From assembly GCF_964355755.1 (NCBI RefSeq), contig NC_092672.1, positions 36,338,437 through 36,402,436 on the forward strand: 64,000 nt of DNA, given 5' to 3'. This DNA comes from Antedon mediterranea (taxonomy: Eukaryota; Animalia; Echinodermata). The translations under genes were made by a program, and so were the position numbers. The notes beneath the pieces were generated by a model. That model was not told where the DNA came from. It saw nothing but the letters and a program-made list of their open reading frames with translations, and ran no database searches. Below, piece after piece: positions 1 through 64,000 of this stretch; position 1 is the first letter of the stretch; each line of letters opens with the position of its first letter.

Positions 1-349
1 TGGTAGTTTGAAATGTGTATTTGTTATTTATAGTATAAAAGCAGAAAAATGTAATAATAAAAAACTTACCATTTTTTATCGTACAGTAATAATTATACAG
101 TATTATTACTGTAGCCTACACTAAACAAGCGGCAAATAGTGGAAGATGTGGTATAGATCTTCCTTGATAAATACACGCAAACTTGCATTTAACGAATACT
201 TTGAATAAATTGCGATGGAAATGATAGAAAACAATGGTGATAACAATGATCACAGCGATAAAGATAAATAAAATACGGTTGAAAATTATATAATGGTAAC
301 AACAAAATACCAAGATACTAAATTCATTCCCCCGCCCTCAAATAAAGTG

Positions 350-625
350 TTGATGTTGATAAAATATTGATGCAAATGATGATGATGATGAAGAATTGAT
401 GATGTTGATAATGATTATGATCATGATAATGTTGATGATGATAATGTTGATGGTGATGATAATGTTGATGATAATGATGTTGGTAATGTTGATGATAATG
501 TTGATGATAATGTTGATGGTGATGATAATGATGATGACATTAAATGATGTTGATGATACGTTGGTATCGTCTTGTTAGTGATGTTAGTGATCATGATTAT
601 GAATTTGATAATGACAACAACGGCA
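350..625. repeat. Degenerate GATAATGTT(GAT)n low-complexity tandem repeat
   Basis: Repeated GATGATAATGTT units visible directly; accounts for the poly-Met and poly-Ser/Thr ORFs at 396 and 421. Confidence 0.85.
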
Positions 626-2845
626 ATGACAAAAGACAAAAAGTATAAAGCTGATCGCCGATCAAGTAATATAGAAAGAATACTTTAATATCTATATACA
701 TATCTTAGAAAAGAATTCTACACACAAGTCAAACAAAATCAACTTTACATTATCGTTATAATAAAATAATATCGATTAAAGAAATATAAAATTTACACTC
801 AAATTGTAACACTTTGACAAGTATAACTAATGCATTTTAGTAAACTATCGGTATTTTATATCTTCAGTGTTGTAGACTAAAGTTTCATTTTATAAAAGAA
901 TGTTATTGGTATGTAGATGGCGTCAAAACGACAAAAAGACGACATAATTTGTTTAAAAAAATATCAGTTTTGCACCAAGAAAGTAAAAAAAAATTTGAAT
1001 TGAAATCGGGACGTATTAACTATGACATTACCAGATAGGAGTCACCAACGCAGGAATTTATTTTCAGTTACTGTCGATAAGGGGCGCTCTCTAAACACGA
1101 TTTAGTTTATGTCGATCATTAAATTGTACAAATAGGGAACTCTTTCCTGGTAAAACTAATGTTTTAAGTTTCACCAACTAAATCTTTCTGAATTATTATT
1201 CTTTAAACATTTGATAATTTTTTCCTACATTTCCTTTTTACTATTATCATTTGTCTATTTAGTTCAACAATGTATTTTGTACTTTAGTACTGTTGGTTTA
1301 CTTCAGAATAAAATAGAAATAAATATGATGAGTAATTCTAATAGCGTAATAATACTTTTAATTATTAAAAACATACAAAATACATTATTATTATTATTAA
1401 ATATTGGTAGTGTTGCTCGATAATTGAAATTAATCAAAATAATCTTCAATAAAATAGATGAAGACGTCAAGAAATAGAAACAAAGCAACCGGAATAAAAC
1501 CCATCGCAATGTAAAAACTAATATAATTAACTACAATTATAAATTACTGTTGATTAAATAAGAATGGTTTGTGTACATTTCTACATCTTCACCACCCACA
1601 GTTTTTATTAATTAATAATCGTTTGACCTAGGTGACCTCTGATGGCTAGTTTTATGTAACATGTTGTACCAACCTACAATTTGCTAATGTCTATTTAACG
1701 GACTAAAGTGACAATCTGCGGAATCAACTATAAGAAACATCATTATTTATCTTATTCTTCAAAGTTAATGGTTTTCCAACTTTAAAAAAAACTCATATAC
1801 TATTGGTGGATACCATGATTAATGAAATTATTACAATGATCCAAAATAGACATAAAGATTGAAAGAACATTTAACGTACACATGGCGCACCGTGGAATGT
1901 TATGTACACTCAAGTTACTAGTCAAAATATGCAACTAAAATTTAGCAATATATACAGTAAAGGTGTAGCACCAAAGTAGGTCGTTCGTTGGTAACAATGG
2001 TTGGAAATCGGTATTGTTTTAATCACTAAAATAATTGAAAAGTTTTCAAGAAAGAGTAAATAAAAAAAAAACACATTGAAGTTAACTTTACTGTTCATAA
2101 TTGAATTCACACAAATTTATAAAAGTTGGATTAGAAAAACGGCACGTTTGGTTATGTAGCAATAAAATATCTTGTTTCTCGCATATTGCCACCAACTTTA
2201 TTTTTCAACAAAATAATTGGTATACAGTGAATGTTTTGGAATTGACATTTCATAGGTCTTTTGGGCTACAATTTGGTTACTTTTGCCAAAAGAAATCGCT
2301 TATGAGTAGCCACTAATGAGTCTTAATTGTTTTGTGTGATACCTATAAATGAATAACATCTCAACATTTTTTAACAACATTGTTTGTTACAATAGTAAAG
2401 TACATAGAAAGGGACATGAGTTGTTGCATAGATGATCATAACATTTCAATATTTCTTTTGTAGATGAAATTGTTCATAAAACATATTTATCTTTGGTTTT
2501 ACAGTATACATGACTACTTATAAATATATTGAAAAAATAAAAATATTTTATATGATTTCAAATTTAGAAGACAATAATTTGTTTCTATATACTGACGCAG
2601 CAGAAAAAAAGCGTTGACAGGTGAATATGCAAATGAGTAGTAGGCAGGTGTAATGTATGCGAGGTATCCATCTTGATCTAGGCGAATTGGATGAGTAAAA
2701 TGATTGCTATGACAGCAAGCAGTACAAGACAACAGCAGGCGATATAGAACTTCTTCTGCAATTTGAAATATAATAAACACATAATCCACAAGGCCTTTTA
2801 CAATATACGAAGAATATCTATGTCTACATGTGTTTGTTTTCTTAT

Positions 2846-3555
2846 TTGATGATGATAATGTTGATGATGATAATGTTGATGATGATAATGTTGATGATGA
2901 TAATGTTGATGAAGATAATGTTGATGATGATAATTTTGATGATGATAATGTTGATGATGATAATGTTGATGATAATGTTGATGATGATAATGTTGATGAT
3001 GATAGCGTTGATGATGATAATGTTGATGATGATAATGTTGATGATAATAATGTTGTTGATAATTATTATATTGATGATGATGTTTATGATACAGATGATA
3101 ATATTGAGGATAATGTTGTTGATGATAATGTTGATGATGATAATGTTGATAAAAATGTTGATGATGATAATGTTGATGATAATGATGAAAATGTTGATGA
3201 TAATGATAATTTTGATGATGATAATGATGATAATGGTAATGATGAAAATATTAATGATGATAATGAAAATGTTGATGATAATATTGATGACTCTGATAAT
3301 GTTGATGATAATGATGATAATGTTGTTGATGATAATGAAAATGTTGATGATAATATTGATGACTCTGATAATGTTGATGATAATGATGATAATGTTGTTA
3401 ACAATGATGATAACGTGTTGATAATAATGATGATGATGTGGATGATGAAAATGATAATAATGTAGTTGATAATAACATTGTTGATAATGTTGTTGATGAC
3501 AATGTTGCTGCTGATGATAATCATGATAATGCTGTTGATGATCATGATGAAGAAA
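2846..3555. repeat. 15-bp GATGATGATAATGTT minisatellite, degenerating rightwards
   Basis: Near-perfect 15-mers from 2846 to about 3050, then diverged units; same motif as 350-625; explains the three low-complexity ORFs at 2828, 2830 and 3084. Confidence 0.9.
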
Positions 3556-5770
3556 ATGTTTTTAAACTGATGATTTAGAAGATGACATAAGCATGCACAA
3601 AATATTGCATTTTCGTTAGTTTGCATTGTTCTGATTACTAACCAACAATTAGAAAACGAAACATTCATTCAAAGGAATTAGAGTAGGAATTTATTAATTT
3701 GTTAAAGGAAATACTTGCATCTATTAGTAAGTTAGTTTGTTAGTACAAACTAATTGTGTGTTTTTAATTCAGACATTTGCATTATTTATTATTAATTACA
3801 TTATATTTATATTAATCTGTATTAATATTAATTTTAAAATTGCACTAATATGTTCATATTCTTGGGTAATATTAATTTTTTTTTTTTAACCTTATATTCA
3901 TTTTAGTTTTTTATAATTATTTAAGATAATCGTTATCATTATATAAAAGATAATCTTTCAAATCAAGCATGAGAAGGTACAGGGCAGACATGCGCAAACG
4001 TTATTGCCAACAAGCCATGCATATACTTATATAGCATATAACTTGAATAGAAAGTTACATAATGTTTAAAACACATTGATGATGTGATGGTCCGATGAGA
4101 TTAAATGTTGATAAATACAATGATAACAATGAGTCCAAGTAGAACACCAACTGTTATCAATAGGTAGAATCTTTTCTATATAAGACAAAGTGCATGTATG
4201 AATCAGACAGTGTTATGAGAAGGCTATTTTATTTATTTTCCGCACAGTGGCGTAACAGCTAATCCCGGGGGTCTTAAGGTGGCCCATGAGCAGTGCCCAG
4301 AGAAAAAACAGGAATTAAAATGTACCGGAAAGGCTACAAATGTCCGAGCCCTCCAGCGTTGGAACTTGGAGGGCCACTTAGGTGCCTAAACCAGGGCCCG
4401 CTGCCTCTGCATTACACCACTAGTTCTGCACCACCTGAAGATGGTTTATTACTTTATTCGAATGGTATTTAAGAATTATGCATGCATGCATTATAAATCA
4501 TATAATATATGAGTTTAAACAGTAAGAGTTAAAAAATAAGAAAAAAAGGAAGAAAATGTTGAATTAAAAAGTTAAACTTTAAGATTAGTAAAGGAAAACA
4601 TATAGCGTACAAAAAGTAAGTAAAATATTATCAAAGACTACCGGTAATAAATAAAATAAAAGCCGATATTAGAAAATGTTAAAAAGTAAATAGATGATTG
4701 ACTAGTTTCTTCAGTAAATAATTGTTACTAAAGAACTACTATGGCATTACTGCATCAACTGCAGTACATATTTATGATAATTTTTAAATGGTTTGGTAAT
4801 ATCAAAGTTATTTTTAAACAAAGGCAGTACAAATGTTGTTGATGAAATTATTAATTTGAAATTAATAATTTGAGTGAATAAAGCAAAATGTATTTAAATT
4901 CTATTCTACATAAAAAAGCAAAAATATAATAATATACTCCAAAAAAAATAAGTTTATACAAGAAAGATGAACGAATTCTTACCTTTTATCATATAGTTGT
5001 TTTTATCCATGCTGCTTATTTAATGTTTCTTTAAATATAAATTAAGTTAAAACTTACCACATATGTGTTCCTTTTACATCAGTTTCATTTTTCACTTTTT
5101 TAAACTACTATACATTATACTGTTACTTCAACACTCAGTGAACAGCAAGTACGTAACTTACAAGGATCAGAAATAAAAGCTACGTTTCCCTTTAATTAAG
5201 TTTAGGTACTGGTGAGACCATGCAGGGATTTTTAGCACTGTGGTAGAGCCTTGTAGAATTTGTAGGCTAGCATATTAACCAACACCATTATATCACGATA
5301 ATTGTGTTGACAAACTGTATACTGTATTACGACAAAACATTATTAAATCATAAATATAATCAGCTAATCTAAAACTAATTTAATACTTTAAAGAACATAA
5401 GTATAGAAAATAAGTAAATAATAAACAAACAAAAATAAAATGATAAATACAATTCTACATATATTTTAAGCAACAACTTCCAAACACTATTTGATTTTAT
5501 ACTGTAATCAAGAAATGGGGGATAACAGTTTACAAACACTGACAAACAAAATACTGTATGAATCTGAGAATATAAAAAACACAAAAACACGTGTTCTCAT
5601 TTCCAACAAGGAATTTAATTGCAATTATCACAACTACCTGATAATTTTTCATACAATTTATTTATTATATTGTTCTGCTATATTATTAATAACAATAATA
5701 ATATTAATAATAGTATTTTACTACACAGCTAAGGCCCAAATGCCAATTTACAGAGCAAAAATAGTCAGTA

Positions 5771-6092
5771 GTTGACATGAAATTGTAGAGTTTTGACATG
5801 GCATGAAATTGTAGAGTTTTGACATGACATGACATTGTAGAGTTTTGACATGACATGGCATTGTAGAGTTTTGACATGACATGACATTGTAGAGTTGGCA
5901 TGGCATGACATTGTAGAGTTGACATGACCTGACATTGTAGAGTTTTGACATGACATGAAATTGTAGAGTTTTGACATGACATGACATTGTAGAGTTTTGA
6001 CATGACATGACATTGTAGAGTTTTGACATGACATTGTAGAGTTGACATGGCATGACATTGTAGTGTTGACATGACATGAAGAATTGTAGGGT
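5771..6092. repeat. Minisatellite, 23-28-bp unit TTGACATGACATGACATTGTAGAGTT
   Basis: About 12 tandem units with a variable number of CATGA subrepeats; gives repetitive ORFs in all three minus frames. Confidence 0.92.
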
Positions 6093-9000
6093 CAAATTTA
6101 CACTAACTTTGTTGTCAATATAAATAAAAAAAGGGTAGTAATATTAGAAAGGTTTCATAAACATAATTATGGAATAATCTCTCACACTACATGACTTCAC
6201 TGCTATCAGTCATTCTGAGTATGTGCAAAACGACCTTTTACTTGACAGCTATGTAGTCACATGTAGTACGTAATCCTTAATAAAAATAATTTTTAATGGA
6301 GAATTTTAAAAGTGTGATGTGTGATAGATAAAAAAATAGCATTGAAACGATCCAGTGCATTGCATGTAAACAAACCATAAGGCAATGATCTTAGTGTGTA
6401 TAAGCCCAACATGCCACAGATTCATTTCAGTGTAAACTAGACCTTGTACCTATGTGTTAAAATATGTAAATTTGTTGTTACTGATTAACTTAATTCTTAT
6501 TTATCTACGACTACACACATTTTCAGAGAATGAAAATAGTTTTGGTTCCATTAATCAATGGGACATTGTCTTTTTTCAATCTACTGAATCAAAATGTTCT
6601 GAAATAAAAGCACAGACTAGCAGTATTCAGTTGACACAACATTCAAATTGTATTTTTCTACATGATTAATATTTTGTAAACTATTTAACATGTTTTAAAC
6701 AAATTAATCTTGGAAAACTGAAAAAAAAAAACCATAAATTATTTACTTTACTAAAAATTCTAGTTTTAATAACTTGTTTAAAAATCTACTTTATAAGAAA
6801 TGGAAAAAGAAAAACCTAACACAAACGAAAACACATTTACTAAAATAGTCCAAAAGATAGTTTATACAGAGCAGTTTTAAACAGCTTACACTAATAATCT
6901 ATACATAGTTTACATTTTGACTTTTAACTATTATTTTGTAGGCTTAAACTACATTTACTATACTATATCATCATATATTGTATATGAAAAAGAGAAAAAA
7001 TGTTATAGGGAAAATAAGGTGTTGTCTCTTATCTTGATTTATTGAAAACAAGATGAAATATCTCAATATTAGAAAGCTGTAACTAATCACGACAAAGTTT
7101 ATATGGTTTGTGTACACCAATAATCATACTTTTAATTATTCATTTAAGTTTCAACAACATTGAGCAGTATACATCAACTTGACCATAGCAAGAAGAAGAT
7201 GCAAGAGATTTGGAGAAATTGGATTAGAAAAAAAAAAGATTAAGATTTATTTTGGGGAACTTCATTTCTTTGGAGAAAAGAACAAACATTTGGGGAAAAA
7301 AAATAGAACATAATTGAAGAGTTTTATTCTTGGAAACTGAAGTTCTCAGAAAAAGCAAAACTCTTTTGGAAAAAATCAAAAGGATTTGAAAAGTTTTCTT
7401 CTGGGAAACAACATTTTGAGAAAATTAAAGTTGCTGGAAAAGTGGAAAACTGAGTTTTTTACAGAAAATAGATCAGTAGAAATGGAACAGATCGGTAGAA
7501 AATGGAACAAATTTATCATATTTTTATGGGAAAATGTTAAACTTTACAACAAGCTATACTGATAATTCCGGATAAATGAATGTTCTTTTACAATTATACC
7601 ATTCCACTTATAGCTCACCAACAAATGACAAATAAATAATTTTATATAATGTTATAACATTGGACCATAATAATATTGGAACCGGACACCAGGACAATCA
7701 TCAAATTGAATGTGCAAACAAAGATAAAACATTAAATTATCTAATATATCTAACAAAAACAACAATAAATTCTTTGTAAAAAATATGTTTAGTTGAATAA
7801 TTAAGTATCTTAATTTAAGTTTTCATAACTTCTGGTTGAATTTTGCTGGTTTAGAAAAGCAAACACATTTTTATTTTACTATGTTCCATCCTGAAAAACG
7901 ACAGATGACTAACATTATTATTATACCACAACCATTCACAAATATGAATAAGAAAATTGTTAAATATGTATTGTATTGAGCACTTTAAGCCATTACTTCT
8001 GCACTACTAAAAACAAACGTTCCTATTTAATGGATTTCAAACAACGTATTCAAAAATTAATAAATAAACATAATTTCTATTATTTGACACAATTACTATA
8101 AAGATGAATACTACCAGCTTCACCTAGATGTTACAGCTTTTCTTGTGGTCATACTTCAGTTCGTAAACTTACTGCATTCTGGTAACATACCTGATGCAGC
8201 CACAACCTAGTTGACTTAAAAAATGACTTCACTTCTGACTTACATTTTTTGGCATGTTAGTAAGTGACGCATCCATCTTTGTCAAACCTACAGCTTGGAA
8301 TCTGGTTTGTAATCTTAACTATAACTATATTTTGCTTCAATTTATATCATAACTAGTGGGTGATTTCAGGGTTGTAATAAATATATTCTGCATCCACAAA
8401 ATAAGTAACATATTACATAATATTTATAAACTTGTTAATAATTATATTCAACTATCCCTTCTATTCTTAGATGGCGACTCTGCACTACAAAATGAATTCT
8501 ACTACTAGTAATACTAGACAATTTCAAACTATTCAGTTTTGTGAAAATATTATGACATATAGGAAATTGAAACAATCATGGAGCCTAACACTCTACAAAA
8601 GCAGCTTCATCACATCCATTATTAAACATAAAATTCAAAAATCAAAACAAGTAAATTTTACCAAACCAAAATATATCTTATTTTCAAATGTTACTCATTG
8701 CAATACAAAGAAATCTGCACTTGAAACATTTTTTTCTTCTAGTTAGTTTCCACAGTACTGCATAGTTTCTACGAATGATTTAAATACAGTATCTCGACCG
8801 CAGACAATATATGAACACTATACTATAAATACCAATACCAATAACAATACTTTGTTCAACTTATGCATTTTTAAGTACAGGCTATAGCTATTTGGAAAAA
8901 TGTACAGGTAGCCAAAAAGGACAAACCTGGGCACATAAAATATTGCTACAACTTCCAATCTAAGTTTCTAAAATGTATACGAGTATTTGTAATACGCTTT

Positions 9001-9213
9001 GCAATAATAAATAGTGTATAGGCCTATTCAAGGATCTCCCTGGCCTATTATTCCACTAGGTTAACACAAGTTTTTCACAAATATCTAATATTCTAAATAT
9101 TTTCCAATTAAGAATAATAAGTAATTCATGATTAAATTTCTTGCAGACTACTTTTAAATTACACTTATTTATTATTTCTGTTGGAATCACAGCATATGAA
9201 TCAGTAATAAATG

Positions 9214-9291
9214 TTACATGAACTTTAAGGCAACAAAACCAACGAGGCAACTGATTAAAACTGTGCAACCAGCTATCATCATGAGTTTTTT
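9214..9291 (-). CDS. STX1A: Syntaxin alternative last exon T3 (transmembrane anchor)
   Basis: atctttacag|AAA AAA CTC ATG...: [25 protein letters not shown], phase 0, 78 nt including TAA; acceptor nearly identical to that of T2. Confidence 0.8.
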   Translation of the reverse strand, partial: KKLMMIAGCTVLISCLVGFVALKFM

Positions 9292-12200
9292 CTGTAAAGA
9301 TATAAATTACAATCCAGGTGGCTTTAACCCAGGTGGCTTTGTCCGTAAAATTCTACAGAACGACTACATAAATGACAGTCTTTCAACAAAGATTTCCACA
9401 TATAACTTCTCATACAGGAACAGAAACACAAGAATTATATTGTTATACAAAATAGAGTTTGTTACCCATCTTAGACATTTAAATACAATGTAGAATGCTG
9501 TATAGTATTACGACCAAGAAACCAAAACACACAGTAACTTTTGCTTATTTAAAAAGCAAGCCAAAAAGTCTTTAGTGGGAAGTTAATATTGTCAATTTTA
9601 AGCAGGTTTTTGTAATTGATCAACGAATCACACTATAATCATTACACCTAGTTACAAATAGCATTAATAAGCAAGCAACTTTACAAAGAATTTTTCTTAC
9701 GTTAGTTAAAAACTGTTTACAAAGCATAATGTTATTAGATTACTATTTTACAGTATTGGATACATTCAACAACTTAAACTAACATTGTGAAAACAGTTTT
9801 ACAAATAATTTATAAATTTAAAGAATCAAAAAATTAAATACAATACAAATAACAACAAAACCAAAAACAAACAAAAATCTTTAAATAGTTTCAAATTTGA
9901 GAAGTTGAAGTTTCTATTATAACAATGTTAGCAACCTTGGGATGGATAAGTTTATACTAGCTAAAGGCAGGAACAAATTGACTAGATTCTAACAACAGTA
10001 CTGCATAGTTTGTGCTAAAAATTAACCGATTAACATTAGCCAATAATTTACCTATAGACAATACTGCAAATATTTTGTTCAAAAAAAGTTATATTGTTTT
10101 CATTTGATATATACAGCTCGTCATTGGTCTATGAAAACAAAGCCAATAAAGATATTATGAACAGCTATAATTAGAATAGAGTTTTACATTCAAAGTAGGT
10201 ATATATCATCCACTATATTAACAAGATTGAAGAAGCAATGTACACTAATTGGAAGTTCTATCTGTTGACATATACTATAAAACAACTTCACAATATTAAA
10301 TCACAGGAGAATCTGACCACCTCTTAAAAAAGGAAAGGGTTTAATGATGAAACCCTTTTGTTTAGCAAAATTAATTTTTGTTGGTGGGGGGAAAATTTTC
10401 ATAAATATACAGATAATATCTGAAAGTTATTTGATTAATTATTTAATAACCAAAAAAATACTGATTTTGAATTCACGATCATCAATACCTGTAGAGTAAT
10501 TAAGCTTAAGAATCATTATTACTGAATCTTATTCCTACACTGCCTTCACATCATCTTACTAAACCTATCTTAAATTGATCTATCTGCCTTCTGTTTAGTG
10601 TTATAAAATTTTTATATTTCCCTTATGCGACCTTTGACATAATGATAACTCCAACGATCCCAATCAATGCCACACAAGCCAGAATCATCATAATTTTTTT
10701 CTGTAAAGATACAAAAACGGAATGGAGAAGCTTCTTCTTTTAACTTTTCTCCAAGTCTTGTGAAACAACACGACAAATGTATTCAAAATCTTCTAACACG
10801 GGGTTACAAAAAATACATAGAAAGAGGAAACGGAGAGAAATTAAGACTTTGACTCCCATCTAGTTTGAGTGAAGATGAGATACCTAAATCTTAGAACATT
10901 CACAGTTCATTAAAGGCTCTAGATGGTAGGTCAGTTTTACTTTCTCTCACTCTTGTAACTAATCACGACGGCGAAGGTACTAAGATAATAATAAGGATCG
11001 CTATAATTACGAACAAGACACCACAGCACAAAATTATCATAATTTTTTTCTGCAAGAAAAGAAAAAGAAAGAGAACTGCAAGCAATTTTATCAGAAGAAA
11101 TGGGTTTTTTGTTGGAATACTTTTTCTGTCCTCTTATTACTTTTTAAAAAATTCTGTTTTATTCAACTAAACAATGTCATTAAATTATTGGGTGTGTAAA
11201 TGACAATCTCACAATCTGTTTTCCGAAAACTTTCTCAATGACTGTTAAGTCTGCATTATTTTATAGATGCCCTTCAAGCTGGAAAAAACCAGTTGATATT
11301 AATGAGCATCTACTTTTGTTAAATAATTCTATAAATAACCAAATTGTTTTATTATATGAATAATTTAGTATAAATAATGACTTATTTTCTTATTCAACTT
11401 TACCCAATATCAGCAGGAAGTTCTCTTTTTGTTATGCATCTGGACAAATTTTAAATTTATTAATCACAAAGCGTCCACAAATCACAATATTTATTATATA
11501 TAACTATAAAAAGTTATTATTAAACACAAATTATAAGAAGAATTGATGCGTTTCCTCAATTATAATCAGCAATTTAAAATAATGTAGAAATTTTAATATT
11601 TTATATAATGTGAACGATAAATTGAAATTGAAAGAGACACACTTATTAATAATACTCGCAAGATAATATATTTTTTTTTAGTTTTTGTTGATTTTTCTTT
11701 TTTTAAATATTCATACTTTTTTTGGGACTGAAATGGAAACTAATTCTTCTGTATATAAAGATTAATTGGGTCTTCCTGAATCTATTATGTTTGATTGTCA
11801 TTTTTTGTTTATATACAAACAAACTTATTAAGTTTTAGTCACGATCTTACCCTTATAATATAACTTTCAGAACCCTAAATTTTCACTATTTCACAATTGA
11901 TAGTGTCTCATAAAAGTCCCAAAACTTGAGGGCATACAGACTTTTTCTTTTTTTAGTACCACTTGTAGAACCATGATGGTAAGTAACATTTCTCAAACAA
12001 ACAGTGCTTCGGAATAATTTAACATATGGTACAAAAGCATTTATTTTCACTAGTGAAGTTATTTCAGCAAGCATTTTATTTTTCAGTATTATTAATTTAA
12101 TATTTGTTTTATTTTTTGTTGGAATATATTGAGGAAACCATCAATTCTCATAAAGTGTTAGTAAAGTAATTTTAGTATACAATATTAAATTTTATTAAGC

Positions 12201-15200
12201 CACATTTCTGGTGACAAGCAAGGAATACTACTGGATTTAAAACAATGTCTATCTAGGGAATTAAAGATTAAAAATATACACACTTTTAGTACATCATACA
12301 CTCTGTACTACAAATCTATTTGTAAATTGCAGCTACATTACAAAATTCATTTATCTAATCACATATTATATAAATATTTAAAAAACAAATCATAAGTTTG
12401 TTTTTAATGTACTCATTTTTTAAGAAAAGCAGAGTATCTTAAAAAATGATGGTACATTAAAAATTTATCTTGTGATTGTTTGATTTTCGTAGTAAACAGT
12501 GCAGATATGAATGTGCAGAACATGTCAGCATGCGTACAAATAAATATATTAAAAAAAATTTGACTTACAAATTCAAAGTGAATATATCAAATAGATGAAC
12601 TATAAATATACTTCTACACAAAAAACTTGTACACAAAATACTGTGACAGTGGAGATCAACAGAGGACATTTTTTGAACAAGTGAAGAATTCTGGAATTTT
12701 TTGGAATGTTTTGGAAAATTCCGGACAATTCGCTGTACAGAAACTGGACAGACCATCTCTTCTACTGTACATGTTTTATTTATAGACTTGTGGACACAAT
12801 GATAGAGCCATACAATATTACCTCATAGCAACAAGAGATGCCGAAATTAAGTCTAGGTGGCCAGCTCTTTCTGGCGAGGCTATGAATTGCATGGCCCGCC
12901 TCAAGATTCAAGAAATTTATTGGTCCACTTTAAAATGGAAATTTGTTTTGCTCTGTTTCCTATTTCTTTGTTTTTTCTTTTCTTTCTCAAAATATTCCTA
13001 TATTTTGGATGAAACCACTGAACAGTCAAACATGAAAAACAGCTAAAAGTACAACTGAAACATGCAAATTGAATAAACAACACTAAAAATGGAAACATTC
13101 AACAAAACAGAAGAAAAACTGTCATTCAATAAAACAAAAATATTGAAAAATGAAACTTCATTATATCATAATAAACATATTTTAACTTTACAAGTGATCA
13201 TGGTGAAAATATTTCAAAATATAATATACAAAAATATAAAATATGTAATTTAAGCAGAAGGAACATACATAATGCATATATACAGGGAATAGTCAGAGAG
13301 GGAACTACAAAGAACAAGCATACAAAATCACAATTATATCGTCAACTATCCTAAAGCTAGCATTATTTAATTATAACCCAAAATATCTTTACACTCTTAA
13401 GCTCTGTCTACACTATCAAACTTTGTGTGACAAAAAAATGTGATGTGCCCTTATATGGACACGATTATGTCATATTACAACCATATTTGGGCATATCACA
13501 CTTTCTTTGTCAAACTAGTTTAATAGTGTAGACAGAGCTTTTGTTTGTGATTTTCTTGAGTTCGTTATCGGAGTTGAGTTGACAGCATCCCTAGCATTAT
13601 TTTAGACTAGTCCTATCATTATACTTCTAAATTTTACATAATTGATTAAAGTCACTATCAAATGTACAGTTTAAAAACTAATAAATAATTTTATTTTACT
13701 TTACAATTAAATCAATTGCAAGACTTCGCTACTGTACTTGGTCACCATGCCAACTATAAAAACATCAATGTTACTTTACAAACAAATATTTATAACAAAT
13801 ATTATCTACACATCAAATTTGTTTCAAATGCCTCAACGTGCTGACTGTCAAAATTGAAAAACACATTAAGTACAGATTCGTTAAAATAAGGGCGCTATTA
13901 CTTCCAAAATTTACTATACACCCGCAGTATTGACATTTTGACCTCATCAACATCAGAAATGTAGTATAGTATAAATTGTACACTTTGAAACAAAGTTTGT
14001 ATTTTAATTTTGGCAGCCAGAAGTTAAAAACATTCAAATGCACGTTTTTTATAATAACATCAAGCAGGTTGATTTACAAACCACTATCATCGAATGTAAT
14101 ATATTTGTATCAACATCAACTGAATAGCAAATCCTATTTAATTATGTCAGTTATTTAAAGATACACAAGATTCAGATGCATAAAATATGTTTACTAATTT
14201 AATAGTTTTGAATACGGTACATTATTACTGTATTGATTTAAAAATAAGTCTACTTACAAATTAAAATGTTTTATTCAAATATAGTGAAAAAAAAAACCTT
14301 GAAAACTAATTGTGCTCTATTATAGTACAGGGGTGTTCTAGGAATTTAAAATGTTTGGAACCAAGCCCTTCTTGAGAGCATGGGCTATTGTCGGTTTATT
14401 CAGGTAAGCTAGGCACGAAATATTCCTAATTAGTAGTACTATATTTATCCTATATTTTTCCTAATTTGGTTTATACTACAGATACATCATGCATAGGTAA
14501 CTACATTACCAATGAAAAAGAGGTTCAAAATCTTATTTAACAACATCTTCTTTTACTAAAACATATTCCATAAAGAATTTTAATGAAAGAATTTTGATTG
14601 AAGAATTCATTACTGGATTAGTTTATCAAACTTCAAAGGGGGTGGGACATTAAATGTTACTCAATTTTCTATATTAAAAATGGGAAATAAATTTTTAATG
14701 TTTTTTTTTAAGGAAATTGAATCTCTTTTCATTAAATCTATCACAAAATCAGTAACTAGCAACGGAAGTACAGAAGGAAAAGCATTTATACTTACAATGC
14801 AGGAAGAATATAGAGATCTCGTGCAATGTCTGGTGCAGATATGTATTACCATAATGTACCTACCTTACGTGCTTTGCTCTGGTACTTTACTGCCTTCTTA
14901 GTGTCAGCAACGGCTGTTGTAACATAGTTGACTGACTGCTCAACATTATATTCAATTAAATCTATCATTTCGCCCTACCAAACCCATGTAAGCAGCCATG
15001 CAGTAAAAAAGAATACAAGAAAAAAAAAACAGAAGACCTGTTAGTTGCGTTATTTCTTTTGTTTTCACTTACCCGTCGAGCTTTGCTTTGATAAATAGTG
15101 GCTTTTTTTGTTTCGATTTTTGCCGTTTCTACGAAATTAACCGATTGCTCTACATTAAACTCTATTTGATCGATCATCTCACCCTATGGAAGCAATATTA

Positions 15201-18200
15201 GTGAGAAGAACGTTTATGAAAGAACACACAAAAGAAAGTGGTGAAAATGATGAAAACTATAGCTGTGACCTCTGACCTGATAGACCTTAAGTGACCTTCG
15301 TCACCTTACCTTACGGGCACTACTTTGATATACAACCGCTTCTTGTAATTGTTGAGTGCCTTCTTTAATATAATCCACTGCATTTAAGACGTTGTTTTCT
15401 ATGCTATCGATCATATCGCCCTAACATCAAGTCAAAAAATCAAGCACATTTTCCATAAAGACAATTTTAAAAATACAACTGCCTCAGAAAAAGATATTCC
15501 ATTAAATGAATTCTTCTGATAATGGCTGGATTATACTGGAGATATCATGATAATGTCTATGACAAGTGCAACAAAGATTTAAATGAAGTGACTGACAATG
15601 AATGAAAGAATATCTGCTGGTCTGTCACAATCCAAGTCTTCAAATAAATTTACTTAAAACAAATACTGCAACAGGATACATGAAGGGTTGCTGACTGCTA
15701 TCAAACCAGAAGAGCAGTAAACTGCTATGCAGATGAAGTGTGCATCTTTAGTTATGAGGTGTAGGAGAGTGGTTATTTAAGATAATCTGAATGAAGATGC
15801 TGTCCGAGCAAGGCAATATAATTAGATTGCCTTGGTCTGAGGAATAAAAACTTTCTCCATTCCCAAATTGTGCTTACTATTTTTTGTATGATATTGTCAT
15901 CCTCAATTGGGGAAATTCAGATTAGGCCTCTACAGACCCACAGCAGCCATAGTTCAGCGACAGGGGCCAAGAAGGACTAGTAAACCAGGGTAACCCGAAA
16001 GATAAACTGGGTTGTTTAAAGCCAGACGGTTTTAAGTCTTAACAAGAAGACTAGTTCTATGACCAGACCTACTGTCAAGGAAAGGCTTAAACATGTGCTG
16101 GTTATATTGCTATGGCTCCTTCTTCTTAACCATTCAGGCAAAATAAATCTACTACTTTTTATGGAGATTGAAGACATGATGATGAAACTGAATTCAAACA
16201 ACATAATGTTTTTAAAGCTTATTATTGTTCATAGCCACTTTCCTTGAAGTATGACCTATAGGTAATGTGAAATTATGATGTGCAAAAACAACTCATAAAA
16301 AACTTTAAAATAATAGTTTTGACAAAAGCCAAAAAACTCTTTAAAAATTGGTACTGTAGGTACACTGCCAAATTTTGAAACAATTGAAATCAGCCGACAT
16401 TATAAAAGAATAATGGAATTTAACTGTAGTAGTAAAACTGTAGATCACCTAAAAATACTGATATCTGAAAAAAAAGTGTTTCTGAAACAAAACAGTTTGT
16501 GACACATGACAATGAACAAAAGTGGTTACATAGTTTATTTACAAATGACATACTGTATGACATCAGATGCAAGTTATAAGCATCAAATTCAAGGCCCAGG
16601 TCATACTTCAAATTGTTTAAACTACAAACAAAATGGGTTGTTTCTGGTTGCATTGGTGCCTCTGAAATAGTACTGTAGGCTAACTATTCAGGCACCTCTG
16701 GCTGTCCATAGTTTTAACTCTAAAGTATGTATGCATTAATGGTGAAAGGGAAACTAAAATTGCTGGTGTACTTTATTTAAAAGATAATGCTTTCATTTCT
16801 CTGCCTTGACATAAAGTTACATTAGCAAGGTCCTCAATGGTACAGTACATACAGTGAATTAAAAAAGCTTACCTGGGTCTCCAAAAGGGTTGCCATGTCC
16901 ATAAACATGTCGTGAAGTTCAGTGATACTTTTCTCAAGTTTAATGATATCGTTATGCCTTGCTTCGATATCCTGTAACGTCTGTTTAGCTTGTTGTGTGT
17001 CCATAATAATCTACAAGAAACATCAGGTCAACGTTTTGTATCCTATTTGGCAAAAGTCGCTATACTATGAATTTGATTATCATTAATTAATCAATAACAT
17101 TTGTATATTTAACTGTCTTCAGATTCAATGAAATCAGAGAATATTAATTACAAGCCTTGTCTACACTATCAAACTTTATGTGACATGACCTGATGGATAT
17201 CACCACCATATTTAAACATATCACCACCATATTTGGGCACATCACACATTTTTTTCAAACTAGTTTGATAGTGTAGACAGAACTTTTGGAGTCATTCTAC
17301 ATGCTGACTCAAGTCTGTAGTATTGTCTTATTTTATGTTAGTCCACCACTTGGCGTTTTGATTTTTGTCTGAAGTATTATACGTATGAAACGCCATATGT
17401 GCCAAAATATTAATCTTTTTATTAATATTAAGTCAAAACACAGTCTAGAAACTAGACTATCATGGTACAGTCTTAGTTGTAGACAACAGCAGTCGCTGTA
17501 CAGTGGCTGCATTCACCTATCAATCCTTTGTCAGGTACATTTATTTATTCTTTCTTCCTTTATTGTCAATAAGGTAATGAAAGCACTCAGGAACTGAGTG
17601 AAGTACTTCGCAAAATATATCAAGGAAAAATATTCAGAGAGAGAGGGCTCTGTACTATTTGTTTGTTTGTTTTATCTTTATACTGGGTGACCTCTTCAGT
17701 CAAAGACTGATCTCCCAGAGGGCCCAGTTGGTGATCAGTGGCTGTGATGTACTAATACACCGGGGTAACCCCCTACTCGTCTCGAAAGATGTACTAGGTT
17801 CTTTAAAGGGCACACGAGCAAGTTGTGTACACTGGACCTACGGTTTATAGTCCTTATCCGAGAAGACTCGTTCTACCACCAGAACCATGGAGTGAGTGAG
17901 CCTCGAACCCCTGCCGATGTTATAGCTACGTGATTACGGTTCCACTGTCTTAACCACTCGGCCACTCACCCACCTTTGGTCCATGTTAAAAGAATACGAT
18001 AATTGACAAAACTTAAGTATGTACTGTAGCTTCCACAGAACAAACAGCATCATTATTATTAATGTAATTTAAAATGTAGGTTTGTATACATACTCCTGAT
18101 GTGAATATTGCTGGGTTACCGGTTTCCAACATGTCCTCCAATTCATCATCTGTAGTCGTCTTGCCGGCTAAAAAGAAAACAATAAATTTTATTGTAAATA

Positions 18201-19650
18201 ATATTTTTATTTATTTCACCTTATTTAGAGGGTAACCCTGAACAGCGTATGCTGACAATCAAGGGGCCCTCTTGATGAGTGTCTGTGTGTGACAGTTGCT
18301 ATGTGTATACTAGTACACCGGGGTAACCCCCTACTCGCCTCGAAAGATGTACTAGGTTCTTTAAAGTGTACATGAGTTAGATGTGTACACTGGACCTACT
18401 GTACGGTTTATAGTCCTTATCAGAGAAGACTCGTTCTTCCTAGCAGAACCATGGAGCGTGTGAGGCTCGAACTTAACGCATGTTAAGAATGTTAAAAAGT
18501 CACTATCCTGTTGGATTTTAACCATACACCATGCAACCCCAGTGGTCTAATGGTAGGTCACACATAAAATAAAATATTGTGTATAAAACAACAGGCTAAT
18601 GAGATATAATAAATAATAATAATAAAATAGAGCATTTAAAAGTAAAATCAATAATAATAAAATAGACTGATTTTCAAATAAATATTATTTATAAAAATGT
18701 AAAAATAGTAATACTGGATAATTTAATAATATTTAATAATAGACATTTCACTTATTATTTTCATTATAATTCTATAAATATTTCCTCGAAACTTAAAATA
18801 ATGCGAACTATCAATATTTTCTTAAGTGCATTAGTCAAATATCGTACATGTTATACGAGGCAAACAAATCTACTGATACAATTAATAGAATTCGTATTGA
18901 CTATCGTGATACACACACCACTAACAGTATTCAATTATACATGAACGTTTCATTGGCTTAAAAGACGCATAGTATAAAGACGAGGTATGAACTGCAATTT
19001 GTCCGACGTCAATATTTATGAGTTTTTTCAAGCGGAAAGAAATCATATGAATTTTTATCATAATCTCATTTACAGACCAGAAAGAGTATATTAGATTCAC
19101 TGGTTTAAATCCATGTTTGAATTAAGTGAATATTTTTGTGTATAAATTCAAAACAATTTTAACTATGTATAGTATAATAAATATTAGATTATTAAGGAAT
19201 TATGGTAGTTGAATATAAAACAATAAAATAGATGTAAAATACAGAGAACAAAGATGTCAGGATTTAAAGTAATAATAATAATAAAATAATGAGGAAGATA
19301 CAATGATGAGGGTGCACTACACATAAGTATGACTACAATATGTATGAAAATGATGTTAATGATTTATTTAATACATTTTTATTTTTCCTAAATAAATTGT
19401 CCTTTTAAAAATATTTGAAGTACTGTACAATGATCTTAAAACTTTAAAACATAAAAATGTCTACAGAAGTTAATGATGATGATGATGATGACAAATTACT
19501 GCTAATAATGATGATGATGATAATGATGATGATGACAAATTACTGCTAATAATAATGATGATGATGATAATGATGATGATGACAAATTACTGCTAGTGCT
19601 AATGATGATAATACTGTAATGATAATGATGATGATGACAAATTACTGCTA

Positions 19651-19681
<31 letters not shown>

Positions 19682-19934
19682 CAAATTACTGCTAATAATG
19701 ATGATGATGATGATGACAAATTAATGCTAATGATGATGATGTTAATGATGATGATGATAACTATGGTGGCGATGATGACGAATCGATGATGATGAAAATG
19801 ATGATGATGAACTGCTGCTAATGATGATGATGATGAATCATCATCATCATTAGCAGCAGTTCATCATCATATTATCAGCAAATCGTCATAATTATCATCA
19901 TCATGACGATTTGCTGATAATGATCATGATAAAT

Positions 19935-20003
<69 letters not shown>

Positions 20004-23000
20004 CAACAACAATTATTAGTACTGTAAGTATGGTGAAAATAAATACTTTTCTTTAAAACAAAATCTTTTAGATTCAATAAAAATAACAGAATCTACAGTA
20101 ATATCAGTATTTCATACAAAATGTCTGCCTGCTAACTATCATTAGACAGAAGTGAGTTAATACATCCAAGCTGTGTTACAACATATTGATTCAATATCTA
20201 TGAATGGACGGCCAGAAGCAATGACCTGCTCATTGTCTTTTTACATTCAACCTATTTTCAACACCAAAAACCCTCAGTCAGTTGCCAGCTGATGTAAATA
20301 GACACAAGTACAAGAGAGAATATTGATTAATATAAAGGAAACATATATTGTAATAGGATGCCACATGATACATTTAAAGGGACAGTTGAATAATATTCTA
20401 CCAGCTGACACAATTAAAGGGACAGTTAATTTAAATATAAGCTGATAATCTTAAAAGGACGCATTTGATTTACCATTAACTGATATACTGATATTTTGAA
20501 ATTAAAGGGACAGATCAATTAAATATACTACATACAAGCTGACACAATTAAAGATGCAGTTAATTTAATCTTAGCTAATAATCTTAAAGGGACGTGTTTG
20601 ATTTACCACAAACTGATATATTCATATTTTGAAATTAAAGGGACAGATCAATTAAATATTCTACTACAGTAGCTGACACAATTAAAGGGGCAGTTAATTT
20701 AAAATAAGCTGATAACCTTTAAGGGACGTGTTTGATTTACCACTAACTGATATACTGACATTTTGAAATTAAAGGGACAGATCAATTAAATATTATAAAA
20801 GCTGACACAATTAAAAGGGCCAGTTAATTTAAAATAAGCTGATAATCTTAAAGGGACGTGTTTGATTTACCAAAATTGAACTGATGCTATGAAATTTAAA
20901 GGGACAAATATACTATAGTACAAGCAGTACTACAGACACAATTAAAGGGACAGGGAATGAAAATGAACATACTTATTTCTAATTGTCGTTGAATTCTTCC
21001 TTTACATCGTTCTCTGTAGTCTGTTTGTGTGCTGTTGTAGTCTGTCATCACCTCAACAAACTTTCTTGACAAAGTTGTGTGCTAAAACAAACAAGAATAT
21101 ATTTTTAATCTAGACACTGTATCTACTTTGTTAACAAATGACAAAACATAGAATATGAGCTTCAGATAATACATTTTTATTTTATACATTTTACTTCAGT
21201 TGCGGGTTTTAATTTTTGACAACCGAGGTCAGGTCATTCTATATGCTGTTGGACGTCGTAAATCAAAACTGTGTCAAGGTGTGGAGCGAGGAAACACAGC
21301 CTAATAAACCCCAAATGTGTACAAAGATTAAAAATGATTTTGTTTGGTCTTCACAAACCTTAAGCTCTGTGTATACACTATCAAACTTACTTTATTTGAC
21401 AAAAAAGTCATATATAACCATGATGATGTCATATCACTACCATATTTGGGCATATCAAACTAGTTTGATAGCTTCCTATAGTATAACATTACCACAACAG
21501 TAGTTGTAGTAATTTTATACATTTTTTTTTTTTATTAAGTTACTGCAGTTAAATTTCAATAGAAGCTGCAGTGATTATACAATTATGGTTTGTCAATATT
21601 TTACTGCAGTGCAGATAATTTACTGCAGTAATGAGATTTACCTGTGTTTTTTGAATTCGGAAATCTGCAGAAGTTTTCTTGCCCTCATTTTCTATACTTT
21701 GCTCCATAACTAAAATTAAAAACAATAATAAATAAAATTGTATTTAAATTCCAATAAATTAATATTCTGTACTGTGGAAACACAATAGTCTCTTATAAAT
21801 CAAGAAATAAAACCCAAAAAAGGTATATTATAGTGCTGAAGTTTTTGATCTAATAAATTTGATTTTCCAAAAGAAAACATGTTATGAATACTATACAGAG
21901 ATCCAGATGAACCTTTATACTAATGTTCGAATTTGATTTGATTTTTAAGAATGAAAGTATTTTAAAATATATAATCCACTGTACTATGACAGTGAAAACT
22001 AGTATATCTACATGTTCATCTATATTAGCCTAATAATGTTTCAAGTAGCCATCGTTCTTGCATGTTAAAATTAAAGACTTGCCGATGACACTGTGCAACT
22101 CATCTAATGTTGCCTGTTTATTAAGACACAAATCAACTTGTTCTATATTTAGCAATCAGCACTCAACAACATTCATTCATGTCAAGAGCTTTTTTCACAG
22201 TTTAAAATGACAGAAGGCAAGTTATTTTATTTATTATTTATTCAGGCAAAAGATACATTTTACAAAATACAAATAATAATACAGGGGTGTTCTAGGAACT
22301 TTTTACTTTCATATCTAAAGCACTCCCTCTGGAGAGAACGGGCTGTTGTCGGTTTATACAGGTAAGCTATGCACGAAATAGAACAACAAATTAAACAAAC
22401 AAAACACAAGGAGAAAATATAAAATCATAGTCACTACTGTAGCTGCCAGGAAAGCACAATAGTAGCCACTGTCACCAATTAGGTGTGTACCGTAACATTT
22501 TTTTCTATTGTCTGACTTAAAGACCCTACAGTATCTCTCACAATGTGAAAGCAAGTTTGTCAGTTGGTAGTCTGTGAGAGTGCCCCTTCCCTACTTACCT
22601 GGATAAACTGACATTAGCCCTTCTCTCTAAAGTGAGCGATACAATATGAAGTAAATACAGGTGTAGTTTACAAAAAGTGAATTGTACATTAAGATGTTTC
22701 TTTGATGTGACTTAGTGCCACTTGCCAACTTACCTGGATAAACCGACATTAGCCCTTCTCTCTGTTTAAGTGAGAGATGCAATATGAAGTAAATACAGGT
22801 GTAGTTTACAAAAAGTGAATTGTACATTAAGATGTTTCTTTGATGTGACTTGTGCCACTAACCTGGATAAACCGACATTAGCCCTTCTCTCCGAAGTGAG
22901 AGATACAATACGTCAAATACATAGTAGTAAATACAGATGTAGTGACTTACTTTTAAGTTCGTGTCTCACTTTGTTGGCACTAGTCTTGATGTCCGCCATC

Positions 23001-26000
23001 AGTTCTTCCATTTCTTCCTTAACTCCTACAGATAAAAAATAAAAATCATTATCATACACATCAAAATCTTCAATCATCAATCAAGAATGGCAACTCTATT
23101 GACATCTTTAAACAGTTGCTAAAAAACCCATCTCTTTCGCATAGCATTAAATGACGTAATTTCCATTTAGTTCGAGCCTTTGGTCTTTATAGAAAAATTA
23201 TTTTGGTTAAGCGCTATACTTCTAACCTGACCCAAGAAAAATACTTATACTTTAACTGATTCAGTCAGTGTTTAATAATAGTCTTCTTCCTCGAGAGAGG
23301 TCTAGAGCATTTATTTCCCAATACTTACTGTAGGCTAGCTCCAATACTTAGGCTAGCCCCAATACTTAGGCTAGCACTAGCAGCCAAAGATATTATAAAC
23401 ATTATACAAAAATTAAATACAATATTAATTAATTTCAAATTAATTATCAGTATCACCGGGTCGAATTTTTGCTTGTTAGTATTAATTCATAATTTCTTTA
23501 CTACTGATTGAACAAAAAAGAAAACAAATTAATGTTACTTTAAAAAATCATTAACATTTCTTATTTAATTAATATCTATATTAAATTCTATTTCAAATTG
23601 AAAACTTAAAATGCATCTGGTGGTTCAATAATTAAAAAAACATAAAAATCATGATTTTATTTTTATTTACTTTTTTCACATGCAGTAAAATTGTTTTTAA
23701 ACGCATGTTTCCTTTGCAATGCACTTAATATACATGTGAATTTCATTTGGGAATTTTGTTCTATTTCATTATAAATATACGCACAACTATAGTTTATAAT
23801 ATGCTATATAAAGGTGTTCATAACCGCATACACCTATCTCTGGACTCTTCCATTACTGAAAAGGGGTTAGTATTTAACTCTTTGATTTGAACTCGGAACC
23901 GATAATTATGTTAACTTGTTTATCTGTTGTTTACTTTATTTTTAATTTAATACAGTAGTTATTAATTTTCCAACAATGTTAGTACTAGTAATAATAAATA
24001 CATTTACTAGGTAAAATCATATTAATAATATCTTGTACTTGTGCAGATATTAAGATATTTGATGGCTGGTGTTGATATTTAAACTTGGTTTGGTTACAAT
24101 TATACAAATACTTTAAATGGAAGAATCCATTTTACAAAATTTGATAAAATAATTTTTTTTAAATGATTTGGCAGTATTCTTTGCACCTGCTAACATGCTT
24201 AATTTCATAAGCAATTGATTGGTAAATTTTGACTTTTATTCAAAGACACCAGCAATTTTATTTCTGGTCCAGTAGCCCTCAGAAGCCCTGTGTTCACCAG
24301 TGTGTTGTGTACAGTATTCTTAACAAAAACAATCTCTCATTGTTTAGAATCTTGTGAAGCAAAATGAATTTTGAAACAAAGAAAGTCAAAAAAAGAGAGT
24401 AATTAATTATTATAAGTTCTGCCTTTTAAATCTATTGTTAATTTGTTTTTTATAATAGAAATGTTAATGTTACAGTACATATTTCATGTCTACTATTAAT
24501 TTATGAAATTTTATTTAAAAAGATTTATTAATTAACGATTAACCCATAGTGGAATAAACTATGCTTTTAATTAAAATTGAATAATTAAAAATTTAAATTT
24601 TCTACATAACAGTATTATTTCTATTCTGCCAATTAATGATTATTTAAGATGATCCCTGGCGGTGTATGTCACTTCTCAATGAATGTTTTGCGTAAAGTTA
24701 TTTCTAAGATGATCCCTGATCCTAGATAGTTGTCAATAAACTCCCTGTGTAATTCTATCCATATTGATAAGAAGAAGTATGTATTGATCATTGGAGCGTA
24801 GCAGATGCGGTTCAAAAGAAAGACTACGGCGTGATTACGCATCATTACGCCAACGTACAGTATCTATGAGTTACAATTCTACCACAGAATCGGAAAATCA
24901 GAATATTATAATATATATACATACAATATATTTAAAAAAAATATTACATTCGAAGAAATTAATGTCAATTTCAATTTTGCTTGTGAGCATTTGACCAAAA
25001 AATTTTCAAAAATATTATAATAATCAAACAATTCTACTGAATCAATTATTTAATTTCATTTCCTCATCACTCTCCCCAACTTCTTTTATTCCATCCACAT
25101 AAACATCAAAAGTATTTTTATTTTATTTTTTTATGATTTTATCTCTCACCACATCATAATCATTAACTCAATGACTACTGTATCAAATTACAACCAAATA
25201 TGTTTATTTATACCGTAATAAATAAAATAAAAAATAAATAAAATAACTATTAAACATTTAATAATTAATAATATTTTAGTAAAGTACTGTAGTTATACTG
25301 ATTTTAAATTGAGGAAATTGGTGTTAAATTTATAAAATTATTTTCAATAGAAAATTTAATGAGAGGAATTGAGAAGAAGACAATGAAACCATTTTCTAGA
25401 TCAAATAAGTGGTTAAATAATTACTGTAATTTATAAATTATAAATAAAAAAATAATAATAATTTTCCGTCACCAACTTGGGTGCTTTTACTTTAAATTGG
25501 AATTGGTTATAATGTCTCGAAATGTCAATATTTTTGTCAATTAAAAATGTTGTATTGAAATGGCTAAAATTATTCATTCAACAAGGCCACTTTACCATTC
25601 CTGTTTGTAATATGTACAAAAATATGTGGTGAATTTGACAATAAGTTGACATAACCGAACAGTGAACAAACTAAACAGTTTTTTTTATTACATTTTAAGA
25701 TTCCACGACTGAATCAGTTGTTTCTATCATGGAATGCTACTGCAAATATCGTATCCTATTATTTGTTAGCAAATCAACATAATACTTTTTTCCTTTTAAT
25801 TATACTGTACACAGAATGTACAGTAGTACTTACTGAATGTACAGTATTATCATTTTCTTATTAATCAATCTCACATACAGTTTTCTAATATTTGTAATAA
25901 AATTATTAATAATTATTAATATCCTAAATTTGTTAGCAAATCAACATAATACTTTTTTCCTTTTAATTATACTGTATATACTTAGTACTGCAAACACTGA

Positions 26001-29000
26001 ATGTACAGTTAGTACTTACTAAATGTACAGTATTATCATTTTCTTATAAATCAATCTCGCATATAGTTTTGTTTACTATTTGTAATAAAATTATTAATAA
26101 TAATACATAACTGCAGTATGGTTTTGAAAATTATGAAATATTCATCGTTGATTTGAGATTAAAATCTGTATTCACATTGAATAAATTAAAATATAAAATG
26201 AATTTTTTTTAGTGAATCATTAATTATCCTAATTTGAAAGGGTCACAAAGGGGTAAAAACCCAAACTTAGTCATTATGTACTTTTGCAGGGAGGTGCATT
26301 ATAAAAACTGTGGACCAACAGGAGCACAGTTAACCTATATTGACATAGTACAGAACTTCAAAGCATACTGAACAATCATTTAGTGCTTATTTTGATATTA
26401 AGCCTATAAATAAATAAGTGATGCCCACACAATAGTGACAGAGAATTTATACCATGATGACCTTTGGACTAGTGACCTTACCTCGCCCAATGTAATATAC
26501 TGTAGCATACTGTCAAACCAACCAACCATGGAAACCAATTTCAAAACATTTTATGTGAAGGGGGTGGGGGAAGTGTGACGTTGTTAAACGTATATATTGC
26601 AATTATTAGTTGCAAGAAATAAAATGACAGACGACTATTACTCCTGACTGTGACGTCATACACACATATATTGGATATAGATTGATATGTGACATCTCCC
26701 TTTTTCTTAAATAACAACAATCGTAATAGATAGATATGTGACATCTCCTTTTTTCTTAAATATTAACAACAACAATAATCGTAATCAAAATATCAAACTC
26801 TTAATGAAACAATTAAACTATGATGATGAACATTTGGGTATAATAAAACATGAATATCTGGCAGAGAAATTATGAACAATGAGTCTTTTAAACATTATTT
26901 GTCCATGTTATTAAATCATCAAAACGTTAAGACACACTATTTCCCTTTGGTCTGGTGATGACTACCTCTTCCTTTTGAGGATCAGGTGTCCTCGGCGGAG
27001 TTTCGATAGGAGTTTCATCCACTTCCCCTTCAACATTAATATCTTCTTCATGTGATTGATTTAATTGTCGGCGATTGCGTCTATACACTTGTCCGTTTTG
27101 CGTAGCGACCATATATGAGATCAATGAGAGAGAGTGTAACTTTATTCCAAAGCATTCTGAGAACTCCCGACTGTGACGTCATACACACATATATTGGATA
27201 TAGATAGATATGTGACATCTCCCTTTTTCTTAAACATTAACAACAATCGTAATAGATAGATATGTGAAAGGAAGTATACAGTTTGATAATGTAGGGAAAT
27301 GTGTAAATGCATAGTATAATTGTAAAGCATCAAATACAATGTGCTCTGTGTGTGTGTAACTATTTCTGGATCCAAATCATACCTCTACACAAAATTATTC
27401 ATTATTTCCTTGACGCTATTGTTTATATATTCTTTTAATTCATTCATATTGTTTGTACTGTGCATACGGTACTGCATATTGTACTGTATATCCTTTAGGG
27501 AGTGGAACAGGAATAGTACAACCCTTGTGTTAGGCCAGGATTGAACTATGGACCTTGGGATTGGAAGGCAAGCTTGTTAACCACAAGATTCACTGTACTG
27601 GAGTAACTACTGTATCACCAGCTCCACACATGTACTGTACAGTACAGCAGATTTCCATCTATAGTATAATTACTTAACTTCTGTAGTTAAGATAAACTGA
27701 TAATAGTTCATACAATTCATTCGTCTAGTAAAAATGCACACTCTAATGTAATACCATGGACTTATACAGTAAATTAGAATTGTATAGATACATGCTAAAA
27801 TATAATACACTAACTCATGAAGAAATTGAATCGCAATTATGTTAAATCATATCAATTTAAGCAATACTATGCTCAACATGCTGAAAACAATTTTTAAAAT
27901 ATATAGTAGTACACCATGTAATGTACAGTACGGTATCATGTATTGTGTAACAGAAAATAAAATATAACTTAAGTCCCTACAAACAAGATACACTGACAAT
28001 ATTGAATTTACAAAGTGTTGTATACTGCATAAAGTGCATTTGCCTTAAATTATGATTGTGTAGACTGTGAAACAAATTTCACACTGTTTTATTAGTTGGT
28101 ACATACAGTATGATGATTTAAATGATCAACATTTGAAATGTTATTCAATGCAGAGTGTGATAGCTTTACTGTAGTACTGTAGATAGAGGTTAGTGACCCT
28201 CAGTATTTTGAGATACCTGTACCTACTGTACTCAATATACAGTAGATCATCTTCATTTTTTTTTAAATTAGGTCAAAATTAAAATTAAATTAAAATTATC
28301 AATAAATGAAAACAATAGGGCATATTGTCCCTAATTGCAGTAATGTCAATTTTTAACTTAGTTAATTTAATTAAGTTTAAATATGAATGAGCATACTGTA
28401 CAGTTTAATCAAAATTAAAATGTACCTAAATAAATTAAATATACTTATAGATAGAATAAAGTATTACATATACTATACTACTATAATTGAAGAAGGGGTT
28501 AAGGGTCAATACATTTATTCAGGAGGAGGAGGACCTTGTGTAATTATTTTTTTCGAATTGAATTATTTTAATAATTTGAGGTATAATTAATTATTGCATA
28601 GTTAGAATAAGACTTGTAATTGATTGATCTCTTACTTTCATCTGGTTGCGGAGCTGATAATATATCACTATGTTTCCGTTTTACCTCATCTACGTTATCT
28701 GCTATACGGTCGATGTTTTCACGTATCTCTTCCACCTGATCAACAAACGAAAGTTAAAGAATAAAAGCCATGCACACACAAAAACTAGAAGTGGGCTTTA
28801 AATTATCTGAATGATGTACAGTTAACATGACTGAGTGTAGAGTCCAGTACAAAGTACAGTGTTCCAAGAACCCAAAAAGTCACAGTTACAAAAATTAAAG
28901 ACATTGGTAGAAAATAACAGTCAAGATTTTTGTACAATATTTGTGAACTTTTTTATACAAAAACACTTGAAAAAAAAGAAAAAACAACAGATTTGTTAAT

Positions 29001-31183
29001 CAGCATACAATACTGTACTTTTTCCAAAGCTTTATAAATAGTATACTGTACATTCAGAAGTAAATGTGCACATCACATTTTTTTTGTCGCATGAAGTTTG
29101 ATAGTGTAGACAGAGCTTAATGTAAAGATGTTTGATTGATTTATCTACAGAAATAATTGTTCACCTTTTCAAAAAATTTATCCATGAAAGTTTCAGCGTC
29201 CATGTTGACAGCAACATCATCTGGGCCAAGTCCATCCTCCTCATCATCATCAGTCTAAATATGGAGTGTACTTTATTAATATGACGACAAGTGATTCATC
29301 AGTGATGAATAAAAATCATTAATATGCTAATTGAGTTTACAGTAAGCAACCTTTAAACACACAAGCAAGAATTATAATATAATTTTCGGTGAATAAATAG
29401 CAATTCTCAAATTTTGTGGAACCACTCGTTTTATAGTGACTATAAATAATACTCTGAATGCCTCATCATTGCATTCTGTCCTGTAATAAATGAGAATAAT
29501 GATTATAACATATAACATTAATTTAAAAACAGAATTGCAGAAATTACTCTGAATTAATTAATTTCTGCAGTAAAATTTACTTTTTCTACTCCAGTTCTCA
29601 GTTCAATATTACAGATATAAGATTCTTAATTAATTATTTCGTCCCTGTTTAAATGAGTAATAAAAATATCACCATGGTTAGGATTCCGGCACCGGAACTC
29701 AACTGCCCAGCGTTAGGGAATCCGACACGCAATTGCGCATGCCCAGAGCGAGGTAATCGGCGATCGACTCTATTTTTGTCTACAACAGACTAAAGCGTGG
29801 TTCCCACTAGCGACACAACACAAGGACGTAACGCAACGCAAGTGAATTGAACAATCACAAGCGATGGCTTATTCGCTTGTGATTGCTAACTGTCTATAAC
29901 TTCGCTTGTCATTGGTTAAAACGCTTGCGTTGCGTTTATGTCCTTGCGTTACGTTCTAGTGGGAACCAAGCTTTACTGTACGTAAGCGATGGATCATTTT
30001 AATAGCTGCACTACGGCGAACTAGCCGGCCTACATGCCTACTAATACTACTAGCCCTACCAGCTAGATGTGACCATTGGGCCTATTTATTTCGTAATTAA
30101 AAAAGTCGTTGCTTCATTCATATATAAACTTTATATAATTATGAATTATAATTACATGACTAGGCCTAGTTTTAATTTTTATGATTTTTCAAGTACAAAA
30201 TAAAAGATTTCATATAACGCATTTATATTTTATACTGCACATAACATCATGCAATCGTATACAAGTTGATTTGTTGACAGCAGCCGCCGTGCAGATGTGA
30301 AAAAAAAAATTGTTCAGGAGAAGTCGGGGTCGCAACGCTACGCTATTCATTTTCGTACATTTCTTGAAATACGCAAGCTGATTCTTATCAATATCATAAT
30401 AATTATTTTAACGCGTGGCGTAATTATTAATTCATGTATGGCCTAGGCCAAGTTTCATCCATCGCTCTCTCCCCCGCACGACGACTAACTAGGCCACAGC
30501 AAAGATAGTGACACAGTATCTTTGGCTACACAGTACATCCCTAGTTAACACTCCGACTCTCGGGTAATGTGGTGCGCGGTCTGTGGCACTAGTGCAAGCT
30601 ATAATTACTTCTCTCTGGGCATGCGCAATAGCGTGTCGGATTCCCTAACGGTGGGAAGTTGAGTTCCGGTGCCGGAATCCTAACCACGGCGTAAAAATAT
30701 TATTAATGTCAATGACACGTCTATTTTCTAACGCTGACATTTTATTTAATAAAAAATAAACAATTATTATTTGTATACATTGTATTAATAATTTAATTTA
30801 CATGCAGTCCATCCATCCCACATTGGCTACACTACTACGGTGGTATGAATGCATGGCGCAGTTTGAATTACAATACATCACAAAAATACGGGGAAATATG
30901 GTCGGCATATTGGGTAGACCTGAAATTAAAGTTCACATGAACCTGCTGATAAAATGTACAGTAATAAGCAACAAGGGGATTAGCTATGCTCTGATTGTCT
31001 AGGATTGACAGTCTCCCAGTCCTACACACAAGCAGAGGGAGCCCAGCCAGGCCAAGAATAAACAAGATTCGGCAGCAGCAGCAGCAGTGCGAGTAGAAAA
31101 GCAGGCTTACGATCGATGAATTTCTATTTTTATAACAGATGATATCCACTTACCCTTTTCAATGATCCTAATCTATCCCTCAT
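9214..31183 (-). CDS. STX1A: Syntaxin-1/2/3 family plasma-membrane Qa-SNARE (about 290-293 aa depending on isoform)
   Basis: Constitutive exons, all GT-AG with matching phase: 31154-31183 ([10 protein letters not shown]), 29165-29254 ([30 protein letters not shown]), 28636-28735 ([33 protein letters not shown]), 22951-23025, 21642-21709, 20973-21081 ([36 protein letters not shown]), 18094-18167 ([25 protein letters not shown]), 16873-17010 ([46 protein letters not shown]). Then one of three exon-9 variants and one of three last exons. Motifs are diagnostic of syntaxin-1; as an invertebrate gene it is probably co-orthologous to several vertebrate paralogues. Confidence 0.96.
10623..10700 (-). 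CDS. STX1A: Syntaxin alternative last exon T2 (transmembrane anchor)
   Basis: atctttacag|AAA AAA ATT ATG...: [25 protein letters not shown], phase 0, 78 nt including TAA. Confidence 0.85.
   Translation of the reverse strand, partial: KKIMMILACVALIGIVGVIIMSKVA
10963..11049 (-). CDS. STX1A: Syntaxin alternative last exon T1 (transmembrane anchor with CC motif)
   Basis: Long polypyrimidine tract then gcag|AAA AAA ATT ATG...: [28 protein letters not shown]; KKIMII.CC resembles the vertebrate STX1A juxtamembrane/TMD start. Confidence 0.88.
   Translation of the reverse strand, partial: KKIMIILCCGVLFVIIAILIIILVPSPS
13400..13539. mobile_element. PIF/Harbinger-like MITE family A (TIR AGCTCTGTCTACACTATCAAACT)
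   Basis: About 23-bp TIRs, 140-180 bp long, T(A/T)A-type flanks in most copies. Other copies: 17153-17284, about 21363-21470 (partial), about 29060-29117 (partial), about 34618-34752, 41103-41262, 42027-42204, about 43583-43680 (partial), about 45968-46454 (interrupted), 50087-50227, 51455-51616, 52828-52987. Superfamily inferred from termini and flanks only. Confidence 0.85.
14864..14974 (-). CDS. STX1A: Syntaxin exon 9c (SNARE motif C-half, variant 3)
   Basis: ggtag|GGC...AAG|gtaggt, 111 nt, phase 0-0: [37 protein letters not shown]. Confidence 0.92.
15073..15183 (-). CDS. STX1A: Syntaxin exon 9b (SNARE motif C-half, variant 2)
   Basis: catag|GGT...CGG|gtaagt, 111 nt, phase 0-0: [37 protein letters not shown]. 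Confidence 0.92.
15310..15420 (-). CDS. STX1A: Syntaxin exon 9a (SNARE motif C-half, divergent variant 1)
   Basis: gttag|GGC...AAG|gtaagg, 111 nt, phase 0-0: [37 protein letters not shown]; no stops or indels; heptad hydrophobic positions retained. Confidence 0.88.
17657..17974 (-). mobile_element. tRNA-derived SINE with Deu/Nin-like central domain
   Basis: Minus strand shows box A TGGCCGAGTGG, box B GGTTCGAGGC, body GGATAAGGACTATAAACCGTAGGTCC...GAGTAGGGGGTTACCCCGGTGT (resembles the Deu domain as recalled) and an (AAAC)n tail. Confidence 0.8.
18203..18472 (-). mobile_element. Second, 5'-truncated copy of the same SINE
   Basis: 18314-18470 closely matches 17756-17907; (AAAT)n tail near 18203-18216. 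Confidence 0.8.
19471..20005. repeat. (ATG)n microsatellite with ACAAATTACTGCTA spacers and internal inversions
   Basis: Direct inspection; pure (GAT)n run at about 19936-20003. Confidence 0.9.
20370..20955. repeat. About 120-bp tandem repeat built from AAAGGGAC subunits (about 4.5 copies)
   Basis: GCTGACACAATTAAAG...TTTGATTTACCA...TTTTGAAATTAAAGGGACAGATCAATTAAATAT recurs at about 20404, 20539, 20672 and 20801. Confidence 0.85.
22594..22925. repeat. About 130-135-bp tandem repeat (2.4 copies) next to the syntaxin exon 4 donor
   Basis: ACCTGGATAAAC(C/T)GACATTAGCCCTTCTCT at about 22597, 22732 and 22862. Confidence 0.85.
25761..26102. repeat. About 165-bp tandem duplication
   Basis: ATTTGTTAGCAAATCAACATAATACTTTTTTCCTTTTAATTATACTGTA occurs at 25761 and 25928, with matching downstream sequence. 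Confidence 0.85.
26574..27270 (-). mobile_element. Gypsy/Ty3-type LTR retrotransposon remnant (integrase C-terminal tail, PPT, about 120-bp 3' LTR)
   Basis: ORF 26927-27124 contains [19 protein letters not shown], the typical post-integrase motif of Gypsy elements; polypurine tract AAGAAAAAGGGAGA abuts TGTCACA; putative LTR 26574-26694 reads TGT...ACA. Confidence 0.75.
29670..30691. mobile_element. Non-autonomous Mutator-like (MULE) DNA transposon, about 80-bp TIRs, 9-bp TSD
   Basis: TIR C(A/G)CC(A/G)TGGTTAGGATTCCGGCACCGGAACTCAACT...GCGCATGCCCAGAG at both ends; TAAAAATAT repeated at 29661-29669 and 30692-30700. Confidence 0.88.
29794..29972. mobile_element. Harbinger-like MITE family B nested in the MULE element
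   Basis: AGCGTGGTTCCCACTAG ... CTAGTGGGAACCAAGCT with long imperfect palindromic arms; TAA/TTA flanks; degenerate relative at about 42210-42325. Confidence 0.8.
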
Positions 31184-32309
31184 TTTAAATTTCTATATGT
31201 TTTAAGCTACTGGAAAAGATGATTATAATCCTAAAAATAAAGTAATAGTCCACTAAAAACAGGAATTACACGAATAAAGTTTGTCTTGTCAATTCTCAAT
31301 TTCCAATACAGGCGTCGCCCATCATCCGACAACCTTTGACCTGTTTAGTTAAGCGAACCAACTCGAATTTAGAATGAGTGGACCGTAGCCACACTATTTA
31401 GTTTTTACTTTTCCACAAATTATTTGAATTTTAATTTCAAAAATTACAATGTCATTAAATAAATATCTCGTTTAATAAACATTACATTTAAAATATAAAG
31501 TGTATCAAAGTATTTTATTAAGTCTAATAAAGCTGTTGTTGTTATTATTAATTAGTAAAATATGTAACTATTCTTTTCAATGCCTATTTCCTCTTGAAAT
31601 TTCTGAAAAATCTTTCATCCCCCAAAATTCACGCGGGACAAAAACGACACAGCACAGCAGCCTGAGCTCAATTTCAATAATACAGGTGAAAATATGTTCC
31701 TAGTACCATTTTTAGGTGCACTATCTCATGTAGCAGCTTAGTTTAAAGCTTTTAATTTAAATATTAGTAATGACATTTTCATTTTTATTTCAATCATCTT
31801 GTTTGTGCTGAATATGAAACTTGAAATTGAATGAATAATGTGCTGAACTTGAATGTTCCGGTTCTAGCAAGTTGATCTTTTCAAATTTCATCATTTCAAT
31901 CTAAAAGAATCTACTTGATCCAACATACTTGCTTTATATTCTTGACTGTCTGTTATTAACGAATATTCAAGTAAACCACATTTAATTGTATTTCTGGTTT
32001 CTTTTTAGGTTAGTAACGTTTACGCATTGTTTATCAATCTTGCCCTAAAGTCACTATTACTTGGTTACTCAATCTTCTTCATGTTTAATAAACAATACAT
32101 TTAAAATAAAAAGTGTATCATTCATAGTATTTTATTAAGTCTAATAAAGCTGTTGTGATTATATCTCGGATTATATTGAGCAAAAAATCTTCTGGGTTAA
32201 CATTTTCTATTTGGATGATTTTCTTTTCTTTTAGCACAATCATTTTATGCCTCATTTTACAATTTACCATTCAATGCAAAAAAGTATTCACAAATCTTTA
32301 TGTTGAATA

Positions 32310-33628
32310 CAGGGCTCGAAATTTACTTTTTTTTCGACTAGCAAACTTTGCTAGTTGTAAAAAAATTAACTAGCAAAATCAGCAGCATAACTAGCAATCA
32401 CAATTTTTTTTCGGTAAAATAGTTAAATTCTACACAAATCTGAATTTATTTAGGTGTAGACCTAGACCTAGCTTTTAGGTGTAGGCCTAGCTGCTAGGCA
32501 AAGCTGTAGTAGTAGTAGTACCCTTTTTAGCCAAATTAAAAAAAGATCAAGACATGCTTTCATGCTAGCCAAATCAAGGGCGTTTCGGCCTATGGACGAT
32601 TCGTCCCGAGACGTTTCGGCCCACTTTTTTTTAGGTCGAAACTTTTAAAATTTGAAGCGGAACAAAATTGACTAGCCTAGGCCTATGTATAAAATATTAT
32701 TGCCGATGACAAAACTGAGTTTTATATTGTTTATATATCCAGACGTAATTAAAACATTAAATTTAATTGCCACCGAGCGAAATTGGTAGGCCCTAACTAC
32801 TAATCCGTCCCAAGCTACGCCCGCCTCACTCCGCCGTCTCTCGCGCTCCACTCGTCTCTATCCAGGAAATTCCCTATCGCACGAGAGGCATGATGTTGGA
32901 ATAATAGTGGGCTGATCAATAGTTTGAAAACAGCTTACGGCATTTCTTAAGTGAATTTTTATTCAACGTATTCTTCTTTGATGAATCCTTTGCTCATTGC
33001 TATGTAAAATCAGTAATTAAAGTTGTGATGCGAAAGTGTGTGTAATTTAATTCCACAGGTAAACAATATAGGCGTAAGAAAATCCATCGCACAAACAACA
33101 GGACCTCGTGGTGTGCCGAGGAGACGTTCTTCTCCAAAATTGGAAGAGTCCATTAAGTGGGGGGTATTTACTATTTGCGAATCTATTAAATACGCGCTTC
33201 GACCACTGTGTAGGCAAAATATTTATTTCGTTAAATCCCTAAATTGATAATCGCGTATTCTGTAATCAGGTGACTGATGATGTAATCCTTAGCGACGTAC
33301 TAAATGCACATGCTTTTGTGTTGGGGAAAAGCTTGCTGTTAATATAATGCACATCGTTAACAACTATGCTACCACATGATTCACGGTGCTATTAGCGTTT
33401 CCTTGACGTAAATTGGCGGCGTGTAAATGAAACAATTGTTTTCACCAAATTGGTTCCTATTAGCCGTTGTCGACATAGCGATTGGCGGCTAGCGTGGCTA
33501 AGCTAAAAAGTACGTATTTTTTCAAAAATTACACTAGCAAACATTTGCTAGTTATGAAATTTTCAACTAGCAATTATCAAGAATCTACTAGCAAAATGCT
33601 AGTTTGCTAGCGTGAATTTCGAGCCCTG
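32310..33628. mobile_element. Non-autonomous hAT-like element, 14-bp TIR, 5-bp TSD
   Basis: CAGGGCTCGAAATT ... AATTTCGAGCCCTG; GAATA on both sides (32305-32309, 33629-33633); subterminal CTAGCAA repeats; no transposase ORF. Confidence 0.85.
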
Positions 33629-34444
33629 GAATATTATTTTATTTATTTTATTTTATTTTATTCAGTTGTCAACCAACAGCGATGAAACCGCCACTAACAG
33701 GTTGAATCTAAACATAATAAATATAAAATGTATTCATATAAACAACACAAACATAAACAAAGATCACAACATTAAAGAGATTTAACAATTTTACCCTTAA
33801 ATACATTTAAACTATCATAAAATAAATCAATATCCAAACAAGTAACCTATTAAATGTGTTAGGTAACCGCTGAAAGATACCTTGTTTTGTGCATTCAACA
33901 TGACCACAAGGAACGTGAAGCAAACACTTGCTGAATATGAAAGTTTGTGATCGAATACGCCAATTGTCTTTTGAGTAAAATACAATACATACATGGTTTT
34001 AGACAAGCTTGACTCGCTTAGTTTCCTCGGTTAGAGGTATTTATTAACCAGTAATAAACCATTGGAACAGTTTACCAGCTGACGTTGTTAATTCTGAGAC
34101 CACTAACACCTTCAAGAATCGCATCGACACAATGTAGTTGATATGGGGTTAAAAAGGCACTCGCCTAAACTTTCCCATTATAACTAAACTAAACTTATTA
34201 ATTGTAATGTAAGCTATCTTGTGTTTTTGTTCGTAAAGGACCATTCACTTTCTGAAGCCTAAAATAAAAATGCAAGCCATCATGGTCTCTTCCAAGCGAG
34301 GCCTAGCTAAAGTATAACACAAGTGACGATTCAAAAATATCAAAAAAGGTTTACAAAATTGAGCCAAACAGTGGTCCAATATAATTAATACTATCAATAT
34401 ATTTTTATCTTATTTAATTACAGAAACTACACACACAACCAATC

Positions 34445-42464
<8,020 letters not shown>

Positions 42465-43441
42465 GAAGTAAAAACTAAACTCGCCTAAAATTGCTCCAAA
42501 GTATGGTGAAGAAAAAGACTTAAAACTGAAATCCGTGTTTCAAAAACAATTATACTACTAAGTTTCTACTATGTTGTTAACTGAGCTAGTTTATTTTTTT
42601 AAACTATATGTTTATTGCTTTGGTTGATGATAAATATCACAGGCAAATGTAATTTTGTAAATTATTATAAGGTCTATACTGGTTAATAGGTAATCTGTCA
42701 TACTGTATCTTATAGAAGGAATTAAGTTTGTATTTACAACCTTTTTTTAATAACTTAAACCATTTAACGGAGGAGCGGAGTTTAGAAGATTGTCAAAACT
42801 TTGTAAATTTGTAATGTTTTTCCCAATTACACCGAAATGCATGATTTTCTGTACGCTAATTATTACCTCATGAAATTTGGCAAACTTTGATTTGTGTAGA
42901 AAAAATAAAATCAGACTTTATCAAACGTAGTGAACATTTGGTACAAAGAGAAATAAGTGCACAACCAATGTTAAGAACGTTTAAATTGAGTAAGCTTTAT
43001 ACGGTTCCATTTTGGTAGACTAAGAAATATGTAACGCATGTTATTAATAAATGCTCTGGACCAGCTTATATTTGTATTTTCATTTATTTAAAAACAAAAA
43101 TAGTACATTAAAAAAAAAAAGGTACATTATGATTATTCATAAAAAGTAAATTAGAACTCCGATACATAGTCCATTGGTGTTTGATTAATATTGTAACATA
43201 ATATAGCAAAATAGAACAGCATTGTTTCAATAGATGGTGATTAATGGATTAGTATAATCTCTAATGGCTTGGATTAGTTGTACTTTATCAAATAAATGAA
43301 TGTAAATGGATAAACTTTTCTTTTAGTTTTATTTCCAGCATTTTTTAACCATTCCATATACAGTACTGCATAAGTATTATAACTACATAAAATAGTTGCG
43401 ATTTGCTTCACTCTGGGAAAAAAATAATGTTCGCTGCAATC

Positions 43442-46400
43442 TCAAAATTTACCAGCCCGCCTTCTACCAGTATATTTTGAATCTGGTCGCACGTCGCTAC
43501 AAAATAAAAACAACAGTAAATTTCAATAATACTGTACAGTATATAATTTTAAATAAATCATTATTTTCATTGTATGAGGATAAACCTCTGTCTACATTAT
43601 CAAACTAGTTTGACACAAAAAGTGTGATATTCCCAAATATGGTAGTGATATGACATCATCATGTCCATATATGAGCACAACATCATACCCTTTTCCTTGT
43701 CTTCGCCTCCTTTCCTTCTTTTCTTGTATCCAATCTTTACTTTTTTTTACTGACTTTCCCTTCATCTTTTTCCATCTGTTTCGTGAGTCACTGTATTTAG
43801 CTTGTGACTGGGCCGATTCCTCTGTACCTAAACCCTAATAAGTTTACAAAATAAAATGAAAGAATGAAGTACTTGGCAAAATATTGCACAGAATGGGCTT
43901 CGACTTATGTTAAAGATATATTGTCCCCCAAAAACATGAAAAATGAAGATTAATTAAATCATTCTTTGAATAGGTTATTTTGTAGTTTTAATCAAGTTAC
44001 GTTTGCATAAAAAAAAAAATTAAAAAAAATCATGTTTTCTCTTATAAAATGACAAAATAAATGGTTAAATTCAACCAAAAATTTGACTATTTTTTGCTTT
44101 AAATTACAGTTTTTCATGTAACTATTTTTTCAATCCAATTTTTGTTCAAAAGTGGATAACTAATATATGATATTAAAATGGCATATTCAACAACAAAAAT
44201 TGTAAAGAATATTTTTTCAGGGGGACAATACATCTTTAATAATTATTTTATTCAGTTATTAATGAACCGATTTTCTAGCATTTCAATTGGCATGTTCTGT
44301 AAAGTACATATTTACACCGAATGATAACTTGAAAATACTACACTTAGTCCCAACAACTAAAACTTGTTCAAACGAATGTTTCCAGACCAATGTTTCCAGA
44401 CCAATGTGTTGTTCTGTTACCGTTCTTGTAGCCATCTTCTTCTGAAGACACATGGCCGTCATTGAATTAAAATTTAAATAAAAAGGTTTCTTTATAATGA
44501 TTACCTTTGGAAGTTGTGTATTGACACCGCCAGTGAATAAACATAGGAACATTCTGTAACAAAGAAATCAAATTTGTCAACCAAGTTGTGCAACAAATGA
44601 AAAATGTTTCATTCTTTTGACCATATTATTTTATATATATTGTATATACTGTATATATGACCAAGTATAGTCCCATGGGCTTGGATATAACAACAATTAG
44701 GTGGTTTAGGTGATTTTTACACTAAAAAAAGTCTTTGGTAGTGGGGTTGTAATTTGTCATTACAAAAAATCCTGACATATGACAGGACTTAAACCCAGGA
44801 CTGGTAGCCAAGCATCATAACCACCAAGCCACAACTCTATATACATTCTCAACTGCCCAGCAATATAAATGTGAAACTTTTAATTGGTAGTGATACTAAC
44901 TTCTTTGCTTTTGTGCTGTTTGGGTAATCAACCACCAATCCTCCTGTAAAACCAGCCTTCATTGCTTGTGATGTGATTAACTCGAGCTGATCAGAATTCT
45001 CGGGGTAGAACTGAAAAACAGCCCTACTGCTACGCCTCTGAAAAAACACAAGTAACATGCTTTAAAATTTATTTATATGAGCACTTTAATTTCTATTATA
45101 TTGGATATTAAAATGAATCTGTATCTGTATTTTAATTAAATTAATGCTGTGATATTGAAAGTGACTTGAACTACACACTTTTGAGTATGAATACCACCTT
45201 ACAAAGGATCGTAATCATGAAAACAACTTAAAAGATTAATTAAATCAGACTTTGAATAGGTTATCTTGAAGTTTTAATCAAGTTAATCCCTTCTGTACAA
45301 AGAAAAAAAAAAAAAACGTTTTCTCATATAAAATGACATAAATTGTAAAATTCAACCAAAAACCCATTGGCTAGCAGCAAATTTGACTATTTTTATTTTA
45401 AATTAGTTTTTTCAGGTAAATACATTTTTTTTTTTCGATTTAATTTTTGTTAAAAGTGGACAACTATTACGTGACATTTAAATGGCATATTCAACAAAAC
45501 AAATGTTAGAAGATTATTTTTTCAGGGGACAATACATCTTTAAAAGCAGCTGGTTAAAGGTTAAAGGTTTGGTGAAACACTGGTCTCACCACCATGTGGA
45601 GAGTGTTCTGCTTATAATTAATAAAACAAAATGGACACCAAAATAAGTAAATATCTACAATTGTAATACTTACCAATGAAGCATAAAGAGTTGAGAAGAA
45701 TTTATATAATCTTTTTGGTGGATTGTGTGATTTCTTATCAGCATTACATAACCACTGTAATGCAGATATACTATGGAATAATTAAACAAAATTCAATTCA
45801 ACCAATTATTTTACAGTAATCACATGAAATAAACTCATACATTCTCTAACAAAGTGAGACCAATGGTTTTTTATTTGATGTCCACACACAAAATGTATAT
45901 CATTTAGGATATCTGTTTATGAGCCAATCAGATTAGCCGTTTGCCTGGTGTGTTGTGCCGGGGAAATAAACTTTATGCGACAACAAAATGTGATGTGCAC
46001 AATACGGATATTGGCTACCCATGGAGTCACGTGTTAAATTTAAGATCCTGCTGCTGGTGTTCCGATGCCTAAATAGCTCCAAAATATCTCTCAGAATTGT
46101 TGACAGTCAAGAAGGGAAAGCGAGAACTAAGATCTAGTCATCAGGTGCTACTGGACATTCCAAGGAGCAAACATAGTTGGGGAGATCAGACTTTCAGTGT
46201 TGCTGGACCTAGGCTCTGGAACCACCTACCCTTGAACATTAAACACACATCATTATTGAGTCACTTTAAGTCACTACTCAAAACTCGCTTTTTCTGATTT
46301 TTTACAGCGCCATGAGCAATAAATGTTGGAATGGCGCTATATAAATCGAACGATTGATTGATTGGATATGATGATTTCATATTACTACCATATTAGGGTA

Positions 46401-48500
46401 TATCACTACCATATTTGGGCACATTGTTTTGTCAAACTAGTTTGATACAGAGCTTAGAATTACTTTATATAATTCTATTGGTATTTTTACCTGATGACAC
46501 CGTCAAATGTACCAGGCCGAAAGAATAACCCTTGACCTACGTCGCTATGAATCAGATCTCCTTCACATTCCCGTTCTAGAGCAATATCTTGAAAAGTATA
46601 AAATTAAATTTACATAATTAGTGGACTATGAATGTGAAAAAAAGAGTAAATATTATAAAATATAATATTATAAACTCATCACACTGTACTTACCAAGCAT
46701 TGCTTTGCTTATATCAAGGCCTACCCAATAGTGACCATCCTCTGTAAGGCACTCTCCTGACAGACCAGACCCACATCTGACCAATAAGAAACATGTTTAT
46801 AATAGTAACACAGGGCTGTCATGATAGGTAACAATTACACAACAATAATAATAATAGTAGTTCAATCTTATATAGCGCATTATAAGCAAGCTCTCAATGC
46901 ACTGAACAATATAATCACATGAATTTTACACTGCTCCTGTCTATGCTTCTATCTGTGAAACAGGGATGTAGATGAGAATTAATAAAAGTGGTCTGTTTTT
47001 TGCAAGAAAGGGGATATTTTTACTGTACTGTGTATTTTACTTTTTGTTTTAACATTTTACTGATTTTATTCTATTTTTATATTAAGTTGTCATGAGAAAA
47101 AACCAATTTCAAATCTATTTAACAATAAAGTTATCTTGTATCAATTTCTATTCAAGCCATTGGGTTGTCAAAAGCTACTGTGAAAAAGTGGTCATGTTGA
47201 AACCTAACCAACCGTACTGGTGGCTACGGCTCTGTCAAAGAAAATCTATAAATGTAAGAAGTGGTAAAATAAACGCATTATGTTCTTGATAACAGCAGAT
47301 ATACTTACCCAACATCTAAAATATAACTTGGGGTGTCTTGAGGCAAAGCAAGTAGTTCTATAGCACGTGAAGACATTGTCATCTGGATTTCAATCATTCT
47401 GGTGCTGAAAAGAAAGGTAATTCACAACTTTGATTTAAATCTAATTATAATATCAATAATCATTTGGATCTAAATGATTTTTTTGCTAGTGACTACTATT
47501 ATTTTATTTTTATCAATCGCAGCAAAAAGTTTACGCTCCGGACAAGCAGGTGACAATAAATTAACACAACATACACACACAAGTTGCTCTACAAAAACAA
47601 AGTATAAAGTTTTTGGGAGTGGAGTATTATCAACAAGAAGAAATCCTGACATCTGACAGGATTTTAATCCTTTGGACCAAAGAATTACAGATATTTTAAA
47701 CCCCAATACTGCAAGTGTGATTGTAAGATTATTTTTCTAGATAACCTGTGAAAATACAAATGTTTTTTTTAGCAACATTGAATCTACCATTAACAGTATT
47801 AAAAAATCTTTATTGATAATTATTATTATTATTAATTATATCGGTTAACTGTAACAGTATATGTAATTTTATATTCATGATTTAAGATGAAACATATGAT
47901 GGTAGGCCTCCGACTCACTTTGAAGTATATTTTTTTGCTTCATCTTCATTGTAAAACTATTGAAAGAAAAATAAACAGTTATAAAAGTGATGGTAATATT
48001 TGTAGTAATTGTAGACAAGAGCGACTTAATTTGACATGTATGAGGGACATATCATACACCACACTCAGTCCCATCTGAAGGACAAGGGATCTAATCAAGG
48101 CAACAAGATACAAGATCTGACATAAAATTATATTATTACACCATTTTGCAATAATATTATTAATAATTATGTTTATGTGAACAAACTAAAGAACTATCAA
48201 TCATGTCATAGCCTAGGCCTCTAATAACCTTCAGCAGCAGCCTACTATTACTATTTCTGAAGGCTAGAGCCTGGGCTTGCTACTGAACTAAACTCTGTAC
48301 AACAACACTACAGCCTCAGCAGAGAGCAGGCCTATCTCCAGTCTCTATCATATCTAGCCATAATACCAACAACAACAGGACGTAGTCGTACGTAGGCCTC
48401 TAACTAAACTAGACCTACCTTGAAGTTGAGTTTTTATTAAAATATTATTACTCACAATTTCTGGAGGAGCTCTGTGCTCTGGTCGTCTACCAGAAGCCAT
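43442..48500 (-). CDS. BUD23: 18S rRNA guanine-N7 methyltransferase BUD23/WBSCR22 (280 aa)
   Basis: Exons 48456-48500 ([15 protein letters not shown]), 47919-47956, 47309-47404, 46694-46776 (SAM motif LDVGCGSGLSG across the junction), 46491-46587, 45674-45770 ([12 protein letters not shown]), 44901-45037 ([13 protein letters not shown]...[17 protein letters not shown]), 44505-44553, 43689-43834, 43442-43496 ([17 protein letters not shown]). Confidence 0.97.
43914..44235. mobile_element. Kolobok-like MITE family C (TTAA TSD)
   Basis: TTAA|AGATATATTGTCCCC ... GGGGACAATACATCT|TTAA; related copies with damaged left ends at about 45215-45539 and 54531-54877. Confidence 0.82.
46012..46363 (+). mobile_element. 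5'-truncated L2/CR1-group LINE 3' end inserted in a family A MITE
   Basis: [21 protein letters not shown] and LRSS...[18 protein letters not shown]...[10 protein letters not shown] are typical ORF2 C-terminal motifs; 3' stem AGCGCCAT...ATGGCGCT; (GATT)n tail; candidate TSD GGATAT at 46006-46011 and 46364-46369. Confidence 0.85.
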
Positions 48501-48868
48501 TATAAAAAAATATATAATACTTAAACTATGTGCAACAATATTTTGTTTTACTTAAACATAGTTTTATATTGAAAACATTAAAGAAATAATTGGCATGTGC
48601 TGTGTTTGATCTGAAGTTGAGGGTTTTAAAAATGTCAAAGTTCATAATTGTAGACAAATTCATTTAGTAAACAGGTAAAATTATTTCGTGTGGTAAATTC
48701 TTCCAAATACGAGTAACTAAATAAAATGTCTAAGCAATTTTTAAGTAAAATAAAACAGAATTGTAAATAAGTTATTGTTTATCTGATTTACAAATGTTAT
48801 TTATAATACACTTAGTTTATACATAGTTAATTTCTCAGATCATAAATAATGGTATCGGCCAAAAAAAA
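48501..48868. promoter_or_regulatory. Putative bidirectional promoter of BUD23 and DNAJC30
   Basis: Only 368 bp lie between the two divergent ATGs; inferred from geometry, no specific motif assigned. Confidence 0.65.
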
Positions 48869-49930
48869 ATGTCAGCCTTGTTATCGTTGGTTTCGCCGAC
48901 ATTTCAGCGTCTTACAAAAGTAGAATGTATTTGCAATTTCAGATGTATTTATGGCAATAAATATACATTAAGATACCCTAATGTAAGTTAGATGTTTTTG
49001 CAATGTTTTAACTGTATATATTGTTCATATTCTTCGAACCAAGGCCAAGCTTTAGTTTGGCCTAGGCCTAGGCTAGCCTTGAAAAAAAAAAAAAAAAAAA
49101 ATTGTGGGAATAAAATGGTCTGTGTAGGCTGAAAAACAGGGTGACATTTTAAGGAAGTGATCTGTTCTAAATTTCATTCAAAATATTGTAAGAATGTTTC
49201 AGTCTGTATTTTTGTGAAATTGTATTTATTTAATAATTATTTTAATTAAATTAATTCAAGACATTTTATTTTAAAATATATTTCTGACTATCTACCTTGT
49301 GAATTCTATTTTCAGAGGCATCTGGTGTTAACATTGGGTGTTGCAGGAGGCATACATGAAATCCAGAAATCACATCACAATGTTTTACACATTTTCAGAA
49401 CATTTGCCAGCAGAGTCAAATCAAGAACTAGTTTTTATGATACTCTCGGAGTTACACCCAAAGCAAGTCAAGCGCAAATAAAGTCTGCGTACTATAAGCT
49501 GAGCAAAGCTTTCCACCCAGATCGCAATCAGGACAATCCTACAGCAGCAAGCTCATTTTCTGATATTAACGAAGCATATAGTGTACTTTCAAATGCAAAA
49601 TTACGAAAACGATACGATAATGGTATATATAGTTCGCGGGATCTTACTCACGGAGTGAGAGATGAACCTCTTATACGAAAACGAGAGAAGAAGATAAGAA
49701 ACACGCGCTCTGAAGTTTACAATGATCAAGGCGAAAGGATGTACGATTTTGACGAATACTTTCGTGCACATTACGGAGAAGCTTTGGATCGAGAACAGAG
49801 AGAAAGAAAAAGTCGGAAAAAGCGTCAAAAAGAATTTGATAAAATAAATGAAGTGTATAGAACTAGTATGACATTCTTGGTATCTGCAGCAGTCATTTCA
49901 GTTGTCGTTGGATTGCTGTTTATAAAGTAG
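48869..49930 (+). CDS. DNAJC30: Mitochondrial J-domain protein DNAJC30/WBSCR18-like (242 aa)
   Basis: Exon 1 48869-48982 (MSALLSLVSPTFQRLTKVECICNFRCIYGNKYTLRYPN|gtaagt) joins in phase 0 to ttcag|49316-49930; J domain YDTLGV...IKSAYYKLSKAFHPDRN, DNAJC30-like YDFDEYFRAHYGEAL motif and a C-terminal TM helix; head-to-head with BUD23. Confidence 0.9.
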
Positions 49931-50754
49931 TTGCATAATAAATATATATTTCAGATTTAAAATGTTATTGATGAACATAAAAGAACATTTTGCTTGCACT
50001 AGGTTGGATATACAGTCTCCTCAAGCGTGTACCATAGTTTATCATGATTTAAGAGTCAATGTGCAATCTTCTCTCACATTAACTAAAGCTCTGTCTACAC
50101 TATCAAAAAAGTTTGACAATAAAAGTGTAAAGTACCCAATTATGGTAGCGATATTACATCATCATGTCCATATATGGGCACATCACATTTGTTTTGTCAC
50201 ATAAAGTTTGATAGTGTGGACAGAGCTTTACATCAGATATAAACTATGTATGAACAATTTAAATATTAAAATAATATATTTTCATTGATATATCAAGTAT
50301 CATTTATTTTCATTTGTTTTAAGAAAAAAACAGAAATTCTGTTTGCTCTGCTGTCAGAACACAATATCCAACGGACACAACATGAACTCAAAAACAAAAC
50401 ATTACAAAAAAGTGTCTACATGATGTTCAAGGCTCTAATTGCTATTTCATGATGAAATGCGTATTTATCAATGGAAACTCAATTATTTATATATCAATTC
50501 ATTTCAATTATGTAATTAATAAATTATATCAATTTACTTTCAGATTCTAAATGACAATTGTTTTCAATTTATATTTTATAGAATATGTTGAATGAGAATA
50601 AATAAATCAAATCGTTTAGTTTTTCATTTCTGATTTTTGTTCAGACATGGCAACTTATAAGTTTATCTCAAACCTCATTTAAAAAAAAACAATCAAAAGT
50701 TTTGCAGAGTGTGGTTTCTGTAAAAAAAATTTAAAGAAAACAATAGCCAATTCA

Positions 50755-51340
50755 TTTAAGTGAATTTATTATTTATTACATACGATATTTTACATTGTGA
50801 AATCTAGTCTTTATACACTACGTCTTCTAATATACAGTATATAGTAAAACACCCATTAAAGGGACACATTGGGACCCCATTAAGGGGACACATTGGGACC
50901 CCATTAAGGGGACACATTGGGACCCCATTTAAGGGGACACATTGGGACCCCATTAAGGGGACACATTGGGACCCCATTAAGGGGACACATTGGGACCCCA
51001 TTTAAGGGGACACATTGGGACCCCATTAAGGGGACACATTGGGACCTCATTTAAGGGGACACATTGGGACCCCATTTAAGGGGACACATTGGGACCCCAT
51101 TTAAGGGGACACATTGGGACCCCAAAAAAGTGTCCCCTTAATAGGAGTTTAAGTGAATTTATTATCTATTACATACGATATTTTACATTGTGAAATCTAG
51201 TCTTTAATATTTATACACTACGTCTTCTAATATACAGTTTATAGTAAAACACCCATTAAGGGGACACATTGGGACCCCATTAAAGGGACACCATTAAGGG
51301 GACACATTGGGACCCCAAAGTGTCCCCTTAATAGGAGTTG
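50755..51340. repeat. 24-25-bp minisatellite CCATTAAGGGGACACATTGGGACC inside a duplicated block
   Basis: About 11 units at 50853-51123; the flank at about 50756-50880 is repeated at about 51148-51290 with a shorter array; each array ends with inverted AGTGTCCCCTTAATAGG (MITE-like). Confidence 0.88.
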
Positions 51341-52319
51341 GTCATAGTGCTAAAACACATATCTCCGCATTCATATCAGAGGAAAGTGTCCCATTAAATA
51401 GGCATGTACCAAAGGAAGGGTTCTACCTGTTTTCTACCTGTTTTATATTCTTTAAGCTCTGTCTACACTATCAAACTTATTTGACAAAAAAAGTGTGATG
51501 TGCCCAAATATGGTAGTGATATGCCCAGATATGGTAGTGATATGACATCATCATGTCCATATATGGGCACATCACATTGTTTTTGTCACATAAAGTTTGA
51601 TAGTGTAGACAGAGCTTTACTTTTTTTGAATTACGGTTTTTGAGGATAAATCTATTGAAAAATGACAGTTTACTGAGTTTAATATCCATAATATAATTTG
51701 AATTTCTATTTTACAATAAATTTATTATTATTATGTTTGCAACATAGAAAAAAAGGAAATAAGAAAATTAAATCATATATGAATGTGTTTATTTTAAATA
51801 AACACTTGTTCTGAGTATCATTATGCACACCTAAATCCTTAAAGATCTAAAAAAAGAATATTTACACTAATCTTATTAAATTGCTGAGTACAAATAGAAT
51901 TATTAAGCTGTTACTATTAAATAGTAACTTAATTTTTATAGCAAAAGCATGAACTAGAATCTTTATAGACCCATGGCAGCCAGGAGACTATTTTTGTAAT
52001 AACGTACATATAGATAGAATAACAATTCCAGAGACTGTATTATTATCCGTATATTAAATCTTTTGAGTTGTGTTGTCCACATTCCCAAATGTCTAGGGCC
52101 GATTTTCTTTTATTATTGCGAAATTACGATCTATCCTGATTTTTAATTGTAAGTGTACTGAGGAAATTCTACATATTTTTTTTGGCCCAAATTAAAAATG
52201 TGTTTTTAATTAAATTCACAACCACTTAGCGCATAAATTTGATGAATAGGCGATAAAAAGAAAGGTTCGTCTAAATAAATATATTATTCTATATTAAATT
52301 TATTATGGCTAAAATTGCT

Positions 52320-55300
52320 TTATCTAGGATATGACCCGAGGGTGGGCATAGCAAGACGAGGCATATACTGGGTATTGTGGTATCCACCGCTCATCTGTGG
52401 TTGGTAGGCTTGATTTAATGAGTATGGGTGTTGGTACGGGGATCCTTGGGGCGGGGCTATTTGGGGTGTGGCTCCTTGGGGAGGGGTATTATATGAGGCT
52501 ACATGCTGCGGTGTTCGTACAAGTTTTTCAAGTTGTTCCGACTTTGTTTTCTTTAAATTGTACACCAGCCGTTTGGCACGGAACTCCTCAACAAAATCAT
52601 CAACTTCAGTTTTTCCATCTAAAAACCTTTCTGCTATTTCCTGCAAATTAATAATAATTATCAATATTATGGGAGTGGAGTTGTAATTTGTCATTAGAAA
52701 AAATCCTGAAATATGACAGGACTCGAACCCAGGACCCTTGGATTGGTAGCCGAGCCTCATAACTACCAAACCACAACTCCACTCTGAAGCCACAACTCCA
52801 CTCTGAAGCCACAACTCCACTCTGTGAAGCCTCCTCTACACTATCAAACTTAATATGTGACAACAAAATGTGATTTGCTCATATAGGACATGATGATGTC
52901 ATATCACTACCATATTTGGACATATCACTAGCATATTTGGGCACATCCCATTTTTTGTTACATAAACTTTTAAGTGTAGACAGAGCTTTAGGCACATGTT
53001 TGTAGGCCTTACTTACCTCAGCATCATCTTCAGCCTGTGAAGCCGACGCTTGTAATAATTCCAAGACAGAATCTAAGGAGTGTTTACTGGACAATATACC
53101 TAAACAATTATGAACAATAGCATGATTATAATTATGTATAAACACATACACACATCTATATATAAATTATGGTTAATTCTGACATAGGCGAGCACAATGC
53201 AAAAACTTCTCTACAAATCTCCGCCTTGGATACCTACCTTATCTATCCGAGATGTACCGCGAAACGTAGATTTGATAACATTAGTGTGCACGCCGACGCT
53301 ATTGTTCCATATTTATATCTTAGGAAGATGTTATAAAGAGTTTTTTAACAACATTTATGATTTCAACATTGGATTTTCCTCTCAATTTCAATTCTTCCCG
53401 GTCAAAGTAATTTCCGGGTTTAAGATAAGTTCACCTTAGTTTCAAATATTTTCTCTCTTTTATACACAAGGGAGCAGTTAAAATAATAGAATAATAGATT
53501 TGACCCTAAAGGTGACTGGAAACAGGCACTTTCCATCAATCAATACAGTGTCCCTTTGGAAGACGAAAAAAAATTGGCCATTAATCATAGCCATTTCAGT
53601 TTTTTGTTTATTTTAAAACATACCACACGTGTGTGAAGGTACAGTAGTTAAATAATAGGAATTATACTGCAAATTAATAAAGATCAAATTAAATATACGC
53701 CATAAAGAATCAGAATATATTGTGGGGAATAGTATTATACAATTACATAGGGAGATTTGATAAGACATTTTTCGAGTGAAATCCCGATAGCTGAGTTTTA
53801 TTGAGTAAGCTTGCAGGAATAACTGTAGGCTATCTTCCTGTGTCCCGTTAGGACCGAGATGTCTTCCCATGTTGCAAGCCGTAATGTCTTCTTTCTTGGG
53901 CCCACTCTGTCACGGCAGTTAGTTTCAAAAGATGATTAAATTAAATAATGTATTAATAATTATTAGGATGGTATTCATTTGAATAAACGCCTCTCCAATA
54001 AAACATCACTTTGAATAATAACCCCCCCCCCCCCCACAACCCAACTATCTAATAAACGTCCATCCACATATTTATAATAACACAATTATACTATTTGTAG
54101 TAGAATTCACCGCACTGTTATCTGCAATTTACCAAGCATTTGTTATTCTTTTTTACCACTTTTCATATCTATGAGAGGATTTCATTTGATTATAAATGTT
54201 ACCATATTATTAGAACTAAAACATTTAACATATATCCCTCGAATAAGCACCTCCCTCAAATGACCTCCGCCTCCCCAAAGGGCCCTACCAAACAATAAAA
54301 ACTATACTTTAAAATGTTATTAATCATCTAAAACACTGTGAAACAAAGTAGTTCAGTTTTACGAATGTCAAGCATTTTCAATAATGGTAACCGACAGAAA
54401 ATGTATAAGGAGAACATTATCATTCCGAGAACCATCGTCTACACTTCCTAGAGGGGGAGCGAGCGAAGCGAGCTCACCCTCTAGTGTTATAAAAGAGAGA
54501 GGGGTTGAAAGAATAAATTGTAACTAGTTAATGTATTGTCCCCAAAAACATGAAAATTAAAGATTAATAAAACAGACTTTAAATACTGTATATTATTTTG
54601 AAGTTTTAATAAAGGTAATCACTTCCGTAGAAAAAATAACTGAAAAAATTAATGTTTTCACTTATAAAATGACAAAATAAATTGTTAAATTTAACCAAAA
54701 ACCCATTGGCTGGCAGCCAATTGCACTATTTTTTTTTGCTTTAAATTACAGTTTTTTAAGTAAATGCATTTTTTAAATCCAATTTTGGTCAATGTGGATA
54801 ACTATTAGGTGACATTGAAATGGCATATTCAACAAAACATTTTTTAAGAATTATTTTTTCAGGGGCACAATTAATCTTTAAGGAGAAGTAATCTGCATGT
54901 TTTTTTGATAAAGAGAAGTAAGAGAAAAACAGAAGTGGATGAACTGCTAACAACAGTACAATTTATAACCACAACTAAGAATGTCAAAGTAAGTTTTCAT
55001 GCAATTTAGAAAACAACTTCTTACTTTTTGAATTTGTTTCAGGAATTTGATCAGAGTTAATTATCGCCTCCTTCTGTTTCTGTTCTGGGATTATAAAATC
55101 ATGTTCAGGGATTGTATGTGAAATCACCAATTGGAACCAAGATGCTTAATGCGGTAATGTCATACAATTTTATGCATGGTTAGGGCCAGGTATACGATAT
55201 GCATGGTTAGGGCCTGACATATACAATGTATTTCAGAGCCTGTAGTAAAATATTATATGTATAACGCTGGCCTGTCATACAATATTATGCATTATTAGGG

Positions 55301-56624
55301 CGAGCTGTCATAAAATATTATATCATAACAGGCATATTAATGAATTACTGATTATAATTATTAGTGGATCATTTTTCAATGTGGTTGATTTTTACTGGTA
55401 TTAAAAGAAAAAAAGTTGAGAGCATGCATCAGTAAAATGCAAATTATTATGCATTAAATGATTTAAAGTGACTTTGCAAACTTTATAATTTTTTATAATT
55501 AATTATTGAATTGAATTTTCCTGAAAAAAAATATTGTTTCAATTGCGAAATTCTACTCATGCTTTAGTTTGTTAGCTTGTTGTCAATTTAGAAAAGCATG
55601 CTATTAAATCAGCCTAATTCCAAACATTCATTATTGTACAAATTGTGAAGTTAATAAAAAAAAGCATGGAGGTACAACAATTTTGGAATAACCATGTTTT
55701 CATTTCATTAAATTGAATAGGCATTTTGTTTATAATAATATTATATATATTAATTATAATAATGTTTTGTTCAATATTTATATCTGCAATGTTTAATATA
55801 GGTGGAGTTATACACAGTAAAATTCAGTCCGCCCACTAGTGTAGCTACTTTTCTCAGATTTCGTGACATCTTTTATGCATGATTTACAACTTACTAAGGT
55901 TGGCCATGTTCTGTTCAAATGTCTCCCTAAGTTGCTGGTTTTTCGCATATGCTCTTGCAAGTGTCTGTCTACCTTCTGTTAATCGTGGTTCTCTTGATAA
56001 ATTGTACTCTGCTAAGCTACGATTCTCAGCTAAAAACATTTCAGAAGTTAATTTGTCCGCTTTTACCTGTGAACAAGAAATTGAATCTGACATTATTCTA
56101 CAATTTCCTTCTGTTTATAACTGTACATATGTTAAGATAATAATAAAATTATAATTATAATAATAATAATATATAGCTCCATTTCGTAAAGATCAGAGAA
56201 CTTCGAGTGTTATGTTATGTTACGGTTATGGTATGAAAGCCTTTAGTTCACAAAATGTTGAAAATTGAGCATTACAGTATGATGAATCTAATTTTAGATT
56301 ACTTACTACATCTAAATCCGTGACAATATCAATAACCTTATTTTCATTATCAAGTAGATCTTGTAGTTCTTCTTTAGTTAATTTATCTAACTGCGGGAAC
56401 TGGCTGGGTTGCTTCACCGGTGGTTTTGGGGCTGGTTGTCGGGGTTGTATTGGGGGACGTACAGGTGACTGTGTTGGTTGGGGAGCAGGTTGTGGAGGTC
56501 TGGAATACTGTTGATGACTTGGGTAAGGTACTGGATATCGCTGTTGGTGTGGATATGTTGGTGGAGGCTGGACTGGGTAGGGAGCCCTTTGTTGTGGGTA
56601 GGAATATGATGGCATATAACTCAT
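52320..56624 (-). CDS. VPS37B: ESCRT-I subunit VPS37 (B/C/D-type, Mod(r) domain; 297 aa)
   Basis: Exons 56307-56624 (Pro/Gln/Tyr-rich, then LDKLTKEELQDLLDNE), 55895-56066 (LAENRSLAEYNLSREPRL), 53017-53099 (LLQASASQAEDDAE), 52320-52640 (EIAERFLDGKTEVDDFVEEFRAKR...); 894 nt, phases consistent. The paralogue letter cannot be determined. Confidence 0.9.
52679..52780 (-). mobile_element. Short tRNA-derived SINE head
   Basis: Minus strand TGTGGTTTGGTAGTTATGAGGCTCGGCTACCAATCCAAGGGTCCTGGGTTCGAGTCC (box A and box B); related copies at about 27525-27590, 44745-44837 and 59845-59912. Confidence 0.65.
54448..54485 (+). mobile_element. Possible Helitron/Helentron 3' terminus
   Basis: GC-rich hairpin around GAGCGAGCGAAGCGAGCTC ending in CTAG|T; 5' end not located. 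Confidence 0.45.
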
Positions 56625-57994
56625 AGTTGGCAATCTCTTCTCCTAAAACCAAACAACTTGTATCTTTCTTATTCTGTAAAATAAAACTAGTTTAATTCAA
56701 ATTCTGAATATAACTGTTATATTCTGAATTTGATTGTGATTATCATTTATGTTTCTATGTATTTTATAATAAAAAGAAGATATATATAACTTATAAGTGC
56801 CTAATTAATTAATTATGCTATAGTATAACTCCATATGGTTTTACATGAGAACAAGAAATACTGTCTAATCTATTTTACATTTTTACACATTTTCAATAAA
56901 ATAGTATAGCCTAGAGGCCCTATAGATCTATACACAATTTTTCCAATTTATTTAAAAATATAATAATTTTTATAAAACAATTAAATTTAATAAATTAAAT
57001 TAAATAATTTTTAAATAAAATAAAATTTCCATTTCAATAATTTAATTATTATCTTTTGTTTTCAATTCAAAACCTTTCATTTTTTTTTAGATCTTACAAA
57101 TATTAAAGTTCACACAGGTGAGATTGTATGCTCATCAGAGGCTCGACCTCTGTGGCCTCTCAACCTCTGTAAGGTGAATCAGGATACGATTTACTTTGTC
57201 CGCCAGCACATGCAGTGAGCAAGACGAAATTGTTCCGGTCGTCTACTACCCGTCTTGACTGTGTGTGATGGCTACACTACACAGGCCTAGCGCCAGCGCC
57301 TAGGGATGAGAATCCATAGCGGGGATCGGCGGCCTAACTAGAGAGACAGATAGTATATCAAACAGACTACAATATTATAAGTTGTTTAGGATTTATCTTA
57401 TACAAACTTACCAGTTTTTTAGGCTTTCATCAATACAGTAAACCACGATTTATACCATAACAATGAAGTTTGACGAAATAAATGACGACGGAAAAAACAT
57501 AACGTCGGTGACTAATTAATGGTTTACGCCCTCTATGCAATCATATTCAAGAAACCAAAACATATTTGTTTTAGCTCATCTCTTCAATATTTTTCAGGAA
57601 TTTTGAGAAATAAGTATACAGAAATAAAACATTTACACATTAATTTATTTCAACAAAAATGAATTCTATTATTAGAATATATACATATCCACAGGAAATA
57701 AAATCAAACAACTGTTATAGGCCTTTATGCTTTGGTACACAGAACACAAACTGAATGTACACATGTAAACTTCTCCCTACTGAAAGAAATGATTTGTTTC
57801 ATATGCATAACAGTACTTATACAGTACCATAATGTCATAATTCCACCATGGTATTAATTGTACTAACGAAAAGAACATTGTGTTTTATTTGTGAATGTGT
57901 TGCACTGTATCTTCCTTGCAAGATCACACAAATTGTGTAACATTAACTTAATGAATAAAATAATATTATGGTATATAAATAAATATTTAAATCA

Positions 57995-60900
57995 TCATGA
58001 ATACAACTTAATAAGTTCATCACTAACAGCAGAGGGTGTAAGTACGCCAGGATCAGAGAACAGCAGTGTTATGTTTGCAGGGGGAGTGTAGTCAATCAAT
58101 GGATGTTCCTGAGTTAGATCCGTATTGGATTTCAAAGTCGATGATTTATACTGAAAAAAAAAACCAGTAAAATATATAAGAAATACTAATTGTGAATTAT
58201 TATTGCAGTATTTTCATCATTTATTGAATAGCCATTTATTATTAGCTTTTTGTTCTGTGATGGCAAAAAAAATCAGTTTCCATCGAAACTCATTTAAACA
58301 AACCTTAAATTCATTAGGAACGTCTTGTTGATTTAGCGGAAATAAACGAACAAACTTGAAACTTTCGGCGACTACATAAAACGGTTTGTTTGCAACCTTT
58401 GCGCACGTTGCTATCTGGTAAGAACCGATCTATAAGGATAAAAAAGAGAGATGACATAAAACGGTTTGTTTGCAACCTTTGCGCACGTCCCTATCTGGTA
58501 AGAACCGATCTATAAGGATAAAAAAGAGAGATGACATAAAACGGTTTGTTTGCAACCTTTGCGCACGTCGCTATCTGGTAAGAACCGATCTATAAGGATA
58601 AAAAAGAGAGATGACATAAAATGGTTTGTTCGCCAACTTTCTACACATCTGGTATGAACATCAATATTTTCCTTCAATCTCTTAAATTAAGACTACATTG
58701 TCGAATCTCATATCTAAACGTTTACCTTATTGATGATTCCACCACTTTCTACTACCCCCTCTGCTCCAACTAGCACCATATCAATCTTTTCCATTATGTA
58801 ACTAAAAACAGGAAAACAAATGCACAACATATCCGTGGGTATAATAAAATATAAATTGTATATAATATAATAAAATTTATTTTCCTAATTCTTCTAATCA
58901 GGGTTTGACTTCTAGAAAGATGTTTAAATATTAATATTACACAGTAAAAACAATAAGTTAACAATTTATTGACACAATACCGTTTTTGAACAAATTTGGA
59001 TTGGTAGGATACTGTATAAATGCAAGGAATAGGTATACAGCAAAGAACTTATAACACAAGAATCTCCTGTTCGTCCGAAGCGCGTAACAATTTCGAAAGG
59101 CATTGTGGGATAGAATAGAGCTATGGGTGGAGCCATTGTGAGCCATGGAGTAGGGCGCCCGCATCAAATTAGAAAGTCAAAATCATAGAGGGGTTCTGCT
59201 AATGCTCTAGGGGGTATAGAGTAATTGACTGAGGAGTAGGGCGCCCGCATCAAATTAGAAAGTCAAAATCATAGAGGGGTTCTGCTAATGCTCTAGGGGG
59301 GATAGAGTAATTGACTGAGGAGTAGGGCGCCCGCATCAAATTAGAAAGTCAAAATCATAGAGGGATTCTGCTAATACTCTAGGGGGGTAGAGTAATTGAC
59401 TTCCTAGTTTGGAGGGGGCGCTGCTCCATGCTGTGAAATGGCGTCGCCCAGTTTGACCTTTTAACCCTGTACTTCCGATACTGTGTTTTGAATGCAAATT
59501 GAAGAACAGGAGATTCTTGTGTTATAAGTTCTTTGGTATAGAGTCAACAAAATAAGATATTGTGTGTACTTACCCTGCCGCAGCATCTAATATAACACAA
59601 ACTGGGATGCCTAGAAGTTCTAGTTCTTTAGCCATCTTTTTACTAGAAAAAACGTAGAACACTCTATACTGAAATTCTGTAACACTATTATTTAATTATT
59701 ATTACTCAAATCATTTTTTTTTTATTTCATATGCATTCAACAGTTCATTCAACGAGTAACTTGCCAATTACATGGATAAACTATTTTATAATTTATCATT
59801 TGAGGCTTAGGTAGTTGAAAGAGTTGTGAGTTACAACCCTGGCACTTTGTTAGGATTGAACCCTAGCCCTTGGGATTGGAAGGCAAGCATGTTAACCACT
59901 AAGCTACAGCTCCACTACACTATAAAGTATACACATTATTATTTGGGTCGATTTGAATTCAAAAGGTGGTTTATAAAAATTAAAAAATCATTTTCAAAAG
60001 CAGCCAAACACTGGAGCTCTTCTCAACAACCCAATGACTTTTGATGATACAATTGTATAATTGTCTATGTTTTTTTGTTCTATGATGCTTTGACAGTGTT
60101 AGTAATTTGAGCCTCCAGCCTACAGTTCCTATAGACTGGTTGCTGTCTGCCCCTCGCACCCCCATCCACCCCCAACCCCTTTGCCCCTGTTGCTAAATTT
60201 GTAATAAATATAAAATATTTACCCGGATTGATCAGGATTAGATTCTGTGACGTATACATTGAACCTCTTCTTTGATTCAGCTGCTTCTTCTAATACTTTT
60301 AATACGACACGTGAAAATGAGTGGGTCAGGATACACTGCAAGAAACACACAGTTTTAAACACCTCAATACATACATCAGGGGTGTCAAACTGGGCATAAT
60401 TAGGGGGTGAACTAAAATGTTCTCAATGGATTTGTGTGGTTTAAGAGAGCTATCAAAATTGGTTAAAAACAGCTAGAAATTTAATTTCAGATACGTATCA
60501 ATATGGCTGTGTTTAGACTTCAAACTCTTGGGAATAACTAGACAAACTTTTTGGACAACAAACAATTTACAAACTTACCCAGCAAGGTCATATTTTATGC
60601 ATCTTTTTACACTAGTAAGGTCAAATTGTAAAGTCTGAACGGGCTCTATGTGAACGGGCTCTATGTTCTGTGTGTTTATTTTCTACTGTAGCGGACGTTC
60701 TCATATAAGAAGAGATTTTGGATAGCTATTCAGTATATAAAGAATGTCAATAATACTCACGGATCCATCCCGAATGAACGGATTAAACAGTCTGGCGATC
60801 TTATGCCTTGATTGCGCAACATTCTGTAGATACACATTTCCTCGTTGAACTAAAATTTTCTTGCAATCGTGAAAATCCTTGTAAGGAATAACATATTTAT

Positions 60901-63238
60901 AACACATTAATTAATTAAAAAAAACTGTACTACTAGTTTCATAGTTTTACATATATTTTTTTTTTGCCTCTTGTCACATTGCTTGTATCCTTAGGCAAGA
61001 CATTTTACTTAACTTTGCCTCTCTCTACCCAGGTGTATTAAATGGGTACTGGTTAGATCAAGACACAACTTTGCGCTGATTACTAGCTGCATTATGGGAG
61101 TATGTTTCCATACGTGTTTGATCCAAAAAGTGACCGGGGTAATAACGTGCAGCGCATTGAGAGCTTGCTTATATGCCGTATATTTGAATGAACTATTATT
61201 ATTATTTACAGTATTACATTTACCTGTTGTTCCAAGGATGCAAGCGTGATAAAACGAAGAAAGAGTTCACAGCCAGACTGAACAGCAATGGCTGAGCTGT
61301 CGGTCTGGGTAACTAACCACTTTATACATTCTTTCAACTCTTCACGAAGTCCTTTAAGTGTACCAGCTGAAAAAAAGAGATAAATATATGAATTATTCTG
61401 AAAAATATTACTAATTTTGTTAATTTGTAAATATACCTGAACAATTTCCCTTAGACTGTGGACTTCTAGAGGTCAAGATAGTGATCACTTTAATTCAGAA
61501 TAAAATACAATACAAAACGGAAATCAAACTAAAATAGGATTTTCTCTCATTTAGTAAAGAGATGTGAACGCCGTAACAGATGGTTTGTAGTACACCTAAC
61601 AAGATCATTTTCACTGTTCAAAACTCAATATGCTAAAACCATAGAGGTACTTGTTGACCTTGCGGACATGCTCATAAAAATCTCCTTGTGGCAAACTAAC
61701 AACAATACAGTGCTAGGTAAGCTTAGCAACAAGGAGCTGTTATAGCACACCTCAAGAGATTTAAAGGGGGATTCTGGGTTTAAAATTGCTTTTAAATATC
61801 ATTTATTTATTAAATAAAAAATATTATAACAATATAGACATTTCAGAATGAAGAAGTAATAACGAGAAATTAAAAAAATTAAATTTCATATACATTTTAG
61901 GGTAAATTCATGGAAAGTCTGTTTTTTAGCAGCTTAGGGAAGCTCATTAATATTCATGAGATATTCACAAAATCACGTCACCAGTGGATTCCAAACTCGC
62001 GACGTCATGTACGTTGTGTTTGTCAACTAATTTACATCTCTCTCCCCTGTCAAACGACGACCACCATTGTGATCATTGTGAAATACATAGCCTACTACTA
62101 GACGATTGGCCCATAAATAACAAAACCCATCCTATCAACCAAACTCCTAAACAATCTAAACCTAAAACATTCTACAAAATCGGCTGTAAATATTGAAGCA
62201 AAACCGGGAGCAAAACAAGGTCCGATCGCCGTCCACACGTATGGTGTCCCGATCGTCTAAGTAGGCCTAAAATAAATAGGTTTAGTTTACTCTCCAAAAA
62301 AGCGGATACTCATGCATCAAGCAAGTAGACCAGGTAGTAGGAAGGAGACCTAGCCGATCCGGCCCAGTTAAAAATTGAGCTAGCTAGTGTAGTAGACCCT
62401 ATGCGAATTGATACTACCAGGCCTTTTACTATAGGCTGCACTACACAAATATTCCAACTCTCTCATTCGAGCTATATTATCTATACCATTCCGGTAGGTC
62501 GAGTCGACCTTCAATCAAATACTGTACATCGTTCATGTTGTGATTATAGACGGGGTATACTCGACCCGACCAGTTTGGTATTGTTGTATCTGCTTATCAC
62601 GTGACGATGCCAGGCATGGGCAGCAGAGAGAGCACGTGTATCGTCGTCTCGCTTGATCCTCAGCAGGAATGTACAGTATACGTTACGCTTCATTGATTTT
62701 GATTTTTCCCTAAGTCGGTGCGAAAATCGGCAAACGTAAAGTGCAAACATATCTAATTTTTCACTGTTTTGATGAATTTTCATAAAAAATTGACTTTATA
62801 AATGGGAAGACCGACTAAAATTACATCAGATAAGTATAATTTTACAAAATTAATTGATATGGTTTATGATAACGAGTCGTCGGAAGATGGACCATTTCAC
62901 GAATTTCCTATTTTGTAACCACAGTGTGATTTTGCCGTAGCTGCACTTGTAATCTGGCCTGATTTCACAGCCTTCGTTCTGCTTCACTGGGCGCTTATAT
63001 AAATTGAAACTTTTACCGTTCAAGAGACAAACAAATATATTTTACATTTTTTACTATTCATTTTAAACCCGGAACCCCCTTTAATAGTTGTTACAGCATA
63101 ACATACACCAGTACAAATCAAAATGAAACATCTTACCTTGACTAAGATTAAGATACTCTATAAGAGTTTTGATGGCTGAAACCGCTGGCGAAATTTCAGG
63201 CTCATTTATTTGACACTGCTCAAAGTATTCAACGATAT
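57995..63238 (-). CDS. EIF2B1: Translation initiation factor eIF2B subunit alpha (first short exon not securely located)
   Basis: Exons 63137-63238, 61224-61366 ([12 protein letters not shown]), 60761-60877, 60223-60335 ([10 protein letters not shown]), 59574-59642, 58726-58801 ([17 protein letters not shown]), 58304-58429 (IGSYQIA...[24 protein letters not shown]), 57995-58150 (HPLIDYTPP...[14 protein letters not shown]). A possible phase-1 first exon is 63911-63920 (ATGATGTTTT|gtacgt), or it lies outside the window. Confidence 0.95.
58374..58655. repeat. 80-bp tandem repeat (3 copies plus a diverged partial) spanning an EIF2B1 acceptor
   Basis: ACATAAAA(C/T)GGTTTGTT starts at 58374, 58454, 58534 and 58614. 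Confidence 0.95.
59041..59535. mobile_element. MITE with perfect 32-bp TIR and about 8-bp TSD (P-element- or hAT-like), containing an about 86-88-bp triplicated unit
   Basis: CAAAGAACTTATAACACAAGAATCTCCTGTTC at 59041-59072, inverted at 59504-59535; flanks GTATACAG and GTATAGAG; internal repeat at about 59147-59401. Confidence 0.85.
60975..61205 (+). mobile_element. CORE-like SINE fragment with L2-type tail
   Basis: TCCTTAGGCAAGACATTTTAC...CTCTCTCTACCCAGGTGTATTAAATGGGTAC resembles the CORE domain; tail AGCGCATTGAGAGCTTGCTTATA...(ATT)n also occurs reversed at about 46845-46903. Confidence 0.6.
61765..63080. mobile_element. Second, inverted and internally shorter copy of the Kolobok-like element, in an EIF2B1 intron
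   Basis: TTAA|AGGGGGATTCTGGGTTTAAAAT ... ATTTTAAACCCGGAACCCCCT|TTAA; reverse complement of 35206-36175 joined to about 40147-40466; the near-identical 79-aa ORFs at 35488 (+) and 62544 (-) reflect this. Confidence 0.92.
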
Positions 63239-64000
63239 CTGAACGACAAAATTACATAAACATTTAGAATTTTAGTTTTACAGACATAATAATAATACTT
63301 ATTCGTATACCAATGAAATGAATTACAGGAGTGGGAATAGGCTAAAGCCCAATAGATTCTGCACTCACTCCATACATATTTATTTGGACACCAATGAAAA
63401 ATAATCTGGAGTGAGAATAGGCTAAAGCCTAAATAGATTCTGCACTCACAGTACTCCATAGATTGTATATCTGGCAAATTTCAAATTCATTTTTAAAGAT
63501 CATTTTATACTGATTTAATATACTGTACATGATTTAGTTTTGTTAGTAGTTATCGCTTAAATATCATAAATTCAAATCTACTATCATTGCATTACAATAA
63601 TTACTTTATCGTCCAAAAATTAGAAATAACATTCAATGCACATCATGCCACAAAAAATTACCTTAAATCAGGTGCGGATTTAGGCTAAACAGGCTTTAGC
63701 CCCCTCCCCCCCCCCCAAATAAATTTTAACAGTTATATATTTTTAGAATGATTTTGATTAATGACTATTTTTATTTTTCTGTATGTAACCCGACAGATCA
63801 TTTTTATCATTTATGAAATATTTAGTGCCCTCTAATCCATAATGCTGGATCCGCCCGGTAAATTATTAATGTTATCGTCTTTTAAAAGGGCACACATTAG
63901 AATTACGTACAAAACATCATTCTGTCTTTATCCAGTCGTTTATATCGTGATTGTTTTTGCCTTTGTCTATTCTGTTCTCTTCCTTTTTGTCTTGTCCATT

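Follow-up and report, generated by a model that had tools for sequence, protein, structure and literature searches.

The Antedon mediterranea DNA analysed here, a stretch of 64 kb referred to below as the window, holds on its minus strand a crinoid plasma-membrane syntaxin gene in which three tandem exons for the C-half of the SNARE motif (9a, 9b and 9c) precede five alternative membrane-anchor exons (Ta to Te). Splicing likely takes one exon from each set, giving fusion proteins tuned to the tissue; we put the probability of this reading at about 0.7. It draws on the observed exon anatomy, on a read-supported path from exon 8 through 9b to Te and on the conservation of all three exon-9 types between two crinoid families; the further pairs, and the rule of one exon 9 per transcript, come from annotation.

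The gene matches A. mediterranea RefSeq protein at 228 of 228 residues. In a Pfam profile search the Habc domain (PF00804) scores 138 bits and the SNARE domain (PF05739) lies above the cut-off in P0003, P0129 and P0004; a Habc domain followed by a SNARE motif with a zero-layer Gln is the combination expected of a plasma-membrane Qa-SNARE of the syntaxin 1/2/3 group. Coding exon 1 (31154..31183), which encodes the N-peptide, has a GT donor and matches RefSeq P0003, and exons 2 (29165..29254) and 3 (28636..28735, helix Ha) have AG/GT ends. Next come exons 4 (22951..23025, helix Hb), 5 (21642..21709) and 6 (20973..21081, helix Hc). Exon 7 (18094..18167) encodes the linker, and its junction with exon 8 appears as a loose end in run X1. 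Exon 8 (16873..17010) contributes the N-half of the SNARE motif and terminates, in phase 0, in LETQ, so that the shared region does end at the zero-layer Gln, as a sequence-only reading of this DNA had stated. A high-copy repeat is present at 13396-13541 and from 17152 onward.

The same reading had counted three intact copies of exon 9, and this is borne out: each copy is 111 nt (37 residues) long, in phase 0, with AG/GT ends and without a stop. All three score above the Pfam threshold for SNARE, 26.8 bits (9a 49.0, 9b 38.4, 9c 42.6). Introns of 126 nt and 98 nt separate 9a (15310..15420) from 9b (15073..15183) and 9b from 9c (14864..14974), respectively, and 9c has an additional donor 5 nt upstream. 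The copies share 15-27 of their 37 residues and all keep the heptad pattern. Layers +1 to +8, assigned by the STX1A numbering, read IIVSVATA in 9b and 9c and IIVAIGLA in 9a. The K248-type 9b and the V248-type 9c (STX1A/STX3B-like) thus have identical core layers, and their differences lie on the outer surface, at 232, 235, 248 and 249. 9a is a divergent C-half with Gly at layer +6 and Ser260; Gly247 occurs in the window's 9a and in one of 51 distinct exon-9 peptides compared, that of the Anneissia 9a type. In the polybasic linker (252-263) there are five basic residues in 9b and six in 9c; the linker of 9a is weakly polybasic because it has only two. A tblastn search of the window with exon peptides, in which 9a was the sole exon-9 query in the correct frame, found no fourth copy.

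Three anchors had been recognised earlier, Ta, Tb and Tc, and these are intact, each with an AG acceptor, a dibasic start, 20-22 uncharged residues and a stop; Td and Te were missed, and the true count is five. Ta (10963..11049) has Cys at 271 and 272; its counterpart, with 18 residues identical, belongs to Anneissia X6. Tb (10623..10700, Cys272) belongs to RefSeq model X3 and is identical to Anneissia X4 at 24 of 25 positions, and Tc (9214..9291, Cys272 and Cys278, AATAAA at 9173) belongs to model X4. Td (4101..4175, AATAAA at 3790), which is without Cys, consists of an intact ORF and an acceptor and occurs in no model and no read; neither Tc nor Td has a clear Anneissia counterpart. Te (2678..2755, Cys 270-272), found in RefSeq models X2 and X5, is the anchor of the read-supported isoform and is 22/25 identical to Anneissia X2/X5. 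All five encode a single C-terminal anchor of 20-22 uncharged residues, and each has its own acceptor, stop and downstream poly(A) signal, those available to Ta and Tb being only ATTAAA at 10447/10345 or, in common, the AATAAA at 9173. The anchor-exon pattern is matched five times in the 64 kb window, always 3' of 9c on the minus strand, and nowhere else in the window on either strand; when the 14.9 kb region was simulated 200 times with a Markov model, 4 simulations gave one match and none gave two. Nothing in the window clearly matches the Anneissia X1 anchor (at best 10 residues, to Te), and further anchors may lie beyond base 1 of the window.

Since exon 8, the exons 9 and the anchors are all in phase 0, 15 exon-9/anchor pairs are in frame. 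The phase-0 junctions first described therefore hold, while the nine combinations derived from them grow to 15 with Td and Te, and the one path that reads support was not among the nine. An assembly artefact, or a collapse of paralogues or alleles, would be a wholly different source for such an array, and has next to no probability: the interval 14393-17149, with all three exon-9 copies, and the Ta-Tc region each lie within single contigs in three DNA-type runs (one sample), the copies are just 53-62% alike in DNA, and Anneissia has a matching set. For 9a-c and Ta-Tc an artefact is excluded. Among the 40 SNPs listed (of 76), one falls in exons where 3.3 are expected (p=0.15, not significant); Tb carries one listed SNP, which is synonymous.

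The read-supported path comes from run X1, whose RNA status is a guess. None of the runs found to contain this DNA is recorded as RNA, which carries no weight as to expression. A spliced contig at a depth of 77 joins exon 8 to 9b at a GT-AG joint and continues from 9b into a loose end that matches Te over its initial 30 nt; this is the sole path seen in reads, one pair out of 15 in one run. Junction mapping covered 14720-17140, where the contigs of run X1 showed no junctions of 9a, 9c or Ta-Td; because contigs drop rare variants, the missing 9a and 9c junctions are not evidence of absence. The Antedon RefSeq models give 3/15 pairs, 9b (model X2) with Te only and 9c (models X1, X3 and X4) with Tb or Tc only; none of these three anchors is annotated with two exon-9 types, and no model, out of five, includes Ta or Td. 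Exactly one exon 9 is present in 10 of the 11 crinoid RefSeq models, none in the remaining one and two in no model. Transcript use is indicated for 9b by reads, for 9c by three Antedon models and for 9a by an Anneissia model only.

It is possible, if rather doubtful, that each exon 9 is tied to its own anchor or anchors, in which case some five to six products would be made and the 3x5 array would be nominal. The exclusive pairs of the Antedon models and the single path in run X1 fit such an arrangement, as does human STX3, listed in PMC8373072 as two coupled transcripts. The Anneissia models, with three exon-9 types, five anchors and six pairs, speak against it, since their Te counterpart takes both 9b and 9c types. 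Crossing of this kind, one anchor annotated with two exon-9 types, is found also in the brittle star Amphiura (2x3, five pairs, crossing at two of three anchors), the ribbon worm Lineus (2x3, four pairs) and the ant Dinoponera (2x2, three pairs), and in one Xenopus STX3 model. On the preferred reading, in which one exon is drawn from each set, pairing would be biased and not fixed; the annotated pairs do look biased, 9c going mostly with near anchors and 9b with far ones.

A further alternative is that a single working isoform (9b-Te) is accompanied by a few minor ones, with 9a, Td and Tc recent or decaying and little used. In its favour, 9a, Ta and Td occur in no Antedon model or read (9a is absent from all five), 9a evolves fast, with long branches and 21/37 residues identical between the crinoids, and in a word-seeded search the Anneissia 9a region matched itself alone. 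We consider it improbable, because every copy has retained its length, its reading frame, its splice sites and its layer residues, and because another crinoid family has an annotated counterpart of 9a (Anneissia X1, tree support 98/95). The exon-9 copies diverge with synonymous sites saturated and pN of 0.18-0.39, which supports the view that these exons are old and constrained; 9c is identical to its Anneissia counterpart at 35/37 residues. Together with the use of all three exon-9 types in Anneissia models, this agrees with the initial description of these exons as intact. Among the models compared, three exon-9 types were found in the two crinoids only, and the charge-poor 9a appears to be a crinoid-only copy, new here. 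We do not assign 9a as an STX2/3A/4 orthologue, the grouping with STX3A/STX2 (70/75) being weak and open to long-branch attraction.

How the choice is made may be partly built into the introns. Inclusion of both 9b and 9c would be prevented by a predicted branch point (15040..15046, minus strand; 6/7 match to the U2 consensus), whose candidate branch A lies at +32 from the 9b donor; a steric limit of about 50 nt between donor and branch point is given in PMC7969005. No other YTRAY occurs in the 98-nt intron; the motif is followed by a tract with 27 pyrimidines in 30 (15034-15005), and there is an AG-free zone of 61 nt. Such an arrangement arose in 0.6% of shuffles, in a post hoc test. Likely steric exclusion of 9b+9c by this branch point is new here. 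The 126-nt 9a-9b intron has no consensus distant branch point and a candidate at the normal position, -15. Docking/selector duplexes of the Dscam type do not appear to be present, the longest perfect complements of the selectors tested being 7-9 nt with no common docking site, and counts of CELF, Nova and Rbfox motifs were uninformative. The last exon would be selected by competition between acceptors together with its own poly(A) site.

The closest known system is STX3. In human STX3, two such exons of 111 nt are separated by 119 nt and followed by two anchor exons (PMC8373072, event 206), which agrees with the earlier statement that STX3A and STX3B exchange both segments. As described for STX3A/STX3B (exons 9A/9B and 10A/10B; PMC11476516), it is the 37-residue exon after the zero-layer Gln that is duplicated, with the anchor cluster separate, and in both STX3 and Antedon a K/R248-type copy lies 5' of a V248-type copy. 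Unlike STX3 (2x2, coupled pairs), Antedon has a 3x5 array with a third, charge-poor copy, and crossing pairs are annotated in Anneissia. In STX2 (PMC8373072, event 205) and UNC-64A/B (PMC4946901), rightly cited in the sequence-only reading for their alternative last exons, homologous phase-0 last exons swap the membrane anchor alone, as the Antedon anchors do; these genes have two anchors and one exon 9, in contrast to five and three. One C. elegans UNC-64 form is neuronal and the other non-neuronal, under CELF/UNC-75 control (PMC4946901). SNAP-25a/b exon 5 (PMC2581893) is likewise a mutually exclusive duplicated exon of a neuronal SNARE that alters surface residues and cysteines, but in another SNARE class and as a single event not known outside vertebrates. 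Several anchor exons, as here, are present in all invertebrate syntaxin-1 sets compared (Anneissia, Amphiura, Lineus, Dinoponera, sea stars, urchins, Apostichopus and Mytilus).

A 2021 paper dates both the STX3 exon pair and the STX2 anchor pair (event 205) to Bilateria (PMC8373072). With human STX3 at 2x2, and a published bilaterian date for both duplications, the two-cluster architecture is not special to Antedon; it follows that vertebrates employ splicing in addition to paralogues. The novelty once suggested for a 3x3 arrangement thus falls in part: the size is 3x5, and the type of architecture was already published (STX3, STX2). The kind of system is a known one, and automatic annotation already includes most of the crinoid isoforms; new here are the 3x5 size and a gene order that matches the vertebrate STX1A block.

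That order, VPS37-DnaJ-BUD23-(RAN)-syntaxin, is the order of chicken VPS37D-DNAJC30-WBSCR22-STX1A; RAN presumably adjoins STX2 in human. Given the constraint, the exon-9 use in Anneissia, the crossing anchors and the STX1A gene order, several paralogues of vertebrates may plausibly have this one gene as their counterpart. To that extent the proposal that one invertebrate gene covers the vertebrate Qa-SNARE range survives, with the qualification that vertebrates splice too.

As to the age of the copies, the AU test rejects an origin of all three within crinoids alone (p=0.005), and a V248 clade, found in 30% of bootstrap trees of 37 columns, is not rejected, and no more than that (AU p=0.46). 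Descent from the STX3 9A/9B duplication would agree with order and residue types, the 37-column tree being without resolution. The exon pairs could instead be of independent origin in crinoids/brittle stars, ribbon worms, ants and vertebrates, with V248-A249 reached repeatedly, which we regard as unlikely. AU tests reject separate origins neither for Lineus (p=0.07) nor for STX3 (p=0.135), the alignment is short and the V clade unresolved, the second copy of the ant is of an unrelated type, and a phase-0 111-nt exon duplicates easily. On the other side stand, besides the rejected crinoid-only origin, V248-A249-D250 and N242, common to Lineus and crinoid copies, near-identical K248-M249 partner copies in Lineus and Amphiura, and the position of the K/R type 5' of the V type in both Antedon and human STX3. 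The K248/V248 pair is likely a bilaterian inheritance, whereas 9a and the extra anchors were probably added within the lineage. Against this, the models compared from sea stars, urchins and sea cucumbers have the K248 type only.

Tentatively, the bilaterian ancestor may have had one syntaxin locus, beside BUD23, DNAJC30, VPS37 and RAN, with a spliced K248/V248 pair and several anchors, of which vertebrate STX1, STX2 and STX3 would be partitions; crinoid 9a would then have added a two-key switch, residue 260 and Cys271/272, that controls palmitoylation and whether fusion is clamped or constitutive. If pairing is regulated, this would support the division of ancestral splice forms among vertebrate STX1/2/3. 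Neither PMC4417111 (subfunctionalisation of splice forms) nor PMC9741552 (main text, one supplement file) mentions syntaxins.

Every functional step proposed for these exons is borrowed from rodent neurons. C-half swaps and mutants at 231/232/248/249 change release there (PMC10957171), and by analogy with rodent STX1A the surface differences between 9b and 9c (232, 235, 248 and 249) would shift priming and spontaneous release. A basic residue at 260 is required for palmitoylation of the anchor (PMC9183232); by the same analogy palmitoylation may be gated jointly by exon 9, through residue 260, and by the anchor exon, through Cys271/272, so that 9a (Ser260) with any anchor, or Td with any exon 9, would be poorly palmitoylated. 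If pairing is regulated, the gene would offer a ready-made panel for how C-half and anchor set spontaneous versus triggered secretion. The chimeras built by hand in rodents, with a swapped C-half, a swapped anchor or a changed residue 260, are natural splice options here.

The double exon array at the 3′ end of the Antedon syntaxin gene is real, constrained, partly expressed and larger than the sequence-only reading had it. The gene is on the minus strand, and the exon arrays make up its 3′ end. Exons 1–8 (31183 to 16873) have AG/GT ends throughout and translate into 228 residues, identical at 228/228 positions to the Antedon mediterranea RefSeq syntaxin-like isoform X2; the zero-layer Gln is the last codon of exon 8, in phase 0. 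Three alternative exons for the SNARE motif's C-terminal half follow on the same strand, 9a (15420–15310), 9b (15183–15073) and 9c (14974–14864), each of 111 nt and separated by introns of 126 nt (9a–9b) and 98 nt (9b–9c). In pairwise comparison they share 15, 18 and 27 of 37 residues and 59–69 of 111 bases, and each passes the Pfam SNARE cut-off on its own. A scan of both strands for an acceptor, dibasic start, hydrophobic run and stop returned five membrane-anchor exons (Ta, Tb, Tc, Td and Te), every one downstream of 9c; the same pattern gave no hits in 196 of 200 simulated sequences and one hit in the other 4. Three exon-9 copies and three anchors, giving nine in-frame pairs through phase 0 junctions, had been proposed earlier; the exon-9 copies and Ta, Tb and Tc stand, but Td (4175–4101, minus strand) and Te (2755–2678, minus strand) had been overlooked, and the array is 3 × 5. 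Single contigs from three DNA-type runs of one sample span the exon-9 block and the Ta–Tc block. Divergence between the window copies is the opposite of the dN/dS near 1 that the sequence-only reading had named as counter-evidence, with synonymous sites saturated (pS 0.74–1.14) against a pN of 0.18–0.39.

Splice paths were taken from sequencing run X1, considered RNA by guess only, and isoform pairs of Antedon and of a second crinoid, Anneissia, from RefSeq annotation, whose variants are normally backed by RNA junctions. In run X1, exon 8 and 9b are joined at GT–AG ends in a contig (depth 77) that then runs on into the initial 30 bases of Te; the depth of intron pieces in this run is 4–9. This sole assembled path matches none of the nine proposed pairs; junctions into 9a or 9c were not assembled in these contigs, which cannot show absence. 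Five Antedon RefSeq models comprise 9b–Te, 9c–Tb, 9c–Tc, exon 8 joined to Te without exon 9, and an anchorless form. The last (RefSeq isoform X1, distinct from the run) is reproduced when 9c is spliced at its other donor, 5 nt upstream, which shifts the frame and predicts a soluble syntaxin without an anchor. Such tandem donors, with a second GT 5 nt upstream, close both 9c (14864–14869) and 9a (15310–15315). In RefSeq X5, exon 8 (16873) runs directly into Te (2755), predicting a half-SNARE with an anchor; the form may be inhibitory, or it may be noise. Across 8500–11118, contigs of run X1 (depth 8–23) continue across the acceptors of Tc and of Tb/Ta, as would fit either pre-mRNA or a long 3′ UTR common to Ta, Tb and Tc.

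The 9b–9c intron contains a single YTRAY, which agrees with the branch consensus at 6/7 positions and whose A lies 32 nt from the 9b donor. 3′ of this candidate motif are 27 pyrimidines in 30 positions and a 61-nt AG-free stretch, and a comparable motif in that zone appeared in 0.6% of shuffles (a post hoc test). Since the published steric limit between donor and branch point is about 50 nt (PMC7969005), the prediction is that 9b cannot be spliced to 9c, and the two exons would be kept mutually exclusive by steric hindrance at the putative branch point. A long pyrimidine tract occupies the middle of the 9a–9b intron, which also has a zone of 71 nt free of AG, and no distant branch point stands out clearly there; a search for docking/selector RNA duplexes for exon-9 choice found none. 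Anchor choice would operate through alternative acceptors, each exon having a stop with poly(A) hexamers downstream. The proposed selection resembles the anchor switch of unc-64, in which CELF/UNC-75 is reported to decide between the neuronal and non-neuronal anchor (PMC4946901).

The core layers are the same in 9b and 9c, which differ at outer positions 232, 235, 248 and 249. We take STX1A residue and layer numbering to apply to the exon-9 copies, consistent with the sequence comparison and with PMC10957171. Swapping these outer positions between STX1A and STX2 is reported to alter pool stability and spontaneous release (PMC10957171), and by extension from this rodent work the choice between 9b and 9c would act through them. 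R232 is kept in 36 of 51 exon-9 peptides and in none of 9a, 9b and 9c; in 9a, E238, K252, K253, K256 and K260 are lost as well, and layer +6 is a Gly. Palmitoylation of STX1A Cys271/272 is described as requiring that residue 260 be basic (PMC9183232). In this gene exon 9 codes for residue 260 and the anchor exon for the cysteines (two in Ta, one in Tb, one plus one deeper in Tc, none in Td, three in Te); the chosen pair would therefore matter beyond each part and, going by the rodent work, would jointly affect palmitoylation.

Six Anneissia models combine three exon-9 types and five anchors in 6 pairs, and the Te counterpart is annotated with both 9b-type and 9c-type exons. These exon-9 types are identical to Antedon 9a, 9b and 9c at 21, 28 and 35 of 37 residues; the 9b-type has an equal identity count with 9b and 9c, and trees pair b with b (92/80), a with a (98/95) and c with c (97/91). 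Clear counterparts exist for Ta, Tb and Te (18, 24 and 22 identical residues), and none for Tc and Td among the anchors of the Anneissia models. Array sizes in other species are lower bounds, because only model clusters reached by our searches and look-ups were covered: at least 2 exon-9 types × 3 anchors in Amphiura (5 pairs) and in the ribbon worm Lineus (4 pairs, from the 4 models with an anchor that were used), 2 × 2 in the ant Dinoponera (3 pairs), 1 × 4 in sea stars and in Apostichopus, and 1 × 3 in Mytilus. Two common exon-9 types are set apart at 248–249: a K248 type in 9b, most invertebrates and bird STX2 (R at 248 in STX3A), and a V248-A/S249 type in 9c, the second copies of Amphiura and Lineus, nematodes, STX3B and STX1A. 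The 9a type is so far confined to crinoids: in a word-seeded search, the Anneissia 9a region matched only itself, and of the 51 distinct exon-9 peptides fetched, 1 has Gly247. In ants (proteins P0117, P0233, P0234) the second exon 9 is a divergent, charge-poor one of their own; its net charge is −3, as in crinoid 9a, and it was apparently gained separately.

The K/V exon-9 duplication is likely to be old, judging from the peptides compared. In a tree of 28 rows and 37 columns, with long branches among the rows and topology tests picked after the first tree was seen, a V248 clade was not rejected (AU p = 0.46), and just 30% of bootstrap trees contain it; separate exon-9 origins in Lineus (p = 0.07) and STX3 (p = 0.135) were not rejected either. 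A clade of all six crinoid exon-9 copies was rejected with the same tree (AU p = 0.005).

Older sea-urchin syntaxin work and SNARE-evolution work exist; full-text searches, with most subscription literature outside their reach, found no paper about arrays of syntaxin exons in echinoderms or crinoids. The scheme is already known from STX3, STX2 and unc-64, and the new part is the 3 × 5 size and the extra crinoid copy. Human STX3 is described as carrying two copies of this 37-residue exon, with 119 nt between them, ahead of two anchor exons, whereas the Antedon gene has three copies and five anchors; human STX2 has two anchor exons, and Martinez Gomez et al. placed both events at Bilateria via Daphnia equivalents (PMC8373072). 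The difference between STX3A and STX3B is reported to lie in exons 9–10 (PMC11476516, PMC11119284).

Upstream of the syntaxin gene, within 40804–63251, lie RAN (plus strand), BUD23/WBSCR22 (minus), a single-exon, DNAJC30-like DnaJ gene (plus), a VPS37 (Mod_r) gene (minus) and an eIF2B-family gene (minus). Human RAN presumably adjoins STX2, for which a literature search gave no support. In vertebrates, the Williams-Beuren block that surrounds STX1A has the same VPS37–DnaJ–BUD23–syntaxin arrangement. Chicken chromosome 19 is reported to carry VPS37D, DNAJC30, WBSCR22 and STX1A in that sequence (PMC13560938), and since the order is the same, microsynteny reaches from crinoid to chicken; this supports the view that vertebrate STX1A, and probably its paralogues too, have the Antedon gene as their single counterpart.

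A very high-copy short inverted-repeat element, with contig depths >100,000, lies at 13396–13541 and from 17152, with more copies elsewhere in the window. At 26930–27100 (minus strand) a short open stretch is flanked by direct-repeat copies (about 27260–27150 and 26770–26640), in what we take to resemble an LTR retrotransposon end remnant. The segments 35400–35800 and 62400–62900 are alike in sequence, with the same tblastn match at 35720 and 62551, and may represent a duplicated or mobile segment.

Follow-up and report, generated by a model that had tools for sequence, protein, structure and literature searches.

Syntaxin-1 locus of Antedon mediterranea

A stretch of 64,000 nt from the crinoid Antedon mediterranea (contig NC_092672.1, positions 36,338,437 to 36,402,436), referred to below as the window, was analyzed, and the gene on its minus strand is the crinoid syntaxin-1. 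All five A. mediterranea RefSeq isoforms were rebuilt exactly, letter for letter, from the window. A Habc domain, a SNARE motif with the zero-layer Gln and a C-terminal anchor, the marks of a plasma-membrane syntaxin, were all present, and RefSeq isoform P0003 scored 138.7 bits with the Pfam profile PF00804 and 51.6 bits with PF05739. Coding exons 1 to 8 were located by tblastn of P0003 (100%), and their translation equals residues 1-228 of P0003. This constant part is identical at 218 of 225 positions between A. mediterranea and the crinoid Anneissia japonica. The last residue of exon 8 is Gln, and exon 9, aligned to residues 227-263 of rat syntaxin-1A, is present in three copies.

31154..31183, minus strand: coding exon 1, with start codon and N-peptide (tblastn of P0003, 100%; translation)
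29165..29254, minus strand: coding exon 2 (tblastn of P0003; translation)
28636..28735, minus strand: coding exon 3, Habc (tblastn of P0003; translation)
22951..23025, minus strand: coding exon 4 (tblastn of P0003; translation)
21642..21709, minus strand: coding exon 5 (tblastn of P0003; translation)
20973..21081, minus strand: coding exon 6 (tblastn of P0003; translation)
18094..18167, minus strand: coding exon 7 (tblastn of P0003; translation)
16873..17010, minus strand: exon 8, ending on the zero-layer Gln (tblastn of P0003)
15310..15420, minus strand: exon 9a, divergent SNARE C-half (splice sites, open frame, Pfam SNARE)
15073..15183, minus strand: exon 9b, neuronal-type SNARE C-half (RefSeq isoform X2)
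14864..14974, minus strand: exon 9c, neuronal-type SNARE C-half (RefSeq isoforms X1, X3 and X4)

Each copy has 111 nt, phase 0-0, AG and GT flanks and an open frame on the minus strand, with the donors GTAAGG (9a), GTAAGT (9b) and GTAGGT (9c). The introns between the copies measured 126 and 98 nt, against about 0.43-5.6 kb for the remaining introns from exon 1 to 9a. The sequence-only reading had described three exons matching in length and phase, bounded by canonical splice sites and separated by two unusually short introns, and this layout was verified at all three positions. The three peptides were aligned without gaps to rat syntaxin-1A 227-263, and all scored above the Pfam SNARE cut-off of 26.8 bits (9a 49.0, 9b 38.4 and 9c 42.6 bits).

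That reading had also noted many nucleotide differences with neither stop nor indel and had proposed an old, selected duplication, to be checked by pairwise substitution rates; both points held. The copy pairs share 59, 62 and 69 of 111 nucleotides (42-52 differences), and pS between copies was 0.77-1.07 (saturated), while pN was 0.18-0.38. When 9c was randomly substituted to the same distance, only 12-14% of 20,000 trials stayed free of stops, and the observed amino-acid identity was reached in 1 of 20,000 trials for 9a and in none of 20,000 for 9b. In three of four sequencing runs (X2-X4, all from a single sample that may be the one used for the assembly), one contig covers all three copies, and thus the cluster is no mis-join. 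The contig of sequencing run X1, whose type was guessed, stops exactly at the 9a donor and was not counted as evidence. Based on the synonymous saturation, the low pN and the presence in Anneissia of a counterpart for each copy, the three copies are real and represent an old duplication under purifying selection. An assembly artefact or a neutral recent duplication, for which the tandem layout alone speaks, has practically no chance against the saturated third positions, the single contigs and the three matching types in another genus.

Five hydrophobic last exons, absent from the sequence-only reading, lie downstream of exon 9 as alternative membrane anchors (TM1 to TM5).

10963..11049, minus strand: TM1, with a counterpart in Anneissia X6 (75%); in no A. 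mediterranea model
10623..10700, minus strand: TM2, in RefSeq X3 and, in another frame, in X1
9214..9291, minus strand: TM3, in RefSeq X4
4101..4175, minus strand: TM4, without cysteines; from the sequence scan alone, in no model
2678..2755, minus strand: TM5, in RefSeq X2 and X5; Anneissia X2 and X5, 88%

The anchor-exon scan gave five matches on this strand of the stretch and none in three control stretches, and the anchors differ in their cysteines. Since the window ends 2.7 kb past TM5, more anchors may lie outside it.

In A. mediterranea, isoform X2 joins 9b to TM5, X3 joins 9c to TM2, and X4 joins 9c to TM3. X1 uses a second 9c donor, 5 nt upstream of the exon end, and continues into TM2 in the shifted frame; X5 skips exon 9 and is joined to TM5. 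All three types of exon 9 (a, b and c) are present in Anneissia, whose six RefSeq isoforms use them singly. There, b- and c-type exons are both joined to a TM5-type anchor, and the c-type exon joins three anchors in Anneissia and two in Antedon, so that the choice of anchor is apparently not strictly coupled to that of exon 9. Identity between the two crinoids was 21/37 for 9a, 28/37 for 9b and 35/37 for 9c, which makes 9a the fastest-diverging copy. In a 34-row tree, the only starred branches were the crinoid a-a and c-c pairs and the b-b pair was weakly resolved; the exon-9 trees rest on 37 columns and leave deep forks open. When the a-type region of Anneissia was used in a word-based search, the only match was that region itself (one of two candidates), a limit of sensitivity rather than a sign of absence.

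Divergence and possible role of exon 9a

Judged by their residues, 9b and 9c are neuronal-type copies and 9a has a rewired core. Both 9b (core layers IIVSVATA) and 9c, the copy closest to rat syntaxin-1A, keep D231, E234, E238 and K260, the last of which is reported to control palmitoylation of the anchor (PMC9183232). The core layers of 9a read IIVAIGLA, with Gly at +6 and Leu at +7; E238 and K260 are missing, the basic surface is lost, and the net charge is -3. The sequence-only reading had stressed the loss of the Arg at position 232 of rat Stx1A. The replacing residues, Ser in 9a, Gln in 9b and Leu in 9c, were confirmed, but their importance was overrated: human STX2 and STX3A have Asn at this position, and R232N alone is reported to raise spontaneous release while evoked amplitude and the primed pool are unchanged (PMC10957171). 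Loss of R232 was therefore rejected as a special signal; Arg is retained in 22 of 30 distinct exon-9 peptides.

Exchange of the SNARE C-half between STX1A and STX2 is described as unclamping spontaneous release and shrinking the primed pool (PMC10957171). By analogy, and with the chances evenly balanced, 9b and 9c would serve regulated neuronal release, and 9a would serve a constitutive, less clamped exocytosis like that of STX3A or STX2. The functional steps of this proposal are all transferred from mouse neurons, and the plant SYP132 isoforms, reported as largely interchangeable (PMC7145992), were counted against a functional split. A wider proposal, which we regard as unlikely, is that free combination would yield up to 3 x 5 = 15 syntaxins from one gene. 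Exon 9a would then replace the neuronal zippering end with a Qa core of generic, endosomal-like type (acidic surface, Gly +6, Leu/Ile +7) and thereby alter SNARE partner choice or clamping, and vertebrates would have split these options among STX1-4 after gene duplication.

It is less likely still that only 9b and 9c form a live exclusive pair, 9a being in decay or rarely used in Antedon. None of the five A. mediterranea RefSeq isoforms carries 9a, its cross-species identity is the lowest, and the anchor paired with the a-type exon in Anneissia had no clear match within the window. However, the frame of 9a is open, its splice sites are canonical, and its eight core layers all fit the helix bundle. 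Gly at +6 and a bulky residue at +7 (Leu/Ile) are common to the a-type exons of both crinoids, and 9a has the top Pfam SNARE score of the three copies. The a-type exon is also used in one annotated model, Anneissia X1, and the missing partner anchor may be among those beyond the end of the window.

An origin of 9a by capture from, or conversion by, an endosomal syntaxin (Stx7/12), with chimeric SNARE pairing with endosomal partners, is very unlikely. Of the three best single-stretch matches to 9a among 1.84 billion representatives, two were of Stx7/12 type (57% and 54%). The a-type exons scored 53.8 and 50.6 bits with an endosomal profile against 50.2 and 49.5 bits with a plasma-membrane profile, unlike the b and c exons, which preferred the latter by 35-43 bits, and a 48-row tree put the a-type rows outside the canonical group. 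But the profile gap of 34 bits, which was circular, shrank to 1-4 bits without three seed rows, and 37 columns resolve little; in the same tree the two a-type rows did not group together. The endosomal-like residues cluster near layers +5 to +7, while the VDY and AR positions are STX1-like. Gly +6 and Leu +7 also occur in plant SYP132, in a divergent PF00804 syntaxin and in an insect second copy, so that this is the generic Qa core. Length, phase and nucleotide ends of 9a are identical to those of 9b and 9c.

Probable choice of one exon-9 copy per transcript

The preferred reading is that each transcript likely takes one of the three tandem exon-9 copies and one of the five anchors, so that the gene would give several plasma-membrane SNAREs that share their N-terminal regulatory half and differ in their zippering ends. 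Support for mutual exclusion, as proposed in the sequence-only reading, came from the annotation models, with one exon-9 copy present in 10 of 11 crinoid RefSeq models, none in one and two in none, and from a candidate steric branch point between 9b and 9c.

15184..15309, minus strand: intron 9a-9b, 126 nt; 73 nt free of AG; extended pyrimidine tract beginning at +54
14975..15072, minus strand: intron 9b-9c, 98 nt, AG-free zone of 63 nt, last 20 nt purine-rich
15040..15046, minus strand: AACTAAC, candidate branch-point motif; its branch A, 32 nt from the 9b donor, is predicted at 15041

The AACTAAC motif is followed by an 85% pyrimidine tract, a pattern found in 1 of 2000 shuffles, with the feature defined after the intron had been seen. 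The steric limit between donor and branch point is given as about 50 nt (PMC7969005); the predicted 9c branch point falls below it, and the 9b-9c join is probably blocked in this way. Because sterics cannot stop a 9a-9c join, 9a may, at somewhat less than an even chance, be left out by default and activated in some tissues by splicing regulators. Intron 9a-9b contained no CTRAY in its first 50 nt and no consensus distant branch point; its best consensus branch site was 15 nt from the acceptor, and the 73-nt AG-free zone permits a weak distal site.

Docking/selector pairing of the Dscam type gave no signal, as no pair among the 12 flank-intron combinations scored above all 12 shuffles in what is a weak test on a single genome, and repeats near the cluster, whether inverted or direct, offered no docking/selector candidate. 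Exclusion enforced by frameshift and nonsense-mediated decay was ruled out because 111 nt, or 37 codons, keeps the frame.

That the copies are independent cassette exons, co-included or skipped with no locked set, is most improbable. Co-inclusion of 37 codons would keep the frame and escape nonsense-mediated decay, the skip-all isoform X5 is annotated, and no fewer than 10 proteins of other animals appear in databases with two joined copies; nine of these were looked up, and all are genome annotations, including one for STX3, a gene with known exclusion. On the other side, no crinoid model holds two copies, the 9b-9c intron shows steric anatomy, and the inter-copy introns of many relatives (16-83 nt) are too short or barely spliceable. 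A doubled half would moreover add 37 residues between helix and membrane, where elongated linkers are reported to matter (PMC9183232).

Comparison with STX3 and other duplicated exons

The syntaxin half after the zero layer sets the tightness of vesicle priming and clamping, and neuroscientists have probed this C-half with hand-made STX1A/STX2 and STX1A/STX3 chimeras. The crinoid gene offers three natural versions of this C-half behind a single constant N-terminal half, followed by five anchors. It overturns nothing, most isoforms being already in the automatic annotation, and it adds to the evidence that exon 9 has been duplicated repeatedly in animals, with the copies locked by an intron that is short or has a distant branch point.

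A second exon-9 copy was found in syntaxin-1 isoforms of brittle star, ant and cricket, and in annotations of beetle, cockroach, thrips, dragonfly, shrimp and fish. These copies are likewise tandem and 111 nt long, with short or AG-free introns, and often pair one canonical with one divergent copy; an insect second copy has Gly +6 and Leu +7, as in crinoid 9a. Among 80 metagenome loci, 13 had a second tandem copy, with inter-copy introns of 16-83 nt in 10 of these, and none had three. Two profile matches were present in 14 loci; L023 was dropped because its first match is an incomplete internal repeat that lacks splice sites, while L068-L070 are one sequence and the second copy of L007 is cut by the contig end. 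Two fish-like loci showed CTRAY 32-34 nt from the donor followed by more than 200 nt free of AG; for one of them, composition accounts for the pattern (379 of 2000 shuffles). One echinoderm-like pair is 104/111 identical and in reverse order relative to the crinoid. The order and age of the pairs thus vary, which indicates that duplication or homogenisation recurs.

Steric exclusion is described for OGDH 4a/4b, Tpm1 2/3 and alpha-actinin, with a branch point less than 50 nt from the upstream donor (PMC7969005). Intron 9b-9c shares with them the long pyrimidine tract and long AG-free zone; its branch point is predicted, however, and a further mechanism is required to handle 9a in a cluster of three exons. 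Medicago SYP132 alpha/beta is also a SNARE gene with duplicated alternative exons, but as described it swaps a single last exon (PMC7145992). SNAP-25 exons 5a/5b are duplicated alternative exons as well (PMC2581893), but in a Qbc SNARE, another part of the complex.

The closest precedent, absent from the sequence-only reading, is STX3A/STX3B (exons 9A/9B and 10A/10B; PMC11476516), in the same family and in the same exon, which codes for the SNARE portion beyond the zero layer. Human STX3 exons 9A and 9B are reported to have 111 nt each, with 119 nt between them and with anchor exons that are separate, and the STX3-type duplication is dated to Bilateria (PMC8373072). In both genes tandem 111-nt copies with a short intron are followed by alternative anchor exons, and the divergent copy comes first and the syntaxin-1A-like copy last. 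As to a common ancestry of the individual copies, the 48-row tree, built on 37 columns, placed 9c beside an STX3B-like row at 89/90 on an unstarred branch. The crinoid gene has three copies and five anchors against two and two in STX3, and its models, unlike STX3, do not tie exon 9 strictly to one anchor. The layout is already known from STX3, and the crinoid gene is likely a larger version of that two-way switch.

Architecture of the exon 9 cluster and its anchors

The three-exon cluster is real and old. Three tandem 111-nt exons of equal phase with canonical splice sites had been proposed in the sequence-only reading, and this was borne out by their coordinates and AG/GT ends, as were the short introns (126 nt for 9a-9b, 98 nt for 9b-9c) against about 0.43-5.6 kb for the remaining introns of the syntaxin gene up to 9a. 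The peptide of each copy exceeded the Pfam SNARE cut-off and aligned without gaps to residues 227-263 of rat syntaxin-1A, the half of the SNARE motif past the zero-layer Gln, which is the final codon of exon 8. A single contig covered all three copies in 3 of 4 sequencing runs; these three derive from the same sample, possibly the one used for the assembly. The anchor-exon scan returned five exons (TM1-TM5) downstream of the cluster vs none in three control stretches.

Exon 9 copies and membrane-anchor last exons
15420-15310, minus strand: exon 9a, 111 nt, open, phase 0, AG/GT ends
15183-15073, minus strand: exon 9b, 111 nt, open, phase 0, AG/GT ends
14974-14864, minus strand: exon 9c, 111 nt, open, phase 0, AG/GT ends
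starts 11049, minus strand: anchor exon TM1, from the scan
starts 10700, minus strand: anchor exon TM2, from the scan
starts 9291, minus strand: anchor exon TM3, from the scan
starts 4175, minus strand: anchor exon TM4, from the scan
starts 2755, minus strand: anchor exon TM5, from the scan

When exon 8 was used as query, 1642 proteins were retrieved, with 100% identity only in Antedon mediterranea and a second crinoid, Anneissia japonica; the clusters of these two proteins held 5 and 6 RefSeq isoforms, respectively. All five A. mediterranea isoforms were reconstructed letter for letter from the window exons, which places the window in A. mediterranea or a relative almost identical to it.

RefSeq isoforms of A. 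mediterranea
9b joined to TM5
9c joined to TM2
9c joined to TM3
X1: 9c via a donor 5 nt upstream, TM2 in another frame, no anchor
X5: exon 9 omitted, 16873 to 2755, minus strand

The second donor of 9c lies at 14864-14869 (minus strand), 5 nt short of the exon end, and X1 reads 10700-10615 (minus strand); the end of 9a carries overlapping GTAAG as well. The X5 product, half a SNARE motif joined to an anchor, could be dominant-negative or splicing noise. Exon 9a, TM1 and TM4 were absent from all five models. Reading was open in 15/15 combinations of exon 9 copy and anchor; TM4 has no cysteine, and TM1, TM2, TM3 and TM5 have one to three each.

Elsewhere in the window, exons at 40800-41650 (plus strand), 52300-56650 and 60200-63300 (both minus strand) are presumably Ran GTPase-like, VPS37-like and eIF2B-alpha-like, respectively, judging by translated motifs for the first and by translations for the others. 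The syntaxin gene contains three copies of a short dispersed repeat whose contig depths sum to more than 80,000 in 4/4 sequencing runs (about 13400-13540, 17150-17260 and 21420-21460). Translations of about 35300-36000 and 62000-63050 were near-identical in opposite orientation, probably two mobile-element copies. Long GAT/ATC-rich low-complexity tracts lie at about 300-650, 2780-3560 and 19500-20050, one of them immediately upstream of TM5.

Age and divergence of the copies

The six Anneissia isoforms carry three exon 9 types corresponding to 9a, 9b and 9c, with residue identities of 21/37, 28/37 and 35/37 (218/225 for exons 1-8); the b type is about equally near Antedon 9c (28) and 9b (28). 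In a 34-row tree, the a-a and c-c pairs were the sole starred branches, and deeper forks were without resolution. The pairwise substitution comparison proposed by the sequence-only reading gave saturated synonymous sites and pN of 0.18-0.38 (59-69 of 111 nt identical among copies). With the Anneissia counterparts and the spanning contigs, this upheld its claim of an old duplication under selection rather than an artefact. The observed amino-acid identity was attained in at most 1 of 20,000 random-substitution trials at equal distance. These comparisons indicated that the triplication is older than the Antedon-Anneissia split.

Exons 9b and 9c are the same in core layers (IIVSVATA), and both retain D231, E234, E238 and K260. 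They differ at the surface, notably at 232 (Gln vs Leu, likewise in Anneissia) and 248-249. In exon 9a and the Anneissia a type, layer +6 is Gly and layer +7 is Leu or Ile; both have lost E238, K260 and lysines 252, 253 and 256 (net charge -3).

A full HMMER scan with 9a gave 25 hits. Capture of 9a as an exon from an endosomal syntaxin (Stx7/12) would fit two of its top three single-stretch matches, which were Stx7/12-type (57% and 54%, after 58% for a divergent PF00804 syntaxin; canonical syntaxin-1 reached 51%). With seed rows excluded, a-type exons tied between endosomal and plasma-membrane profiles, while b and c exons preferred the latter by 35-43 bits. However, the endosomal likeness of 9a was confined to layers +5 to +7 and common to plant SYP132 and an insect second copy, so drift to a generic Qa core appears likelier than capture.

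In mouse neurons, replacement of the STX1A half by that of STX2 was described to give a smaller primed pool and unclamped spontaneous release; the primary synaptotagmin interface includes D231 and E238, and R232N alone had little effect except on spontaneous release (PMC10957171). Anchor-cysteine palmitoylation is described as governed by K260, and STX3A as lacking both K260 and anchor cysteines (PMC9183232). Given these data and the residues retained or lost, we infer by analogy that 9b and 9c may be neuronal and 9a constitutive. Medicago SYP132 isoforms were reported as mostly interchangeable (PMC7145992), which advises caution against over-reading this split.

Probable choice of a single copy

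RefSeq isoform models are, as a rule, based on introns with RNA-seq support. Among the 11 crinoid models, ten contained one exon 9 copy, one contained none and none contained two, which supported the proposed mutual exclusion at the level of annotation models. It is very likely that the cluster is mutually exclusive and paired with five alternative anchors.

Decay could not enforce the choice, because co-inclusion preserves the frame. The 9b-9c intron contains AACTAAC, whose predicted branch A sits 32 nt past the 9b donor, followed by an 85% pyrimidine tract and 63 nt lacking AG; the last 20 nt ahead of the acceptor are pyrimidine-poor. This pattern, defined post hoc after the intron was seen, occurred in 1/2000 shuffles and 1/172 random GT-AG 98-mers of the window (the intron itself included). 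It resembles the steric lock described for exons of OGDH, Tpm1 and actinin, in which the branch point is reported less than about 50 nt from the donor (PMC7969005). The pattern was not found in the 9a-9b intron, the 9a-9c join is beyond reach of steric blocking, and no docking/selector candidate stood out in repeat and duplex scans around the cluster; exclusion of 9a would, by default, involve regulation by RNA-binding proteins.

Two profile hits were found in 14 of 80 metagenome loci (13 once one partial repeat was dropped; about nine distinct arrangements); absence of a second copy carries little weight for many single-copy loci, since these are short or already spliced. The inter-copy intron was 16-83 nt in 10/13; TACTAAC occurs at +25 in one of these and GCTAAC at +32 in another. 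In two fish-like loci the copies had 220-238 nt between them, AG-free for more than 200 nt, and CTRAY at +32 to +34 (1/2000 shuffles in one; 379/2000, not significant, in the other). The steric pattern was not seen in one two-copy locus with a 243-nt intron. The relatives' introns point the same way as the putative 9b-9c steric lock.

Individual metagenome loci with two copies
L001, 498-784: echinoderm-like (peptides match Amphiura), copies identical at 104/111 nt in the reverse of the Antedon 9b-9c order, TACTAAC at +25 from the donor; either duplicated recently or homogenised by gene conversion
L053, 1160-1397: copies 16 nt apart, below spliceable length, two anchor-like exons next
L077, 214-678: second copy without donor, seemingly continuous with anchor-coding sequence in composite-last-exon style
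L056, 361-802, and L057, 3270-3729: fish-like syntaxin-1, upstream copy highly divergent, 200-nt AG-free pyrimidine tract between copies

Comparison with known syntaxin systems

Two exon 9 versions were found among named isoforms of brittle star, ant and cricket, and a single one in the models compared from sea urchin, sea star and sea cucumber. Joined double copies in annotations of beetle, cockroach, thrips, dragonfly, shrimp, fishes and seal STX3 are most likely gene-finder joins. A search of open-licence papers did not find a crinoid or echinoderm exon 9 cluster, and syntaxins go unmentioned in the main text of PMC9741552, whose supplements may differ. The crinoid isoforms are for the most part already in automatic annotation; what is new is the third copy, whose core is of the generic Qa kind, together with anchors that lack annotation and a steric anatomy that recurs.

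STX3A and STX3B are described as having exons 1-8 in common and different exons 9-10 (PMC11476516). In human STX3, exons 9A and 9B both measure 111 nt, their listed coordinates put 119 nt between them, and their anchor exons are separate; STX2 carries two alternatives for the anchor exon, the STX3 and STX2 events were dated to Bilateria with Daphnia equivalents, and homologous three-exon clusters were reported as very rare in humans (PMC8373072). The crinoid gene, with three exon 9 copies and five anchors, repeats the STX3A/3B design in larger form.
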